Source of the DNA: an uncultured Chromatiales bacterium
GTDB lineage: Bacteria > Pseudomonadota > Gammaproteobacteria > SZUA-140
DNA: 64,000 bases
Assembly: GCA_964388175.1 (NCBI GenBank)
Contig: CAYLYS010000004.1
Location: 2,347-66,346 of the forward strand
Direction: 5' to 3'
Made by a program: the position numbers and the translations under genes
Shown: positions 1 to 64,000 of the stretch, in pieces
How positions within the stretch are numbered: the stretch's first letter is position 1
Layout: every line of letters starts with the position of its first letter
The notes under the pieces: model-generated
What the model saw: only the letters and a program-made list of their open reading frames with translations
Told to the model about the DNA's origin: nothing
The model's database searches: none

Positions 1-467
1 ATGAAGCTGAGCGCCGGGGTACCCAGCAGCAGAGCCAGCGCCATGATCAACAACTGCTCACCGGTCAGGCCGAACTGCAAGCCCAATAGGGGCGATATCA
101 GCACCAGCGGCGCGCCCGTCACCAGCCAGTGCGCGGCCACCTTGCCGAGCACGAGCAGCGACAGGGGCTGCGGCGCGAGCAACATCTGCTCCAGCGTGCC
201 GTCACTGTAATCCGCGTCGAACAGTCGCCCCAGCGACAGCATCGAGGCGAGCAGCGCGGCAACCCACACCACACCGGGGCCGATGACACCGAGCGTCTGC
301 ATTTCCGGCCCGACACCGAGCGGGAACAGGCTGACCACGATGACGAAAAAGAACAAGCCGGTCATGACGTCGACCGGACGGCGGCCTGCCAGCATCAGAT
401 CACGCGCCAGCACACACTGCAACACGCCCAGCATTCCGCCACCGGATCCGCCGCCGGTATCGCTCAT
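1..467 (-). CDS. ccmB: Heme exporter protein B (CcmB), N-terminal part; gene runs off the window start
   Basis: Manual translation of the minus strand from ATG at 467..465 gives MSDTGGGSGGGMLGVL..., and the conserved CcmB motif LFDADYSDGTLEQ lies near 199-234. The ATG overlaps the ccmA stop (ATGA). It is not in the ORF track because no stop falls inside the window. Confidence 0.75.
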   Translation of the reverse strand, partial: MSDTGGGSGGGMLGVLQCVLARDLMLAGRRPVDVMTGLFFFVIVVSLFPLGVGPEMQTLGVIGPGVVWVAALLASMLSLGRLFDADYSDGTLEQMLLAPQPLSLLVLGKVAAHWLVTGAPLVLISPLLGLQFGLTGEQLLIMALALLLGTPALSF

Positions 468-1084
468 GCGCCCATCCTGATCTGTTTCATGACGGCGGCG
501 CCGATAGACACCTGCTGGTGGGTCGTCAGCACGACCAGTCCATCCCGTTCCAGATGCGTTCTGATTGCCGATTGCAACAGTTCGACCGCGCCGCTGTCGA
601 GCGCGGTGAACGGTTCATCGAGCACCCACAATCGCGCCTTGCTGAGCAGCAACCGCGCCAGTCCTACCCGGCGCTTCTGCCCCTGCGACAGCACTTTCGC
701 AGGCAAATCCTCCAAACCCGTCAGCCCCATGCGGGCCAGTGCCGCCAGGACTTCTTCTTCGCCGGCTGGATACCCGCCCAGCCGGCTGCCGATGTGCAGA
801 TTCTCCAAGCCGCTCAAATCATCCTTCAGGGCATGATGATGACCGCAGTAGAGCAGTTCGGCTCGGAAGAGCTCGCCCAATGCGCGGATATCCTCTCCGC
901 CCCAGAGAACGCGGCCATCGGCCGGCAAGGCCAGGCCGCAGATCATGCGCAGCAGGGTGGTCTTGCCGCTGCCGTTCGGACCGTTGACGTACAGCAGCTC
1001 GCCCGCCCGCAATTCGAAATCCAGACCGGAAAACAGACTGCGATCACCACGGACCGCGGCCAGCGCGGCACCGTTCAGCATCAC
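464..1084 (-). CDS. ccmA: Cytochrome c biogenesis heme exporter ATP-binding protein CcmA (System I)
   Basis: 206 aa. Walker A GPNGSGKTT, ABC signature LSQGQKRR and Walker B LWVLDEP. Length and order (ccmA then ccmB) are typical. Confidence 0.85.
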   Translation of the reverse strand: MMLNGAALAAVRGDRSLFSGLDFELRAGELLYVNGPNGSGKTTLLRMICGLALPADGRVLWGGEDIRALGELFRAELLYCGHHHALKDDLSGLENLHIGSRLGGYPAGEEEVLAALARMGLTGLEDLPAKVLSQGQKRRVGLARLLLSKARLWVLDEPFTALDSGAVELLQSAIRTHLERDGLVVLTTHQQVSIGAAVMKQIRMGA

Positions 1085-1202
1085 TCAGACCTCGCCCCCG
1101 CAACCGAACGCGCGATATTTTATCATATGTGATTCGAGTTGTAGGGCATGGAGCGAGGAAGGCCCGCTGAAATCGGGGTTTATATTACGCAAGATGACCC
1201 TG

Positions 1203-1254
1203 AGAAGATAGCGGGGAAGATAGCGGGAGAAGGCCACGGCGAAGATAGCCGCAG
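1203..1254. repeat. Four tandem 13-bp direct repeats (GAAGATAGCGGGG / GAAGATAGCGGGA / degenerate GAAGGCCACGGC / GAAGATAGCCGCA) in the ccmA-moxR divergent intergenic region
   Basis: Read directly at 1203-1254 with 13-bp periodicity. It sits about 100 bp upstream of the moxR start. Confidence 0.5.
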
Positions 1255-1353
1255 CCTGCGCGCGGCTGCCCGCCATGACAGCGAAGCGGACGGCGCTGCG
1301 TGCCCTTTCCATGCTTTTCTAGTATCTTGCTAGCTTCTCTTTTGCAGAGCCTC

Positions 1354-2331
1354 ATGAATACCGGAATCGATTCACTGCGCAGACACATCGAACGCGAGAT
1401 CGTCGGTCAGTCTCATCTGATAGAGCGTTTGATGGTCGGTCTGCTCAGCGGCGGGCACATGCTGATCGAGGGCGTGCCCGGCCTGGCAAAAACCACCGCG
1501 GTGCGCACGCTCGCCGGCGGACTGGCATTGAGCTTTCAGCGCATCCAGTTCACTCCCGACATGATCCCGGGCGATATCACCGGCTCGGACATCTATCTCC
1601 CCCAGGAAGGATTCTTCCGCTTTTCCCCCGGACCGGTGTTCAGCGACATCGTGCTCGCCGACGAAATCAACCGCGCACCGCCCAAGGTACAGTCGGCCTT
1701 GCTCGAAGCGATGCAGGAACGCCAGATCACCGTCGGCGGCAACAGCCACGCGCTGTCCGAGATCTTCATGGTTATCGCCACCCAAAATCCGCTCGAACAG
1801 GAAGGGACCTATCCCCTGCCCGAAGCCCAGCTCGACCGTTTCCAGCTGAAGCTCCGCGTCGATTACCCCGCCGCCGAAGACGAACTGCAGATGCTGCGCC
1901 TGGACCACCGCCGCGGCAGCACAGCATCCGCGCCGGCCATACCGTCAGTCACATCTGAAGCCGCGCCGCCGCTCACGCGCGAGGGCCTGCTCGCCGCGCG
2001 GCAGGCGGTGCGGGCCGTCTATCTCGACGAGATGCTGGAACGCTACATCGTCGCCCTGGTCGGCGCAACGCGCGCCGCGGCGCAATGGGACGAGGAGCTC
2101 GGCACCTGGATCGGACACGGCGCCTCCCCGCGCGCCAGCCTGGCGCTGGCGCATACCGCGCGGGCGCGCGCCTATCTCGGCGGCCGCGATTTCGTCGAGC
2201 CGGACGATATCGTCGCACTGGCGTCCGAGGCACTGGGGCACCGCATCGGCCTGACCTTCACCGCGCGCGCCGCGGGCGTGGACGAAGCGCAGGCCGTCGC
2301 CCGCATCGTCGCATGCGTACCGATACCCTGA
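1354..2331 (+). CDS. MoxR-family AAA+ ATPase
   Basis: GVPGLAKTT Walker A, DEINRAPPKVQSALLEAMQE and the MoxR-typical IATQNP motif. Start chosen at MNTGIDSLRR (internal M of ORF 1300..2331). Confidence 0.85.
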   Translation: MNTGIDSLRRHIEREIVGQSHLIERLMVGLLSGGHMLIEGVPGLAKTTAVRTLAGGLALSFQRIQFTPDMIPGDITGSDIYLPQEGFFRFSPGPVFSDIVLADEINRAPPKVQSALLEAMQERQITVGGNSHALSEIFMVIATQNPLEQEGTYPLPEAQLDRFQLKLRVDYPAAEDELQMLRLDHRRGSTASAPAIPSVTSEAAPPLTREGLLAARQAVRAVYLDEMLERYIVALVGATRAAAQWDEELGTWIGHGASPRASLALAHTARARAYLGGRDFVEPDDIVALASEALGHRIGLTFTARAAGVDEAQAVARIVACVPIP

Positions 2332-3212
2332 GCGCCGCGCGGCGCGATGCGCCGCTGATCGGCGACGAGGAACTCGAACGCCTGCGTCTGCTCGCCCTGC
2401 AATACCGCGCGCGCCGCCATGCCGTGGGCGCCGTGGCCGGCGGCCGCCCCGGCCGGCGCCGCGGCGCCGGCATGGACCTGCACGACACCCGCCCCTACCA
2501 AGCGGGCGACGATGTCCGCCACCTGGACTGGCGCGCCACCGCGCGCAGCGGCAAACCCCTTACCAAGGTATTCATCGCCGAACACAGTCACGATATCTGC
2601 CTGCTCATCGACCGCCGGCCCGGCATGCTGTTCGGCACCCGGCATGAACTCAAGGCAACGACGGCGGCGCGCCTGGCCGCGACGCTCGCTTTCCACACTC
2701 TCGCCGACCATGGCGCCGTATCGGGGCTGGTGCTTGCCGGCGGTGCGCGCTATTTTCCGCCGCGCAAGACAGCGGCCGGCGTATTGCCGCTGCTGCGCGC
2801 CGCGGTCGCAGCGCCCGGCGATCAGGCCATCGACGGCACCGTAATGCCGACCGCCGCACCGCCCGTAACGCCCGCCCTGCTCTACATCATCAGCGATTTT
2901 CGCGATGTCATTCAGAGCGCAGCCACCGTGGCGGACTATGTGCCCGCCGGGCAGCGCGCCGCGGTAGCCGTGCGTATCGTCGATGAAGCGGAGCAGCGCC
3001 TGCCGGCAGCGGGCATCCTGCGGCTGGTAGCGCCCGAAGGCGGCGCCCCGATCGAGGTCGACACGCGCGATCCGGAACTGCGCCGGCGCTATCAGGCGCT
3101 TGCCGCGCAGCGCAGCGCCGAACTCGCGCGGCAGTGCGCGTTGCACGGCATCACGCTGCACACCATCACCAATTGCCGTGATCTGCATCCGCAGATCGAA
3201 GCCCTGCTGTAA
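2313..3212 (+). CDS. DUF58-family protein (MoxR-associated, VWA-like)
   Basis: Conserved DUF58 core: YQAGDDVRHLDWRATARSGKPLTKVF. It overlaps the moxR 3' end and continues the operon. Confidence 0.8.
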   Translation: MRTDTLSAARRDAPLIGDEELERLRLLALQYRARRHAVGAVAGGRPGRRRGAGMDLHDTRPYQAGDDVRHLDWRATARSGKPLTKVFIAEHSHDICLLIDRRPGMLFGTRHELKATTAARLAATLAFHTLADHGAVSGLVLAGGARYFPPRKTAAGVLPLLRAAVAAPGDQAIDGTVMPTAAPPVTPALLYIISDFRDVIQSAATVADYVPAGQRAAVAVRIVDEAEQRLPAAGILRLVAPEGGAPIEVDTRDPELRRRYQALAAQRSAELARQCALHGITLHTITNCRDLHPQIEALL

Positions 3213-3703
3213 TGGACGCCGCCGCGCCGATCGAAACCCTGGCCGCCCTGGCCGACATCGAGATCCCGGCGCCGCCCGCGCCGGCGACACCGCTGCTGGC
3301 GCTGAGTGTGCTCATTCTGATACTGGCAGCAGCGGCGCTATGGCTGCTGCTCAGCCGCCGACGCAAGCCACCGCAAACACCGACACCTCATCCATCGACA
3401 CTGGCCGACGAAGCGCTGCGACGCCTGGATGCGCTGCATGAGGAGTGGCGCGCGGGAAAAACGGAAGATCGCGAAACCGCCTACCGCTTGTGCGCGCTGC
3501 TGCGCATCGGCATGACATTGCACAGACTCGATCCGGCCCTGCCACCAGCGTGCGCGCCGGCGGCGGAATGGTCGGCGTGCCTGCATGCGCTGCGCCGGCC
3601 ACGCTATAGCGCGCACGGCGGCGCCATCGATGCGGCGGTCTTCGAATCGATACGGCACTGGCTGGCGGCGCATCGCACCGGAACGGAAGCCGCCCATGTT
3701 TGA
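3212..3703 (+). CDS. Small membrane protein of the Bat/MoxR operon (DUF4381-like)
   Basis: One hydrophobic helix (LLALSVLILILAAAALWLLL). Its position between the DUF58 and VWA genes is conserved in bat-like operons. TAATG start/stop overlap. Confidence 0.5.
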   Translation: MDAAAPIETLAALADIEIPAPPAPATPLLALSVLILILAAAALWLLLSRRRKPPQTPTPHPSTLADEALRRLDALHEEWRAGKTEDRETAYRLCALLRIGMTLHRLDPALPPACAPAAEWSACLHALRRPRYSAHGGAIDAAVFESIRHWLAAHRTGTEAAHV

Positions 3704-4673
3704 CTTCGGTGCGCCTGCATGGCTGATTCTCCTGCCGCTGCCCGCACTGCTGTGGCGACTGCGCAGCCGGCAGCACAACGAAGGCGCGCTGATCCATCCG
3801 CTGACGCAGCTCATCGGCACGCTGCCGGCCGGCAGACGCAACACGCTGATCTCGCCGCATGCGCTGTGGGTCATCGGCTGCGCACTGCTGATCCTCGCCC
3901 TGGCGCGGCCGCAGTGGCTGGACAACGACGCCGCCAGGCTCGATCCCGGCCACAACATCGTTTTCGCCGTCGACGTATCGGGCTCGATGCGCGCGCTCGA
4001 CTACCTCGACGGCGACCAGCGCATCAGTCGCCTGGACAAGGTCAAACAATCGCTCGAGCGCTTCCTGCGCAACGGCAGCGCGATGCGCGCCGGCATCATC
4101 GTCTTCGCCGACGATGCCGCCACGCTGTTGCCGCTGACCCATGATCTGGCGCTCGCCGCCGAGATGAGCACGGAAATAAACAGCAGCCTGGCCGGCGAGC
4201 GCACCGCCATCGGCAACGCCATCGCGCTCGCCGTGCAGCGACTGGAACACACGCCGGGCGAGGCGCGCATCCTGGTGCTGCTCAGCGACGGCACCGATAC
4301 CGCCGGCACCATCCGCCCGGCCGACGCCGCCGAACTGGCGCGGGCGCATGATGTGCGCATCTACACCGTTGCCTTCGGCAGCACCGGCAGAGTACCGTTT
4401 CCGCTCGGCAACGGCGAAGTGATCTACCGCGAACTGCCGCCGGACAGCGCGCTGCTCGAAGCACTGGCGCAGCACACCGGCGGGGTTCACTTCAGCGTGC
4501 GCGAAGCAAGCGATATGGACGCCATCCTGGAGCAGATACATGCGCTGGAAAAAACCCGCATTCCCGCACCCGCGCCGGCATGGCAATGGTACTGGCTGCC
4601 GGCGCTGCTCGGACTGCTCTGCGTGCTGCATGCCGAATACCGCCGCCAGCGGGAAATGACGAACGCACGATGA
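3696..4673 (+). CDS. VWA-domain protein BatA-like (membrane anchored)
   Basis: N-terminal TM segment, then a VWA MIDAS motif (VFAVDVSGSM ... LLSDGTDT). Internal ATG at 3696 in frame with ORF 3585..4673. Confidence 0.75.
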   Translation: MFDFGAPAWLILLPLPALLWRLRSRQHNEGALIHPLTQLIGTLPAGRRNTLISPHALWVIGCALLILALARPQWLDNDAARLDPGHNIVFAVDVSGSMRALDYLDGDQRISRLDKVKQSLERFLRNGSAMRAGIIVFADDAATLLPLTHDLALAAEMSTEINSSLAGERTAIGNAIALAVQRLEHTPGEARILVLLSDGTDTAGTIRPADAAELARAHDVRIYTVAFGSTGRVPFPLGNGEVIYRELPPDSALLEALAQHTGGVHFSVREASDMDAILEQIHALEKTRIPAPAPAWQWYWLPALLGLLCVLHAEYRRQREMTNAR

Positions 4674-6439
4674 ACGCGCCCTGGTCGATCGCCCTGCAAT
4701 ATCCCGCCGGCCTGCTGCTGCTGCCGCTCTGCGGTGCGGTATTCCTGCTCCTGCGCCGCATCCGCCCCTGGACCGCTTTTGCCGAAGCACGCCTGCTGCC
4801 CTGGTTGATACCCCGGCTGATACCCCGACGGATACCGGGAGCAGCGCATGACGGCAGCCGCCGACTGATCGTTACCGCCTGGCTGCTGATCGCCGTTGCC
4901 GTCAGCGGCCCCTATCTGACCGCCGGTGGTGAAAAACCGGCGCGTCCCGCGCTCGATATCGCATTGGTGATGGATATCTCGCCCTCGATGACGGCGAACG
5001 ATCTCGCTCCCGATCGCCTGCAGCGCGCCCGCCTGGAAGCCTACGATCTGCTGCACCGGCTGGGCGGCAACCGTGTCGCCCTCATCGCCTATTCCGGCTA
5101 CGCTTACCGCGTCCTGCCGCTGACCCATGATCTCCCGCTGGTACGCGGCCATATCGAAGCGCTCGATCCGACGCTGACGCGACACCATGGCAGCAACCTG
5201 GTACAGGCGCTCGAATTCGCCGCGCAGGCGTTGACGGCATCCGCCGACGGCGGACGCGCCATCATCCTGTTGAGCGATGGCGAAAGCACGGACGGCGCCG
5301 AAGTCATGGCAACGGCCGAACGGTTCACGGCCCGCGGCATTCCGGTATTCGCACTCGGTGTGGGTACGACGGCAGGAGCGCCCGTGTCCGCCGGCAGCGG
5401 TCATATCCGCCGGCCCGACGGCAGTCCGGTCGTCTCGCGCCTCGACCGTGCGCTGCTGACCGCGATCGCCGCGCGCAGCGGCGGGCGGTATGCCGACGTA
5501 CGATCGGACGACGCCGACAGCGCGCACCTGCTCGCCGGCATCGCACGCTTGACGCCGCAGCATCCGGGACCGGCCACGCCCGCCGGCTATCCGCTCCATC
5601 CCTGGCTGCTCGCCGCCGCGCTCGTTCTCCTGCTGCTCGGCGGCCGGCGCTACCGTCCGCCTTCACGCACACTGGCTTCAGCGCTGGTGTTCGCCATTAC
5701 CTTCGCCGGCGCCGGCCTTCCCGACACCGCCTTCGCCGCCGGCTGGGAAGAGCGTGCCGCCCACCGCGCGCTGCAGGACGGCGACTATGACCGCGCCGCC
5801 ACCCTGTACGAAAGCATCGGCGGATACACCGGCCACATGGGCGCGGGCGCCGCCGCCTACCGGCGCGGCGCGTGGATGGAAGCGCGCGCCCTGTATCAAA
5901 CGGCATCCGCGCTTGCCAACGACGACACCGAACGCGCACTCGCCTACTACAACGAGGCGAACGCGCTTGCCCGCATGGGCCAGGTGCGCAAGGCCATCGC
6001 GCGGCTGGACGCTGCGCTGGCCTTGCATCCGAATCATGTCCGCGCCGCGCTCAACCGCGACCTGCTGCAGCGCGCGCTGGAACGCAAGGAAGCGCGTATC
6101 GGGGAAGAAACGATACTGCCGCGCATCGACGACGGCGTCGCCGACAGTGGCGCTGCCGGGTCGATCGACACCACTGCGGCGTCGGCCAGCCACAGCCGTG
6201 GGGAAGCCGGCGCCACGCCCGACCCCAGCGATCGCCCTGCGCTACCGGAAACGGCGTCGGCCATCCTCGCTGCCGATGCCGAAGAGACGCCGGCGCGCGC
6301 GATGCCGCTGCGTACAGCCGGCGACACCGCCGCGCTTGCCGCCGGCACGCTGCGTGACGATCCGCGCGAGGTGCTGCGCCATCGCTTCATGGTCATGGAT
6401 GCGAACCGCGTCCGCCTGCCGGAGCCGCAGACATGGTGA
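4670..6439 (+). CDS. VWA-domain protein fused to C-terminal TPR repeats (BatB/BatC-like)
   Basis: VWA motif DIALVMDISPSM ... LLSDGESTDG. The C-terminus has TPR-like repeats (YRRGAWMEARALYQTA ... YYNEANALARMGQVRKAIARLDAAL). ATGA overlap with the previous gene. Confidence 0.75.
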   Translation: MNAPWSIALQYPAGLLLLPLCGAVFLLLRRIRPWTAFAEARLLPWLIPRLIPRRIPGAAHDGSRRLIVTAWLLIAVAVSGPYLTAGGEKPARPALDIALVMDISPSMTANDLAPDRLQRARLEAYDLLHRLGGNRVALIAYSGYAYRVLPLTHDLPLVRGHIEALDPTLTRHHGSNLVQALEFAAQALTASADGGRAIILLSDGESTDGAEVMATAERFTARGIPVFALGVGTTAGAPVSAGSGHIRRPDGSPVVSRLDRALLTAIAARSGGRYADVRSDDADSAHLLAGIARLTPQHPGPATPAGYPLHPWLLAAALVLLLLGGRRYRPPSRTLASALVFAITFAGAGLPDTAFAAGWEERAAHRALQDGDYDRAATLYESIGGYTGHMGAGAAAYRRGAWMEARALYQTASALANDDTERALAYYNEANALARMGQVRKAIARLDAALALHPNHVRAALNRDLLQRALERKEARIGEETILPRIDDGVADSGAAGSIDTTAASASHSRGEAGATPDPSDRPALPETASAILAADAEETPARAMPLRTAGDTAALAAGTLRDDPREVLRHRFMVMDANRVRLPEPQTW

Positions 6440-8100
6440 GCCGGCGCCTGCCGGCATTCGTCCTGCTGCTGCTCACACTCAGCGGCGGCACGGCCTTCGC
6501 CGCCGAGTTCATCGCCGAGGTGGACAGAAAGGAACTCTACGTCAACGAACACGTGTTGCTCACGCTGTCGCTGAGCGACAGCGACACACGGCTGCGCGCC
6601 GAGGGCGTATCGCCCAACATCGACCTGACCGTGCTCAGCGATGATTTCGATCTGGGCACGCCGCAAGCCGATTTCCGCTTCAACATCGATCGCGGCCGGG
6701 GCCGATCGACTTCCAGCATCACCCTCGCGCTCTTTCCGCGCACGCCGGGGCGCGCGCGCATCCCGAGCTTCAGCGCGGACGGCGCCAGCACCGCGCCGAT
6801 CGAACTGCGCGTGCTGCCGCTGCCGGCCGACTCCACGCCGGAAGTATTCGCCCGCAGCGGCATTCTGCGCGATCGGCTCTACGTCGGTGAACAGACCCTG
6901 CTTTACCTGGATCTGTATCACCGCGTGGACATCGCCAGCGCCCGCTTCGGCGGCGCGCTCGATTCGCGTCCGCGCCTCGCGATCGAAGCGCATGCGCTGC
7001 CGGTCGAAGAACGCAGCGAAAACGTTTCCGGCATCAGCTATCGGGTGACCCGCAGCGCCTGGGCGGTCAGTCCGGTGAGCGGCGAAGATGTGACACTGCT
7101 GCTGCCGGACATCTGGATCGAAACCCGGCAGGGCCGCCAGTGGCGATTGCCCTTCAGCGAGGAACGCATCGACGTGCGTCCGCTCGCCGATGACGCACAG
7201 ACCCGGCCTGCCGCGATCGGGAAACCGCAGATCGAAATGCGCGCGCCCGAGACGATCGTCGTCGGTGAGGCCACGCCATGGGAGTTCGTCCTGCGCAGCC
7301 ATACCGCACTCAATGCGCTGCCGTCGAGCGCGCCGTTGCATGCCGCAGCGGACGGCCTGCGGGTATACATGGATCCGCCGCTCAAGCGCCTGGAAACAGT
7401 GGCCGGCGCGGCGGATGGCGCAGTGAACGATGCGGTCGAAAGCACGGTCGTCTACCGCGGATTTCTGCTCGCCGACGCCGCCGGCGACTATCTCACGCCG
7501 ACCATCAGCCTGCCCTACTACGACACGGCCAGCGACCGCGTCGAAATCCTGGAGGTCGCGGGCAGCGCTTTGCGGGCGCTGCCCGCGCCGACGCTTGCCG
7601 GCAACGCCATGGCGCTTCCCGCGGCGGAATCAGCGCCACCCGGCGCAGAGGTGCGCGGCGCCCACGGCATCTGGCCTTGGCTGACGGCAACGCTGGCGCT
7701 GCTGTGGGTTGCCACGCTCGGGGGATGGTTATGGCAAAGCGGTATCGTGCGCGCCAGGCACGCCGTGGTGAAACCGCGCGCCGCGGCGACCGGCAGTGAC
7801 GGCGACCCACTGCAGCGACTGCTCGCCGCGCTCGACGCGCGCACGCTGGAACAGGGACTGCGCAATTGGCTCACGGCATACGGGCCGGACGACGCCGTCG
7901 AAAATGCGGTGCGCGCGGTACAGCGCCGGCGCTATCATCCGCATCGCGCGGATGCAAACGGCGACGATGATGTAAATAAAGCGGTGGCTGAAGCGCTACG
8001 CTGCCTGGACGGCAGAATCGTACGGGCGGAAACGCCTGTTCCATCACGCGATATCTGGTCCCCCGCCGCCTTCCATCCCGGCAGGACACGGGCGCCTTAG
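6433..8100 (+). CDS. BatD-like (oxygen-tolerance) protein with signal peptide and C-terminal TM
   Basis: 555 aa. Signal peptide LLLLTLSGGTAFA, a long extracytoplasmic domain and a C-terminal hydrophobic helix (WPWLTATLALLWVATLGGWLW). Terminal position in the MoxR-VWA operon. Confidence 0.65.
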   Translation: MVSRRLPAFVLLLLTLSGGTAFAAEFIAEVDRKELYVNEHVLLTLSLSDSDTRLRAEGVSPNIDLTVLSDDFDLGTPQADFRFNIDRGRGRSTSSITLALFPRTPGRARIPSFSADGASTAPIELRVLPLPADSTPEVFARSGILRDRLYVGEQTLLYLDLYHRVDIASARFGGALDSRPRLAIEAHALPVEERSENVSGISYRVTRSAWAVSPVSGEDVTLLLPDIWIETRQGRQWRLPFSEERIDVRPLADDAQTRPAAIGKPQIEMRAPETIVVGEATPWEFVLRSHTALNALPSSAPLHAAADGLRVYMDPPLKRLETVAGAADGAVNDAVESTVVYRGFLLADAAGDYLTPTISLPYYDTASDRVEILEVAGSALRALPAPTLAGNAMALPAAESAPPGAEVRGAHGIWPWLTATLALLWVATLGGWLWQSGIVRARHAVVKPRAAATGSDGDPLQRLLAALDARTLEQGLRNWLTAYGPDDAVENAVRAVQRRRYHPHRADANGDDDVNKAVAEALRCLDGRIVRAETPVPSRDIWSPAAFHPGRTRAP

Positions 8101-8142
8101 CGACGCCCGGATAGATATTCCGGTATAGATCCCGGGATACGC

Positions 8143-8844
8143 TTAAGGACCCGCCAGTTCCCGCTCGACGAGCGCATCGACCGTTTGCAACAGGCTTTCG
8201 ACGTTGGCAGCCATGCTGGCGTCGACGCGATACCGGCCATTGACGATGAAACTCGGCGCGCCGGCGAGCTCATAGCGACGGCTGACGGTCTGCGCATTGC
8301 GCACCTTCGCGCTCACCGCGCTGCTGCGGAAAACGCTGAGGAAGCGCGTCCGGTCCACGCCATGCTCGGCGAAGAAAGCGGCAAGCTCTTCTTCCCTGTC
8401 CAGTGCGCGGCCGTGACGATGCAGCGCATTGTACAAAGGCATGTGTATGCGATCGAGAACGCCCAGCGCCTCGGCGGCAAAGAAAGCGCGTGCGTAATAA
8501 ACCATGTGACTGCCGATCACCGCCGGCAGACGCCGGAAAGTGACGTTCTCTTGCCGGCTGTTTATCCAGCGCTCGAGCGCCGGCTCCACCATGAAGCAGG
8601 TCTGGCAGTCATACCAGAGGAACTCGATGACCTCTACCGTTCCGGATGCGGCTTCCACGCTCTGCGGCTCGGCCAGTTCCTTGTAACTGGTGCCGGGAAT
8701 CAAACCCTGCCCGCCCTGCGCCCAGGCGCCGCCACAACACCACAGCGTGAGCAGCAGCGCAGCGGCACACAGGCGCGCGGACACCCGTCCGGACATCCTC
8801 GACCGTTCCATCACCGCGCTCATCCCGCTCACTACTGGCTGCAT
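8143..8844 (-). CDS. DsbA-family thiol:disulfide oxidoreductase (true start probably an internal Met around 8796)
   Basis: Thioredoxin-fold CxxC active site (WYDCQTCF) in a periplasmic protein of about 210 aa with signal peptide LCAAALLLTLWCCGGAWA. Same strand as and immediately downstream of ccsA and the TPR gene. Confidence 0.7.
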   Translation of the reverse strand: MQPVVSGMSAVMERSRMSGRVSARLCAAALLLTLWCCGGAWAQGGQGLIPGTSYKELAEPQSVEAASGTVEVIEFLWYDCQTCFMVEPALERWINSRQENVTFRRLPAVIGSHMVYYARAFFAAEALGVLDRIHMPLYNALHRHGRALDREEELAAFFAEHGVDRTRFLSVFRSSAVSAKVRNAQTVSRRYELAGAPSFIVNGRYRVDASMAANVESLLQTVDALVERELAGP

Positions 8845-8854
8845 CGCCGGCTCC

Positions 8855-9613
8855 TCATCGGCCTATGGGTATGGTCAGATCCCGCGCCGCCGAAGCACTA
8901 CCTGGAGCAGCGACCGGCGCATCACGATCCGGCAGATTGCGGTCCACCCATTCACGGGTTCTTTCTTCTATCCACTGACGCTCGTGCTCCGGCAAGGGGC
9001 CGCGCGCGATCCGCACATCCCACTCCCACAGCGCCGAGCGCGCCTGACGCACGAAAGGATCGTCCTCTGGCGCGAGATGGATATAAGTGCGCATCGCACC
9101 CAGGGCGCCTTCCAGATCCTCGAGCGCTTCCAGCGCCACCGCCAATCCCCAATAGGCATTGCCCTGAAAAGGCTGCAGTTCGGTGGCGGCGAGGAAGAAA
9201 TCGCGCGCCGTGTCGTAACGCTCGAGTCCGAGCAGCGCATAGCCGAGATTGACATAGGCCTCCGGCAGACGCGGAGAGAGCGCGATGACGCGCTCGAGCG
9301 CGACGATGGCTTCCTCGTACCGGCGCGCGTGCAGCATGACCACGGCCTGCTCGAAACGCTGCTCGATCTCGGCCATGCGCGGATCGACCGGCGCCTGGCG
9401 CGATGTCTCTTGCCGCGCCGGCTGCTGCGGCTGCACCGCGGAAGCCGCCGCGACGACACGTGACGGCGATTGTCCGGGAAGATGCGCATTGAGCAGCAGC
9501 GATTTCAGATCGGGCCGCATCGCCAGCATGAAGATGGTGCACAGGATGATGCCGACGATGCTGAGCGACAGCGCCGATATCGCCGATTCATGCGGGTGCC
9601 GGCGCACGCTCAT
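8855..9613 (-). CDS. Membrane-anchored TPR-repeat protein
   Basis: N-terminal TM helix (ISALSLSIVGIILCTIFMLA), then TPR-like repeats (YEEAIVALERVIALSPRLPEAYVNLGYALLGLERYDTARDFF ... GNAYWGLAVAL). ATGA overlap with the ccsA stop. Confidence 0.6.
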   Translation of the reverse strand: MSVRRHPHESAISALSLSIVGIILCTIFMLAMRPDLKSLLLNAHLPGQSPSRVVAAASAVQPQQPARQETSRQAPVDPRMAEIEQRFEQAVVMLHARRYEEAIVALERVIALSPRLPEAYVNLGYALLGLERYDTARDFFLAATELQPFQGNAYWGLAVALEALEDLEGALGAMRTYIHLAPEDDPFVRQARSALWEWDVRIARGPLPEHERQWIEERTREWVDRNLPDRDAPVAAPGSASAARDLTIPIGR

Positions 9614-10470
9614 ATCACGCCCTTGTGCGCCGCTTCGCTGTAGAACGGCGTACCGAAATAGGTGAAGAAGGCGAAAGCGAACACGCCGATGATGGTCGCC
9701 GCGCCCACGCGCGGCGCAATGTTATAGGTGAAGCGCACGTGGATGGCGAGACCGAGCAGCAGCCAGTTGAGAAACGACGAGGTTTCGAGCGCATCCCAGG
9801 CCCAGTAGCGTCCCCAGGCATCCTGGGCCCAGACCGCGCCGGCGATCAGCATCAGGCTTTCGAAAACCAGCGCCAGCAGCATGAAGCGCCAGGCCACGGT
9901 ATCGAGTACGTCGTCGCCGGGCATGTGGCGGAAGAGATAGCGGAAACCTACCACGTCGCGCAACAGAATGATGCCGGCAAGACCGGTGCCGATGAGGCAA
10001 AAAGCGAGGAAGAATTTGCCGAAAATGACGTGCGCCCATTTCCAGTCGTGATAATAGGTCGGCGGGAAGGGGCTGGCGGCGGGATCGACCGTCACCACCC
10101 AGGCGCTCATGACCAGCAGGATCGGCAACACCACGACGGCTGTCGGCCTGATCAGGGGAATGCGCCAATAGACCACGGTGTATACCAGCCCGAGACTGAA
10201 CAGCTGGCTGATGAGCAGTTCGAACAGATCGACGAAAGGTCCGTGCCCCACCCGCAGCCAGCGCTCCGTCAGGGCGATCGTCAGCAGAATGACCGCCGCG
10301 GCGAGCAGCGTGAGCACATAGGTTTCCGGACGCCGGGAAAGCACGGCAGCGGTGCTGGTACGTCCTCCCGCGCGCAGTACGCCATGGGCGGCCAGCGCCA
10401 TTGCCAGCGCATAGCTGGCTATGCCCGCATACAGCCATGGCAGTTCCGACACCATGGTTTCCGTGTTCAT
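9610..10470 (-). CDS. ccsA: Cytochrome c-type biogenesis protein CcsA/ResC (System II heme-handling, WWD domain)
   Basis: Tryptophan-rich WWD motif WGRYWAWDALE and polytopic membrane topology. Start at MNTETMVSEL (ATG 10470, with GAGAGGA upstream). ATGA overlap with the resB stop. Confidence 0.85.
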   Translation of the reverse strand: MNTETMVSELPWLYAGIASYALAMALAAHGVLRAGGRTSTAAVLSRRPETYVLTLLAAAVILLTIALTERWLRVGHGPFVDLFELLISQLFSLGLVYTVVYWRIPLIRPTAVVVLPILLVMSAWVVTVDPAASPFPPTYYHDWKWAHVIFGKFFLAFCLIGTGLAGIILLRDVVGFRYLFRHMPGDDVLDTVAWRFMLLALVFESLMLIAGAVWAQDAWGRYWAWDALETSSFLNWLLLGLAIHVRFTYNIAPRVGAATIIGVFAFAFFTYFGTPFYSEAAHKGVI

Positions 10471-11498
10471 AGCGTTTTTCCTCTCGCCACATCGGATGCC
10501 GCATGCTTGCGGTCGGCCTCGCGGGCAATGGCATAGGTATGAACGGTGCCGAACTTGCGCCAGAAATGCGCGGCGAGCCCGAATACCGTGATGAACGCGA
10601 CGATGAACAGCCACTGCAAGGTCGGATCATAATACAACTTATAGCCCATCCAGCTCGACAGACGCTCATAACGCAGAAAACCGTCATCGAGCCGGATCGA
10701 TTGCCCCTGCGCCAGCTCCACGCGCTCATCTCCTGCGCGCACCACCAGCATGCCGCGCGCGTTCGCCGGCTCCAGGCGCCAGTCGGTCTGCGGATCCATG
10801 CCCGTTTCCAGTTGCAGCCAGAAGCGGATTTCCTGATCTCCCGGCCCCGGCACCCAGCGGTTCGCCTGGCGATGCTCGAACAGCGGATACGAGGGCATGT
10901 GAATGGCGCCGGTGACGGGCACGCCGGCGTCCGGCGTCCAGGTCAGGATGGCGGCAAAACCTTTGTTGAACGTGGTATAGAAGCGATAGCCGTCGAGCAC
11001 CAGCGGCGTATGGTCGCCGATCACCCGATGCTCCCAACCACCGCGGCCATCGGCAACGGCAATCTGGCTGCGCGTCGCGCCGCGCACCATGCCCGTGGAG
11101 TAATCGATGGCATACGGCCCCTGCAGGAAGTGCACGCGCTCGAAGTTGCCGCGGTGCCAGAGCCCCGTGCGGACATCGATCATGTCATCCGGTGAAAATG
11201 CCTGGCCTTCGGCGAGTTCGACGTTGGCTTCGAGGTAGGTCAGCCGGCCGATCGCAACGAGAACGGCGATGGCCAGCAGGCCGATATGGAACACCAGCAG
11301 GCCGCCGCGGCGGTTGATGCGCGGATCGGTGATGATGGCAGCGCACAGATTGATGGACAGCACGGTCAGCGGCGCAACCAACACCCAGACCGGCGTATCG
11401 ACAGGGTTGTCGTAGTTCAGCGCCGCACCCAAGCCGAGGAACACCATACCGAAAACGGTCAGACGCGTCGACGCGAGTTTGCGCAGAGCGCCACTCAT
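10467..11498 (-). CDS. resB: Cytochrome c biogenesis protein ResB/CcsB (System II)
   Basis: About 343 aa. N-terminal TM helices, a large periplasmic domain and a C-terminal TM, as in ResB. Start MSGALRKL at 11498 overlaps the undecaheme stop. Directly upstream of ccsA. Confidence 0.75.
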   Translation of the reverse strand: MSGALRKLASTRLTVFGMVFLGLGAALNYDNPVDTPVWVLVAPLTVLSINLCAAIITDPRINRRGGLLVFHIGLLAIAVLVAIGRLTYLEANVELAEGQAFSPDDMIDVRTGLWHRGNFERVHFLQGPYAIDYSTGMVRGATRSQIAVADGRGGWEHRVIGDHTPLVLDGYRFYTTFNKGFAAILTWTPDAGVPVTGAIHMPSYPLFEHRQANRWVPGPGDQEIRFWLQLETGMDPQTDWRLEPANARGMLVVRAGDERVELAQGQSIRLDDGFLRYERLSSWMGYKLYYDPTLQWLFIVAFITVFGLAAHFWRKFGTVHTYAIAREADRKHAASDVARGKTL

Positions 11499-14251
11499 GG
11501 CAGGTTCACGCAGGCCTCGTTGCTGTTGTTCATCCAATCGACGCCGACGATGGCGTTGCCGGGCGGGCCGGCCGAACCGCAGTTGACGTCCAGCCACTCG
11601 CCGCTGCGGGCGAAGCTGCGGATCTTCAGCGCGGAACCGAGATAGTAAGGCCCCTGATAATAGCGCCCGGTGCCGGACGACGCGAAACCGCTGTAGCGCA
11701 CCTGGGTACCCGGCGGCAGCTCGGCTTCCAGGCCGACGTCGTTGAGGTTGGCGAGGAAGGTCTTGTTCTTCCAGCCGTGCGGAATGGCGATGTGGCAATA
11801 GGTGCAGCGGAAATTCTGCACCACGAAGGCATGGCCCACATGCAGATTGACGCCGAGGAACTGCAGGCAGCCGCCACCTCCCACCGCGCGGCGGAATCCA
11901 CTCAACACCACGTCCGGATTGGGCGACAGCACGCCACGCGCATAGTTCTTGGGATCATGGCAGCGGAAGCACAGGTGATTGGCCGAATCCTCCTCAGTAG
12001 GACGCAAAGTGTTTGTTCCAGTCTGATCGTTCCAGTTGCCCTTGAGCAGGAAATTCTCGTCCGAACCGTGCGGTCCCCAGGGGAAACCATGCTCCCCACC
12101 CTCTGGCACCACGGTGTCACCCCGCGTACGTGAACCATGGCAGTCCGTGCAATACATGGTCTGCGTACCGACCGCCGTATTGAAGGGCGGACGCCAGGCA
12201 TTGCCGTCCGCGCCGCGCACCGCCGGCGTCCGTCCGGTCGGCTGCAGCGTGGGATGCCATGAGCGATGGTTGTTGGTGACGTAGTCGACCAGATTGCCCT
12301 GCGGATCGAGGCGCGAGAACGTCACCACGCCCTGGCCGCCGGAATCGGTCACCGTCGCCGGCACCGGCGCCTGTGCGCCGATATAGGCGCCGGTCGGCGT
12401 TCCCGGCGTGACCTCGCCCTGATGATCGCGCGGCGACTGGAACTCCATGCCCTGGTTGGTGTAATTGAACAGGGAGTTGGTGCCCGCCGGCGTCAGCCCG
12501 GAGGTATATCCCAGCGGCGGCGGAATATCGTAGGCGTAATTCGAGTGGCACTTCATGCACAGCTGATACTCGCGCGTCAGATACGGCGCGCTGACATCGG
12601 TGCTGCCGCCGACACCGGGATCGCCACGCTTGACCTGGAAATCGACCGGAATGCTGCCGAAGGCGGTATTGGCGTAGACCGGCTCGACGCCCCAGATGCC
12701 GCGCAGCACGCCCGAGGCGAGATTGCTCGGCGGAATGCCCGGCGTATGCTCGTGCGTCGGACCCGGATCGGGCACCGTCGGATCGGCGTTGAACAGACGG
12801 GTGCGCTGCACGCGATGCGGATTGTGGCAGTCGGTGCATTCGGCATGACGATTGGCGAGACCGCCGAGGCCGAGCAGTTCGCGCGACTCGATGAAATCCT
12901 GGCCGCGCTGCATGCCCTGCGTCGCGTCGTCGCCGGTGCCGATGTTGTGTACCTCACCCCCCGACAGTTGATCGGTGTTCGAGATCGGCATGTGCCGCGC
13001 CATGGTGGTGAAGTCAGTCTTGATGTCCGGAACTTCGAAGGCCGGATTGCTATTCGGACTGTTCTGTCCCTGCAGCGTCTGCGCGGTCGGCGGCCCGACG
13101 GCAGGATCGCCATGGCAGGCATAGCACACGTTTTCGATCGAGGGGTTGCCGCCCTGGCGGGCGCCGGTGACCGGATCGAGAGGGCCGTCGGTGCCTTCGC
13201 GCAGGATGCGCCGCGAACCCTGTACCGTGTGCGGATCGTGGCAGTTCAGACAGGCCGCCTGCCACACGCGCGTGCCGCGCGGGAATTCGCGCAGATCGGC
13301 GGCCTCGTTCGTATAACGCTCATCCGCCACCGCCGGATTGGCGTGCGCCGAACCGGCCCAGCCTTCCTTGTCGTGGCAGGCGAGGCAGATGATGTCGCGC
13401 TGCGCATCGAACTGTCCCTGCACCGGCGGCTGCTGCTGGAAGCGGTTCACGCGCAGGAACTTGATGTTCTCGCCCGGTACCTGCGAACGCAGATGGGGAT
13501 CGTGGCAGGTGATGCACTCCACCTTGGGACCGACGCCGTCGGCATCGCGTTCGAGCGGCAGATACTGGCCGCGCGGCAGCGGCTGGCGCGCTTCTCCGTC
13601 GATACGGCGCACGCGCTCATCCAGCCATGGCACCGAATTGGGATCGAACAGCTCGCCGTCACGCGCCGCCTGGGCGCTGTCGTAGGTGAAGGAGATCGGA
13701 TGGTCGTTGCTGAGATCGACGCCGAGATGACGGGTGAAGCCGGTCGTCACGCCGTGTCCCTGCGGTATCGTTCCCGGCGGTGAGCTGTCGCCGGCAGGGA
13801 AGGTGAACGGTACCGTGCGACCATCGCGGTTGGGCTGATCGCGATTGAGCACGTTGACCGCGCCGAGGGCAATAGTGCCGTCGTGGCACGACAGACACAG
13901 CTTGGACCGGCCCGTGGGCTGGCCGAGGTCGGTGGCGTCGATGGAACTCGATGAATACGGAATATAGGCCGTCTGCCGCAACTCGCGGTTCCACAGCGGC
14001 GCGTTCTGCGCGGGCGTCGCGCCGTGCGGCGTGTGGCAGAACACGCAGATCTGCGACTCTTCCGTGGCGAAGGCGCGGCGTTCGGTGCCGTCGGGGAGCG
14101 TGATACCAGCGGGCGGAACCGTGGCGGAGAAATTGTGCCGGGTGTTGGCGATGTCGGAGATCGGGGCCGCCGCCGACGCCCACATCGTCCACAGCGCGGC
14201 ACCGATACAGATGGCGGCGCCGGCGACAAAGGTAGACCAGCGACGCATCAC
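11495..14251 (-). CDS. Undecaheme c-type cytochrome, 918 aa, secreted
   Basis: Signal peptide and 11 CxxCH motifs, several in the form CxxCH(D/N)PH: CVFCH, CLSCH, CITCH, CLACH, CLNCH, CYACH, CTDCH, CMKCH, CTDCH, CFRCH, CTYCH. The N-terminal about 90 aa are homologous to the tetraheme protein at 22706..23545. Confidence 0.85.
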   Translation of the reverse strand: MMRRWSTFVAGAAICIGAALWTMWASAAAPISDIANTRHNFSATVPPAGITLPDGTERRAFATEESQICVFCHTPHGATPAQNAPLWNRELRQTAYIPYSSSSIDATDLGQPTGRSKLCLSCHDGTIALGAVNVLNRDQPNRDGRTVPFTFPAGDSSPPGTIPQGHGVTTGFTRHLGVDLSNDHPISFTYDSAQAARDGELFDPNSVPWLDERVRRIDGEARQPLPRGQYLPLERDADGVGPKVECITCHDPHLRSQVPGENIKFLRVNRFQQQPPVQGQFDAQRDIICLACHDKEGWAGSAHANPAVADERYTNEAADLREFPRGTRVWQAACLNCHDPHTVQGSRRILREGTDGPLDPVTGARQGGNPSIENVCYACHGDPAVGPPTAQTLQGQNSPNSNPAFEVPDIKTDFTTMARHMPISNTDQLSGGEVHNIGTGDDATQGMQRGQDFIESRELLGLGGLANRHAECTDCHNPHRVQRTRLFNADPTVPDPGPTHEHTPGIPPSNLASGVLRGIWGVEPVYANTAFGSIPVDFQVKRGDPGVGGSTDVSAPYLTREYQLCMKCHSNYAYDIPPPLGYTSGLTPAGTNSLFNYTNQGMEFQSPRDHQGEVTPGTPTGAYIGAQAPVPATVTDSGGQGVVTFSRLDPQGNLVDYVTNNHRSWHPTLQPTGRTPAVRGADGNAWRPPFNTAVGTQTMYCTDCHGSRTRGDTVVPEGGEHGFPWGPHGSDENFLLKGNWNDQTGTNTLRPTEEDSANHLCFRCHDPKNYARGVLSPNPDVVLSGFRRAVGGGGCLQFLGVNLHVGHAFVVQNFRCTYCHIAIPHGWKNKTFLANLNDVGLEAELPPGTQVRYSGFASSGTGRYYQGPYYLGSALKIRSFARSGEWLDVNCGSAGPPGNAIVGVDWMNNSNEACVNLP

Positions 14252-15312
14252 GCCTCACCCAGGAGTTGGAATATCATGATACGACCGTTGAAAGCATCAG
14301 CGACGTAGATCCGGTCACGGTGATCCGTCCAGACCCCGGCGGGCAGATAGAACTCTCCGATGCCACTGCCGGAACCTCCGATGGCCAGCAGCAGCTCCCC
14401 TCCATCGTTGAATACTAACAGATGGTCATAATAGGATTCCACCACATAGACATTGCCGTGAGAATCCACCGCAACGCCTTTGGGCCGCGGCATATCGCCG
14501 ACGAAAAGGCCACGCCGGCCGAATTCGCGCACGAATTTTCCGTCGGCATCGAAAATCTGCACTCTCGCATTCAGTGTATCGGTGACGATGAGGCGATCGT
14601 CGACGTAGGTGAGATACGTCGGCGCATTGAATTCACCCGCGCCTTCGCCGTGCGCACCGATGCGTCCGAGCAGCTCGCCGGCATCGCTGAAAATCTTGAC
14701 GTCGTGCGCCTGTGCATCGGCGACGAAGATCCGTCCGCGCGCCGCGTCGCGCACCACGCCGACCGGACGCTCCACTTGGCCGAGACCGATGCTGCCGCGC
14801 GGTTCGCCATCAGCACCGAGGCGCACGATCACCTTCAGATCCGCATCGGCGACCAGGATCTCGCCGTTGGCGCCGGGCGCGATGCCGACCGGCGTCATGA
14901 AACGCACCATCGGCCCGGCCGCCTGCCACAGCAACAGCTTGCCCTGTGCTTCGTCGAAAACGAAAATCGCCCCCCGGCTGACGTCGGTGACGAAGATGCG
15001 TCCGTCCTCGCCGACGAAACCGTTCTGCGGCCGCTGCAGGATCATCGGCGTATGCTTGGAACTGCCCAGCCCGACGACCCAGCTCAGCAAACGGCTGCCG
15101 ATACTGCTCACCTTGGACGAAGAAAAATTCTCCTCACCGGTGAGCTGACCGACCAGCGCATAGCGGGCCGTATCCGGCGCCTGGGGCCAGCGGAAACGCT
15201 CGTCTCCGGCGTATTCATACTGCAGCGTGGCGGGTCCGCTGGCGCATCCGGCCATGAACAGACACAGGAACAGAACGAACGGCAGTCCCGCGCGTGCCTG
15301 ACGCACGCTCAT
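14248..15312 (-). CDS. NHL-repeat (six-bladed beta-propeller) lipoprotein
   Basis: Lipobox FMAGC and six NHL-like repeats (e.g. GRIFVADAQAHDVKIF, DRLIVTDTLNARVQIFD, GNVYVVESYYDHLLVF, DRIYVADAFNGRIMIF). ATGA overlaps on both sides. Confidence 0.8.
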   Translation of the reverse strand: MSVRQARAGLPFVLFLCLFMAGCASGPATLQYEYAGDERFRWPQAPDTARYALVGQLTGEENFSSSKVSSIGSRLLSWVVGLGSSKHTPMILQRPQNGFVGEDGRIFVTDVSRGAIFVFDEAQGKLLLWQAAGPMVRFMTPVGIAPGANGEILVADADLKVIVRLGADGEPRGSIGLGQVERPVGVVRDAARGRIFVADAQAHDVKIFSDAGELLGRIGAHGEGAGEFNAPTYLTYVDDRLIVTDTLNARVQIFDADGKFVREFGRRGLFVGDMPRPKGVAVDSHGNVYVVESYYDHLLVFNDGGELLLAIGGSGSGIGEFYLPAGVWTDHRDRIYVADAFNGRIMIFQLLGEA

Positions 15313-16361
15313 CGCACCGCCGGCTCCGCGTCGACAGGCGCCGCCCCCGGCCAGGACGCCAGTGTCAGAATCTGAATGCGGCGGTTCAGGCTGTCGGCGA
15401 CATAGAGGAATCCTTCGTCCAGCCACAGGTCGGTGATGCGGCGGAAGCGGCCCGGCGCCGAACCGTGCCCACCGATGACGCCGATCAATTGGCTGCCCTG
15501 ATAGACCTTGATGTCGTCGCTGAGATAATCCGCGACGAAGGCGCGCTGCTGATGATCGACGACGATCGCCGTGGGGAAGGTAACGGTATCCTGTTGGAAC
15601 GATTCCCGGTACGCGCCATCCGGGCCCATGACCTGGACCCGCGCCGGACCATAGCGGGTGGCGATGTAATAGCCTGCCGGCCCTTGCGCCAGCGCGGTGA
15701 TGCCGAGAAAACGTCCCGCCCCCGCGCCACGCACGCCGATCGCACCCGACAGCAGTCCGGCAGGGTTGTACACCAGCACGTCATCGTTGAAACCATCGGC
15801 GATGAATACATAACCGGTATCGTCGTTGACCACCACGTTCATCGGACGACCGATGTTGATGCGGTCCTCGATGGTTCTGAGCAGGCGGCCATCGGCATCG
15901 AAATGCAAAACCCGGGCGCCGTCGGTATCGGCGAGGTAGAACGACAGATCGCGGTTGAGATGGATATCGGCGGCGTTGCCATGCAGAACGCCCTTGAGAT
16001 CGAGGACCATGCTCAGGCGGTCGAGGCGCCTGTCATATCTGAACAACTGCTGGTGACCGGCATCGACGATGTAGACCAGATGGCCTTTCGCCGCCACCGC
16101 CACGGGTTGCAGCAGCTGCGTGGAGATCGGCCCCGTCAGCATCTGCCATTCTCCGCTGCCGCTGGGCGCGCTGTCGAGCACCTGCCAAAGCTCGCCCGGC
16201 CCGGTCTGCGCCATGGTTTGCGGCGCCGGAGGCGCCGACGGCGGGGCGAAACGGGCAACATCCTCGCGCGTCAAGGCACAGGCCTGCAGCAGCAGGGCGA
16301 GCGCGGCGAAGATCAGCGCAGCAGGGTAACGTCTTGGGGTACGGAATGACATCTGCCGCAA
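15309..16361 (-). CDS. NHL-repeat beta-propeller lipoprotein (second copy)
   Basis: Lipobox LLQAC and NHL-like repeats (GHLVYIVDAGHQQLFRYD, LSFYLADTDGARVLHFD, GYVFIADGFNDDVLVY, GFLYVADSLNRRIQIL). The start (16361 or 16352) overlaps the 3' end of the upstream triheme gene by about 40-50 nt. Confidence 0.75.
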   Translation of the reverse strand: MRQMSFRTPRRYPAALIFAALALLLQACALTREDVARFAPPSAPPAPQTMAQTGPGELWQVLDSAPSGSGEWQMLTGPISTQLLQPVAVAAKGHLVYIVDAGHQQLFRYDRRLDRLSMVLDLKGVLHGNAADIHLNRDLSFYLADTDGARVLHFDADGRLLRTIEDRINIGRPMNVVVNDDTGYVFIADGFNDDVLVYNPAGLLSGAIGVRGAGAGRFLGITALAQGPAGYYIATRYGPARVQVMGPDGAYRESFQQDTVTFPTAIVVDHQQRAFVADYLSDDIKVYQGSQLIGVIGGHGSAPGRFRRITDLWLDEGFLYVADSLNRRIQILTLASWPGAAPVDAEPAVR

Positions 16362-16924
16362 TTCAGCGTGGGAGAGAATGCGACCTTACCATGACAAACG
16401 CCACAGAAGTCGCCCTGGATGATCGCCGACATGGAAACCGGATTGGCGCCGGCTTGCGGAATGAAGATCGCAGGATGGCAATTGGCGCATGTCAGCCACT
16501 CCGTATGCTGCAGATGGGGAAACCGCACCCACGGCATGGACTGCGTATTCCTGAAAATGATATCGAAATCGACCGGGAACATGTCCATGCTGCCGTCGAG
16601 CGAGGTGCGCGGCTCGATCAGCCTGCGCTCCAATGTCTTCACCCAGTCGATCTGCCCGGAACCATCGCGCGGGAAACCGGCCATGGCCTCATACGGCTGC
16701 TGCAGAACGGCAACCGCTTCGCCGCTGGGATCATGGATGCCGTCCTCCGCGACCGGAGCGATATCGCCGCGCATCTGGAAATGGGCGCCGCGCGACCACA
16801 ATGGCGCATCCTGCTCCTGTTGCGGGAATACGCTGCCCGCGGCACCCGCTGCCGCACTGACCGTCAAGGCCGCACATAGCGCCAGCAGACGCCACGCGCT
16901 CAGCGGATGCCCTCTTTTCATCAT
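16313..16924 (-). CDS. Triheme c-type cytochrome (c7/c3-like), periplasmic, copy A
   Basis: Signal peptide, then FPHLQHTEWLTCANCH, CGVCHGK and CGRCHS: three CxxCH motifs with distal His ligands in c7-like spacing. Paralogous to 18614..19264. Confidence 0.8.
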   Translation of the reverse strand: MMKRGHPLSAWRLLALCAALTVSAAAGAAGSVFPQQEQDAPLWSRGAHFQMRGDIAPVAEDGIHDPSGEAVAVLQQPYEAMAGFPRDGSGQIDWVKTLERRLIEPRTSLDGSMDMFPVDFDIIFRNTQSMPWVRFPHLQHTEWLTCANCHPAIFIPQAGANPVSMSAIIQGDFCGVCHGKVAFSPTLNCGRCHSVPQDVTLLR

Positions 16925-18507
16925 CTCACGCCCATCGCCTGCAAAGCGCGCTGAATATTGCTGGTGGCGCCCTGCAGCATGAGTATGGCTTCCTGGTAAT
17001 TACCGCGCGCGGCCTCGGGTTCGGACAAGGCCTTGACCTCTCTCGCCCGGTCGATGAACGGCATGATCAGCTTTCTGGTCTGCTCATTGGGTTCGCGCTG
17101 CTGAATGGCGAGCGGCACCAATCCTTCATAACCGAGGTAGCGCGACAGCTCGTATTCATATTCATCGCGTGGCGTCTGAAACACCAGTTCATGCACGATG
17201 GTCTGTTCGGCCAGCATCTCGGTCAGCGCCGTAGTCAGCGTATTCTGGGCGCCGCCCAGCATGCTGATCGCCTCGTTGTACTTGCCGTCATCGGCAAGCG
17301 ACCTGGCGTTGCTCATGACGCTCTCGATCTGCTTCAGATCGACGGCGCGGACGTTGCTTCGCCCCTTGTTCTTGACCATCTGCTCGTAGTTGCGGCGGTA
17401 CGAGGCCTCGAACCCCTGCACACCCTCATACATCTCCAGGAAACGGGCGCGCTCGGCCTCGCCGCGCGATTCCTGAGGCACCAGCAGGGAAGACTCGCTC
17501 ATCAGCCGCATGGCATCTTCGACCAGAGGCAGCGCATTCTGCTGTTCGCCGGCGGACAGCGCGCCGCGGGCTTGCTCGAAACGCTGCTGCGCATCGCGGT
17601 AGAGAGCGAGCGCGGTCTCGTTGCCGCTGTCGCGGATGCGCGCGGCAGCCGGCGACTGATTGATGAACATGTCGGCGAACTGAATCTTCTGCTGGATCTG
17701 CTGCGCCGATACGTTGCGCTGCTGCGCGCTCTGTGCACCCGCATCCGCGGTTCCCGGCATCTTGCCGCCGCGAGCGGCCTGCAGCTCGGCGATGGACAGA
17801 TTCTCCTGCCCCTCATTGACGATGTAGATCGGGCCACCCATGTTCCGGTGGTTTCGGCACTGGTAATAGAGCAGATCCGGCGCCTGCGCACTCGGCGTGA
17901 ACGTCACCACACCTTCATAGATGAACTGGCCGCTGACGCCATCGACATAGGTCGCGGCACCCCAGCCGACCTCGCTGCCGGAAAGGTAGAAATCGTGCTG
18001 TATGCCGGCATTGACGCTGAAACGATAGGTCTTGCCTCTCACCATCACCAGCGGCTTGCCCTGCACGCCATTGACTACGAATCCCATGCGATGGCCGACG
18101 CCATAGTAGGGATGCGAAGTATCCTTGGTCTCGGTGACGACATTGAACAGGAAAGGCGAGCTCGGCGGCGCCTCGCGCGCCGGCACCGCGGCAGGGACAG
18201 GAACGGATGAAGGCGCCGACGCCGACTCGGCTGGAACCGGAGCTGGTGCCGCTTCCACCGTCGCCGCGGAGGGTTCGGGTTGCAGCGGCACGACCTCGGC
18301 GACAGGCGTCTCCTCGGCGGGCGCTGGCTGGAGAAGCGCCGACGATGGGATGACCACTGTCACCTCCTGGGGCGAAGCAGCAACGGCAGACGGCGCCGAC
18401 GCTGCGGTCGGAGCGGAAGCAGGCGCATCGCTTCCGGTCGTGGCGCAGGCGGACAGCGTCAGCGCGATGATTGCCGGGAACAGCAGGCTAGGGAAACGGG
18501 ATCGCAT
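16921..18507 (-). CDS. Lipoprotein with Pro/Ala-rich linker, cupredoxin-like (putative type-1 copper) domain and long alpha-helical C-terminal domain
   Basis: Lipobox LTLSAC with a strong SD (AGGGAGGA) before ATG 18507. About 110 aa P/A/S-rich linker. Domain with candidate copper ligands (His in IQHDFY; C-x2-H-x2-M in YYQCRNHRNMGG). About 300 aa Q/A/R/E-rich helical tail. Confidence 0.55.
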   Translation of the reverse strand: MRSRFPSLLFPAIIALTLSACATTGSDAPASAPTAASAPSAVAASPQEVTVVIPSSALLQPAPAEETPVAEVVPLQPEPSAATVEAAPAPVPAESASAPSSVPVPAAVPAREAPPSSPFLFNVVTETKDTSHPYYGVGHRMGFVVNGVQGKPLVMVRGKTYRFSVNAGIQHDFYLSGSEVGWGAATYVDGVSGQFIYEGVVTFTPSAQAPDLLYYQCRNHRNMGGPIYIVNEGQENLSIAELQAARGGKMPGTADAGAQSAQQRNVSAQQIQQKIQFADMFINQSPAAARIRDSGNETALALYRDAQQRFEQARGALSAGEQQNALPLVEDAMRLMSESSLLVPQESRGEAERARFLEMYEGVQGFEASYRRNYEQMVKNKGRSNVRAVDLKQIESVMSNARSLADDGKYNEAISMLGGAQNTLTTALTEMLAEQTIVHELVFQTPRDEYEYELSRYLGYEGLVPLAIQQREPNEQTRKLIMPFIDRAREVKALSEPEAARGNYQEAILMLQGATSNIQRALQAMGVR

Positions 18508-18560
18508 TCCTCCCTCATATACTCTGGCATACATTCGGGCACACACTCAGACAGACATCC

Positions 18561-18596
18561 GGCGGAGACAGAAGGCCCGCCCTGAACGGGCGGGCC
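18561..18596 (-). terminator. GC-rich hairpin (GGCCCGCCC-TGAAC-GGGCGGGCC) followed on the transcript by a U-rich tract (UUCUGUCUCC); candidate intrinsic terminator or attenuator
   Basis: Perfect 9-bp stem read at 18574-18596, 18 nt downstream of the triheme B stop codon and upstream of the cupredoxin gene RBS. Confidence 0.4.
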
Positions 18597-18613
18597 TGAC
18601 TACCAAAACAATT

Positions 18614-19264
18614 TTATCTCCAAGGATTCTTGACGGTCGCCTCGCTCAACGGTGGCTTCCAGTCCGCGGGCTTGGGCTTGGAATGACACTTCCCGCAGGT
18701 CGTCGTGGTCACCGGGAAGGACACCTTGCCATGGCACACGCCGCATTTCTCACCCAGCAGAATAGCAGACATGTTGATCTGATTGGATCCCGCCTGCGGC
18801 ACGAAGATCGCCGGATGGCAGTTCGAGCAGAACAGCCATTCCGTATGCTGCCGATGCGGGAACACCACATCCGGCATCGATGCCTTCACCGGTCTGACGA
18901 TATCGAGATCCATGACGAAGGGCTCTTCCGATGAATCGATGCGATCCCAGCGCGGGCGCAGCAGACCTTGATCCAGCGCCTGCACCCAGTCGATACGGTT
19001 GCCGAACACGGTACGCGGCAATCCCTGATAGGCTTCTTCCGGCGGCTGCAGCGAGAAGGTCGCCTCGTTGCTGGTGTCGTGGATACCGTCTTCCCACGGC
19101 GGCGGATTGGCGCTGTCACGCTTCTTCAGGTTGACGTTGAACTCATTGGCGGAAGAAACGCGCGATTCCTGCGCCGATACCGACTGTATCTGCCAAGGCA
19201 GCGCAAAAACCACCAGTGCAGCGGACAGACCGAGTGCGATCGAGACTTTCTTGATGATATTCAT
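18614..19264 (-). CDS. Triheme c-type cytochrome (c7/c3-like), copy B
   Basis: Signal peptide, then FPHRQHTEWLFCSNCH, CGVCHGK and CGKCHSK. Clear paralog of copy A (shared DGIHD, IDWVQAL and HTEWL blocks). Confidence 0.8.
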   Translation of the reverse strand: MNIIKKVSIALGLSAALVVFALPWQIQSVSAQESRVSSANEFNVNLKKRDSANPPPWEDGIHDTSNEATFSLQPPEEAYQGLPRTVFGNRIDWVQALDQGLLRPRWDRIDSSEEPFVMDLDIVRPVKASMPDVVFPHRQHTEWLFCSNCHPAIFVPQAGSNQINMSAILLGEKCGVCHGKVSFPVTTTTCGKCHSKPKPADWKPPLSEATVKNPWR

Positions 19265-19287
19265 GGCTCACTCTCTCCCGTCCGTCA

Positions 19288-19737
19288 TTATTGCTGCGAC
19301 TGTGCGCCGGCTGCGGGGTCCAGCGGCTTGAATGCCGGGGCCACGAGACGCTGCACGGTGCTGCCGTGGAAGTGAGTGGGAGTGCCGGGAATACCGGAAT
19401 GGCACATGGCACAGTTTTCGACCGACCAGGCCACCTCGCCGTTGTGGCAGGCGCCGCAGAACTGGCCGTCCACGATCTTGGCCATCGTGATCTGATTACC
19501 GCCCGCCTTGAACTGGAAGCCCAGGTCGGCGTGGCAAACCTTGCAGCGGAAACGCACGCGATGGAACCAGTGCGGGAACACCACTGGACGCATGGCCGCG
19601 GCATCGGAATAGTTATTGATGACGACGTCGCCGTATTCCGCCTGTGCTGGCTGCGGCGCCGCCCATATCCACAAACCGATCAGGAGCCCCGCAAACAGCG
19701 AGATGCGCGCAGGCATCCGAGAGATCATCGATGGCAT
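19288..19737 (-). CDS. Triheme c-type cytochrome, copy C (divergent, 149 aa)
   Basis: Signal peptide, then FPHWFHRVRFRCKVCH, CGACHNG and CAMCHSG. Same heme spacing logic but low identity to A and B. Confidence 0.8.
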   Translation of the reverse strand: MPSMISRMPARISLFAGLLIGLWIWAAPQPAQAEYGDVVINNYSDAAAMRPVVFPHWFHRVRFRCKVCHADLGFQFKAGGNQITMAKIVDGQFCGACHNGEVAWSVENCAMCHSGIPGTPTHFHGSTVQRLVAPAFKPLDPAAGAQSQQ

Positions 19738-19814
19738 AACAAACCCCTCCTACTTGCTTTCCAACCTTTATTTTTTATGCAGACACAGGCCTGGCCGGGC
19801 GAGCGAATCCGGGC

Positions 19815-21578
19815 TCAGAAACGACGGTTTATCTGAAAATAGATAATATTGTAATTGTCGTCATTCTGATCGCCGGAGAAACTGATGTAGCGCCAGCTCA
19901 GACTGGTATCCACCAGCCCGATCACGTAGTCCAGTCGGTTCTCCCACTCTGCGCGGTCTATCCCCTCGTCCGTGGCCGCGCGCGCAATACGCAAATCCGA
20001 GTTGAACCGAAGCTGGGCTATGTCGAACAAGCCCATGTGCCGGTAGGTCACCTGGCCGGTTGCGGTTACTGTATCATTATCCCGCAGCCCGTTGAAGTCC
20101 CGGCTCACCATTTGCACCGTCAGATTTCCGCTCAACATGCTGTACAGACTGAGCGTCTGATTGCGCATGAACTGCAGATTGGCGAATTGCTGATTGTCGT
20201 CCTGATCGCCGAATCCGCGGGAATCCGACAATGTCAGGTGGATCATCGTCGTCCCGCTCTCACCGTGCCGGTCCCATGACAGGCTGCCGGTGTGATCCAG
20301 GCGCTGGGTATTGATATCATCGGCCGTATCCGCCGTTTGATAAACCGTGCTAACCGACTGGCTCAGACTCAGGCGGAAAGTCCCCCGTCCATCCGTCATC
20401 CACATGCGCTGCGCATCGTGCCCGAGGCGGACCAGCCCGGTCAGCAAGTCCTCGCTGCCGGTATTCTGGTTCTGGGCCGATGCCTGAGCATGCCAGTTAT
20501 AGGTGAAATGGGTGAAAAGCGGGCGCAGATCGGATTGATAGAGCGCGCCGAGGCGCTGCCGGGAGGTCATATCCACACCGGCGGTATTGGTGTCCGTGAC
20601 ATCGACATTGGCGTCGAAACGCAGATTCTTCGTGTACTGATAAAAAGCGCCGGCGGTGGCGCTGACGCTGGCCTGATCGATCTCCCTGCCAGCGTTACTC
20701 GCCGCCATGTCGAAGAGGCGCACGCCCGCGCTCACCGACAGCGGTCTGTCGACCGGCCGCCAGAACAGAAAGCTCGACACCTGGGTATACGTTATATCCG
20801 CCCTGGCCAGATTGGTGCTGCCGGGCGCCTGTGCCGACCGGGTATCGGAATCGTAGTAGCTGACCATGGTATCGAAGCGCAGCGCCCGATCCGGATGGTA
20901 GAAGTGCTCGACGTTGAGCAGCTTGATATCGTTGTCCTGATCGATGGTCGCCAGCTCTATTTGCTGGTAGCTGGTCCTGGCGCTCAGGGTATGCTGCGGG
21001 CGGCGCATATTGTATTCCAGCCCGATCAGCTGATCCTTGTAGCTCTCGATACCGCGCGACTCCCAGGTGCCATGATCGAAGCGCAACTGAAAACGATCGC
21101 CGACTTCGGTCAGATAGCTCTGGCGCAGCGACAGCCGCCGCGTCTGAAAGTCATAACTGCTGAGCCCGGACACGGGATTGGGCAGCGTGACCGAATCGAC
21201 GCGGCTGTCGCTCATGCGGTAGGACAGCGAAAAAGGGGTACGGCTTTGCGGCAGGACGTTGAGATCGAGATCGAGACCGAGAATGGTCGTGCGCGATGAG
21301 GCGCCCGCATCATAGCTGCTGGCATCCTGGGTCGCGCGCAGCCCCGCGGACAGATTGGCGAACCACGGCTCCCACAGATAGGCCTGCGCGTTCAGCGCGG
21401 CACGCAACTGGTTGCTGTGCGCATCGCTGTTGTCGCTGCCCGTGATCGAACGGAAGGTATAGCCGACACTGCCGGAAACGTCGCTCACTCCGACCGCCGC
21501 CGCCGCAGCCTGCGCACTCCACAGCGCCGCGGCCACCGCGCACAGCATCGAACCGAGTTGACGCTTCCCCTCTGGCAT
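19815..21578 (-). CDS. Putative outer-membrane beta-barrel protein (587 aa, no heme-binding motif)
   Basis: Signal peptide (MLCAVAAALWSAQAAAAAV). Sequence rich in alternating hydrophobic/polar stretches and Y/W/F. C-terminal aromatic residue (...YFQINRRF). Only one Cys in the whole protein, so no CxxCH. Confidence 0.55.
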   Translation of the reverse strand: MPEGKRQLGSMLCAVAAALWSAQAAAAAVGVSDVSGSVGYTFRSITGSDNSDAHSNQLRAALNAQAYLWEPWFANLSAGLRATQDASSYDAGASSRTTILGLDLDLNVLPQSRTPFSLSYRMSDSRVDSVTLPNPVSGLSSYDFQTRRLSLRQSYLTEVGDRFQLRFDHGTWESRGIESYKDQLIGLEYNMRRPQHTLSARTSYQQIELATIDQDNDIKLLNVEHFYHPDRALRFDTMVSYYDSDTRSAQAPGSTNLARADITYTQVSSFLFWRPVDRPLSVSAGVRLFDMAASNAGREIDQASVSATAGAFYQYTKNLRFDANVDVTDTNTAGVDMTSRQRLGALYQSDLRPLFTHFTYNWHAQASAQNQNTGSEDLLTGLVRLGHDAQRMWMTDGRGTFRLSLSQSVSTVYQTADTADDINTQRLDHTGSLSWDRHGESGTTMIHLTLSDSRGFGDQDDNQQFANLQFMRNQTLSLYSMLSGNLTVQMVSRDFNGLRDNDTVTATGQVTYRHMGLFDIAQLRFNSDLRIARAATDEGIDRAEWENRLDYVIGLVDTSLSWRYISFSGDQNDDNYNIIYFQINRRF

Positions 21579-21626
21579 GAATTGCGTATCCCACGTCGGC
21601 CGCCCCGCGGCCTATTCAAGTTGTTA

Positions 21627-22622
21627 TTATTCCGATGGCAACGAATCGGCCGCGCCCACGCCGATCAATTCCTCGTTGACCGTGATCGCCGTCGTCTCAT
21701 GCAGGCGCGCCAGTGCATCCTGCCATGCGCGCTCGCTCAGCTCCCGGTGCAACAGATCACCGGCGCGCTCCGCCACCAGATCGAATGCGTTCAGCTGCGG
21801 AACGACGCGCTCGTCCAGCCGGAAAAGCGCATAGCCCTGCAGCATCTGCAGCGGCGCCGAGAACGTGCCGGGCTGCATGGCATCCAGCACCTCCTGCGCC
21901 TCGCGCGCCAGCATGCCCTTGTGGACATAGCCGAGATCACCGCCCTGCGCCGCCGATCCATCCGCCGAATGCAGCCGCGCCAGATCGGAAAATGACGCTC
22001 CGTCTTTCAGTTTCGCATACAGGCGCTGCGCCTCTTCCTGCGCCGCCTCCCATACAGCGCCACCGGACCAGGGTTCGACCCTGAGCAGTATCATCGACAC
22101 ACGCAGGCGTTCCGGCGTCGTGAATTTGTCCGGCTGCGCCCGGTAATACGCCAGCACGGCCTCCCGATCCGGCGCCGGCACCTGCTCGATCCGCTGCCGC
22201 AGCTGCGCGATGACGCTGTCCCCCATCAACTGCGCCCGCAGGGCTTCGCGCGCGGCAACCGGGTCGGCGCTGGCGGCGATGCGCTCGGTCAGCATGGTCA
22301 TCCGGGCATCCATCCACCGCTCATCCGGCGCGATGCCCTGGCGTTCCGCCTCCTGCAGCAACAGCAATCTGTCGACCATCGCCGCGGCGACTTCACGCCG
22401 GAAGGCAGCGATATCGGCGGCGGGCACCTGACCATGATAGAAGCGCTGTCGGACGCCGGCATGGAAATTCGCCTCGAATTCATCGATCGGGATCACCGTT
22501 CCGCCGACCACGGCAAAGACATCGGCACGATCCGGCGTTTCCTCCTGCTTGTCCTCCACACCGGCATGGCCCGCTGTCGTCAGCAGCAGAAACAAGGCCA
22601 TCGTGATCGAGAAAATCCGCAT
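21627..22622 (-). CDS. Periplasmic peptidyl-prolyl cis-trans isomerase (SurA/PpiD-like parvulin)
   Basis: Signal peptide MRIFSITMALFLLLTTAGHA, a SurA-like N-terminal chaperone region and a parvulin signature (SDGSAAQGGDLGYVHKGMLAREAQEVL ... FSAPLQMLQGYALFRL). The start could also be the Met at 22634. Confidence 0.7.
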   Translation of the reverse strand: MRIFSITMALFLLLTTAGHAGVEDKQEETPDRADVFAVVGGTVIPIDEFEANFHAGVRQRFYHGQVPAADIAAFRREVAAAMVDRLLLLQEAERQGIAPDERWMDARMTMLTERIAASADPVAAREALRAQLMGDSVIAQLRQRIEQVPAPDREAVLAYYRAQPDKFTTPERLRVSMILLRVEPWSGGAVWEAAQEEAQRLYAKLKDGASFSDLARLHSADGSAAQGGDLGYVHKGMLAREAQEVLDAMQPGTFSAPLQMLQGYALFRLDERVVPQLNAFDLVAERAGDLLHRELSERAWQDALARLHETTAITVNEELIGVGAADSLPSE

Positions 22623-22705
22623 CCGAGAATACATGCCAGTCCGGAGCCATGGGGCGGCGGCATTCTGCCCGCAGCATGCCCTGCCGCCCAGGTAGCGCTC
22701 GCCCG

Positions 22706-23545
22706 TCATTTATTGTGGCAAGTCAGACACACTGAACTGCCCACGGGGTCTACGCGCAAAAACAGAGGGTTGTAATCGACATGGGGATCATGGCAGGAAG
22801 CGCATTCCACATAGGGCTGCGGTTCGCCGACGAACACCCCGCGCGTTGCGACCCGGGTGTACAGCTTCATGTCGGACTTTTCGAAATCCGACGATCCCCC
22901 GACGGTACGGGTGTTGACCCACCAGAATCTTTCGCTGCCGACGATCTTGGTTTCCGCCTGATGGAAATCCGGATCGCGCCCCGGCCCGTGCGGATTGGCC
23001 TGGGAATAGCCGCCGCCGGCATACTGCACCGAAACCGGATGATCGTCGCGCAGATCCTTGCCGAGATTGGTGATGACCGTCACCGGGCCGATCCGCCCGC
23101 CCACCGGCGCGGCCTGGCCGCTCCAGACTCCCGCCCTGAAGGCCCAGTTCTCCGCGCCCGAGCCCGGCTCGTTGATCAGTGCGTCCATGGCCTGCGTCCC
23201 GTCGTGACAGGACAGGCAGGCGATCGATACCGAGCCGATCGGCTCGATGGCCGCATCGAGACTGGTGGAACCCAGCTGGTCATAGGTGGTGAATCCGGCA
23301 CTGCCGGGATCGATGTAGCGATTCCACAGAGGAACGGCGACCGAGGCATCGGCGCCGTGCGGCGTATGGCAGAAAACGCAGATCTCCGACGTGCCGCTGA
23401 AATTGCTCGCGGCATTGACGCCGGTACTGCCAAGATTATGCTTGGTATTGAAGATACCGGCGTTGACGGCGTGCGCCGACAGCAGTACGGCCCCGAGCAT
23501 GAGAACCAGCCAGGAACGTCTGCAAGTATGGTGACTTGCTCGCAT
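22706..23545 (-). CDS. Tetraheme c-type cytochrome, secreted
   Basis: Signal peptide and CVFCHTPHG, CLSCHDG, CASCHDPH, CLTCHNK. The N-terminal module NTKHN...CVFCHTPHG...PLWNR...CLSCHDG matches the N-terminus of the undecaheme. Confidence 0.8.
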   Translation of the reverse strand: MRASHHTCRRSWLVLMLGAVLLSAHAVNAGIFNTKHNLGSTGVNAASNFSGTSEICVFCHTPHGADASVAVPLWNRYIDPGSAGFTTYDQLGSTSLDAAIEPIGSVSIACLSCHDGTQAMDALINEPGSGAENWAFRAGVWSGQAAPVGGRIGPVTVITNLGKDLRDDHPVSVQYAGGGYSQANPHGPGRDPDFHQAETKIVGSERFWWVNTRTVGGSSDFEKSDMKLYTRVATRGVFVGEPQPYVECASCHDPHVDYNPLFLRVDPVGSSVCLTCHNK

Positions 23546-23581
23546 TGTTGCTTTTCATCCCCCTCTGGTCGCCGTGACCGG

Positions 23582-23611
23582 CGGACCACCCCACCGACGC
23601 CGGGTGGTCCG
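23582..23611 (-). promoter_or_regulatory. Hairpin (CGGACCACCC - 10 nt loop - GGGTGGTCCG) in the leader between the porin gene and the first cytochrome gene
   Basis: Perfect 10-bp inverted repeat read directly. No U-tract follows; a GAGGGGGAT SD for the tetraheme gene lies downstream. Confidence 0.35.
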
Positions 23612-23670
23612 GGAACTTTACCATACTTTCCGATCGATCAGCATCACGAACGCTCGCGCTCGGCGCGTGC

Positions 23671-24777
23671 TCACAGCCCCAGGTTGAAACGATGGATGAT
23701 ACCGGCGGAAACGGTGCTGACATCCTTGCCCGACGCTGCCGGACGAATCACGCTGCCGGCATCGTCATGATCGGGATGCAGGGCATAGCCGGACTGATCA
23801 TCATTCAGCAGGGTCGCGCCGATCAGATAGAACTCCGTGCGCGGCGACATCGCATAGGAAAACCCGAGCGCCACCATCTGCGCGCCGCTGTCGGGACGCT
23901 GATCCAGTTCGCCCAACTGACCATAGGCCAGCTTCCAGGTGAAATTGCCTGCCACATGCGACAGGCTGCCGTACCAGGCATCGCGCTCGCCATCACCGCC
24001 GGCAAGGCGGCTGCCGTTGTCGGCCTGCTCCCAGATCAGCGCGGCGCGCGTGCCCTGGCCGAAATCCCAGCCGAACACCGCTTTCGTCGCCGAGGCATCA
24101 CGCTGATCGACGGCTTCGACCTGGCCCAGCTTTTCATAACCGATACCGAGATACAGCGGGCCGCTGACGAAGGCCAGCGTGGCGCTGTAACCGTTGAGAT
24201 CGGAAGCCTCGTCCGTACGCGGCAGTTCGTCGCGCTCACGGTCGGCGATGTAGGCGAGCGCGAAACGGATGCGCCTCTGCTCCGGCGTGGCATAGTACAG
24301 AATGTTCCGCGCCCGCTCATTGAACAGCGACTGTCCGTCGACGGCGCCGACGATGGCGCTGTGATCGGCACGGGTATTGCGGAAGATATCCAACTCGTCG
24401 CTCAGCGCGCGATAAGGCGTGACGTGACGCCCGGCCAGCAGCACGCCGAGACTGCCCTCGAGCCCGAGGAAACTGTCACGCCCCTCTTCACTCCAGGCGC
24501 CATCGTCGAGATCGACGCCCTGCTCGAACTGCCAGATGACGGAAAGCCGGTCGCGCAGACGCTCGCTGCCACGCAAACCGATGAACGACTTGTTGCTGCT
24601 CACCAGCAAAGCGTATTTTTTGACCGGCTCCTCTCCCGCAAGCGCATCGCCGTTGCCGATGACATCCACCGAGACGTGCGCCGTGCCATAGAGCTCGATC
24701 GCACTCTGTGCCGCTCCCGGCAGCGTGAGCGCCGCGATTGCCAGACACCATATCGGCGCTTTGGAATTCATATTCAC
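23671..24777 (-). CDS. General porin (Gram-negative trimeric porin family)
   Basis: Signal peptide LAIAALTLPGAAQSA, 16-strand-porin-like amphipathic pattern and C-terminal ...HRFNLGL. Confidence 0.7.
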   Translation of the reverse strand: MNMNSKAPIWCLAIAALTLPGAAQSAIELYGTAHVSVDVIGNGDALAGEEPVKKYALLVSSNKSFIGLRGSERLRDRLSVIWQFEQGVDLDDGAWSEEGRDSFLGLEGSLGVLLAGRHVTPYRALSDELDIFRNTRADHSAIVGAVDGQSLFNERARNILYYATPEQRRIRFALAYIADRERDELPRTDEASDLNGYSATLAFVSGPLYLGIGYEKLGQVEAVDQRDASATKAVFGWDFGQGTRAALIWEQADNGSRLAGGDGERDAWYGSLSHVAGNFTWKLAYGQLGELDQRPDSGAQMVALGFSYAMSPRTEFYLIGATLLNDDQSGYALHPDHDDAGSVIRPAASGKDVSTVSAGIIHRFNLGL

Positions 24778-24941
24778 TCCAGTCAGATAGCCAGGGGAAA
24801 GTAGTCAAGGGGGCAAGATACAAGATAGGCGACGCCGGACACAAGCCGGGATGCGGCCAGATGCGCGCAGGTCCCATACCGCCATAAAAAAAGCCGGGCA
24901 CGAGGCCCGGCTTTTCACTACAGGTACTACTTCGCGTCGGA

Positions 24942-25943
24942 TCAGAAACGAACCACGGCGCTGAGGATGACGGAGTCGTCGTCCGAGTTGGCACCAACGA
25001 GGATCGGATCGCCGAAGGGATCGAAGTCCAAACCGAACTCGCTGTCCAGGTTACGCCATTCCAGACGCAGATCCAGATTGCTGGTCGCCTGCCAGTTGGC
25101 ACCCACCGTGAACGCGGTCGTCTCCGCACCACCGTCGAGCTCCACCATGTCATAGCGCAGCGTCAGGCCGACGACATCGTTCAGCTTCAGCTTGGCACCC
25201 ACCGAGTAGGCGTTGTCCAGGACTTCCGAGGCGGTCAGGTAGTCCACGAAGAACGTGGTGGCGACCGAGCCCAGATCCAGGGTGTAGTCGGCGTTGAAGT
25301 TGATCAGGTTCTCGAAGCCCGCATCCTGGGTCAGGACACCGAGGGCCAGGTTCAGGCCGGGGACGGCTTCACCGCGGACATGGGCGAGGAAAGAGTTTTC
25401 TTCATCCACGCCACCGATGTCGTTCAGCGCCGCCACGGTGATCTTGGCCGGACCGGCGTTCAGGCCGACCGCGACACCTTCGATGTTGTTCTGGTACAGC
25501 TCGGTCGAGAAATCCAGCACTTCGGAGATCAGGCTGCGGCTGTAGGTGCTCTTGTTCGGGGCATCCTGCTTCTCGTAACCCAGCGGGTTGTTGAAGCGAC
25601 CGATCTTGACCGTGGCCAGATCGTTGACGCGCCAGGCACCGAACATCTGCTCGATCTCGACCGTCTCTTCGCCAGGGCTGTAACGGCTGTTCAGATCCAG
25701 ATCGATGCGGCCATAGAGATCGTCGGCAATCTTGGCACCGAAGCTCACTTCGCCTTCGGTGTGGAACTTGCGCTCAGTCTCGTTGACGCCACCGGCTTCG
25801 CCGGCATCGTCGGTAATATAGAAGGAGGTTTCAGCGTGACCGTTGACGCTCAGGCCAATCTTGTTGTCATCGCCGTGAGCGAAGGCGGCGCCGCTGGCAC
25901 CGAAAGCGCTGGCAACGGCCAGAACTAGAAGTCGCTTGTTCAT
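24942..25943 (-). CDS. General porin, second copy
   Basis: Signal peptide MNKRLLVLAVASAFGASGAAFA and C-terminal ...SAVVRF. The porin-like composition is distantly similar to the neighbouring porin. Confidence 0.7.
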   Translation of the reverse strand: MNKRLLVLAVASAFGASGAAFAHGDDNKIGLSVNGHAETSFYITDDAGEAGGVNETERKFHTEGEVSFGAKIADDLYGRIDLDLNSRYSPGEETVEIEQMFGAWRVNDLATVKIGRFNNPLGYEKQDAPNKSTYSRSLISEVLDFSTELYQNNIEGVAVGLNAGPAKITVAALNDIGGVDEENSFLAHVRGEAVPGLNLALGVLTQDAGFENLINFNADYTLDLGSVATTFFVDYLTASEVLDNAYSVGAKLKLNDVVGLTLRYDMVELDGGAETTAFTVGANWQATSNLDLRLEWRNLDSEFGLDFDPFGDPILVGANSDDDSVILSAVVRF

Positions 25944-26255
25944 TCTGTTGTCTCTCCCTTGCACAAGGTTGTTATAGGCACGTTCTCATCAAACGTGCGG
26001 CATTTATATAACACGAGAGATAAATATGCAACACTATTTTGCCATTCATTTCAGCTTATTAAGATTGTTTTTGCAAAAATACAACAGCAGTTGTGCGCAA
26101 GATGCAAAAAGCGTCACACCCCAAGATGTAGGGGGAAGCGACGCGGGAAGACGCAAGATGTACCAATGGGATGGGGTATCGGGCTTGCCGAAGCGGGCTA
26201 CGGAAACGAACAAGGCCCTGTCGCAGGGCCTTGTTCGTTGTCGTCACATGTATTT

Positions 26256-26328
26256 GGCTGGGGGACTAGGATTCGAACCTAGATTAACGGAGTCAGAGTC
26301 CGTTGTCCTACCATTGGACGATCCCCCA
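26256..26328 (-). tRNA. tRNA-Gln (anticodon CUG), 3' CCA encoded
   Basis: Manual fold of the reverse complement: 7-bp acceptor stem UGGGGGA/UCCCCCA, anticodon loop CUCUGAC, T-arm GGTTCGAATCC and terminal GCCA. Confidence 0.85.
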
Positions 26329-26418
26329 AGTTCGTCGAAACGAGATTGCAGGAGGAAAGGGAAAGCCAGACCTCGAACGAACGGGAACGCGCCGCAGCGC
26401 CGCTCCCGTTCGCCTGCA

Positions 26419-26808
26419 TCAGCGCTTCGAGTACTGCGGACGCTTTCTGGCCTTGTGCAGACCGACCTTCTTGCGCTCGACGATGCGCGCATCGCGGGTC
26501 AGGTAACCGTGCTGGCGCAGCGCCTTCTTCTTGGTCTCGTCATAGGCCAGGATGGCACGCGCCAGACCGTGGCGGATGGCGCCGGCCTGACCGCTGGTGC
26601 CGCCGCCGCGGACGGTCACATTGACGTCGATCTGGCCGCCGAGATCGGTCGTCTGCAACGGCTGGCGCACGATCATGCGCGCCGTCTCACGTCCGAAATA
26701 GATGTCCAGCGGACGCCCGTTGACAATGATATTACCGGCGCCGCGGGTGACGAAAACGCGCGCGGTGGAGCTTTTGCGGCGTCCTGTGGTGCAGATGGTC
26801 TGCGTCAT
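26419..26808 (-). CDS. rpsI: 30S ribosomal protein S9
   Basis: 129 aa ending ...[11 protein letters not shown]. Highly conserved S9. Confidence 0.9.
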
Positions 26809-26826
26809 CTCGATCTATCCTGCTTT

Positions 26827-27255
26827 TTAGATTTCCAGGGTCTTCGGCTGCTGGGCGGCATGCTCGTGCGTGCCGTTGGCATACACGCGCAGCTTGCGGA
26901 ACATATCCCGCCCCAGCGGATTCTTCGGCAGCATGCCCTTGACGGCCAGTTCGATGATGCGCTCGGGCTGCCGCTCCAGCATCTCCTCGAAGCGCGTGGC
27001 GCGCATGTTACCGATATAGCCGGTGTGCTGATAATAGGTCTTGTCCAGAACCTTGTTGCCGCTGACGCGGACCTGGGCGGCGTTGACCACGACGATGTAG
27101 TCGCCCGTATCCACGTTCGGGGTGTATTCGGCCTTGTGCTTGCCGCGCAGGCGCTTGGCGATCTCGCTGGCGAGACGGCCGAGGGTCTTGCCGGCCGCAT
27201 CCACCACGTACCAGTCACGCTTGACGGTTTCCGGTTTGGCGCTGAAGGATTTCAT
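26827..27255 (-). CDS. rplM: 50S ribosomal protein L13
   Basis: [33 protein letters not shown]... Conserved L13. Start at an internal Met of the ORF. Confidence 0.9.
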
Positions 27256-27367
27256 CGTACTGAAACCTCGAAAAAACACGGGTTGCGAGGGGTTGCCCCC
27301 ATCCAAAGAGCGAGGATTCTACAGAATCGGCGGCCGCTAGGCAAGAAGGACAGCCTCCCGGGCGGGC

Positions 27368-27724
27368 TCAGATCTGCAAGCGCTCGACGACCCGGCCGCC
27401 GATTAGGTGTTCGGCGACGATCTCGTCCACGTCGCGCTCATCGCGATAGCTGTACCACACGCCCTCGGGATAAACGACGATCACCGGCCCCTGCCCGCAG
27501 CGGCCCAGACAGCCGGCCATATTGACCCGGACGCCATCCCGCCCCGCCAGCCCCAGCTCCTTGACCCGGGCCTTGGCGTAATCGCGCAGGCGGCGGGCAC
27601 CATGATCCTCGCAGCAGGCACGGCCGTCCTCGCGCTGATTGGTGCAGAAAAAAATGTGGCGGCGGTAAAACACCCGACGAAGATACAAGAGAAAAGGCGC
27701 CGGATACAAGAGAACGGGCGGCAT
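27368..27724 (-). CDS. Thioredoxin-like [2Fe-2S] ferredoxin (start uncertain)
   Basis: Cys pattern HIFFCTNQR...ACCEDHGA...MAGCLGRCGQGP...VVYPEGVWY, typical of NuoE-like 2Fe-2S ferredoxins. Confidence 0.5.
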   Translation of the reverse strand: MPPVLLYPAPFLLYLRRVFYRRHIFFCTNQREDGRACCEDHGARRLRDYAKARVKELGLAGRDGVRVNMAGCLGRCGQGPVIVVYPEGVWYSYRDERDVDEIVAEHLIGGRVVERLQI

Positions 27725-27740
27725 CCTGTATCCTGATGAC

Positions 27741-29048
27741 TTGTACGCGATCCCGCGCGCAGCTACGCTGTGCCCCTGGAAACGGTCCCGCTCCTTGAAT
27801 CTTCGCCAATCGATAAAATCCGAAGCCGATCTCTGCGTCAAATGCGGCCTGTGCCTGCCGCACTGCCCGACCTACGGCATCAGCCGCGACGAGGGCGAAT
27901 CCCCGCGCGGACGGATCGCACTGATGCAGGCGCTGGCCGATGACGCACTGCCCCCCGGCGGCCGCCTGGATTTCCACCTCGACCGCTGTCTCGGCTGCCG
28001 CGCCTGCGAACGGGCCTGCCCGTCGCGGGTGGAATACGGACGCCTGTTGGAAGCGGGCCGGGCGCTGGCCGCCGAACGGCGCGGGGCCCGCCGCCCCCCG
28101 CTGACGCTCCGATTCCTCGCCGCCGGCGGACTTGCCCGCGCCGCCACCGTATTGCGCCTGTATCAGCGCAGCGGTCTGCAAAAGCTGATGCAAGGCTCAC
28201 GCCTGCTGTCGCTGCTCGGGCTGGAGCGGATGGACCGTCTGCTGCCGCCGCTGCCGCCGCGCACACGCCTGCGCGCCCACTATCGCCACATTGCCGCCGA
28301 CAAGCGTGGCGACGTCGCGCTGTTCACCGGCTGCATGGGCAACGTGCTGGAACAGGATGCATTGCAGGCCGCCATCAGGCTGTTGACGATCGGCGGTTAC
28401 GACGTGCACGTGCCGCGCGCCCAGGCCTGCTGCGGCGCCTTGCACCGCCACGCCGGCGATCTCGCCGGCGCGGAAGCGCTGGCGCGACGCAACCTGGAAA
28501 CATTCAATGCGCTGCCGGGAGCGACGCCGGTCTACACCGCGAGCGGTTGCGGCGCGGCGCTGTCGGAATACGCGCGCTGGCCAGGCGTCGGCAATGCGCC
28601 GCTGGCGGCATTCTCCACTGCGCCGAGCGATCTGTGCAGCCTGCTAGAAGGCGTCGACTGGCCGGATACAGTGTCCTTCCAGCCGCCGCCGACACGGGTC
28701 GCCGTGCACGACCCCTGCTCGCTGCGCAACGTGCTGCGTACGCACGAAGCGCCTTACCGTTTGCTGCGCCGCTGCATGCCAGGCCTCGACCTGGTCGCGC
28801 TCGACGGCAATGCGCGTTGCTGCGGCGGCGCCGGCGCCTATCTGCTGAACCAGCCCGACATGGCCGACAGGCTGCGCACCGACAAAATCGAAGCGCTGCG
28901 GCGCTCGGGCGCGGGCATCGTCCTCAGCTCCAACACGGGGTGCGCCATGCAACTGGGCGCCGCGGCGCGCGCGGCGGGACTCGACATCACGGTCATGCAT
29001 CCGGTCACGCTGCTCGCGCGCCAACTGCATACGGACCGAAGGGACTGA
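27741..29048 (+). CDS. (Fe-S)-binding protein with two CCG domains, GlcF/heterodisulfide-reductase-D-like
   Basis: N-terminal 2x[4Fe-4S] motifs (CVKCGLCLPHCP; CLGCRACERACP) and C-terminal CCG motifs (CCGALH; CCGGAGAY). Confidence 0.7.
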   Translation: MYAIPRAATLCPWKRSRSLNLRQSIKSEADLCVKCGLCLPHCPTYGISRDEGESPRGRIALMQALADDALPPGGRLDFHLDRCLGCRACERACPSRVEYGRLLEAGRALAAERRGARRPPLTLRFLAAGGLARAATVLRLYQRSGLQKLMQGSRLLSLLGLERMDRLLPPLPPRTRLRAHYRHIAADKRGDVALFTGCMGNVLEQDALQAAIRLLTIGGYDVHVPRAQACCGALHRHAGDLAGAEALARRNLETFNALPGATPVYTASGCGAALSEYARWPGVGNAPLAAFSTAPSDLCSLLEGVDWPDTVSFQPPPTRVAVHDPCSLRNVLRTHEAPYRLLRRCMPGLDLVALDGNARCCGGAGAYLLNQPDMADRLRTDKIEALRRSGAGIVLSSNTGCAMQLGAAARAAGLDITVMHPVTLLARQLHTDRRD

Positions 29049-29102
29049 CTGGGCCGACAAGACTGAAAGGGATCGGTGCGCAACGCGCACGGAGGGAAGC
29101 GG

Positions 29103-29756
29103 CTAGACCCGATAAGCGGTATGAGTCATCACCTTGGACACCAGCCGCATCAAGCCGCGCAGCGGCGCGGGCAGCGGCGCGGCGCCCGCCTCCAGCGCCA
29201 CCGTGCCGTGATGCATTTCATCTTCCTTCATCTGCTGCAAGATCGCGCGACTGCGGCCATCCGCGGCGGGCAGGCGGGACAGATGGCCGCCCAGGTGCTC
29301 GACCACCTGGCGCTCGGTTTCGACGATGAAGCCCAGACTCCACTTATCGCCAGTCCAGCCGGCCAGCGCGCCGATGGCGAAAGAACCGGCGTACCAGACG
29401 GGATTGAGGACGCTGGTGCGGCCACCGAGTTCATCGATGCGCTGCGCGCACCAGCGCAGGTGATCATTCTCCTCCAGCGCCGCCTGCTCCATCTTATCGC
29501 GCACACCGGGCAACCGGGCCGTCAACGCCTGCCCCTGATAAAGCGCCTGCGCGGAAACCTCGCCCGCGTGATTGACGCGCATCAGCCGCGCCACCTCGCG
29601 GCTCTCCTCCGCGCCCAGCTCGGCGTGCGGATGCGCGGCGGCGGGATAGTCGCGACCGGACACCGGCGGCCGGCCGAAGACGGTGCGCACGCCGCGGTCG
29701 AGGCCGACCAGAATGCGGTCGGCCAGACTGTAGCGGCGCAGCTCCGCATCGCTCAT
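29103..29756 (-). CDS. coq7: Demethoxyubiquinone hydroxylase Coq7 (di-iron)
   Basis: Di-iron carboxylate motifs (HAGEVSAQALYQGQ; ENDHLRWC; ETERQVVEHL). 217 aa. Confidence 0.8.
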   Translation of the reverse strand: MSDAELRRYSLADRILVGLDRGVRTVFGRPPVSGRDYPAAAHPHAELGAEESREVARLMRVNHAGEVSAQALYQGQALTARLPGVRDKMEQAALEENDHLRWCAQRIDELGGRTSVLNPVWYAGSFAIGALAGWTGDKWSLGFIVETERQVVEHLGGHLSRLPAADGRSRAILQQMKEDEMHHGTVALEAGAAPLPAPLRGLMRLVSKVMTHTAYRV

Positions 29757-29763
29757 GGCCGGA

Positions 29764-30570
29764 TCACACCTTCCTCAGGTTGCGACCGTAGAAGATCTCG
29801 CTCATCTCGCGCTGCAGCTGACGCTTGATCTGTCGCTGCTCGGTCTCATCGAGATCCTTCTTGCCGGTGCCGAACAGATAATTATCGAGATCGAATTCCT
29901 TCAGGATCATCTTGCTGTGAAAGATGTTCTCCTGATAGACGTTGACGTCGATGATCTGATAGCGGTCACGCGTATCCTTCGACAGATAGTTCTGGATCGA
30001 ATTGATCTTGTGATCGATGTAATGCTTCTTGCCCTTGACGTCACGGGTAAAACCGCGCACGCGATAATCCATCGTGACGATATCCGATTCGAAACTGTGA
30101 ATCAGATAGTTCAGCGCGCGCAGCGGCGAAACCCGGCCGCAGGTCGCCACGTCGATATCGACGCGGAACGTGCTGATGCCGTTGTCCGGGTGACTCTCGG
30201 GATAGGTATGCACCGAGAGATGGCTCTTGTCGAGATGCGCCAGGACAACATCGGGCAGCGGTCCCGGCACTTCCGCATCCGCACCCTCGATGGCACCTGC
30301 AACCGGCTCCTCGGCGATCAACATGGTCACACTCGCGCCCTGCGGATCGTAATCCTGGTGCGCGATGTTGAGTATGGTGGCGCCGATGATCTCGGAAACG
30401 TTGGTGAGAATCTGCGTCAGGCGCTCGGCATTGTAGGCCTCATCGATGTATTCGATGTACTCGCGTCTGTGCCGCGCGGTCTTCGCGTAGCAGATATCGT
30501 AGATGTTAAAGCTGAGGCTCTTGGTGAGATTGTTGAAGCCGTGCAATCTCAATTTTCTTCGTTTCGACAT
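29764..30570 (-). CDS. speD: S-adenosylmethionine decarboxylase proenzyme (SpeD type)
   Basis: [26 protein letters not shown]... and the conserved cleavage region ...AEEPV. Near-collinear with enterobacterial SpeD. Confidence 0.85.
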
Positions 30571-30662
30571 CGTACATAAAGCCTCTCGGCAGCGTGACAA
30601 AGGCGCATATCCTAGCATACCTGCCAACCGCGCATCACCACCCGGAACGGGGCGGCGGACGG

Positions 30663-31043
30663 TCAGCGGGACAACTGCCCGGCCAGCGGCGGGTGATGGA
30701 TCATCTGCACGGTATTGCCGTCCGGATCACGGCAGTAGAAGCTGCGGGCGCCGTCGCGGTGGGTACGCGGCGGGGCGCCCACCGCGACGCCGTGGGCGCT
30801 CAGGAAACGGTACCAGTCATCGACCGCCCGGGCGTCGTCCAGCACAAAGCCGATGTGATCAAGCCGTTGAAAATCCGACGGTTGAAAACCGTCGGCGGCG
30901 CGATGCAGCGCCAGATTGTCCACGCCCGAACTGAGATAGACATTATCCGGATCCGGGCGCCACTCCACCGCCATGCCCAGCAGCTCGACGTAGAAGTGCT
31001 CGGTCCGCTCGAACTCCGTGACGGTGAGCGCGACATGGCGCAT
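30663..31043 (-). CDS. VOC/glyoxalase-family protein
   Basis: [24 protein letters not shown]...HIGFVLDD...[12 protein letters not shown]. Start at an internal Met of the ORF. Confidence 0.6.
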
Positions 31044-31089
31044 GCCGGCGGTGGGAGCCGGCCGGCCCGCAGCGGTGCCGTCAGCCGCG

Positions 31090-31524
31090 TCAGGCGCTGT
31101 CATCGGCGGCAGGCACGATCTCGTAGTCGTGGGTGATCTCGACCCCCGCCCGGCCCAGCATGATCGAGGCCGAGCAGTACTTTTCCGCGGAGAGCGCGAT
31201 CGCACGCTGCACCGCGCTGTCGCTCACGCCATTGCCGCGCACGATGAAATGAATATGGATGCGGATGAATACGCGCGGCGGCTCCGGCGCCCGCTCGGCC
31301 TCTATTTCCGCCACGCAGTCTTCCACCGGCTGGCGCGATTTCTTCAGAATCTGCACCACATCGTAAGCGGTGCAGCCGCCGGCACCGATCAGCATCAGCT
31401 CCATCGGCCGCACGCCCATGTTCCGTCCGCCGCCGTCGGCAGGGCCGTCGATCACCACGGGATGTCCGCTATCGGACTCGCCGATGAACTGCACCCCTTC
31501 GATCCACTTCACACGCGCCTTCAT
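31090..31524 (-). CDS. OsmC/Ohr-family peroxiredoxin-like protein
   Basis: 144 aa with two conserved Cys (GAGGCTAYD; KYCSAS). Confidence 0.75.
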
Positions 31525-31615
31525 TAAACTTCTTCCCCGCTATACCGATAACCATTGCGAATCAACGCCTGCGGCGGCCTGCGCCGCCTCATCCGGGCGT
31601 ACGCGAGGAATTATC

Positions 31616-32254
31616 ATGACGCAATTACGGCGAAAAATCATCACTCCCACCGTCGAAAGATTCCTGGCGCACTGCCACCGCCGACGCTATCCCACCAAGA
31701 GCGTCATCATCTACCGAGGTGATGCGCCGACCTCTCTTTACTACATCGTAGAGGGTTCGGTGGCGGTGCTGCACGAGGACGACGACGGTCGGGAAATCGT
31801 TCTGGCCTACCTCAACGCCGGTGACTTCTTCGGCGAGATGGGCCTGTTCGATCGCAACAACTCCGGGCGCAGCGCCTGGGTGCGCTCGCGCACGCAATGC
31901 GAGCTGGCGGAAATCAATTATGACAAGTTCCGTCAGATGGCCGCGCAGTACCCCGACATCCTGTTCGAACTCGCCACGCAGATGGCGCTGCGGCTGCGCC
32001 GCACCAGCAGCATGGTGGGACGTCTGGCTTTCATGGACGTCGCCGGGCGCGTCGCACGCACGCTGCTCGAACTGTGCCAGCAACCGGATGCCATGACTCA
32101 TCCCGACGGCATGCAGATCCGCATCACCCGCCAGGAGCTCGGCCGCATCGTCGGCTGCTCGCGCGAAATGGTCGGCCGCGTGCTGAAGAATCTCGAAGCC
32201 CAGAACCTGATTTCCGTCAAAGGAAAAACCATCGTCGTCTTCGGCACGCGCTAG
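31616..32254 (+). CDS. crp: cAMP-receptor-protein family transcription regulator (Crp/Vfr)
   Basis: cNMP-binding ([21 protein letters not shown]...[10 protein letters not shown]) and an HTH ([31 protein letters not shown]) almost identical to the Crp/Vfr recognition helix. Confidence 0.85.
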
Positions 32255-32266
32255 CCGACCCGAACC

Positions 32267-33520
32267 ATGCAAAGGAATGCCCGGATGCATCACCGCAAGT
32301 CATCCCTCATCATCGCTGCCGGACTGCTGCTGGCGAGCACCGCCGGCGCCAGCCCCAACGGCACCGTGCTCGAACCCCGCGCGCTCGGCATGGGTGGCAC
32401 CGGCGTCGCCATCGCCAACGGCAGCGGTGCGCCATTGCTGAACCCGGCGCTGCTCGCCCTGCCCTCGTCCCGCGATCGCTTCAGCATCAGCCTGCCCATC
32501 GGCGGCAGAGCGCAGGATCCCGACGATCTGATCGACGCCATCGACGATTTCAACGCGCAGCAGCCGATATCGGCGTTCCGCGAAGCGGTGCGGGTTTATA
32601 CCGAAGTACAGAGTGCAAGCACAGCCGCGGAGGTCGCCACGCAGGGTGAAGCCCTGATGCAGCACTTCAGTGCGCTGTCGAACAAGGATCTGCAGGGAGA
32701 GGGTCTGGCGGCGCTGATCATCAGCAAGCCGGGACAGCGGCTGGGCGTCTCCGCCTTCGCCCGCGCCTACCTCAGTGGCGGCGCGGGCGCCCGCATCAGC
32801 GATGCCGATCTGTCGCTCACCCAGGATGCCATCGACGAGGCGCTGTCCTCACAGACCATCGTCGATCCGACGGGCGATTTCACCTCGGAGGTGAACATCC
32901 GCGCCGCCGGCATCGCCGAAGCCGGGCTGTCGTTCGCCACGCGGCTGGAGGCGCTCGCCGGCATCGCTGTCGGCGTCAGCCCGAAGTACGTTCAGGTCCG
33001 CACCTATGACTATGGCTTCGTCGGCAGCGATCTGGACGACGTCGAGATCGAATGGGGTGAGGGACAGCGTACCGACAGCAATTTCAACGTCGATGTCGGT
33101 ATCGCCAAGGAATGGGGCAACGGTTGGGTAACGGCGCTCGCCGCCCATAATCTGATCACGCAGGAATACCGCACCGTGCGCAACAACGTGGTGAAGATCA
33201 AGCCGCAGGCACGCCTCGGCATCGCCCGGCGCGGAGAAACGCTGACGCTGGCGCTCGATCTCGATCTCAACGAGAACGAACCCGTCGGCATCGGCAGCGC
33301 CAGCCGCTACGCCAGCGCCGGCATCGAACTGAACCTGCTGCACGCGCTGCAGCTGCGCGCCGGCTATCGCCACAATCTCAGTGATGTGCCGTCCAACCGG
33401 GAAACCGGCATGGCGTCGGTCGGTCTCGGCCTGTCGCTGTTCGGCGTACGCATGGATGCGGCCGTCGCCGGCAACAGCGATGAAGTGAACGCCGCGCTGC
33501 AACTCGGCTTCGGTTTCTGA
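32267..33520 (+). CDS. Outer-membrane beta-barrel transporter, FadL/TodX- or TraF-like
   Basis: Signal peptide, N-terminal glycine-rich NPA motif (GMGGTGVAIANGSGAPLLNPALLAL) and C-terminal ...LQLGFGF. Confidence 0.55.
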   Translation: MQRNARMHHRKSSLIIAAGLLLASTAGASPNGTVLEPRALGMGGTGVAIANGSGAPLLNPALLALPSSRDRFSISLPIGGRAQDPDDLIDAIDDFNAQQPISAFREAVRVYTEVQSASTAAEVATQGEALMQHFSALSNKDLQGEGLAALIISKPGQRLGVSAFARAYLSGGAGARISDADLSLTQDAIDEALSSQTIVDPTGDFTSEVNIRAAGIAEAGLSFATRLEALAGIAVGVSPKYVQVRTYDYGFVGSDLDDVEIEWGEGQRTDSNFNVDVGIAKEWGNGWVTALAAHNLITQEYRTVRNNVVKIKPQARLGIARRGETLTLALDLDLNENEPVGIGSASRYASAGIELNLLHALQLRAGYRHNLSDVPSNRETGMASVGLGLSLFGVRMDAAVAGNSDEVNAALQLGFGF

Positions 33521-33526
33521 AGTAGC

Positions 33527-34327
33527 TCAGTCCGCGAACAGGCCGGCCAGCGCCGCGCCCGGATCCCCGGCGCGCATGAACGCCTCGCCGACCAGAAAGA
33601 CATGAACACCGGCATCGCGCATGCGCGCCACGTCCGCCCGCGTGTGAATGCCGCTCTCGGTCACCAGCAGGCGGTCATCCGGAATCCGGTCGACGAGATC
33701 GAGCGTGGTTTCGAGCCGGGTATCGAAGGTGCGCAGATCGCGGTTATTGATGCCGATCAGCGGCGCGCCCAGCGTCAGCGCGCGCTCCAGCTCATCGGCA
33801 TCATGCACCTCCACCAGCACGCTCATGCCGAGATGCGCGGCCAGGCCCGCATACTCGACCAGTTGCGCATCGCCGAGCGCCGCCACGATCAGCAGAATGC
33901 AATCGGCACCGAGCAGGCGTGACTCGTAGACCTGATAGGCGTCGACCATGAAATCCTTGCGCAGCACGGGCAGGGCGCAGGCCGCACGGGCAAGGCGCAG
34001 GTGTTCATCATCGCCCTGGAAGTAGTCGCGATCGGTCAGCACGGAAAGACAGGCGGCGCCGTGCCGCTCATAAGACGCGGCAATGTCATCGGGACGGAAA
34101 TCGGTGCGCAGCAGACCGCGGCTGGGTGAAGCGCGCTTGATCTCGGCGATCACCGCCGCCTCGCCGGCGGCAAGCCGCGACGAGAGTGCGCCGAAGAAGT
34201 CCCGCGGCGGCGGCATGCCCGTCAGGCGCGCGCTCAGCTCCCGCAAGGGCAAAGCACCGCTGCGCTCGGTCACCTCTTCCGCTTTGCGGCGCAGAATGCG
34301 CCTGAGAATATCCGCAGAATCGCTCAT
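33527..34327 (-). CDS. trpC: Indole-3-glycerol phosphate synthase
   Basis: [11 protein letters not shown]...LRKDF...GINNRDL motifs. Confidence 0.85.
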
Positions 34328-34344
34328 ATCGTCGTCGACACCGG

Positions 34345-35379
34345 TCAGAAGGATTGCGTCAAACGGACCAGATCGTCCAGACGCGTCCGGCCTTCGCCGC
34401 TGGCGATCGCATCGCGCGCGCGCACGATGCCTTCGCCCAGCGTCGCGCTCAGCCCGGCGGCATAGATGGCGGCGCCGGCATTGAGCGCAACGACGTCGCT
34501 CGCCGGACCGGGAACACCATCGAGCACCTGCAGCACGCGCTGCAGGCTCTCGCCCGGATCGCTCACTACCAGCGCCTCGATCGGCGCGGTGTCAAAGCCG
34601 AAGTCCTCCGGGCCCACTTCGTAGACCGTCAGTTCGCCAGCGCGCATTTCGGCAATGCGTGTCGCCCCACTGATGCTGATCTCATCCATGCCTTCGGCGG
34701 AATGCACGACCAGCACATGCCGGCTGCCGAGCCGGTCCATCACGCGCGCCACCGGTTGCAGCCAGCGCTCGGCGAACACGCCGATGACCTGGTTGGGCAC
34801 ATCGGCGGGATTGGTCAGCGGGCCAAGCAGATTGAACAGCGTACGCACGCCCATCTCACGGCGCGGCCCGATGGCGTGCTTCATCGCGCCATGATGCGCC
34901 GGCGCGAACATGAAACCGACGCCGACCTGATCGACACATGCCGCCACCTGCGCCGGCGTGAGATCGAGCCTGACGCCGGCCGCTTCGAGCAGATCGGCGC
35001 TGCCGCTGCGGCTGGAAACCGAGCGGTTGCCGTGTTTGGCCACGCGCCCGCCGGCGGCAGCGACGACGAACGCGCTGGCGGTGGAAATATTGAACGTGCG
35101 CGCACCGTCGCCGCCAGTGCCGCAGGTATCGACCAGATACTGCTTGTCGAGTTCGACGCGTACCGCCAGCTCGCGCATCAGGCGCGCCGCCGCGGTGATC
35201 TCATCGACAGTCTCACCCTTCATGCGCAGACCGATCAGGAAACCGCCGATCTGCGCCGGCGTCGCTTGCCCGGTCATCACCAGGCGCATTACCGCGCCCA
35301 TTTCGGTTTCGCTGAGATTACGGCCTTCGGTCAGCGCGCGGATGGCGGCCGTCATGTCCATGGCGATATCCGTACTCAT
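34345..35379 (-). CDS. trpD: Anthranilate phosphoribosyltransferase
   Basis: [27 protein letters not shown]...[23 protein letters not shown] overlap with trpG. Confidence 0.85.
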
Positions 35380-35972
35380 GCCCGCGTCCCCGCATCCGAG
35401 GTCAGGAAATTGCGCAGCAGCTGATGTCCGCACTGGGTCAGAATCGATTCGGGATGAAACTGCACGCCCTCGATCGCCAGCGTCCTGTGACGCACACCCA
35501 TGATCTCATCCACCGCGCCGGCTTCATCGACGGTCCAGGCGGTCAATTCGAGGCATGCGGGCAACGTCGCCGGCTCGATGACCAGCGAATGGTAACGCGT
35601 CGCCTCGAAGGGGATGGGCAGATCGCGGAACACGCCGGCGCCGCGATGATGGATCATCGAAGTCTTGCCGTGCATGAGCACGCGCGCATGACCGATGCGC
35701 GCGCCGAACACCTGACCGATGGACTGATGCCCCAGGCAGACGCCGAGGATCGGCACCCGTCCGCCCAGGCGGCGAATGAGCTCCATGGAAACGCCGGCAT
35801 CATCGGGCGTGCCCGGCCCCGGTGAGATCACCAGGTGAGACGGCGCCATGCGCTCGACGGTCTCGACGTCGGTGCGATCGTTGCGCAGCACTTCCACCTC
35901 CACGCCCAGCTCGCCGAAATACTGGACGAGGTTGTAGGTGAAGGAGTCGTAATTGTCGATCATCAAAAGCAT
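35376..35972 (-). CDS. trpG: Anthranilate synthase component II (glutamine amidotransferase)
   Basis: [19 protein letters not shown]...GVCLGHQ...HPES. Confidence 0.85.
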
Positions 35973-36069
35973 GGCTGAAAAGTAAGAACTCGACGGTGAA
36001 ATGTCAAAAAAAGGTTGAAAGAGCGCAGACCGGCCGACACCCCCGGCGCAAGCGCGCCGGCGCGCCCGC

Positions 36070-37557
36070 TCACAGACCGTCGCTGACCAGGGATACCGCC
36101 CTGAAAATCGCCCGCCCCTTGTTCATGGTTTCATCCCATTCCGACGCCGGCACCGAATCGGCGACGATACCGGCGCCGACCTGGATGCGCAGGCGGCCGT
36201 CCTTGATCACGGCGGTGCGGATGGCGATCGCGGTATCCATATTGCCATTCCAGCCGATGTAGCCCACTGCGCCGGCGTAAATGCCGCGCCGCGCCGGTTC
36301 GAGTTCGTCGATGATCTCCATCGCCCGCACCTTGGGCGCGCCGGAAACGGTGCCCGCCGGGAAGGTCGCGCGCAGGACGTCGATCGCGCCGAAGCCGGTG
36401 CGCAGCCGGCCGGTGACATTGGACACGATGTGCATGACGTGCGAATAACGCTCGATCGCCATGCGCTCGGTGAGCTGCACGGAGCCGGTCTGCGCGACGC
36501 GGCCGACGTCGTTGCGGCCGAGGTCGATCAGCATCAGATGCTCGGCGCGCTCCTTGGGATCGGCGAGCAGTTCCTGCTCCAGTTGCCGGTCCTGCGCGTC
36601 ATCGCCGCCGCGCGGGCGGGTACCGGCGATCGGGCGCACGGTGACCAGATTGTCCTCCAGCCGCACCAGGATCTCGGGCGAGGAACCGACGATATGGAAA
36701 TCGCCGAGATCGAGATAGTACATATAAGGCGAGGGATTCAGGCCGCGCAGGCCGCGATAGAGATCGAGCGGCGCGGCCTGGTAGGGAATGCTGAGGCGTT
36801 GCGACAGCACCACCTGCATGACGTCGCCGTCGACGATGTATTCCTTGATGCGATCGACCGCCGCCTCGAAGCGCTCGCGGCTGAATTCGGAGACGAAATC
36901 CTGCTCGCCGACGCGCGGCGGCCGGTCCGTGCCGGCGACACCGCGGCGGCGCGGCACCGCCTGATCAAGGCGCGCCTCCAGCGCATCGAGCGCCTGCTGT
37001 GCGCGGGCGCAGGCATCCCCGGCGCCCCCGGCATCGGCATCGACGTAAAGTACGATGTACAGTTTGCCGGCGAGATTATCGAACACCAGCACTCGCTCGC
37101 TCAGCATGAGCAGAATGTCCGGCGTATCGGCGGCGGGGGCATCCGCTTCGGCGAGCCGCGGCTCGATATAGCGCACGGTATCGTAGCCGAAATAACCGAC
37201 CAGGCCGCCGCTGAAACGCGGCAAGCCGTGCACGGGAGCGGCGCGGAAGCGCGCGCGGAACGCTTCGATCCAGGACAGCGGGTCCGCGGTTTCCTCTCGC
37301 TCGACTTCCTGCCCGTCCACCAGCAGCGAAACCACGCCGCCGCTGACCTTGATCACCTGGCGGCAGGGCAGGCCGATGATCGAATAGCGCCCCCACTTCT
37401 CGCCGCCCTGCACGGATTCGAACAGGTAGCTGTAGGGGCCTTCGGCCAGTTTGAGGTAGGTGCTGAGCGGCGTGTCGAGATCGGCGAGGACCTCGCGCAT
37501 GACAGGAATGTGGGTATAGCCGGCCTGGCTGAGCGCGGCGAACGCCTCAGGCGTCAT
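36070..37557 (-). CDS. trpE: Anthranilate synthase component I
   Basis: 495 aa with the chorismate-binding C-terminal domain (...[20 protein letters not shown]...). Confidence 0.85.
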
Positions 37558-38284
37558 TGCCGAGCTGCCGCGCGCGCGGCGACGCAGATGCGGTTGCCGC
37601 GAGCAGATCCTGCAGAGCCTCCAGCGTATCGATCACGACATCCGGATTCGCATCGCGGATGTCGTGGCCGTGATTGTAGCCGTAAGGAACGCAGACCACG
37701 GCAAACCCCGCCGCGCGTGCGGCGCGGACGTCGTTGATGGAATCACCGATCATCAGCGCATCTTCCGGCGCGACGCCGAAAAAACGCGCCGCATGCAGCA
37801 GCGGCTCGGGGTCCGGTTTCTGCCGCGTCAGCGTATCGCCGCTGATGACGATGTCGAAATCATCGAACATGCCGAGGGCCTGCAACAGCGGTTCGGTATA
37901 ACGCGCCGGCTTGTTGGTCACGCAGCCAACGCGGTAACCCGCCTGCTTGAGGAAGGCAAGCCCGGCAAGCACGCCGGGATAGGGACGGCTGAGCTCGCAG
38001 ACATTGCTTTCATAAGCCTGCAGAAAGATCGGATAGGCGCGCCGGAACAGCGCTTCGTCGGGTTCGCCGTCGAGACGATCGATCAGAGCGCGGCGCACCA
38101 GACGCTCGGCGCCGTTGCCGATCCATTGCCGTACGCTGGGTTCGCCCCGCTCGGGCATGTCCAGCTCGCGCATCATGACATCGACGGCATGGGCGAGATC
38201 GGGCACGGTGTCGACCAGCGTGCCATCGAGGTCGATGAGGATCAGTTCAGGGCGCGTCAGCGCCGTGGATGCGGCTTGGTTCAT
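37547..38284 (-). CDS. gph: Phosphoglycolate phosphatase (HAD superfamily)
   Basis: [13 protein letters not shown]...CVTNKP...[15 protein letters not shown]. Confidence 0.75.
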
Positions 38285-38314
38285 GGGAAGGAATCCGTTG
38301 CGAAGAAGGCCGGA

Positions 38315-38989
38315 TCAGCGCTTGGCGCGCGCCAGTTCGGCGCGCATGGCGTCGATGGTGGCCTTGTAGTCGGGCGTGTTGAAAATGGCGGAACCGGCGA
38401 CGAAAGTATCGGCACCCGCTTCGGCAATCGCGCGGATGTTGTCGACCTTCACCCCGCCGTCTATTTCCAGGCGGATGTTGCGCCCGCTGTCGTCGATGAT
38501 GCGACGCGCCTCGCGCAGCTTGTCGAGTGCGGCGGGAATGAAACTCTGCCCGCCGAAACCGGGGTTCACCGACATCAGCAACACCATGTCGACCTTGTCG
38601 AGCACGTATTTCAGATAGTCGAGCGGCGTTGCCGGGTTGAACACCAGGCCGGACTTGCAGCCGTGATCGCGGATGAGCTGCAGGCTGCGATCGACGTGCT
38701 CGGAACCCTCGGGGTGGAAAGTGATGTAATTGGCGCCGGCCTTGGCGAAATCGGGAATGATGCGATCGACCGGCTTGACCATCAGGTGTACGTCGATCTC
38801 GGCCTTGATGCCGTGCTTGCGCAGCGCCTCGCACACCAGCGGACCGATGGTCAGGTTCGGCACATAGTGGTTATCCATCACATCGAAATGGATGATATCG
38901 GCACCCGCATCGAGCACGCGGGTGACTTCCTCGCCCAGGCGGGCGAAATCCGCCGACAGTATCGAAGGGGCGATGAAATACTCGTTCAT
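38315..38989 (-). CDS. rpe: Ribulose-phosphate 3-epimerase
   Basis: [17 protein letters not shown]...[17 protein letters not shown]... Confidence 0.85.
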
Positions 38990-39167
38990 AGAAAACACCT
39001 CGATCAAAACACGGGAATGACCGACCAGGAGACAAATTTACCCGATCGGGCCTGAATTTTCACCGCCTGAATTCATTGCCTGATTCATTGGGGGGACACA
39101 GAAACGAGGAGGCGCCCTCCCCCGCACACGGGGAAAAGGCGCCTCGCTTTCGGATTCAGCAGGACGA

Positions 39168-40211
39168 TCAGGCGGATGCGCGCACCAGCCCGTACTTGAC
39201 TAGGGTCCGGCGCACCGCATAGGCGGCGATGCCGAACACCACTAGGGTGACGACGATATCGAACATCGAGGTCATCGGCACATGGTAGTAGGCCGGGTCG
39301 ACCGTACCGGAGATCCAGGTGTAACGCTCCAGCCACGTGCCGATGAGGATGAAGAAGGCCACCGTGGTGATGGTCACCGGATTGTGCCGGTTCTTGGTGA
39401 ACACCAGCGTCAACAGCGGTATGACGAACTTGAACGCCAGGAATGTCCACCAGATCGGGCCGAGGCCTTCACGCATCATATGGTCGTAACGCGCCATTTC
39501 CTCCGGCAGGCGTCCGTACCACATGATCAGGTACTGCGTGAAGTACAGATACGTCCACAGGATGGTCATGGCGAGCATGAACTGCGCCATGTAATTGAAG
39601 ATCTTGGTCTCGAACGGCTGCGTCAGACGGCCCGAGCGATAGATGAAGAACAGGAAAATGGTGAAGAACGCCAGGAACATATGGAAATTGCTCTGGAAAT
39701 GATATGCCCCGTAGCTGGCGCTGTGCCAGTTCGGCCACATGGTCATTTCGAAGTCCCAGGCCACCATCGAACCGTAAAAGAAGTACATGAACGGAATCAG
39801 CAGGGCGATATTGCGGAAACGCCGCTGCGCGCGATAGCTGGAATCGACCTCGCTCAGATACTGATAGCGGATGAACAGACCGCACAGGGCGACGACGAAG
39901 AGGAAGCCGACGATCTGGCGCGTCACCAGGAAGGTGTAGTTGTGCCAGCCCGGCAGGTGATGCTCGGGGTCATGGTCGTTCAGCTGACCGTACCACTGGA
40001 ACGTGCTGTCGCCGTTGGCGAGCAGAATGATCAGCAGAATGCCGGCGATCGGGAACAGCGCGGCAAAGGAACATGCCAGCTTGCGCACCTGGAAACGCCA
40101 CTGACCATTGCACAGATGCAGCACCGCCGACAACACGATCCCACCCAGGGCGATATAGAGCAGCATCAGGAAATTCGTCGTCAATACAGACCAGCTGCCA
40201 AAATTCTCCAT
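39168..40211 (-). CDS. actF: Alternative Complex III subunit ActF (polytopic membrane protein)
   Basis: 347 aa multi-TM protein in last position of the act operon. Confidence 0.65.
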   Translation of the reverse strand: MENFGSWSVLTTNFLMLLYIALGGIVLSAVLHLCNGQWRFQVRKLACSFAALFPIAGILLIILLANGDSTFQWYGQLNDHDPEHHLPGWHNYTFLVTRQIVGFLFVVALCGLFIRYQYLSEVDSSYRAQRRFRNIALLIPFMYFFYGSMVAWDFEMTMWPNWHSASYGAYHFQSNFHMFLAFFTIFLFFIYRSGRLTQPFETKIFNYMAQFMLAMTILWTYLYFTQYLIMWYGRLPEEMARYDHMMREGLGPIWWTFLAFKFVIPLLTLVFTKNRHNPVTITTVAFFILIGTWLERYTWISGTVDPAYYHVPMTSMFDIVVTLVVFGIAAYAVRRTLVKYGLVRASA

Positions 40212-40247
40212 CGCTCTTCTAGCCTCTCGTAAACGGTTATCGACTGG

Positions 40248-40817
40248 TCACTGCGCCCTGGCGGCGGTTCTGACCGCGGACTCGGCATCCTGTACCAGTC
40301 CGTTACGCATATAGTTGACGATATGCCAGCGCTCATCGCTGGCCAGGTCGTTGCTGCCGCGCTGGTCGGCACGATTCTGCGGCGCCCCGTAGGCCGGCAT
40401 CAGGAAACTGCCGAAGGTAATGGTGCCGTACAGCCAGCCTTCGGTCAGCGTCTTCTGGATACGATCGTCGAGCAGCGGCGGCGCGCCGATCTTGCCGGAG
40501 ACGGGAGAATCCCCCGCGCCGGTGAGACCGTGACAGGCGGCGCAGTAGATCTTGAACAGCGTACGGCCCTGATCGATCGAAGCGGCACTGGCCGGAATCG
40601 GGTTGCTCAGCGTATCGGCCTCTTCACGGCTCGCGACGACGGTCGGCAGACCGTCGAGGGGCACGGACCGCTTCGGAAACGGATACATCTCCAGCCGGTC
40701 CGCCGACACCGGTGCCTGCGGTTCGATGGCGGGCTGATCGACCATATCGGTCGACCAGGGCCAGGCCCACGCCATAGCCGGGAAGAAAACCGCCAGTACT
40801 GCGAACCTGTACTTCAT
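40248..40817 (-). CDS. actE: Alternative Complex III monoheme cytochrome c subunit ActE
   Basis: Signal peptide and a single CAACH motif. Position after actD. Confidence 0.7.
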   Translation of the reverse strand: MKYRFAVLAVFFPAMAWAWPWSTDMVDQPAIEPQAPVSADRLEMYPFPKRSVPLDGLPTVVASREEADTLSNPIPASAASIDQGRTLFKIYCAACHGLTGAGDSPVSGKIGAPPLLDDRIQKTLTEGWLYGTITFGSFLMPAYGAPQNRADQRGSNDLASDERWHIVNYMRNGLVQDAESAVRTAARAQ

Positions 40818-41341
40818 GACTTGCCCTCTTCCCGGATTTCGAGCGCCTGATGCTCGTTGAACAGGCGCTTGATCGGTTCGATGTATTTCTCTTCCAGCTC
40901 GAGCTCGATGCCGACCTGATCGACGGTGACCTTCTCACTGTAGGGTTGCTTGCGTGGACGCAGCAGACGCGCCGTGATCAGCAGTCCTGCCAGCGTGAAC
41001 AGCACGCTGAACATGATCATGATCTCGTAAGTCAGCACGAAGTTCGACGGCAGCGCGACCACCGGCTTGCCGCCCTGCGGCTGCACCAGGAAGCTTGCCT
41101 GCGACGAAGCCAGGAACAGGAAGCCGAAAACCGTGCCGAAGATGGCGCCGCACAGGGTGAACTTGCGGATGTGGCTGGGACGGTCGCCCAGCAGTTCCAC
41201 CAGTTCCGGATGTTCGATCGGCGAGATCACCGTGACGTCGTCGACCGATACCCCCGGCACCTTGAAGCTGCGGATCTCCGAGATCACCGTCATGGCCTCG
41301 GAAAAATTGCTGTACAGGGCCAATATGCGCTTTTTCTTCAT
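40814..41341 (-). CDS. actD: Alternative Complex III subunit ActD
   Basis: 175 aa with a single TM segment. ATGA overlaps on both sides. Position between actC and actE. Confidence 0.6.
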   Translation of the reverse strand: MKKKRILALYSNFSEAMTVISEIRSFKVPGVSVDDVTVISPIEHPELVELLGDRPSHIRKFTLCGAIFGTVFGFLFLASSQASFLVQPQGGKPVVALPSNFVLTYEIMIMFSVLFTLAGLLITARLLRPRKQPYSEKVTVDQVGIELELEEKYIEPIKRLFNEHQALEIREEGKS

Positions 41342-41344
41342 GAC

Positions 41345-42796
41345 TCAGGCTCCCTCATATCCCGGTGGTGCATCCGGACGTCTGGCGGCAGTGCTGGCCG
41401 AGCGGCTATGCATGACCGATGCGAGATCCTTCTGCGCCAGATGTCGGCGATGCGCGATCATTTCCTTCACTTCGTACATGGAGACCGAGGGAATGACCTT
41501 GACGAAAACCAGGAACAGCAGACCGAACCAGCCGAAGCTGCCGAGCACGATCGCGAGCGAAGTCCAGGTCGGCCAGAACACATCGAAGGCAAACGGATGA
41601 TAGCCCTGGGCCAGGGTCGGCGACACGATCATCCAGCGCTCGAGCCACATGCCGTAGTTGAGCAGGATCGACACGATGAACATGATCGGAATGCTGCGGC
41701 GGAAGCGCTCGACCGCCAGCATGAACGGCAGCACCGAACCGCAGAACAGCATCTGCCAGAACCAGACCGCGTACGGGCCGGTGAACTTGTCGATCAGCAG
41801 TTCCTTGTCGACCGCGTTATGGCCGTACCACACCGAGGCGAACTCGATGTAGGTCAGGTAGCTCCACACCATGGCGATGGCGAAGGTGAGCTTGCACGTC
41901 TTCTCGAGAATCGGAATCGTCATGTACGCTTCGAAGCGGAAGTAGTAGCGCAGCAGCACGAACAGCGTGATGATGCCGGCGCAGCCCGAATAGAGGGCGC
42001 CCGCGACGAAGTAGGGCGGGAAGCTGGTGATGTGCCAGCCGGGCATGATCGACATGGCGAAGTCGGAGGCCACGATCGAGTGCACCGACACCGCCAGCGG
42101 AATCAGGAAGCACGCCATCACCAGATAGGCGACGCGGAAATTGCGCCACTGGCGGTCGTCGCCGCGCCAGCCGAGGGCGAGCACGGAATAGAGCTTCCTG
42201 CGCCAGCCGCGCGCCGTGTCGCGCACGATGGCGAGATCGGGAATCGAGCCCATGAACAGGAACAGCGAGGACGCCGTCAGATAGGTGGTGATGGCGAAGG
42301 CATCCCACAGCAGCGGCGAACGGAAATTGGGCCAGATGCCGCGATCGCTGAAATACGGCAGCACCCAGTACATGTTCCACAACCGACCGAGATGGATGAC
42401 GGGAAAGAGCATCGCCGTCATCAGGGTGAACGTGGTCATCGCCTCGGCGAAACGGTAGATCGGCTTGCGCCAGTCCGCATGGATGATATGCAGGATGGCG
42501 GACAGCAGCGTTCCGGAATGGCTCATGCCGATCCAGAAGATGAAGGTTGCGATGTAGAGGTTCCACATGTGCGGCCAGTTCTTGGCCACACCCATACCGG
42601 TCCGGTACTGGTGGATCTCGGCCGCCAGTCCTATGCCGAGCAGCCCGAGGCAGATGACGACGGAAACCCAGTACCCCATGCGCGGGTTTTCCATCGAACG
42701 AAGAACGTCTTCGTTGATTTTAGCCCAGCGGATATCTTCGTTGATATCCTTCTCCTGCTCCGGGGTCATAACGGCAGTGGTATTGGTATTGGTCAT
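41345..42796 (-). CDS. actC: Alternative Complex III quinol-interacting membrane subunit ActC (NrfD/PsrC family)
   Basis: 483 aa NrfD-like polytopic protein. Confidence 0.8.
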   Translation of the reverse strand: MTNTNTTAVMTPEQEKDINEDIRWAKINEDVLRSMENPRMGYWVSVVICLGLLGIGLAAEIHQYRTGMGVAKNWPHMWNLYIATFIFWIGMSHSGTLLSAILHIIHADWRKPIYRFAEAMTTFTLMTAMLFPVIHLGRLWNMYWVLPYFSDRGIWPNFRSPLLWDAFAITTYLTASSLFLFMGSIPDLAIVRDTARGWRRKLYSVLALGWRGDDRQWRNFRVAYLVMACFLIPLAVSVHSIVASDFAMSIMPGWHITSFPPYFVAGALYSGCAGIITLFVLLRYYFRFEAYMTIPILEKTCKLTFAIAMVWSYLTYIEFASVWYGHNAVDKELLIDKFTGPYAVWFWQMLFCGSVLPFMLAVERFRRSIPIMFIVSILLNYGMWLERWMIVSPTLAQGYHPFAFDVFWPTWTSLAIVLGSFGWFGLLFLVFVKVIPSVSMYEVKEMIAHRRHLAQKDLASVMHSRSASTAARRPDAPPGYEGA

Positions 42797-42838
42797 GGCA
42801 AGCTCGATTTTCCGCTGCTTGTATATGTTTTATCGGGT

Positions 42839-43711
42839 TCAGACTTCGCGAACCCGCTCCAGGAACAGCACGCAGGGATCGGTATTCAGGCCTTCGAATA
42901 CGCGGTAGCCGCGCAGCTCCGGATTCTGCTTGCGCTGGCGCGTCTTGCCGAGCTCGACCTGATGCGTCTTCCACAGCCGCGCCGCCTCGGTGTCACCGAC
43001 ACCGCCGCCCGGCGTATGGAGCGTGAGCAGATCGCCGAACACCACGGCGCCGGTCGCGCAGGTCTGCGCGCAGGCAACGTTGACCTCACCGTCGCGCACC
43101 TTGCGGTTTTCCATCGCCGCGCGATCCTTGACCACGCGGATGCGCTGCACGCAGAAGGTGCACTTTTCCATCACACCCTTGTCACGCACGCTGAGGTCCG
43201 GATTGAGCTGCATATGCAGCGGCGCCGGCCAGGAGCTCTCGTAGTAGGAGAAGAAATTGAAATAACGCAGGCGATAGGGGCAGTTGTTGGAGCAGTAGCG
43301 CGAGCCGATACAGCGGTTGTAGACCTGGGCATTGAGGCCGTCGGGCGTATGATAGGTCGCCGCCACCGGACACACCGGCTCGCAGGTCGCCGCATTGCAT
43401 TGCTGGCAGCACATCGGCAGGAAGCTGGCGCCGTAGTGCGGGTAATCGGCGACCTTCTCATCGCCGAGATCCGGCTCGTCCCAGTAGCGCTCGATGCGCA
43501 GCCAGCTCATGGCGTGGCCCTTGGAGGAACGCTCCTTGCCGACGACGGCCAGATTGTTCTCGGCGTAGCAGGAGGTCACGCAGGCGCCGCAGCCGGTGCA
43601 CTTGTTGAGATCGATGACCATGCCCCACATGTGCTCATACTTGTGGTGGCCACCCTGCTCGTGCCCCTTGCGGTAGTCGGACCAGTTCTCGATGATGTTC
43701 TGTAAGGACAT
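42839..43711 (-). CDS. actB2: Alternative Complex III iron-sulfur subunit ActB2
   Basis: Multiple 4Fe-4S cysteine clusters (CTGCGACVTSC; CCQQCNAATCEPVCP; CIGSRYCSNNCP; CTFCVQR...CAQTCATGA). Confidence 0.75.
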   Translation of the reverse strand: MSLQNIIENWSDYRKGHEQGGHHKYEHMWGMVIDLNKCTGCGACVTSCYAENNLAVVGKERSSKGHAMSWLRIERYWDEPDLGDEKVADYPHYGASFLPMCCQQCNAATCEPVCPVAATYHTPDGLNAQVYNRCIGSRYCSNNCPYRLRYFNFFSYYESSWPAPLHMQLNPDLSVRDKGVMEKCTFCVQRIRVVKDRAAMENRKVRDGEVNVACAQTCATGAVVFGDLLTLHTPGGGVGDTEAARLWKTHQVELGKTRQRKQNPELRGYRVFEGLNTDPCVLFLERVREV

Positions 43712-45948
43712 TACGCTCTCCTTCCTTCGGTGCGCTCGAACCGGTCGGCGGTGACGGTGACGACCAGCTTGCGCCCGACCTGTGTTTCGCTGCCGCCAAT
43801 GATGACCAGCTGATCCTCACCGGCACGCTTCTTGGTGTCGCGCACGAAGGCGGCGGAAACGCGGGTGGCGTGATGGGCGAGCTCGCCGGTCTTGGCGTCG
43901 CGCACATCGGCGAGAATGCTGAAGGGATTGACCCCGCGGTCCTTGGCGTAGCGTCCGTAGGCCTTGTGCCCCTGACCCACCGGCACGGCGATCGCATCGG
44001 GATGCATGCCCTTGTAGACGTAGACGCGCACGTCGATACTGCCCTGCTCGGAGCTGATCTTGAGCAGATCGCCGGTCTGCACACCGAGGCGGGAGGCCGT
44101 AACGGGGTGCATCTCGGCCCAGGAATCCCACACCACCTTGCTGATGGCGTCGGGCAGCTCCTGCAGCCAGGGGATATTGGCGTGGCGGCCGTCCCACAGA
44201 CTGGCATTGGCCGAAGGCAGCAGGAAGTACGAACCCGAAGCGATCGTCGGCTCGGCGACCTGGAACGATACCGGACGCGCCGGCAGCGCGGTCGACGGCG
44301 CGTCGCCGAGATCCAGCACGCCCTTCTGGCGCACCGCCGCCCAGAACGCGGAATCGCTCTGCGCCGCGCCGCGGAAACGCGCCGGCAGCGCGACGAAGGC
44401 ATGCGCCAGATAAGCGTAGTAGTCTTCGTAACCGGCGTAGTCCGCATCGCCGCGCAGCTTGAGCAGGCTCAGCACGAGATCGCCGAAACCGCGGGTTTCC
44501 GGGTAAAGCGGCTCCATCACCGGCTGTTGCACGGCGATGAACATACGCTCGGGCTGGGTGGCGGTCACGTGCGTGCCCCAGTCCTCGAGCGGCGAGTAGA
44601 GCGGCAGGATGAGATCGGCCTGCAGCGAGGTCTCGTCCTCGAAATGCGAGAAGGCGACCTTGAACGGCACCGCCGCCAGACGCTCCTGCACGCGCAACGC
44701 TTCGGGCGCGGTGAAAATCGGATTGGCGCCCTTGATGAAAACCACATCGAAACGCTTTTCTTCCAACCCCTGCACGAAATCCGTCAGAGCGCGGTTGCTG
44801 CCGGTACGCGCCCGCAGCTGCGGGAACGGCAGGCCCTCGCCGGAAACGATGGTACGGCCGACGTTGCCGAGGATGAGATTCAGCGTCATCGCGGCGGCAA
44901 CGCTGTCATAGCCGCGCTCGTGGCCCTCGGCCGAGGCACCGGCGAGCACCAGGCTCGGCGCGCGCTCGTGGAGCAGCTCGGCGATGCGCTTGATGTGCTC
45001 TTCGGAAGTGCCGGTGATCGCCGCGGCCTTGGCGGCATCGTAACTGCGGATCTGCGCCTGCACGTCGGCGGGCAGGAAGGAAATATCACGGCCATGGCTG
45101 CCGGCAAGCACATTGGCGATGGCGAGCGCGAGCACGCCTTCGGCGCCCGGGCGCACCGGCACCCACAGATCGGCATTGGCGCCGGTCATGGTCATCTTCG
45201 GCTCGGCGACCAGCAGCACGCCGCGCGGCGAACTGCGGAAATCGCCGTAGCGGCGGGAATTCGATACCGATCCGCCCCAGGTGCCGAGGAAATCGGCGCC
45301 AAAGGACAGCACGACGCTGGCCTTGTCGATCGCCAGGCGCGGATTTTCCTCGCCCAGCATGTCGCGGCATACCGCGCGCCACACCGACAGATTGATCGCT
45401 TCGTAGACGTAGTGATTCTCGGAGCCGATCGCCTCCATCAAGGCATCGACCAGCACCGCCTGGTGGCCGCTGACGGTATCGGTCAGCCAGGCGAAACGGC
45501 TGCCGTCGAGACCGGAGTCGGGGCCGACCTTCTCGCGCAGCAGGGTAAGCGCCTCGTCCCAGCTAATGTCGGCATAACCGTTACCGCGGCGCACGCGGGG
45601 GCGCGTGATGCGGTCGGGATTGTAGTGCGACTGCAGGCCCGCCTGCCCCATGGCGCACAGGCCACCCTTGTTCAGGGGAGAATCCGGGTTTCCTTCCAGC
45701 TTGATTACACGGCCTTCGCGGACACGCGCCTGCACACCGCAGGCCGAAGGGCACTGCTGGCAGGTGGTGGCATACGACACGCCGATACCGGGGATGACGT
45801 ATTCCTCCGGAGCGACATAGGAAACCACATGGTTGCGGCCTTCCCGCTGGGTTATGTAGCTGGGCCGGTCACAGGCGGCGACCGCGACGCCGGCGCCGGT
45901 CCATCCCATCACCTTGATGAATTCTCTGCGTTTCATTTTGAGACTCAT
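43711..45948 (-). CDS. actB1: Alternative Complex III molybdopterin-oxidoreductase-like subunit ActB1 (Tat signal)
   Basis: Twin-arginine motif KRREFIKVMGWTGAGVAVAA, an N-terminal Cys cluster (CQQCPSACG...C) and the length and architecture of a cofactor-less MopB-like domain. Confidence 0.75.
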   Translation of the reverse strand: MSLKMKRREFIKVMGWTGAGVAVAACDRPSYITQREGRNHVVSYVAPEEYVIPGIGVSYATTCQQCPSACGVQARVREGRVIKLEGNPDSPLNKGGLCAMGQAGLQSHYNPDRITRPRVRRGNGYADISWDEALTLLREKVGPDSGLDGSRFAWLTDTVSGHQAVLVDALMEAIGSENHYVYEAINLSVWRAVCRDMLGEENPRLAIDKASVVLSFGADFLGTWGGSVSNSRRYGDFRSSPRGVLLVAEPKMTMTGANADLWVPVRPGAEGVLALAIANVLAGSHGRDISFLPADVQAQIRSYDAAKAAAITGTSEEHIKRIAELLHERAPSLVLAGASAEGHERGYDSVAAAMTLNLILGNVGRTIVSGEGLPFPQLRARTGSNRALTDFVQGLEEKRFDVVFIKGANPIFTAPEALRVQERLAAVPFKVAFSHFEDETSLQADLILPLYSPLEDWGTHVTATQPERMFIAVQQPVMEPLYPETRGFGDLVLSLLKLRGDADYAGYEDYYAYLAHAFVALPARFRGAAQSDSAFWAAVRQKGVLDLGDAPSTALPARPVSFQVAEPTIASGSYFLLPSANASLWDGRHANIPWLQELPDAISKVVWDSWAEMHPVTASRLGVQTGDLLKISSEQGSIDVRVYVYKGMHPDAIAVPVGQGHKAYGRYAKDRGVNPFSILADVRDAKTGELAHHATRVSAAFVRDTKKRAGEDQLVIIGGSETQVGRKLVVTVTADRFERTEGRRA

Positions 45949-46000
45949 ATGGAAACCATCCCATTCCGGCTGCGCGTCATCGGTCCACTGCTGCGCGGCA

Positions 46001-46663
46001 TCATTTATGACACTTCCAGCAGTCGAACGGACCTTCGTTGGCCTGGTGGCAACGCTGGCAGAAACCCATCGTCAAAGGCTTGACCTTCTCCGCCACGGTC
46101 ATGTTCTTCACATCGCCGTGACAGAAGGCGCAGACTTCCTGTACACGCTCGACCGGGAGATCCTCATTGTCGAAAACGAAGCGCTTGAGGTGCTTCTCGT
46201 GGGTGAAGTGCACGTAGTCCGGCAGATCGTGAACCTTGTTCCACGGCGGCGGCTCGCGCTTTTCCCAATACTCGGTGAGCTGCTGAATGCGCGGCTTGTC
46301 GGTGGCGATGACCAGATGGCAACCCATGCATTTGCTCAGCGGCGGTATGCCCGCGACCTTGCTGCGACGCGCATAGCTGTGGCAATACATGCAGTTGATG
46401 CCATTGTCCTTGACATGGACATCGTGCGGGAATTCGATCGGCTGCTCGACGTGCTTGCCCGAATAGCTGCCCTTGGGAGGAACCGCATTGGGCACGCCGT
46501 TCTGGGCCTGGGCAGGCATGGCATAAAGCGCGAATGCCGCAATCATCATCAGCGCGAACAGCAGGGGGAACAAACGGGTACTGATGCCGCCTGCCGCCTC
46601 TGCGCGTGGACAGGACGAATGCCCTGAGAATAGTAGTCCCGTGACTGACATCTCTCCCCTCAA
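46001..46663 (-). CDS. actA: Alternative Complex III pentaheme cytochrome c subunit ActA (start uncertain)
   Basis: Five CxxCH motifs (CMYCH, CMGCH, CAFCH, CQRCH, CWKCH) after an N-terminal membrane anchor. First gene of the act operon. Confidence 0.8.
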   Translation of the reverse strand: MRGEMSVTGLLFSGHSSCPRAEAAGGISTRLFPLLFALMMIAAFALYAMPAQAQNGVPNAVPPKGSYSGKHVEQPIEFPHDVHVKDNGINCMYCHSYARRSKVAGIPPLSKCMGCHLVIATDKPRIQQLTEYWEKREPPPWNKVHDLPDYVHFTHEKHLKRFVFDNEDLPVERVQEVCAFCHGDVKNMTVAEKVKPLTMGFCQRCHQANEGPFDCWKCHK

Positions 46664-47143
46664 CTTCTGCTATTAAATCTGTATGAGACCAGGCAACGCC
46701 GGCCATGCCCAAAGACCGTACCTGCGGAATAAATTTCTACATACCGAGCGATCACCAGCGCCCCTGCCATCACGAGGGTGACCTTGAGCAACTCAATGTA
46801 TTTAGCAGTGTGAAATCGCCGGAAGAAACCCCGCGAGCGATGCCTCCTCGTGCCGCCGATTGGATGCCCCTTCTGCTGCAACGCCGATCTCACCGGATCG
46901 TTACGCGCTGCTCATCCATGCTCTAACGGCCTGTTTTTAACAACTTATCAAGTGAAGGGGAATCCTAGATCAATATGCTCGGATATGTCAACGCTGATAT
47001 CCCGCGCCTGCGCGCATGACTTCATCATCAACTGCACGATATTAACTGCACGATTCGTACAGGCTTATGCATGCATCGCAGAAGCACAGGGAGCATCGTT
47101 CCCGTATCACCAGAGGCGCATCAATAACATTGTGCGCGCCGAT

Positions 47144-47169
47144 GCGCATACCTCAAATGAGGTATGCGC
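47144..47169. promoter_or_regulatory. Perfect palindrome GCGCATACCTC-AAAT-GAGGTATGCGC in the 500-bp act/nif3 intergenic region
   Basis: 11-bp arms read directly. Located 4 nt beyond the nif3 stop (minus strand) and inside the long AT-richer region upstream of actA. Either a terminator stem for nif3 or a dimeric-regulator operator. Confidence 0.4.
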
Positions 47170-47172
47170 GGC

Positions 47173-47931
47173 TCATACCGGGTTATCTATATCGATGAAA
47201 CGGAAATCGACCGCGCAGTGCGTGCGCAGATGCGCACCCACGGCCTGCACGCCGTAACGCTCCGTCGCATGATGACCGGCGGCGAAATAATGAATGCCGG
47301 CTTCACGCGCGACATGCGTGGTGCGCTCGGAGATTTCGCCGCTGATATAGGCATCGACTCCCGCCGCGGCGGCCACGTCGATGTAATCCTGCGCCGCGCC
47401 GGTGCACCAGGCCACCGTGCGCAGAACATCGGGGCCGCCGGCAATGTGCAGCGGCACTCGTCCGAGCCGCGCCGCGATATGCTGCGCGAACAGCGCCGGC
47501 GCGCACGGCGCGGACAAGCGCCCATGCAGCACCAGGTCGGTGCGTGCACCGGCGGCGAGCACGCCGTCGGACTGTATATCCAGTACCCGCGCCAACTGCG
47601 CATTGTTGCCGAGCTCGGCATGCGCATCGAGCGGGAGATGATAGGCGAAGAGCGATATGCCGTGCTGGAGCAGCAGGCGCAGACGGCGCTGCTTGATGCC
47701 GCGCACACGCGCGTCCTCACCCTTCCAGAACCAGCCGTGATGGACCAGCAGCGCATCGGCGCCGGCGTCGACCGCGGCCTCGATCAGCGCCAGGCTCGCC
47801 GTCACGCCACCGACGATGCGCCTTATCTCGGGACGGCCCTCGACCTGCAGACCATTGGGCGCGTAGTCGGTGAAACGAGCCGGTTCCAGCAGCGTTTCGA
47901 GACAGGCTTCAAGTTCATTCAAGGTAACCAT
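47173..47931 (-). CDS. Nif3-family dinuclear-metal-centre protein (YqfO/YbgI-like)
   Basis: 252 aa with the conserved His-rich motifs of the Nif3 family (LLVHHG; AYHLPLDAH; AAGHHATE). Confidence 0.8.
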   Translation of the reverse strand: MVTLNELEACLETLLEPARFTDYAPNGLQVEGRPEIRRIVGGVTASLALIEAAVDAGADALLVHHGWFWKGEDARVRGIKQRRLRLLLQHGISLFAYHLPLDAHAELGNNAQLARVLDIQSDGVLAAGARTDLVLHGRLSAPCAPALFAQHIAARLGRVPLHIAGGPDVLRTVAWCTGAAQDYIDVAAAAGVDAYISGEISERTTHVAREAGIHYFAAGHHATERYGVQAVGAHLRTHCAVDFRFIDIDNPV

Positions 47932-48002
47932 GGTGGTCCGCTTCCTTCCGCTCAGCGCACGATGCGCGCAATCACATGGCGCTGTGCTAGAGTATCCCGG
48001 GC

Positions 48003-49151
48003 ATGAACATAAGAAAACTTTTCCCCTATTTCAGCCAAGGCATCGTCATCGGCCTGATCATCGGTCTGGCCGCGATCGCGCTCGGCACACTGCTGGTAGC
48101 GAACAAAAGACCGCAGGTCGAATTCCGGGAAAGCGAACGCCGGGAAGCTTCATCGTCGGCGCTGACCGGCCCTGTTTCCTATGCCGCCGCGGTGGAAATG
48201 GCCGCGCCCGCGGTCGTCAACATCCATACCACGAAAACCGTGGCACGCCGCGGCGCGCTGCCGTTCGAAGACCCCGCCTTCCAACGCTTCTTCGAGGAAT
48301 TCCTGCCGCGAGAACGCCAGCAGACCAACCTCGGCTCCGGCGTCATCGTCAATGAGCGCGGCTATATTCTGACCAACAACCACGTCATCGACGGCGCCGA
48401 TGAAATCCTCGTCGCCCTGCACGACGGCCGCACCGCCCGCGCCAATATCGTCGGCCGCGATCTGGAAAGCGATCTCGCCGTGCTCAAGATCCCCATGAAC
48501 GGCCTGCCCACGATCGTACTCGGCGATTCGGAAAGCCTGCGGGTGGGAGACGTCGTGCTCGCCATCGGCAATCCCTTCGGCGTCGGCCAGACCGTGACCC
48601 AGGGCATCGTCAGCGCCACCGGCCGGCACCAGCTCGGCATTTCCACTTTCGAGAATTTCATTCAGACCGATGCCGCGATCAACCCCGGCAATTCGGGTGG
48701 AGCGCTGATCAATCCCTACGGCGAGATCGTCGGCGTGAATACCGCCATTTTTTCGCGCAGCGGCGGTTCGCAGGGCATCGGCTTCGCCATCCCCACCAGC
48801 ATCGCCAAGATCGTCATGACGCAGATCATCGAGCACGGCGAAGCGATACGCGGCTGGCTCGGCATCGAGATCCAGACCCTGAGCCCCGAGCTGGCGGAGT
48901 CGTTCGGCATACCGGACACCTCCGGCCTCATCATTGCCGGCGTACTGCCCGAAGGCCCGGCGGCGCGCGCGCAGTTGCAGCCCGGCGACGTCATCACGCA
49001 CATCAACGGCCAGAAAATCGAGGACGCCCGCTTCGCACTCAATCTCATCGCCCAGACCGTGCCCGGCAGCACCATCAAGCTGCGCGGCATACGCAACGGC
49101 AGGGCGATCGAGATCGAAGCGACGGTGAGCAAACGTCCGCAGCCGAGCTGA
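48003..49151 (+). CDS. DegS/AlgW-like periplasmic serine endoprotease with one PDZ domain
   Basis: N-terminal TM anchor, catalytic triad context (TNNHV...D...GNSGGAL) and a single C-terminal PDZ domain. 382 aa. Confidence 0.85.
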   Translation: MNIRKLFPYFSQGIVIGLIIGLAAIALGTLLVANKRPQVEFRESERREASSSALTGPVSYAAAVEMAAPAVVNIHTTKTVARRGALPFEDPAFQRFFEEFLPRERQQTNLGSGVIVNERGYILTNNHVIDGADEILVALHDGRTARANIVGRDLESDLAVLKIPMNGLPTIVLGDSESLRVGDVVLAIGNPFGVGQTVTQGIVSATGRHQLGISTFENFIQTDAAINPGNSGGALINPYGEIVGVNTAIFSRSGGSQGIGFAIPTSIAKIVMTQIIEHGEAIRGWLGIEIQTLSPELAESFGIPDTSGLIIAGVLPEGPAARAQLQPGDVITHINGQKIEDARFALNLIAQTVPGSTIKLRGIRNGRAIEIEATVSKRPQPS

Positions 49152-49223
49152 GCGCAGCCGCGGGAAGGCCAGAGTTTCCTTCCAGCTCACCAAACCCGAT
49201 CCCCCGATCGATAATCAGGCGAA

Positions 49224-49961
49224 CTAGACCACTCCCTCCTCTTCTTCCTCGTCCTCCGCGCGCTTGCGCACGTAGAAACGCGACAGCACCACGCCCAGTT
49301 CGAACAATAGCCACATCGGAATCGCCAGCAGCGTCTGCGAGATGACATCGGGCGGCGTGAGCAGCATGCCGACGACGAAAGCACCGACGATGACGTAGGG
49401 GCGCTTCGCCACCAGTTGCTGCGGCGTGGTAGCGCCGGCCCATACCAGCACGATGGTGATGATCGGCACCTGGAAGGCGATGCCGAAGGCAAAGAAGATG
49501 GTCAGCACGAAACTGAGATAGTTGCTGATATCGGTCATCACCGTCACGCCTTCGGGCGCGATGGCAAGGAAGAAACCGAACACCAGCGGGAAGAGGACGA
49601 AATAGGCGAACAGCGCGCCGCCGTAGAACAGCGCGACGCTCGCCACCAGCAGGGGTAAAGCCAAACGGCGCTCGCTGCGGTACAGACCCGGCGCAATGAA
49701 ACGCCAGACCTGATGCAGGATGTACGGCATGACGAGAAACACCGCCAGCACCATGGTGAATTTGAACGGCACCAGAAACGGCGCCGCGACCTGGGTGGCG
49801 ATCATCGTGGTGCCCTGCGGCATGCGCTCGATCAGCGGCAGGGCGAGCAGGCTGTAGAACCGGTTGGCGAACGGCGCCATCAGCAGGAACAGCGCGGTGA
49901 CCGCCACGATGATGCGCAGAAGCCGCGAGCGCAGCTCCAGCAAGTGGGCCATCAGCGGCAT
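49224..49961 (-). CDS. tatC: Twin-arginine translocase subunit TatC
   Basis: [15 protein letters not shown]... and six TM helices. Follows tatB. Confidence 0.85.
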
Positions 49962-49989
49962 GTCCGCGCCGCCGGGGGAATGGTTCCGG

Positions 49990-50397
49990 CTAGCGCCCAC
50001 TGTCTTCCCGCCGACTGCCGGACGACGGTGCGTCTTGCCGCGAGGATTCTGCCGCGGCAGCGCCTATTGCAGCGGCGTCCGGCGCGGCAGCACCGCTCTC
50101 CCCCGCCTGCCTGCCGCGCGCCGGATCATCGAGCGCATCGATCGATACGGTCGCGCGCGCCTCTTCCAGCGCCTTGTGCAGCTCGGCGAGTTCGGTCTCG
50201 CGCTCGACCAGGCGCTTGATCTCCTCGGCCCGGGCGACTTCGCGGCTGAACTCCTCCTTGAACTCGCCCGCCACCTTGCGTGCCTGGGAAACCCAGGCGC
50301 TGACGCCGCGGATCAAGCCCGGCAATTCCTTCGGGCCGACGACCACCAGCGCCACGATGGCGATCAGCACCATCTCCCAAAAACCGATATCGAACAT
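49990..50397 (-). CDS. tatB: Twin-arginine translocase subunit TatB
   Basis: [26 protein letters not shown]... TatA/B N-terminal helix followed by a long charged tail. Confidence 0.8.
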
Positions 50398-50489
50398 GGA
50401 TCACTCACTCCGGCGCCGCCGGCGCGGCGCGGAACAGGCCCGCTGCGTGCCATGCGGCACCAGCGCGCACGGGCGGAACGACGGCGGGA

Positions 50490-50726
50490 TCAGACCTTTT
50501 CGTTTTCCTTGGACTCGACCTGACCCTCGATGACACGCTCGGATTTACCGCGCTCCATCTGTTCCTGGGCCAACTCGGTCTCGTCCTGCCCCGGTTCGCG
50601 GACGGAATCGCGAAAGCCCTTGACCGCGCCGCCGAGATCCTTGCCCACGCTGCGCAGTCTCTTCGTGCCGAACAGCAGCAGCACGATCAGCAGAATGATC
50701 AGCAATTGCCAGACGCTAATTCCCAT
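50490..50726 (-). CDS. tatA: Twin-arginine translocase subunit TatA
   Basis: [24 protein letters not shown]... 78 aa. Confidence 0.85.
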
Positions 50727-50804
50727 GACTCCGCACCTCTCAAGTGTTCGTCTTCAATCGCCCCGGCCACCGTGCCGTCGGCGTGCAGCCCGCGTACGGA
50801 CCGG

Positions 50805-51122
50805 CTAGCGCCGGCGCGCCGCCTTTTCCTCGATGCCGGATTGCCCGAAACGCGTGGCGAGTTCGGCGAGAACCTGCTCCGGACCGAGCCCGCGGCGGGC
50901 GAGCATGACCAGCGTATGGAACCACAGATCCGCCGCCTCATGAACGAGTGCGCGATCGTCGTTACCCATCGCGGCGATGATGAATTCGCTCGCCTCCTCG
51001 CCGACCTTCTTCAGGACCGCCTCAGGTCCCTTGGCATACAGTCCGGCGACATACGAGGTCTGCGGATCGGCGCCCTTGCGCTGCTCCAGCACCGCCGCCA
51101 GGTCTTTCAGCACTTCGTCCAT
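50805..51122 (-). CDS. hisE: Phosphoribosyl-ATP pyrophosphatase
   Basis: 105 aa; ...SYVAGLYAKG...EEASEFIIAA...EAADLWFH. Confidence 0.85.
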   Translation of the reverse strand: MDEVLKDLAAVLEQRKGADPQTSYVAGLYAKGPEAVLKKVGEEASEFIIAAMGNDDRALVHEAADLWFHTLVMLARRGLGPEQVLAELATRFGQSGIEEKAARRR

Positions 51123-51179
51123 ATGATTTCCCAGTACCGCTGCCAGTGCCGCTGTGGATACAGGAGATCTTATCGCGTT

Positions 51180-51587
51180 TCAGCGCTCCGGAGCACCATA
51201 TATGTCCGCCGGATCCTTCAGCACCGGATCGACGACCTGCCAGCCGTCCTCTCCCAAGCGGCGGTAGAGACAGCTTTCACGCCCAGTATGGCAGGCAACG
51301 CCGCCATGCTGGTCGATCATCAGCAGGATCACGTCGCCGTCGCAGTCGAGGCGGATCTCATGCACCTGCTGCACGTGGCCGGACTCCTCGCCTTTGCGCC
51401 ACAGCCGGGCGCGCGAGCGCGACCAGTACACCGCCCGGCCGCTCGCCACCGTTTCGAGCAGCGCATCCCGGTTCATCCATGCCACCATCAGCACCCGGCC
51501 GCTGCGATGATCCTGGGCAACCGCGGTCACCAGTCCGTCGGCATTCCAGCGCACCTCATCCAGCCATCGCTCGCTCATCGTCGGCAC
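51180..51587 (-). CDS. hisI: Phosphoribosyl-AMP cyclohydrolase
   Basis: GLVTAVAQD...WMNRDAL...WSRSR..LW.KGE.SG..Q...I..DCDGD. Confidence 0.85.
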
Positions 51588-51598
51588 GGCATGCGTCC

Positions 51599-52390
<792 letters not shown>

Positions 52391-52401
52391 GTTGCCGGAT
52401 C

Positions 52402-53136
52402 TCAGCCGCGGCCGTCGACGTAGCGCCGGGCTTCGGCGAAATCGAGCCGGCCTTCGTAGAGCGCGCGCCCGAGCACCGCGCCCATCACGCCCTCGCCCTC
52501 CACCGTACACAGCGCCTCGATGTCGCCCATGCCGGCGATGCCGCCCGAGGCGATGATCGGAATGCGCACCGAACGCGCCAGCCGCACCGTCGCATCGACA
52601 TTGACGCCGCTCAGCATGCCGTCGCGACTGATGTCGGTATAAATGATGGCCGATACGCCGTCGCGCTCGAAATGCTGGGCGATATCGATGACGTCGTGAT
52701 TGGACAACTTGGACCAGCCATCGATCGCCACCTTGCCGTCGCGGGCATCAAGGGCGACGATGATATGGCCGGGAAACGATACCGCCGCATCGGCGACGAA
52801 GTGCGGCTCATTGACCGCCGTGGTGCCGATGATGACGAAACTGACGCCATTGTCGAGATAGGTTTCGATCGCCTCATCGTCGCGAATGCCGCCGCCGACC
52901 TGCAGCGGTACGTCGGGATAGGCATCGACGATGTCGCGGATCACCCGCGCATTGATCGGCCGGCCGGCGGTGGCGCCGTTCAGGTCGACGATGTGCAGGC
53001 GCTGCGCGCCCGCCTCGACCCAGCGCCCGGCGGTCGCCACCGGATCGTCGGAAAACACTGTCGAATCGTCCATCCTGCCCTGGCGCAAACGCACGCACTG
53101 CCCGTCCTTGATATCGATCGCTGGTATCAGCAGCAT
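52402..53136 (-). CDS. hisA: Phosphoribosylformimino-5-aminoimidazole carboxamide ribotide isomerase
   Basis: [17 protein letters not shown]...LHIVDLNGA. Confidence 0.9.
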
Positions 53137-53190
53137 GACCTTACCTCATTACAAATGTGTGTAATTCCGTCGCTGTACGATACGCCGGGC

Positions 53191-53835
53191 TCAGGCACTG
53201 CCGTCCCAGCGGATGAAGTTCGACAGCAATGTGAGGCCGGCGCGCTGGCTTTTCTCCGGGTGGAACTGCACCGCGAAGACATGTCCGGCGGCGACGGCGG
53301 ATGCAAAGCGAACGCCGTAATCGGTGCTGCCGGCGACCACGTCCGCGGTGGCCGGCTTCACATAGTAGCTGTGGACAAAATAGAAATGGCTGTCCTGCGG
53401 CACACTTTCCCACAGCGGATGCACCACGGTCTGGCACACCCGGTTCCAGCCCATGTGCGGCACCTTCAGCGCCGGCTCTCCCGCCGCGGGGGCGGTGACG
53501 GGGAAACGCGGGACTTCGCCGGCGATGATGCCGAGCCCGGGCGTTCCGCCGTTTTCCTCACTGTGATCCATGAGCGCCTGCATGCCCAGGCAAATGCCGA
53601 GAAAGGGGCGGGTGGCCGCCGCCTCGCGCACCGCATCGATCAGGTCGAGCCGGCGCAATTCCGCCATGCAATCGCGCAGCGCGCCGACGCCCGGCAGCAC
53701 CACGCGGTCGGCAGCCAGCACGCTCGCACCGTCGCTGGCGACACGGATGCGCGCATCGCCGCTCACGTGCTCCAGCGCCTTGCACACGGAACGGATGTTG
53801 CCCATTCCGTAGTCGATGACTACTACCGTCGTCAT
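53191..53835 (-). CDS. hisH: Imidazole glycerol phosphate synthase glutaminase subunit
   Basis: VVIDYGMGNIRSV...GICLGMQ...HSYY...FHPEKS. Confidence 0.9.
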   Translation of the reverse strand: MTTVVVIDYGMGNIRSVCKALEHVSGDARIRVASDGASVLAADRVVLPGVGALRDCMAELRRLDLIDAVREAAATRPFLGICLGMQALMDHSEENGGTPGLGIIAGEVPRFPVTAPAAGEPALKVPHMGWNRVCQTVVHPLWESVPQDSHFYFVHSYYVKPATADVVAGSTDYGVRFASAVAAGHVFAVQFHPEKSQRAGLTLLSNFIRWDGSA

Positions 53836-53878
53836 ACAGCTGTTGCCATGGTGCGGGGTCGAAACGGAAATACTGGAT

Positions 53879-54475
53879 TCAGAGACTGCCCTTGGTCGAC
53901 GGCAGGATACCCTGCCCGCGCGGATCCGCCTCTACCGCCGCGCGCAAGGCGCGCCCGAATGCCTTGAAGATCGTTTCGGCGATGTGATGGACATTGATCC
54001 CGCGCAGGCAATCGATATGAACGGTGGCCAAGGCGTGATTGGTGAACGCACGGAAGAATTCCTGGAACAGATCGACGTCCATATTGCCGACCTGGGCACG
54101 GGGGAAGACCACGTGATATTCCAGCCCGGGGCGGCCGGACAGATCGATCACCACGCGCGACAGCGCCTCGTCGAGCGGCACATAGGCATGGCCGTAGCGA
54201 CGGACGCCTTCCTTGCTGCCGAGCGCGCGCGCCACCGCCTGGCCGAGCACGATGCCGACGTCTTCCACGGTATGGTGGTCGTCGATGTGCACGTCACCCA
54301 CGGCATGCACGGTGATGTCGATCATGCCGTGGCGGGCGATCTGTTCCAGCATGTGGTTGAGAAAGGGTACCGGGGTCTGGAAATCCGCCTGTCCGGTACC
54401 ATCGAGATTGATCTCGATACGTACGTCGGTCTCTCTCGTCTTGCGGTCGACAACCGCCCTGCGGTCTTGCATCAC
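53879..54475 (-). CDS. hisB: Imidazoleglycerol-phosphate dehydratase
   Basis: [18 protein letters not shown]...[15 protein letters not shown]... 198 aa. Confidence 0.9.
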
Positions 54476-54593
54476 CCCTCCGAAGTCAGGTTCTTATGAT
54501 CTCACAAGCGCCGGCCGCGCGCCTAGGGTCAATCCCCTCTATCCCAATAGAGGGGACCGCCTCTGCTATCCCGCCGTTCGGGACGTGCACGCC

Positions 54594-55742
54594 TCAGCCT
54601 TCCCGCAGCGCCTCGTCCAGCGCGGTGAGAAACGCCGCGTTCTCCTCCGGCGCCCCCACCGTCACCCGCAGGCAATCGGCGAGGCTGGCGCTGCGGCCGA
54701 GATTCTTGATCAGCACGCCGCGCGCGGACAATCCGGCGAAGACCCGCTCCCCCGTCCCGGCGGGGACGCGGAAGAAAATGAAGTTGGCATGGCTCGGCAA
54801 TACCTTGAGCCCGGGCCGGGCGCACAGGGCCCGGTACAGCTGTTCGCGATCGGCGCGGATGCGCGCCGCCTGCGTCTCGAGCATCTCGCGGTGCTCGAGC
54901 GCGAAACGCGCGCTCACCTGGGTCAGCACATTGATGTTGTAGGGCAGACGGATCTTGTCGATCTCGGCGATCAGGGACGGATGGCCGGCAAGCAAACCGA
55001 GACGCAACCCCGCCAGACCCATCTTGGACAGCGTGCGCAGAATCAGCAGCTGCGGATAATCGCGCAGCCAGGGCATCATCGTCGTCCCCGAAAACGACTG
55101 ATAGGCTTCGTCCACCACCACCAGCCCCGGCGCCGCTTCGATCACGCGCCGCACGGCGTCGGCATCGAACAGGCAGCCGCTCGGATTATTGGGATAGTCG
55201 AGCAGGATCACGGCCGGCCGGTGCGCCGCGATCGCCGCCAGCATGGCATCGACGTCGAGACTGAAATCCTCCGCACGCAGGGGCACGCCGATGAACTCAA
55301 GCCCGGCGAAGCACGAGATCATGCGATACATGCTGAATGCCGGATCCGGCGCCAGCGCCTTGCGCCCCGGCCCGGCGAGCGCGAGCGCGATCATCTGGAT
55401 GAGTTCATCGGACCCGTTGCCGAGCATGATCTCCGACCCCGCCGGCACCGCGCAAAAATCACGCAGACTGGCCATGAGCTGCTGCGGCGCGGGATCCGGA
55501 TAGCGGTTCAGGCTGACGTCGCGCAGCGCCGCCAGCCATTCCTCCACTACCTCGTCGGGCCAGACATAGGGATTTTCCATGGCATCCAGCTTGATCAGCC
55601 CGGCGGCGGGCGCCACATGATAAGCGTTGAGCGCACGGATCTCGGGCCGTATCCAACGGGTGATACGCTCCTGCAAGGACAATACGGCGTTATCTGCGGA
55701 CATGTCGGCACCGGCTCCCGTGCGCTCAGGATGCTGCATCAT
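54594..55742 (-). CDS. hisC: Histidinol-phosphate aminotransferase (start possibly the internal Met at 55703)
   Basis: Class-II aminotransferase with the PLP-lysine region (...[16 protein letters not shown]...). Operon position. Confidence 0.85.
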
Positions 55743-57033
55743 CGACGCGGTACTCGGCGGACCGGGCGTGCGCCGTCAAGCCCTCACAGCGCGCGAGTGC
55801 GGCGGCGGTCACGCCGAGCGCGGCGGCGCCCTGGCGCGTGCACATGATCAGGCTGGAGCGCTTCTGGAAATCGTACACGCCGAGCGGCGAGGAAAAACGC
55901 GCCGTGCGCGAGGTCGGCAGCACGTGGTTCGGGCCGGCGATGTAGTCGCCGATCGCCTCCGCCGTGTAGCGGCCGAGGAAGATCGCGCCGGCATGGCGGA
56001 CCTTGCGCGCGAGCGCCTGCGGATCGGCGACCGACAGTTCCAGATGCTCGGGGGCGATCAGATTGATCACCTCGGCGGCATCGTCGAGATCGCGCACGTG
56101 GATGAAGGCGGCGCGGCGCGACATCGAGGTCTCGATGATCGCGCGGCGCTCCATTGTCGGCAGCAAACGGGCGATGCTCTCCTGCACGCGGTCGAGATAG
56201 GCCGCATCGGGACAAACGAGAATCGACTGCGCATCCTCATCGTGCTCGGCCTGGGAGAACAGGTCCATCGCCACCCAGTCGGGCGGCGTTTCGCCGTCGC
56301 ATACCACGAGGATTTCCGAAGGCCCGGCGATCATGTCGATGCCGACGGCGCCGTAGACCATGCCCTTGGCGGTGGCGACGTAGATATTGCCCGGACCGAC
56401 GATCTTGTCCACGCGTGGGATCGTTTCCGTGCCGTAGGCGAGCGCGGCCACCGCCTGCGCGCCGCCGACGGCGAACACGCGATCGACGTCAGCAATCACC
56501 GCGGCGGCGAGCACCAGCTCATTGATCGTGCCATCCGGCGTCGGCACCACCATGATCAGTTCGGGCACGCCCGCCACCTTGGCCGGGATCGCATTCATGA
56601 TCACGGTGGAGGGATAGGCGGCCTTGCCGCCGGGGACGTACAGGCCGACGCGATCGAGCGGCGTCACCTGCTGCCCGAGCAGGGTGCCGTCGGCCTCGGT
56701 GTAGGACCAGGAATCGACCTTCTGATGTTCGTGATAGGCACGCACCCGCGCCGCTGCGTATTCGATCGCGGCGCGCTGATCCTGCGCAATGGCGGCCAGC
56801 GCCTGCTGCAGACGGCTGCGGGGAATCTCCAACTGCGCGACGCTCGCTGCCTCCACGCGATCGAAGCGACGCGTGTATTCCAGCACCGCCGCATCACCGC
56901 GCGCGCGCACGTCGGCGAGTATGCCGCGGACACGCTCGTTCACCTCGGCGTCGGAGGTCGATTCCCATGCCAGCAAGGCATCGAGCTCGGCGCGGAAACC
57001 GGCCGCGCGGCTATCCAGACGGCGTATTCTCAT
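55726..57033 (-). CDS. hisD: Histidinol dehydrogenase
   Basis: 435 aa. Conserved ...[11 protein letters not shown]... and HDEDAQS... motifs. Confidence 0.9.
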
Positions 57034-57668
57034 GAGGGCACCACTTCGGCGATGAGCCGGATCAGTTCCTTTATTTTTTCATGTTTCATTTTCATCGCGG
57101 CCTTGTTGACGATGAGCCGGGAGCTGATTTCCATGATCGTTTCCAGCGGTTCGAGACCATTGGCGCGCAGCGTGTTGCCGGTATCGACCAGATCGACGAT
57201 ACGGTCGGCAAGGCCGACCAGCGGCGCCAGCTCCATGGAGCCGTAGAGCTTCACGAGTTCGACCTGCTCGCCGCGCGCGGCGAAGTAACGCCGCGCCGTT
57301 TCCACGTATTTGGTCGCGATGCGCATGCGTACGCCGGGCCCCGGCGCGGTCACCGGTCCCGCCACCATCAGGCGGCAACGCGCGATGTTCAGATCGAGCG
57401 GCTCGTAGAGCCCGTCCCCGCCGTATTCCATCAGCACGTCCTTGCCCGCGATGCCGATGTCTGCCGCGCCGTACTCGACGAAAGTCGGCACATCCGCCGC
57501 GCGGATCACCACCAGCCGCACGTCCTCGCGCGAGGTTTCCAGGATCAGCTTGCGGCTGGTTTCGGGATCCTCGCGCGGCACGATGCCGGCGTGGGCCAGC
57601 AGCGGCATCGCTTCCTTGAAGATGCGCCCCTTGGATACGGCGATGCTGATCGCGCTGTGATGCGTCAT
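57030..57668 (-). CDS. hisG: ATP phosphoribosyltransferase (short form)
   Basis: [18 protein letters not shown]...[14 protein letters not shown]. 212 aa. Confidence 0.9.
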
Positions 57669-57672
57669 CGGT

Positions 57673-58950
<1,278 letters not shown>

Positions 58951-59012
58951 TCATGCTGAATGGGATGCGGCGCCCGGCGCCGGCATGCGCCGGCCGTTCG
59001 GGCGGCTGGGCG

Positions 59013-59261
59013 TCAGACCGGCTGCCCGCTCCGCGCCTGCCACTCCTCGGGCGTATAGGCACGGATCGACAGGGCATGGATCGCGCCACCCATCAGCTCT
59101 CCCAGGGTGGAGTATACCAAGCGGTGTTTCGCGAGCAGACTCTTGCCGCGGAAATCGTCGGCGATGACGATGGCGTCGAAATGGGTGCCATCGCCGCTGA
59201 CCTGCACCTGGCTGCCGGGCATGCCGGCCTCGATCAGGCGCTTGATGTAATCAGGTTCCAT
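59013..59261 (-). CDS. ibaG: BolA-family protein (IbaG/YrbA-like)
   Basis: 82 aa. ...GDGTHFDAIVIADDFRGKSLLAKHRLVY. Position between murA and mlaB, as in enterobacteria. Confidence 0.75.
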   Translation of the reverse strand: MEPDYIKRLIEAGMPGSQVQVSGDGTHFDAIVIADDFRGKSLLAKHRLVYSTLGELMGGAIHALSIRAYTPEEWQARSGQPV

Positions 59262-59571
59262 CTGTCCTCACGCTAAGGGGCAACACGCCGTCCAGCCCGC
59301 TGACCCGGGCCATGTCGAGCATCTGCGACGGCACATTGATGAAAGAGATCTCCTGCCCGGCCGCACGCGCGGCCCTGAACCATTCTATCAACAGGGCGAG
59401 ACCCGCGCTGTCGGCGTGCGCGACGTCCTGCAGATCGAGCTGCAGCGCAGGAACGCCGGCGGCGAACAGGGATCGACTGTGCTCGAGCAGGGCCGGCACG
59501 GTATCGAAGCGCAGCTCGCCGCTGACGAGATAGCTTCCGGACTGCGCCGGATGGGGGCGCACTTCACCCAT
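59251..59571 (-). CDS. mlaB: STAS-domain protein MlaB
   Basis: 106 aa STAS-like protein. Position downstream of mlaC. Confidence 0.6.
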   Translation of the reverse strand: MGEVRPHPAQSGSYLVSGELRFDTVPALLEHSRSLFAAGVPALQLDLQDVAHADSAGLALLIEWFRAARAAGQEISFINVPSQMLDMARVSGLDGVLPLSVRTDGT

Positions 59572-60214
59572 TATCGGGCGCCGGATCGATCAGACCCTGC
59601 CGATTGCGCTCTTCCATGCGCTCGATGAGGGGAGAAAGACCGTTCAGGCGCTTTATCTCCGAGGTGAAAGTGCCGCGATAATTCACCACCACGCTGATGC
59701 CGTCGATGATGACGTCGTACACCTTCCACTCGCCGTCATCGTCGCGATGCAGATTGTAATCGACCGCCACCGGCTTGCCGCTGTCCATGGGGATCTCGGT
59801 CTTGACCGTCGTATCGGTGCTGTTGGGCGTCTCGCGGTACGGAAGAAAATTGATCTTCTGATCCGAATACTTGAGCATCGACGAGGCATAGCTGCGGATC
59901 AGCGTGCGCTGGAACGCATCGCGGAAACGCACGCGCTCATCTTCGCTCGCCTGGCGCCAGTGCCTGCCCAGTACCAGCCGCGAAGCGTAGTCGAAATCGA
60001 AATACGGCAGGAGATATTCCTGCACGAAATCATATATTTTCTCCGGATTGCGCTCGAGCTCGGCGCGGCTCTTCTGCAAGGCGTCGATCGCCTGGTTCGC
60101 CGCCTGCTGCACCAGCACCTGCGCATTGTCCTGGGTATCGGTCTGGGTATTGGCTTGGGCACTGGCCTGGCCCGCCCCCCACAACAACAGCATGAACACC
60201 CCGCACGCGCGCAT
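59564..60214 (-). CDS. mlaC: Phospholipid-binding periplasmic protein MlaC
   Basis: Signal peptide and the MlaC/Tgt2 fold signature (...YDFVQEYLLPYFDFDYASRLVLGRHW...). Confidence 0.8.
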   Translation of the reverse strand: MRACGVFMLLLWGAGQASAQANTQTDTQDNAQVLVQQAANQAIDALQKSRAELERNPEKIYDFVQEYLLPYFDFDYASRLVLGRHWRQASEDERVRFRDAFQRTLIRSYASSMLKYSDQKINFLPYRETPNSTDTTVKTEIPMDSGKPVAVDYNLHRDDDGEWKVYDVIIDGISVVVNYRGTFTSEIKRLNGLSPLIERMEERNRQGLIDPAPDNG

Positions 60215-60285
60215 GAACGCCCGTGCGGATGAAGATGTCTGTATTCGCCATGGATGATGAGTCATTATCGGGATGACCTCCGTCT

Positions 60286-60762
60286 CTACTGATCGGAACT
60301 CGCTCCGTCCGCCATGCTGAGCAGGAAGCGGCCGATCAACTGTTCGAGGACCAGGGCGGACTGTGTCAGCTTGATCCGGTCGCCTTGCTTGAGAAAATCA
60401 TCGGCGCCGCCGGGCTCGAGACCGATGTACTGTTCCCCGAGCAGGCCCGAGGTATAAATGCTGGCCGCCGTATCGACCGGGAAGCGATTGAAGGTCGGAT
60501 CGATGACCATATCCACCTGGGCCTCGTACTCATCCTGATCGTAGCGTATCGCCGTCACCCGCCCGACCCGTACGCCGGCCGCGCTCACCGGGGATTGGAC
60601 GCGCAGCCCGCCGATGTTTTCGAAGCGGGCGGTGAGCTGGTAGCCGTCCCGTATCGACACCGCGCCGAAATTGCTCGCCTTCAGCGCCAGCATGAACAAG
60701 GCAGCGATGCCGGCGGCCACAAAGGCGCCGACGATGATCTCGATCGTTCTTTTGCCAATCAT
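60286..60762 (-). CDS. mlaD: MCE-domain protein MlaD
   Basis: N-terminal TM and an MCE domain. 158 aa. Confidence 0.85.
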   Translation of the reverse strand: MIGKRTIEIIVGAFVAAGIAALFMLALKASNFGAVSIRDGYQLTARFENIGGLRVQSPVSAAGVRVGRVTAIRYDQDEYEAQVDMVIDPTFNRFPVDTAASIYTSGLLGEQYIGLEPGGADDFLKQGDRIKLTQSALVLEQLIGRFLLSMADGASSDQ

Positions 60763-60763
60763 A

Positions 60764-61546
60764 TCAGATATCCCCGAACATCAGCGCCGTCAGCACGAAA
60801 TCGAATATCAGCACGGCCAGAGAGGCGTAGACGACTGTGCGCGTAGTCGCCCGGCTGACACCCTCGGTGGTCGGTACTGCATCGTAACCCTCGAAAACCG
60901 CGATCCAGGTCACGACCAGGCCGAACACGATACTCTTTATGATCCCGTTGAGTACATCATCGTTCCAGTCGACGGCGGCCTGCATCTGCGACCAGTAGGC
61001 GCCCGCATCCACCCCGAGCAGCCCGACACCGACGAAATAACCGCCGAGAATGGCCACCGCACTGAAGATCGCCGCGAGCAATGGCAGCGCAATGATCCCC
61101 GCCAGCAGGCGCGGCGCGACGATGCGGCGCACCGGATCGACCGCCATCATTTCCATGCCCGAAAGTTGCTCGGTCGCCTTCATCAGACCGATTTCCGCGG
61201 TCAGCGCCGATCCCGCCCGACCGGCGAAGAGCAGCGCCGCCACCACCGGACCGAGTTCGCGCACCAGCGCCAGCGCGATCACCGGGCCGAGACTGGATTC
61301 GGCGCCGAAATTGACCAGGGTATTGTACATCTGCAGACCGAGCACCATGCCGACGGTCAGGCCCGAGACCGCGATGACCAGCAGCGACAGCACGCCGACC
61401 GAATAGAGCTGCGCCACCAGCAGATGAAACTGGAACGCCAGCGCCGGCATGCCGGCGAACACCCGCAGCGCGAACAGATTGGCGCGCCCGGTGCGCTCGC
61501 AGAAGCCGATGGCAAGCCGGCCGAGAGACTGCAGCAGACCGATCAT
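60764..61546 (-). CDS. mlaE: ABC permease MlaE
   Basis: 260 aa polytopic permease. Operon position. Confidence 0.85.
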
Positions 61547-62355
61547 GCGAGGAGATCCTCCGCGAGCGGCCGCGCCGGGTAGTGGAACGCCACCGGGCCA
61601 TCGGGCTGCGCCCCCAGGAACTGCTGCACCCAGGGCGACTCGCTGACGGCGAGTTCGCGCGGCGTTCCCTTGCCGATGACCCTGCCGCCGGAAATCAGAT
61701 ACACGTAATCGGAGATCGCCGACACTTCCTGCACGTCGTGCGACACGATGATGCTGGTAAGACCCAGGCTGTCGTTGACCAGGCGGATCAGCTTCATGAT
61801 CACGCCCATGGTGATCGGGTCGAGCCCGGCGAACGGTTCATCGTACATGATCATCATCGGATCGAGGGCGATGGCGCGGGCGAGCGCGACGCGGCGCGCC
61901 ATGCCGCCGGAAAGCTGGGCCGGCATCATGTCACGCGCACCGCGCAGACCGACCGCCTGCAGCTTGAGCAGCACCAGATCGCGGATCATCACCTCGGGCA
62001 GGCGGGTATGCTCGCGCAGCGGATAAGCCACATTGTCGAACACGGTCATGCCGGTGAACAGCGCGCCGCTCTGGAACAGCATGCCGAGGCGCTTGCGCAA
62101 TTCGTAGAGTTTGGCGCGCGACAGCGCGGCGACGTCTTCGCCGTCGACCACCACCGTCCCTTGCTGCGCGCGCAGCTGGCCGCCGATCAGGCGCAGCAGG
62201 GTGGTCTTGCCGGTGCCGCTCGGCCCCATGATCGCGGTCACCTTGCCGCGCATGAAGTCGAAATCGCAGCGGTCGAAAATGACGCGCTCCCCGTAACGAA
62301 AGGAAAGATCGCGGATGACGACGATGTCGTCCTGCTTGCCCATGCCTATGCCCAT
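61543..62355 (-). CDS. mlaF: ABC ATP-binding protein MlaF
   Basis: [32 protein letters not shown] and [11 protein letters not shown]. Nearly collinear with E. coli MlaF. Confidence 0.85.
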
Positions 62356-62367
62356 ACCCGCGCCGCC

Positions 62368-63198
62368 CTAGCCGGCCGGCGCCGCGCCGATGCGGCGATG
62401 GGCAAGCACGGGGAAGCTCCTGCGGATGCGCGCCAGATGATCGCGGTCGTATTCGGCGCTGACCAGCCCGGGTCCATGCGCACGGCGGCCGAGCACGACA
62501 CCCCAGGGATCGACGATCATGCTGTCGCCGTAGGTTTCGCGGCCGTTGCCATGCGTCCCGCCCTGCGCAGCGGCGATCACGTAGCACTGGTTCTCGATCG
62601 CCCTCACGCGCACTAGGATTTCCCAGTGCGCCTTGCCGGTGAAGGCGGTGAACGCGGACGGCGCGGCGATCAGCTCCACGCCCTGCTCCAGCATGGCGCG
62701 AAACACCTCGGGGAAACGCAGGTCGTAACACACCGCCAGGCCGAGACGGCCGAAGGGCGTATCCACAACCACGACGCGACCCCCCGGCACCGTGGTATGG
62801 GACTCCAGATAACGCTCGCCGCTCTGCTCCAGCGTCACGTCGAACAGATGGATCTTGTCGTAGCGCGCCACCCGCGCCCCGCGATCATCGTAAAGCAGGC
62901 AGGCGGCATGGGCGCGCTGCGGATCGGCGCAAGCGAGCGGAATCGTGCCGCCGACGATCCATACACCGTACTGCGCCGCCAGCGCCGCCAGTTCTTTCTG
63001 GATCGGGCCGTCGCCATCGTTTTCGCGAATAGCGAGCTTATCCGCCTCCTTCATGCCCATGAACGCGAAGTTTTCCGGCAGAACCACCAGCCCTGCGCCG
63101 GCCGCGGCAGCCTTTCCGACCAGGCGGCGCGCTTCGGCAAGATTGGCGCCCAGATCCGGACCGGAAACCATCTGTACTGCCACGAGTGTGCGATTCAC
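62368..63198 (-). CDS. Carbon-nitrogen hydrolase (nitrilase-superfamily) protein
   Basis: E-K-C triad context (LVVLPENF; KIHLFD; GLAVCYDLRFPE). Confidence 0.8.
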   Translation of the reverse strand: MNRTLVAVQMVSGPDLGANLAEARRLVGKAAAAGAGLVVLPENFAFMGMKEADKLAIRENDGDGPIQKELAALAAQYGVWIVGGTIPLACADPQRAHAACLLYDDRGARVARYDKIHLFDVTLEQSGERYLESHTTVPGGRVVVVDTPFGRLGLAVCYDLRFPEVFRAMLEQGVELIAAPSAFTAFTGKAHWEILVRVRAIENQCYVIAAAQGGTHGNGRETYGDSMIVDPWGVVLGRRAHGPGLVSAEYDRDHLARIRRSFPVLAHRRIGAAPAG

Positions 63199-63243
63199 TG
63201 CAAAATCCTCCCATCGACGCGGCGGACCCGGGTCGGAGCGAAG

Positions 63244-64000
63244 TTACCTTTTACCAGATTGAACGCTGTCTTGTAAGCGCTCGATGACCGGATCGTGCCA
63301 CGGCCCCTTCACCCGGTAATGCATGCGGGTAATGCGTTCTATATTGTTCTTGAACAAACGCTCCATGAGCAGCAGCGCCGCACCGATAGGCGGACCACCC
63401 ACCACCATGCCGGCAATCGGCAGCCCGGAACCGACACTGGGCACGACGACGATGGACTGATCATAGTTTCTGCCGACGAGATCGATATCGCCACGCGCCT
63501 CGATCCGGGCAGCCGGACCGACCATCACCAGGTCATCGGTCGTCGCCAGGCCATCGCGCACGGCAAAACTGCCGGTGATGCGGTCGAAGCTGAAACCCTT
63601 GGCGAAGAAATCGCTGAAATCGAGCGTCAGCCGCCGCGGCAGCGCCTGCAGACTGATCAGACCGAAGATGCGGCCGGCGCCGGGCTCCACTTCGAGCAGA
63701 CGCCCGTTGGTGATGGTGAGATCCATCGACCCATGCAGGCGGGCCAACGCAAAAGCAGTAGGCGGACCGCGCCAGCGCGCAACGATGGTCGATTGTCCCT
63801 TGCCGCCGCCGATCGAATCGGCATAACCGAAACTGCCCAGCGCGCGGCCGAAATCCTCTGCGGCAAATTCGATGCTGAAGGATGAGAACTGTTCCTCGCC
63901 GGCCCTCACCCAATCGCCGCGGGCGTCGATGCGCATGATCGGAGAATGCAGAGAAAGCTGATCGAGCCGAAGGCCCGCGGCCCGCGGCGAGGCACTCAGC
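63244..64000 (-). CDS. C-terminal portion of a YhdP/AsmA-like large envelope protein (partial, continues beyond window)
   Basis: Reading frame open to the window edge. The C-terminal conserved region of the YhdP family (...RITRMHYRVKGPWHDPVI...). Confidence 0.5.
   Translation of the reverse strand, partial: LSASPRAAGLRLDQLSLHSPIMRIDARGDWVRAGEEQFSSFSIEFAAEDFGRALGSFGYADSIGGGKGQSTIVARWRGPPTAFALARLHGSMDLTITNGRLLEVEPGAGRIFGLISLQALPRRLTLDFSDFFAKGFSFDRITGSFAVRDGLATTDDLVMVGPAARIEARGDIDLVGRNYDQSIVVVPSVGSGLPIAGMVVGGPPIGAALLLMERLFKNNIERITRMHYRVKGPWHDPVIERLQDSVQSGKR

Follow-up and report, generated by a model that had tools for sequence, protein, structure and literature searches.

The undecaheme electron transfer (uet) cluster has been proposed to mediate electron uptake from minerals or electrodes in some bacteria, and the gene between its second and third triheme cytochrome genes has been named "Cupredoxin UetF" (Eddie et al. 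2022, bioRxiv 10.1101/2022.05.06.490989). In print, UetF "contains a predicted cupredoxin domain", is "much larger" and could serve some other function (bioRxiv 10.1101/2022.05.06.490989). In Candidatus Tenderia electrophaga, the gene at the uetF position (Tel_16525) appeared to be co-transcribed with three triheme genes, which were reported among the most highly expressed in the organism, and Tel_16525 peptides were more abundant at higher electrode potential (PMC5371394). Tel_16525 (ALP54627.1) is the UetF of this organism, as identified by gene position only. The Uet cluster is a leading candidate for cathode or solid-iron electron uptake in Tenderiales, some Gallionella and related uncultured Gammaproteobacteria, and UetF is predicted to be its only non-heme redox protein. 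An outlying cluster of this kind has been noted in Leptothrix cholodnii (bioRxiv 10.1101/2022.05.06.490989).

Among well-known cupredoxins, rusticyanin carries electrons between outer- and inner-membrane cytochromes in an iron-oxidising uptake chain, and the lipid-modified azurin Laz of Neisseria has an Ala/Pro-rich linker. The C-x2-H-x2-M loop of amicyanin is, to our knowledge, the shortest natural type-1 loop. Amicyanin of Paracoccus denitrificans binds copper through Cys92-x2-His95-x2-Met98 and an upstream His53 (PMC12723479), and in the gonococcus Laz is an outer-membrane protein that faces the periplasm (PMC6277709).

Here we have analysed a window of 64,000 nucleotides from an uncultured Chromatiales bacterium (contig CAYLYS010000004.1), in which one open reading frame on the minus strand is uetF. 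We consider it probable (roughly 60%) that its product is a tethered periplasmic type-1 copper electron carrier of the Uet cluster, with a tail for docking or spacing. Since uetF is already published and named, the present analysis re-identifies a known gene; its value is added detail rather than discovery, namely the ligand set, the lipid anchor, the tether, the tail repeats and the domain family. The original prediction, a lipoprotein with a cupredoxin-like domain and a helical tail inside a cytochrome operon, is confirmed as real, with corrections to the domain limits, the tail and the Shine-Dalgarno sequence. Of its interpretation, the cupredoxin and the relay analogy stand, the separate transcription unit is unsupported, and the architecture is unusual only in its helical tail.

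The uet cluster and the position of uetF

The window carries the published uetABCDEFGHIJ-ccsBA-nrfG block and a bat operon (Table 1). The cytochromes of the block are a tetraheme, three trihemes and an 11-heme protein; it also encodes a PPIase, two NHL proteins, ResB/CcsA, a TPR protein and a 587-aa protein without Pfam match, and it is adjoined by a convergent MoxR-DUF58-BatA-BatB-BatD operon. As in the published cluster, uetF separates the second triheme c7 gene from the third, with ccsBA and the nrfG-like TPR gene downstream, and the start of uetG overlaps the uetF stop by 4 nt. The UetF of Ca. Tenderia electrophaga occupies the same slot, with bat genes alongside, and is of the same size class with a predicted cupredoxin domain; the host organism differs.

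Table 1. Features of the uet block and of uetF in the window (coordinates in nucleotides of the window).
Feature	Coordinates	Strand	Remarks
Whole uet block	8855..23545	-	order as in Fig. 2 of the Tenderiales paper (bioRxiv 10.1101/2022.05.06.490989)
uetA	22706-23545	-	4 hemes
uetB	21627-22709	-	peptidyl-prolyl isomerase (PPIase)
uetC	19815-21578	-	large beta-barrel candidate
uetD	19288-19737	-	triheme
uetE	18614..19264	-	triheme c7-type cytochrome, upstream neighbour of uetF; 3 CxxCH; TIGR04257 1.6e-16
GC-rich stem-loop	18573..18597	-	between uetE stop (18614-18616) and uetF; 10-bp stem, 5-nt loop
Shine-Dalgarno-like AGGGAGGA	18508-18515	-	directly abuts uetF ATG
uetF	16921-18507	-	
Lipoprotein signal peptide (predicted), residues 1-21	18445..18507	-	lipobox L-S-A-C, Cys21, +2 = Ala
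Disordered Ala/Pro/Ser/Val-rich tether (predicted), residues 22-117 (96 aa)	18157..18444	-	composition; pLDDT 40-55
Cupredoxin domain (modelled), PF25489 type, residues 118-232	17812..18156	-	eight beta strands
His171 codon, candidate N-terminal ligand	17995..17997	-	HDFY motif, between strands 4 and 5
Candidate ligand loop Cys217-Arg-Asn-His220-Arg-Asn-Met223 (C-x2-H-x2-M)	17839..17859	-	strand 7 end to strand 8 start
Linker from cupredoxin to tail, residues 233-267 (35 aa)	17707..17811	-	pLDDT falls to 43-76, partly low-confidence
All-alpha tail (modelled), residues 268-528	16924..17706	-	three related helical repeats
uetG	16313..16924	-	triheme c7-type cytochrome, downstream neighbour of uetF
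uetH	15309-16361	-	NHL, lipobox
uetI	14248-15426	-	NHL
uetJ	11495-14251	-	11 hemes
ccsB	10467-11798	-	
ccsA	9610-10614	-	
nrfG-like TPR gene	8855-9613	-	matches twelve TPR families

Of 80 related genome loci, about 70 have uetE-uetF-uetG in this order within the same arrangement, among them those of three Candidatus Tenderia sp. MAGs (L028, L032 and L071), whose proteins align over residues 1-527 with 38-43% identity from the syntenic position. The closest relatives in the genome collection (59-61% identity) come from MAGs labelled Chromatiales or Gammaproteobacteria. Two orphan full-length paralogues (L024 and L033) are present in a Gallionellaceae MAG outside any uet or cytochrome context, so that UetF is not strictly tied to Uet. 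Around these paralogues and one stand-alone domain (L078) there are only unrelated genes, of housekeeping or regulatory type, which offered no clue to function.

The cupredoxin domain and its candidate copper ligands

The AlphaFold2 model shows eight beta strands at residues 120-230, with a domain pLDDT of 94.7. The beta-rich domain had been placed at residues 150-260; it is real, with limits at about 118-232. The model has the cupredoxin fold, a Greek-key beta sandwich of 7-8 strands, and superposes on solved cupredoxins, the best Foldseek match being rusticyanin at 16-18% identity. The relation is visible by fold comparison only and not by sequence search of the PDB: with whole-protein and domain profiles, these searches gave nothing significant, the matches being designed helical proteins, laccase (E 0.05) and pseudoazurin (E 1.2).

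The candidate copper ligands are H171, C217, H220 and M223, carried by IQHDFY (residues 169-174) and YYQCRNHRNMGG (residues 214-225). H171 comes just after strand 4, C217 stands at the end of strand 7, and the loop between strands 7 and 8 contains H220 and M223, which is the canonical topology of type-1 copper sites. Among 121 family members, C217, N219, H220 and M223 are invariant, and H171 and D172 are each present in 120, the exception for H171 being gapped there in the HMM alignment. Thus the type-1-copper-like arrangement that had been proposed is complete and canonically placed, and the cysteine, whose absence from orthologues had been suggested as a check, is kept in all 121. On the evidence of the model, the beta domain of UetF has a cupredoxin fold and a full type-1 ligand set, whose four ligands are expected to meet at one site by topological equivalence rather than by distances. 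His132 (K-D-x2-H-P-Y-Y-G) was also considered as a fifth ligand and set aside, as three UetF homologues have Asp there and the residue varies across the wider family.

The ligand-loop spacing is identical to that of amicyanin, a soluble 12-kDa partner of methylamine dehydrogenase with no detectable sequence similarity to UetF, in which Asn54 instead of Asp follows the first His. In rusticyanin the ligand loop is longer (Cys138-x4-His143-x4-Met148). Rusticyanin of Acidithiobacillus ferrooxidans (PDB 1rcy / 1cur) has a single type-1 copper centre, as is predicted for UetF, but it is a soluble protein of about 155 aa without anchor, tether or tail, and it has Ser86 after the first His ligand where UetF has an invariant Asp172 (the equivalence of the positions is discussed in PMC12723479). 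With its short loop, Asp172, low identity and 528-aa lipoprotein form, UetF is not a rusticyanin. The suggested parallel with the rusticyanin relay is nevertheless a reasonable analogy, because uetF is located in a cluster proposed for extracellular electron uptake and rusticyanin is the best structural match.

The same ligands bear on another reading, in which UetF would deal with copper and not with electrons, as a cupredoxin-like periplasmic protein for copper binding, chaperoning or tolerance. We consider this highly improbable. Ligation by His/Cys/His/Met with a short C-terminal loop is how electron-transfer type-1 sites are arranged (PMC12723479), cytochrome genes flank uetF in about 70 loci, and the ORFs scanned in the window (uet, bat and sampled larger ORFs) include no copper enzyme, pump or regulator.

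The domain family

A Pfam search had been suggested for copper-binding or cupredoxin families, and it did return a family, PF25489 (At5g54830-like domain), which was matched by all 26 UetF domains scanned (best E 1.3e-9). Classical cupredoxin models gave no significant match: the plastocyanin/azurin family PF00127 hit only one of the 26 (E 0.056), and the full protein had no such match. The domain of the window scores 26.0 bits against PF25489 (E 9.6e-6), just under the gathering cut-off of 27 bits, and the full-length protein scores 21.2 bits; many homologues carry a precomputed PF25489 match. Judged from these profile matches, the UetF domain appears to belong to PF25489 and not to the classical copper-binding families.

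UetF shares the pattern seen across the family, K-x3-H-P-[YF]-[FY]-G ... H-[PD]-F ... Y-Y-x-C-x2-H-x2-M-G. Its subfamily is distinguished by invariant H-D-F-Y and C-R-N-H, where most family members carry H-P-F. Among 224 domains of the wider family, about 92% retain all of the type-1 ligands. PF25489 has more than 5000 cluster representatives and can be found in tandem arrays in very large proteins resembling cell-surface proteins. In the papers searched on PF25489 we have found no experimental characterisation, and nothing on the N-terminal domain of At5g54830.

Start, predicted lipid anchor and tether

The open reading frame extends from a GTG (16921..18546), and the ATG at 18507 gives a 528-aa product starting MRSRFPSLLFPAIIALTLSAC; homologue starts coincide with the same MRS. 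No record identical to the 528-aa product turned up in an exact-sequence look-up. A strong Shine-Dalgarno sequence of its own had been claimed for the gene. The sequence is present, but its GGAGG core ends 1 nt before the ATG, and only an upstream GAGG, 5 nt away, is normally spaced.

The lipobox that had been noted is evident: LSAC fits the bacterial lipoprotein pattern [LVI][ASTVI][GAS]C, with a predicted lipidation site at Cys21. At least 77 homologues have a lipobox by the strict pattern, with A, G, S or V but never D at +2. The Pro/Ala/Ser-rich tether, described as about 110 aa, is present but shorter (Table 1); it contains 26 Ala, 20 Pro, 14 Ser, 12 Val and 8 Glu, and AlphaFold2 predicts it to be disordered. 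Among homologues the tether ranges from 66 to 144 aa. In short-form homologues (415-445 aa) it is absent and the signal peptides are ordinary, and in Gallionella MAGs a domain of the same subfamily is found as a stand-alone secreted protein of roughly 170 aa. The stand-alone form has the format of classical soluble blue-copper carriers and therefore favours a carrier function.

The architecture had been called unlike that of rusticyanin or azurin. The helical tail is indeed unusual, but the lipid anchor has a precedent in Laz (PMC6277709). In Laz, as is proposed for UetF, a cupredoxin electron carrier is preceded by a lipoprotein signal peptide, and Laz is therefore a precedent for a lipid-anchored, periplasm-facing carrier; unlike UetF, it has an azurin-family domain, a much shorter linker and no helical tail, and is encoded outside a multiheme cytochrome cluster.

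A lipoprotein signal and a long flexible leash would also suit display of UetF on the cell surface, as for the Shewanella lipoproteins MtrC and OmcA, so that the leashed copper domain of UetF would meet the mineral or electrode directly. Such display would be in line with an extracellular electron-transfer cluster that includes the beta-barrel candidate UetC, and with the occurrence of the domain family in surface-like arrays. However, the short and stand-alone forms, with ordinary Sec signal peptides and no anchor, fit a periplasmic carrier, and the flanking trihemes are predicted to be periplasmic (bioRxiv 10.1101/2022.05.06.490989). Moreover, gonococcal Laz, the one lipidated cupredoxin tested for exposure, faces the periplasm (PMC6277709), and no surface-lipoprotein export system was identified within the window. 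Surface display is thus improbable.

The helical tail

The tail, described earlier as about 300 aa and coiled-coil, is helical over residues 268-524 (about 260 aa). In the model, with pLDDT above 90, the helices are grouped by threes into three bundles that resemble one another as internal repeats (about 266-345, 346-438 and 440-528), and a coiled coil was rejected on these grounds. Tel_16525 and some JGI homologues were earlier annotated as TPR proteins (PMC5371394 for Tel_16525). A TPR assignment was rejected as well, for the protein matches no TPR family at E values up to 1, whereas the true TPR gene of the block matches twelve. Kinship with the periplasmic helical YfdX/DUF4398-like proteins (PF10938, PF14346) was also considered, with no clear assignment. 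The most conserved motif is F-x-T-P-x-E-E-Y-E-Y-E-L-S-R-Y (443-456); F443, P446, Y450, E453, R456, P465 and P473 are strongly conserved, and so is the C-terminal GVR.

The conserved helical tail makes up about half of the protein, and it could carry the main function.

It has been suggested for Tenderia that this protein aligns cytochromes (2017; PMC5371394). UetF might then be mainly a structural or assembly scaffold for the trihemes, the NHL propellers or an outer-membrane complex, with a copper site that is structural, regulatory or vestigial and outside the main electron path. The confidently modelled tail, about half of the mature protein, with its strongly conserved motifs, and a cluster rich in assembly factors (PPIase, CcsBA, the TPR protein and a DsbA-like protein) are consistent with this role. 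Yet the type-1 ligand set stays so constant, both in the 121 homologues and across the wider family, that a vestigial site is not expected. The tail-less stand-alone domain of Gallionella and the lack of a match of the tail to TPR or any other interaction-repeat Pfam family also argue against a scaffold, which we regard as unlikely.

Proposed role of UetF

As a periplasmic electron carrier, UetF would be exported and lipidated at Cys21. Its probable destination would be the outer membrane's inner leaflet, because the +2 residue is Ala and not Asp, under an E. coli +2 rule that may not hold in this lineage. The 96-aa disordered Ala/Pro/Ser leash would hold a single cupredoxin domain with one type-1 (blue) copper bound through His171, Cys217, His220 and Met223. 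Most likely this copper would act as a one-electron, relatively high-potential periplasmic carrier between the Uet multiheme cytochromes and inner-membrane acceptors. Its candidate cytochrome partners comprise the UetA/UetJ/UetC conduit of the outer membrane and three trihemes, UetD, UetE and UetG, whose genes lie on both sides of uetF, and the three-repeat tail is most likely a docking or spacer module towards partner proteins. Since blue-copper centres are typically of much higher potential than bis-His multiheme cytochromes, UetF could set the potential of entry into the respiratory chain. For expression, spectroscopy and electrochemistry, a practical starting point is the cupredoxin domain, which spans about 115 aa and is modelled with confidence.

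A more far-reaching proposal, which we hold only tentatively and rather doubt, is that UetF is an outer-membrane-anchored blue-copper shuttle and that, jointly, PF25489 is a large unrecognised type-1 copper family. The leash, of 66-144 residues, would be long enough for the copper domain to move across the periplasm between the Uet outer-membrane conduit and inner-membrane oxidases. If so, the shuttle would be a high-potential node for electrons from electrodes or minerals above +300 mV, and PF25489 domains, including the tandem arrays in giant surface proteins, would be genuine type-1 copper domains.

The uetE-uetF junction

It had been suggested that a terminator-like hairpin (18574-18596) precedes uetF and that the gene heads the downstream transcription unit. 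The hairpin is real and one nucleotide longer at each end (Table 1). Its arms are AGGCCCGCCC and GGGCGGGCCT, with the loop GTTCA and a weak T tail, CTGTCTCC; it folds with a dG of -26.9 kcal/mol (z -4.6), and none of 200 shuffles was as good. The transcription unit is unsupported. No sigma-70-like promoter was found in the 106-nt uetE-uetF spacer, and because the U-tract is usually missing as well, a separate uetF transcript has no support; the gene at this position in Tenderia appeared to be co-transcribed with its triheme neighbours. The hairpin was listed by a terminator scan, in which the regional count of terminator-like sites (13) is not above that in shuffles (10.4 +/- 3.1). As the default reading, an intrinsic terminator of the ordinary kind followed by a promoter was rejected on the same grounds: no promoter-like site, weak T tails in the window and in most relatives, and a count not above shuffles.

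Across 68 related loci, the best hairpin in the 90 nt that follow uetE has a median dG of -23.3, and 62% of the loci reach -22 or lower, compared with 0-13% at most other junctions. The 51 strong hairpins after uetE are of 49 distinct sequences, and only 10 of the 51 have a T-rich tail (at least 4 T in the 9 nt past the stem). The post-uetE hairpin is thus conserved in position, usually without a U-tract.

Genomic context of uetF

The gene block around uetF is the uetABCDEFGHIJ-ccsAB-nrfG-bat module (uet, undecaheme electron transfer), known from the electroautotroph Candidatus Tenderia electrophaga and related bacteria (bioRxiv 10.1101/2022.05.06.490989), where the gene flanked by the second and the third triheme genes is listed as "Cupredoxin UetF". 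With the bat operon, the window has the complete 18-orthogroup module of the Tenderiales description. The original observation on uetF is correct, but the gene had already been published and named. The details added here (ligand spacing, Asp172, the domain family, the tail repeats, the architectural variants, and a conserved stem-loop) may help future characterization, for which the copper domain should be readily accessible.

Scanning one genome per species yielded 80 loci, all from metagenome-assembled genomes (MAGs) labelled Gammaproteobacteria, Chromatiales, Tenderia, Gallionellaceae, or Nitrosomonadales. Identity to the closest of them is 59-61%. The order uetE-uetF-uetG within a full cluster was found in about 70 of the 80 loci, Tenderia sp. 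MAGs included (tblastn with the window's proteins).

Features of the uet region and of short-form UetF paralogs (positions in the window unless a locus is named)
Feature	Position	Strand	Description
MoxR-DUF58-DUF4381-BatA-BatB-BatD operon	1300-8100	+	convergent with uet block
dsbA-like	8143-8844	-	DsbA-like protein
nrfG-like	8855-9613	-	TPR protein
ccsA	9610-10614	-	CcsA
ccsB	10467-11798	-	ResB-like
uetJ	11495-14251	-	918 aa, eleven CxxCH motifs
uetI	14248-15426	-	NHL propeller
uetH	15309-16361	-	NHL propeller
uetG	16313-16924	-	c7-type triheme
uetF	16921-18507	-	studied ORF
uetF, full ORF	16921-18546	-	GTG at 18546, stop 16921-16923
His132 codon of uetF	18112-18114		
Post-uetE hairpin	18573-18597	-	10-bp GC stem
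uetE	18614-19264	-	c7-type triheme
uetD	19288-19737	-	c7-type triheme
uetC	19815-21578	-	587 aa, no Pfam match
uetB	21627-22709	-	SurA-like PPIase
uetA	22706-23545	-	four-heme cytochrome
Porin gene	23671-24777	-	Porin_4 family
Porin gene	24942-25964	-	OmpL-like or phosphate-porin-like
BIN13 paralog	L024, 9944-11236		short form
BIN13 paralogs	L033, 8406-9728 and 10010-11329		short form, two in tandem

Lipoprotein signal and tether

Translated from the ATG at 18507, the product has 528 aa and starts MRSRFPSLLFPAIIALTLSAC; UetF homologs start at the identical MRS. The motifs noticed originally are all present in this product: the lipobox LSAC with Cys21, IQHDFY at residues 169-174, and YYQCRNHRNMGG at residues 214-225. 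Residues 22-117 (96 aa) are mostly Ala, Pro, Ser, and Val, and are disordered by prediction (AlphaFold2, 32-sequence alignment). Under a strict pattern, at least 77 UetF homologs carry a lipobox and, after it, a 66-144-aa tether. None of these homologs has Asp at position +2, which is always Ala, Gly, Ser, or Val; under the E. coli +2 rule, this predicts transfer of the tethered forms to the outer membrane.

Cupredoxin fold and ligand set

In the full-length AlphaFold2 model (32-sequence alignment, mean pLDDT 80.8), eight beta strands are formed by residues 120-230 with pLDDT above 90. The beta domain anticipated from the sequence is thus present, but it lies about 30 residues nearer to the N-terminus. 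Sequence methods are nearly blind to its cupredoxin relation: PF25489 (At5g54830-like domain) matched UetF only below threshold, a profile search of PDB sequences gave no significant match, and the classical Copper-bind family matched one of 26 domain sequences (E = 0.056). The fold comparison, made with a model of residues 112-240 (pLDDT 94.7, pTM 0.88), is clear. The best 50 Foldseek matches in the PDB are all cupredoxins, with rusticyanin at the top (E = 9.4e-5, probability 1.0) and multicopper oxidases, plastocyanin, and copper nitrite reductase next.

In the models, the candidate ligands occupy the canonical topological positions of cupredoxins, with His171 between strands 4 and 5, Cys217 at the very end of strand 7, and both His220 and Met223 in the loop preceding strand 8. 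Loss of the Cys in orthologs would have spoken against a copper site; Cys217 is kept in all 121 UetF family members, as are Asn219, His220, Met223, and Gly224, and His171 and Asp172 are found in 120 of the 121. Amicyanin shows the same Cys-x2-His-x2-Met spacing in its ligand set of His53, Cys92, His95, and Met98 (PMC12723479). The residue following the first His ligand is a known redox-potential tuning position, where amicyanin has Asn54 and rusticyanin has Ser86 (PMC12723479), whereas UetF has the invariant Asp172; in the wider domain family, this position is mostly Pro.

A third conserved His, His132, belongs to the loop that follows strand 1, within the motif K128-D-x2-H132-P-Y-Y-G. It is found in 116 of 121 UetF homologs and commonly across the wider domain family; some sequences have Asp, Asn, or Ser instead. 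By analogy with other cupredoxins, His132 may be situated close to the copper end of the sandwich.

Helical tail

A low-confidence linker (about residues 233-267) is followed by helices spanning residues 268-524 with pLDDT above 90 (AlphaFold2). The tail is helical as predicted originally, but is about 260 rather than 300 residues long. Alignments of three tail segments were compared with hhalign. Segments 346-438 and 440-528 are related (probability 90.8%, E = 1.2e-6), and segment 266-345 is weakly related to 346-438 (probability 61.6%). The tail thus consists of three tandem helical repeats and is neither a coiled coil nor the TPR of earlier annotations. The best-conserved stretch, F443-x-T-P-x-E-E-Y-E-Y-E-L-S-R-Y, together with P465, P473, and the C-terminal GVR, could be a candidate binding surface. 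The repeats would act as a docking or spacer module; that UetF as a whole is mainly a structural scaffold is less likely than electron transfer, given the invariant ligand set.

Domain family and architectural variants

A search of 1.84 billion cluster representatives with the UetF-domain profile recovered 5178 proteins at E <= 0.001, of which 1094 reach E <= 1e-10. The UetF-type domain (PF25489) occurs in tandem arrays of up to about nine copies in giant secreted or surface-like proteins of 1000-2900 aa, fused with repeated domains in other large secreted proteins, and by itself in proteins of about 150 aa (examples among proteins P0121-P0264 are P0121, P0122, P0137, P0150, P0247, and P0255). 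Of 224 wider-family domains, about 92% retain the His ... Cys-x2-His-x2-Met pattern. The UetF domain is one member of a large cupredoxin family, for which we found no experimental work in the literature. Surface display, as the large arrays might suggest, is less likely for UetF itself than a periplasmic location.

In a short form of 415-445 aa, the cupredoxin domain and the tail come directly after an ordinary signal peptide. The Gallionellaceae MAG BIN13 encodes three such paralogs without a tether, located away from any uet or cytochrome genes and next to genes for a TPR-methyltransferase, a kinase, an EAL protein, and the like. Four further loci from Gallionella or Nitrosomonadales MAGs (L077-L080) match the cupredoxin domain only. 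The full protein was read for one of these, L078 (Gallionella MAG, about 9900-10423); it is a secreted protein of about 170 aa consisting of a UetF-subfamily cupredoxin alone, with HDFY and YYACRNHKFMG. Its neighbors (LexA/UmuD-like, DinB-like, and SelD-like) are uninformative, and the contig ends just downstream. The untethered and domain-only forms suggest that the copper domain is the core functional unit, to which tail and anchor would be additions.

A conserved stem-loop after uetE

The hairpin noticed before uetF is real. It is GC-rich, lies about 19 nt past the uetE stop, and has a folding energy of -26.9 (z = -4.6) that none of 200 shuffled sequences equaled. In the 90 nt past the uetE stop of 68 related loci, the median best-hairpin energy is -23.3 kcal/mol, and 62% of these loci reach -22 or below, against 0-13% at most other uet junctions and 26% after uetG. 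Across L001-L076, the stem-loop, much stronger than at other uet junctions, keeps its position but not its sequence (49 distinct sequences among 51 strong hairpins). It mostly lacks a U-tract: only 10 of the 51 have at least four T in the 9 nt after the stem, and the tail in the window is weak. No promoter-like site was found in the 106-nt uetE-uetF spacer, and the Tenderia gene at the uetF position appeared co-transcribed with three triheme genes (PMC5371394). These observations argue against the separate transcription unit originally proposed to start at uetF. We infer that the element is a conserved intercistronic stem-loop, serving as an attenuator or mRNA-stability element, which would raise the level of the upstream uetD-uetE message.

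A weaker hairpin enrichment follows uetG in relatives. The window has no such spacer, since the annotated TTG start of uetH overlaps the uetG end by 49 nt.

Proposed role of UetF

Most likely, UetF carries electrons for the Uet pathway in the periplasm by means of a type-1 copper site. This reading is based on the cupredoxin fold and invariant ligands, the position between cytochrome genes in about 70 loci, and stand-alone and untethered forms that resemble classical soluble carriers. It is also based on the co-transcription in Tenderia, where the triheme genes concerned were reported among the most highly expressed and UetF-position peptides were more abundant at higher electrode potential (PMC5371394), and on Laz as a precedent, an azurin that is lipid-anchored and faces the periplasm (PMC6277709). 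Copper handling is a less likely role, given this cytochrome context. In the long form, a flexible leash would hold the carrier to a membrane, probably the outer membrane. As blue-copper centers typically have higher potentials than bis-His multiheme cytochromes, UetF might supply the high-potential step.

Additional features of the cluster

UetH starts with a lipoprotein-type signal (LLQAC), which contradicts the published PSORTb prediction of a cytoplasmic protein (bioRxiv 10.1101/2022.05.06.490989). The DsbA-like gene between the bat and uet blocks is conserved in closer relatives. Both porin genes lie outside the named uet genes; the OmpL-like or phosphate-porin-like gene precedes the Porin_4 gene, which is directly upstream of uetA and is syntenic with the uet genes, being found at the same place in most related loci.

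Follow-up and report, generated by a model that had tools for sequence, protein, structure and literature searches.

The act locus and its neighbours

A seven-gene locus on the minus strand (39168-46651) lies 13 kb from a cluster of multiheme cytochrome genes in the window, the whole 64,000-nucleotide stretch of DNA that was analysed. The locus raises the question of which respiratory enzyme it encodes, whether the two clusters are functionally linked, and in which direction electrons would pass through the enzyme. The first-pass annotation had proposed a complete Alternative Complex III (ACIII) operon with a split ActB and a control region upstream of it.

Gene order and subunit assignment

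Seven minus-strand ORFs follow each other in the proposed order, actA-B1-B2-C-D-E-F (Table 1). The two junctions, both read from the sequence, are as described: B1 and B2 overlap by one base in TAATG at 43711, and D and E meet at ATGA. ActB is encoded by two ORFs here and is also split in 80 of 80 related loci. Judged by its sequence, the locus is an intact operon for an ACIII-like respiratory enzyme.

Table 1. Features of the act locus and of the nif3-actA spacer.
Feature	Position	Strand	Description
actA, pentaheme cytochrome c	46001..46651	-	5 CXXCH; one N-terminal membrane helix
actB1, MopB-like	43711..45948	-	MopB domains; Tat signal KRREFIK; lipobox Cys-Asp
actB2, four-cluster Fe-S subunit	42839..43711	-	4Fe-4S dicluster domains
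actC, NrfD-like, quinone-binding	41345..42796	-	Pfam NrfD; 6f0k_C, E=1.3e-105
actD, ACIII-specific small membrane subunit	40814..41341	-	PF11821 ActD, E=6.4e-28
actE, monoheme cytochrome c	40248..40817	-	1 CXXCH
actF, second NrfD-like membrane subunit	39168..40211	-	347 aa; ActF of 6f0k
Terminator-like hairpin, rpe-side operon end	39109..39145	-	15 pairs, 10 G-C, then CTCGTTTCTG
Predicted leader (5' UTR), ~300 nt	46652..46955	-	ends in Shine-Dalgarno GAGGGGAGAG
Sigma-70-type act promoter	46962..46991	-	TTGACA, 18-nt spacer, TAGGAT; 10/12 consensus matches
Palindrome GCGCATACCTCA-AA-TGAGGTATGCGC	47144..47169		core TACCnCA-N2-TGnGGTA

The assignment to ACIII, and with it the proposed subunit roles, was borne out by domain and structure matches. 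All subunits except ActD matched solved ACIII chains best, and ActD, which had no phmmer match in the PDB, belongs to the Pfam ActD family. The heme counts of ActA (five) and ActE (one) are those expected for ACIII; their best PDB matches were 6f0k_A (1.6e-26) and 6f0k_E (4e-9), and ActA has a single hydrophobic segment (residues 27-45). ActB2 matched residues 793-991 of 6f0k_B (E=7e-71) with an identical cysteine pattern, including the three-cysteine CIGxRYCxxxCP motif ([3Fe-4S]), as in the C-terminal domain of Rhodothermus ActB. The quinol-pocket residues of Rhodothermus ActC (His139, Asp169, Ser245, and Asp253; taken from PMC5928083) are all conserved in the ActC alignment, and ActD has a Glu within its second hydrophobic segment (TYEIMIMF).

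ActF had no Pfam match and was assigned by the ActF of 6f0k, with query residues 15-330 aligned to residues 71-390 of 6f0k_F (E=2e-23). It keeps the equivalent of Tyr284 and shares 22% identity with ActC. The protein is about 55 residues short at its N-terminus, and some 50-100 N-terminal residues of each of the four solved ActF chains have no counterpart in it. The first helix is probably missing here because the aligned part of the four chains begins only at residue 51-106.

The solved complexes (Rhodothermus marinus 6f0k; 6lod; 8k9e; Flavobacterium johnsoniae 6btm) share with this one the heme numbers, the ActB2 cysteines, the ActC quinol site, the ActD Glu, and the ActF Tyr. However, their ActB is fused, their ActF has ten helices (PMC5928083), whereas the ActF encoded here lacks the N-terminal segment, and neither ActG nor ActH is present in the act locus.

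The ACIII-like cluster of the iron oxidizers Ferriphaselus, Sideroxydans, Gallionella, and Mariprofundus (Kato 2015) has the same seven genes in the same order, a split ActB, and no attached oxidase genes, as found here. The actAB1B2CDEF order, together with a CX2CX3CX27C motif in B1, was described for these bacteria (PMC4643136), and the act locus is of this already described type. The host lineage differs, and the nearest relatives are Chromatiales and other gammaproteobacterial MAGs; the closest ActB1 sequences reach at most 74% identity among species-representative genomes and 81% in the protein database. Compared with the solved ACIIIs, the clade is marked by the split ActB, the FS0 motif, the Cys-Asp lipobox, and the short ActF.

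Control region and predicted transcription unit

The start of actA had been placed at a TTG (46663); it is corrected here to the ATG at 46651, which follows the Shine-Dalgarno sequence GAGGGGAGAG. Both elements are conserved in relatives. The TTG lies inside the Shine-Dalgarno sequence, and the spacer therefore spans 46652-47172 (521 bp). Apart from this shifted boundary, the description of the spacer as AT-richer stood, with a GC content of 0.52-0.54 against 0.60-0.69 in the flanks.

The region upstream of act is a distinct control region, as had been suggested, with a conserved promoter and a predicted leader. The sigma-70-type promoter was the sole strongly conserved block in a footprint of 10 spacers. 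Its pattern, TTGACA-N16-19-TAnnAT, recurs in 43 of the 44 related nif3-actA spacers, and CGTTGACA was the top shared 8-mer (33/45 spacers). Since the promoter is near-consensus and deeply conserved, strong and largely constitutive expression of act is suggested. Transcription is predicted to start near 46955, and relatives would likewise have leaders of about 300-360 nt. The leader had no Rfam match and an ordinary folding energy (z=+0.45), with no structure detected. The absence of an FNR-type box, first noted by eye, was confirmed by a motif scan of the spacer, in which FNR, CRP, Fur, ArcA, and RegA boxes did not rise above chance.

At the other end of the operon, the terminator-like hairpin was found with five nested matches against 0.3 expected. 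Transcription would thus run as one predicted self-contained unit, from the promoter (46991-46962) through the ~300-nt leader and the seven act genes to the hairpin (39145-39109).

Of 80 related loci, 44 share the nif3-act spacer and 34 have rpe-gph downstream. The act genes have a GC3 of 0.75-0.86, similar to that of neighbouring genes; the conserved flanks and the neighbour-like GC3 point to a long residence of act in the genome. No earlier description of the nif3/act/rpe-gph-trpE slot, the promoter, or the leader was found in the cited ACIII literature. The stable address may aid in finding and binning the operon in metagenomes, and the conserved promoter with a leader of conserved length offers a guide for transcript mapping.

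The uet-like cytochrome cluster

The cytochrome cluster is uet-like. It encodes a tetraheme cytochrome, a PpiC-type isomerase, a 587-aa protein without a Pfam match at the UetC position, three triheme c7 cytochromes, two NHL-repeat proteins, an undecaheme cytochrome, and ccsAB-like genes. The UetF cupredoxin was not recognised in this cluster; its place is taken by a 541-aa protein without a clear family.

A functional link between act and this cluster had been drawn from their proximity, and this part of the first-pass annotation was not established. Between the clusters lie two porin genes, tRNA-Gln, rpsI, rplM, a GlcF-like gene, coq7, a speD-like gene, a glyoxalase gene, a Crp-family regulator gene, a TraF-like gene, trpCDGE, gph, and rpe. 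Many genomes conserve this stretch. The distance of 13 kb is thus a matter of shared housekeeping genes (ribosomal protein, ubiquinone, trp, and rpe genes) and not of an operon link, and act has its own predicted promoter and terminator. Genes for bc1, an oxidase, or an NADH dehydrogenase are absent from the window, which leaves the remainder of the electron chain out of view.

Function and direction of electron flow

Read from the sequence, the periplasmic electron-transfer module consists of the pentaheme ActA, the monoheme ActE, and the four Fe-S clusters of ActB2, and ActB1 adds a fifth cluster motif (FS0). In the membrane module, ActC-ActD-ActF, the residues that form the quinol site and the coupling path of Rhodothermus ACIII are retained. 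The complex would connect c-type cytochromes of the periplasm with the quinone pool by an electron transfer coupled to proton movement. The quinone is probably ubiquinone, given that coq7 is nearby. Taken as a whole, the locus is best explained, with good likelihood, as a self-contained transcription unit for an iron-oxidizer-type ACIII-like enzyme that would transfer electrons between cytochrome c and quinone.

As for direction, the chance is about even that the complex would, at least at times, drive electrons uphill from cytochrome c into quinone at the cost of proton-motive force, in what is likely a lithoautotroph. Such flow would feed reverse electron flow to NAD+. A route from uet through ACIII to quinone is already published for Ca. 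Tenderia (PMC5371394; 10.1101/2022.05.06.490989) and is plausible here. Tenderiales conserve ACIII as well as the uet cluster (10.1101/2022.05.06.490989), and as the window holds a uet-like cluster and an ACIII, the published electron-uptake model would apply directly. The ActB1 encoded here shares only about 53% identity with its counterpart in a Ca. Tenderia MAG. The window adds one more uncultured gammaproteobacterium that pairs an outer-membrane uet uptake system with an iron-oxidizer-type ACIII, which fits the published model.

The enzyme might instead work as a canonical forward ACIII, passing electrons from quinol to a periplasmic cytochrome c or HiPIP and on to a cbb3- or aa3-type oxidase, in heterotrophic or stored-carbon growth and with no tie to electron uptake. 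This is possible but rather doubtful. To our knowledge, reverse operation of an ACIII has no biochemical precedent, and every ACIII purified and characterised so far oxidises quinol (PMC5928083). The enzyme also retains His139, Asp169, and Asp253 of the quinol site, and its promoter looks constitutive; however, the oxidase genes that frequently follow canonical act clusters (PMC5928083) are not downstream here, and relatives usually also carry bc1 (10.1101/2022.05.06.490989). The expression data from Ca. Tenderia likewise speak against it, as ACIII clusters with NADH:ubiquinone oxidoreductase and the undecaheme and triheme cytochromes, whereas bc1 goes with a canonical cbb3 oxidase (PMC5371394).

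ActB1 and the FS0 motif

ActB1 belongs to a widespread clade that numbers more than 2,000 homologues. Its three MopB Pfam domains all scored above threshold. The FS0 [4Fe-4S] motif CX2CX3CX27C is formed by C63, C66, C70, and C98; these cysteines do not vary among 23 homologues, and 77 of 80 loci encode them. In contrast, cysteines are absent from the FS0 positions of the 6f0k, 6lod, and 8k9e B1 domains, so FS0 is a fifth motif where four clusters were expected. The Tat signal and the lipobox are likewise conserved among homologues, and ActB1 is Tat-exported and probably lipid-anchored.

QrcABCD, the menaquinone reductase of sulfate reducers, resembles the locus in having a multiheme membrane-anchored cytochrome, an NrfD-like quinone subunit, and a cofactor-less MopB-like subunit that is likewise unfused from a four-cluster subunit, as QrcB and QrcC are. 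A Qrc-type complex would be not an ACIII but a quinone reductase, in an energy-conserving redox loop with low-potential periplasmic donors. The best NCBIfam matches were indeed QrcA, QrcB, and QrcC, yet with scores far under the equivalog cut-offs (74 vs 180, 311 vs 440, and 199 vs 400 bits, respectively). The iron-oxidizer ActB1 falls in a joint ACIII-Qrc clade (PMC4643136), but Qrc has four subunits and lacks ActD, ActE, and ActF, the ACIII-specific subunits present here, and QrcA is a hexaheme cytochrome (PMC6303296), whereas ActA has five hemes. We consider the Qrc-type complex very unlikely. Qrc does show, as a working quinone reductase, that an enzyme of this build is able to reduce quinone (PMC6303296).

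ActB1-B2 also has the MopB fold, FS0, separate alpha and beta genes, and Tat export in common with ArrAB and PsrABC. The best PDB matches of ActB1 were ACIII ActB chains, with ArrA third (9.7e-42), and the molybdenum-ligand Cys of ArrA aligns with the nearly invariant Asn186 of ActB1, within a YEAIN motif (cf. YEPIN in the solved ActB chain 8k9e_B). By this alignment, ActB1 is a MopB-like module without the molybdenum-ligand cysteine, and Asn is not among the residues (Cys, Sec, Ser, or Asp) that bind Mo/W in Arr, Psr, and Phs enzymes. That ActB1 is instead a catalytic molybdo- or tungsto-enzyme (Arr-, Psr-, or Phs-like), in a periplasmic substrate:quinone oxidoreductase, is the least probable of the rival readings and very unlikely: ActB is reported as sister to ArrAB and FS0 is kept, but ActB is also reported without Mo/W-bisPGD (PMC10100899), scores against all molybdoenzyme equivalog models were far under their cut-offs (best PhsA, 171 vs 694; ArrA, 166 vs 1600), and the locus has cytochrome and membrane subunits beyond those of ArrAB and PsrABC.

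Within the ACIII-like reading, FS0 in the unfused ActB1 might serve as a fifth Fe-S centre leading to a second periplasmic entry or exit, which would make the complex a mechanistically distinct uphill reducer of ubiquinone, fed by periplasmic donors; we advance this as an unlikely, speculative extension. If true, the widespread clade of more than 2,000 homologues would be the missing link of reverse electron transport in neutrophilic iron oxidizers and electroautotrophs, and not a substitute for bc1.

A palindrome downstream of nif3

The perfect palindrome reported at the nif3 end of the spacer was recovered, with 12-nt arms (47144-47155 and 47158-47169) and two nucleotides between them, equivalent to 11-nt arms with a 4-nt loop. 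It is the only copy in the window, against 0 expected by chance, and it starts 3 nt past the nif3 stop codon, about 200 bp upstream of the act promoter. Comparison among loci gave no support for a role as a control element of act: the palindrome tracks the nif3 stop codon (17-46 nt), whereas its distance to the -35 element varies from 99 to 177 bp. The core follows nif3 in the eight closest loci only, and the sequence is conserved only in the closest clade. Position 5 of the half-site is unpaired in 8 of 10 sequences, and covariation was not significant. The element may be either a 3' hairpin of nif3 or a candidate protein-binding site of the 7-2-7 type. No cognate NarL/NarP-type regulator was found within the window. 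Set against the NarL/NarP 7-2-7 site (TACYYMT), TACCTCA-AA-TGAGGTA has one mismatch per heptamer, two in total, a fit equalled by 11 of 300 shuffles.

Subunit identity of the act operon

The first-pass annotation had described an intact operon in the order actA-B1-B2-C-D-E-F, and ORF order, Pfam domains, heme-motif counts and solved-ACIII matches bore out both the order and the subunits. The ORF listing placed seven ORFs head to tail on the minus strand, from 46663/46651 down to 39168. CXXCH motifs numbered five in ActA and one in ActE. Against the solved ACIII chains, ActA matched 6f0k_A (1.6e-26), ActB1 matched 8k9e_B (4.5e-45), and ActB2, ActC and ActE matched 6f0k_B (7e-71), 6f0k_C (1.3e-105) and 6f0k_E (4e-9), respectively. 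ActF had no match in Pfam and shared 22% identity with ActC; its best structural-database match was Rhodothermus marinus ActF (6f0k_F, E=2e-23). The junctions read directly as TAATG (B1/B2) and ATGA (D/E), as claimed. ActB2 was rightly described as "4x Fe-S" due to its cysteine pattern, which includes a three-cysteine CIGxRYCxxxCP motif and is the same as that of the C-terminal domain of Rhodothermus ActB. The annotation was thus correct, with low intrinsic surprise.

The start of actA was corrected from TTG at 46663, the choice of the ORF lister, to ATG at 46651 because GAGGGGAGAG-ATG-TCAGT is conserved there when the upstream spacers of ten species are aligned, and is among the most shared k-mers. 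The TTG falls within the actA ribosome-binding site.

Predicted features of the act operon and the uet-like cytochrome cluster (window coordinates)
Feature	Position	Strand	Size	Description
ActB1			745 aa	three MopB domains (Pfam)
ActB2			290 aa	4Fe-4S dicluster domains (Pfam)
ActC			483 aa	NrfD match (Pfam)
ActD			175 aa	PF11821, ACIII-specific family, E=6.4e-28 (Pfam)
ActE			189 aa	cytochrome c match (Pfam)
act promoter (predicted)	46991-46962	-		TTGACA, 18 nt, TAGGAT
Terminator-like hairpin	39145-39109	-		15-bp G+C-rich stem, then T-containing tail, between actF and rpe
uet-like cluster	9610-23545	-		full uet-like cluster for extracellular electron uptake
Tetraheme cytochrome	22706-23545	-		uet-like cluster
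PpiC-type isomerase	21627-22709	-		uet-like cluster
Protein at UetC position	19815-21578	-	587 aa	no Pfam match
Three triheme c7 cytochromes	19288-19737, 18614-19264, 16313-16924	-		uet-like cluster
Protein of no clear family	16921-18546	-	541 aa	at position of cupredoxin UetF in Tenderia
Two NHL-repeat proteins	14248-16361	-		uet-like cluster
11-heme cytochrome	11495-14251	-		uet-like cluster
ResB-like and CcsA-like genes	within 9610-23545	-		uet-like cluster

Functional residues and proposed role

In the alignment of ActC with Rhodothermus ActC, His139, Asp169 and Asp253, which form the proposed quinol pocket of the latter (PMC5928083), were all conserved, and the coupling residue Ser245 from the same study was likewise kept. 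ActF keeps a tyrosine at the position of Tyr284, and the second hydrophobic segment of ActD contains a glutamate. The ActF alignment starts at chain residue 51-106 in all four solved ActF chains and the gap between actE and actF is just 36 nt; therefore, ActF probably lacks the N-terminal segment, which forms the first helix in Rhodothermus ActF. Rhodothermus ActC and ActF have ten helices each (PMC5928083). A hydropathy helix count was discarded, since it gave 6 in ActC versus 10 in the solved structures.

ActB is split in the window, whereas that of solved ACIII is not. The [4Fe-4S] motif CX2CX3CX27C of ActB1 (C63, C66, C70 and C98) was invariant in 23 homologues and found in 77 of 80 related loci; 6f0k_B, 6lod_B and 8k9e_B have no cysteines at the aligned positions. 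ActB1 residues 7-27 comprise a twin-arginine motif and, after it, a lipobox with a terminal Cys-Asp, which is invariant in the homologue alignment and carried by 79/80 loci. By the general rules of lipoprotein sorting, this suggests that ActB1 is a Tat-exported lipoprotein kept at the inner membrane. ArrA was the third-best structural-database match of ActB1, in agreement with the published phylogeny that puts ActB beside ArrAB (PMC10100899).

The best-supported reading is that the operon encodes an ACIII-like proton-coupled oxidoreductase, which would pass electrons from periplasmic cytochromes c to the quinone pool or the other way. The physiological direction of flow is not fixed by sequence, and we give reverse operation an even chance. 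It gains plausibility from the lithoautotroph context (the uet cluster and rpe-gph immediately downstream of act), from the expression data on Tenderia and from Qrc, a quinone reductase that offers a precedent (PMC6303296). A Qrc-type complex is itself a weaker reading of the operon, since the NCBIfam cut-offs were missed and ActD, ActE and ActF are present. Weaker too is ActB1 as a molybdoenzyme: the ArrA molybdenum-ligand cysteine aligns to the nearly invariant Asn186 of ActB1, within a YEAIN motif similar to YEPIN of 8k9e_B, and an asparagine at the ligand position makes a catalytic molybdenum site unlikely.

The uet-like cluster and its proximity to act

The window cluster matches the Tenderiales uetA-J plus ccsAB genes (10.1101/2022.05.06.490989). 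As listed, the two NHL-repeat ORFs share about 118 nt, and the downstream one (14248-15426) therefore probably starts further in than its listed GTG. Transfer of undecaheme electrons to the quinone pool via ACIII or bc1, for reverse electron transport, was proposed earlier, and ACIII expression clusters with NADH:ubiquinone oxidoreductase and the undecaheme and triheme cytochromes (10.1101/2022.05.06.490989; PMC5371394, Eddie et al. 2017). The first-pass annotation independently re-derived this published uet-to-ACIII-to-quinone hypothesis.

The 13-kb proximity that it used to link the cytochromes to act adds little. In between lie two porin genes, tRNA-Gln, rpsI, rplM, GlcF-like, coq7, speD-like, glyoxalase, a Crp-family regulator, TraF-like, trpCDGE, gph and rpe. 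Many metagenomic contigs share the rpsI-rplM-coq7-crp-trp-gph-rpe backbone, and a uetA-like gene adjoins rpsI/rplM in at least two of them (L088 and L159). The COQ7-type ubiquinone biosynthesis gene on this backbone (29103-29756, minus strand) points to ubiquinone, not menaquinone, as the probable substrate of ACIII.

Predicted promoter and leader of the act operon

The nif3-actA spacer (46652-47172) is less GC-rich than its surroundings, as claimed (GC 0.52-0.54 versus 0.60-0.69 in the flanks), and is at least about 450 bp long in every relative. Footprinting resulted in a single block of sharp conservation, CGTTGACA-N-TTGATCTAGGATTC, at the same position as the act strand's sole strong sigma-70-type match. 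TTGACA-N16-19-TAnnAT was present in 43 of 44 related spacers, at an estimated chance rate of about 0.002 per spacer per strand. We conclude that act is predicted to form an independent unit with a near-consensus promoter, which suggests strong, largely constitutive transcription.

The predicted promoter implies a leader (5' UTR) of about 300 nt, with similar lengths in relatives. A riboswitch or structured leader was rejected: the Rfam search (E<=1) found nothing beyond a chance snoRNA match, the folding energy was not unusual (z=+0.45), and the leader interior was weakly conserved with many indels in the ten-species alignment. On inspection of the alignment, a small ORF in the leader was present in two relatives only and absent from the window, and it was rejected as a conserved element.

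The spacer was scanned for the ANR/FNR, ArcA, RegA/PrrA and Fur boxes named in the first-pass annotation and for CRP, IscR, NtcA and FixK boxes. None scored better than shuffled sequence, the best matches being equalled by 75-254 of 300 shuffles, and the reported absence of an FNR/ANR box held. The genes separating uet from act include one for a Crp/FNR-family regulator (31370-32254, plus strand), which is kept in the backbone of relatives; no box matching it was found upstream of actA.

A 14-nt direct repeat occurs in tandem at 47027-47054 (ATCAACTGCACGAT / ATTAACTGCACGAT); its units have their centres about 78 and 92 bp upstream of the start inferred for act transcription. It is not kept as a repeat in relatives, some of which have one weakly similar GTGCAGTTAT-like element. 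A group of distant related loci (L009-L015, L021, L026, L033, L035, L036, L040 and L043) carries a TTGAT half-site about 20-35 bp upstream of TTGACA, and in many of them an A/T-rich AAAATTTTCG tract adjoins the act -35. The window has neither upstream of its act -35.

The palindrome downstream of nif3

The palindrome at 47144-47169 is perfect, as claimed; two 12-nt arms flank a 2-nt centre, and it begins 3 nt past the nif3 stop codon. It is single-copy in the window even with 1 mismatch allowed, and an operator common to act and the cytochrome cluster was therefore rejected. The core TACCnCA-N2-TGnGGTA is kept at this position in just the eight closest loci; more distant relatives carry unrelated sequence there. 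The layout is similar to that of NarL/NarP 7-2-7 sites, and each heptamer departs from the consensus at one position.

Half-site position 5 varies independently and is unpaired in 8/10 sequences, and covariation was not significant (79 of 500 shuffles scored at least as high in the pair-count test). Together these favour a DNA-level motif over an RNA stem, although the pair-count test itself leaves an RNA hairpin neither proved nor excluded. No T-run follows the palindrome. Its distance to the nif3 stop is nearly fixed, whereas that to the act -35 varies from 99 to 177 bp. Present evidence does not justify naming it an act control element. The evidence is mixed, and the palindrome may be a nif3 3'-end element or a distal operator.

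Distribution and chromosomal address

The split ActB, the [4Fe-4S] motif and the act gene order are already described in the literature: Kato et al. 2015 (PMC4643136) reported actAB1B2CDEF from iron oxidizers of freshwater and marine habitats. The ActB1 family is large: 2,370 of the candidates scored reached E<=1e-20, and 524 loci were confirmed in species-representative genomes, a set that leaves out the window's own genome. The nearest ActB1 proteins, from Chromatiales and other Gammaproteobacteria MAGs, shared 74% identity among representative genomes and 81% in the protein database.

The act gene order was the same in 80/80 related loci, as far as each contig reaches. Directly upstream was nif3 in 44 of the 80, and rpe-gph lay downstream in 34, usually with trpE next. 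The arrangement persists in relatives whose ActB1 is about 52% identical. At 0.75-0.86, GC3 is as high in the act genes as in their neighbours, or higher; on this ground and that of the old synteny, recent horizontal transfer, as read from the lower GC, was rejected. The total-GC dip over actC and actF stems from codon positions 1 and 2, due to membrane-protein composition rather than foreign origin.

The slot nif3, act operon, rpe-gph-trpE (39168-47931 in the window; related loci L001-L080) is kept in dozens of divergent gammaproteobacterial MAGs. It places act directly upstream of two Calvin-cycle-associated genes, rpe-gph, with the predicted terminator hairpin in between. One related locus, L024, harbors a second actC-like gene just downstream of actF (9111-10490).
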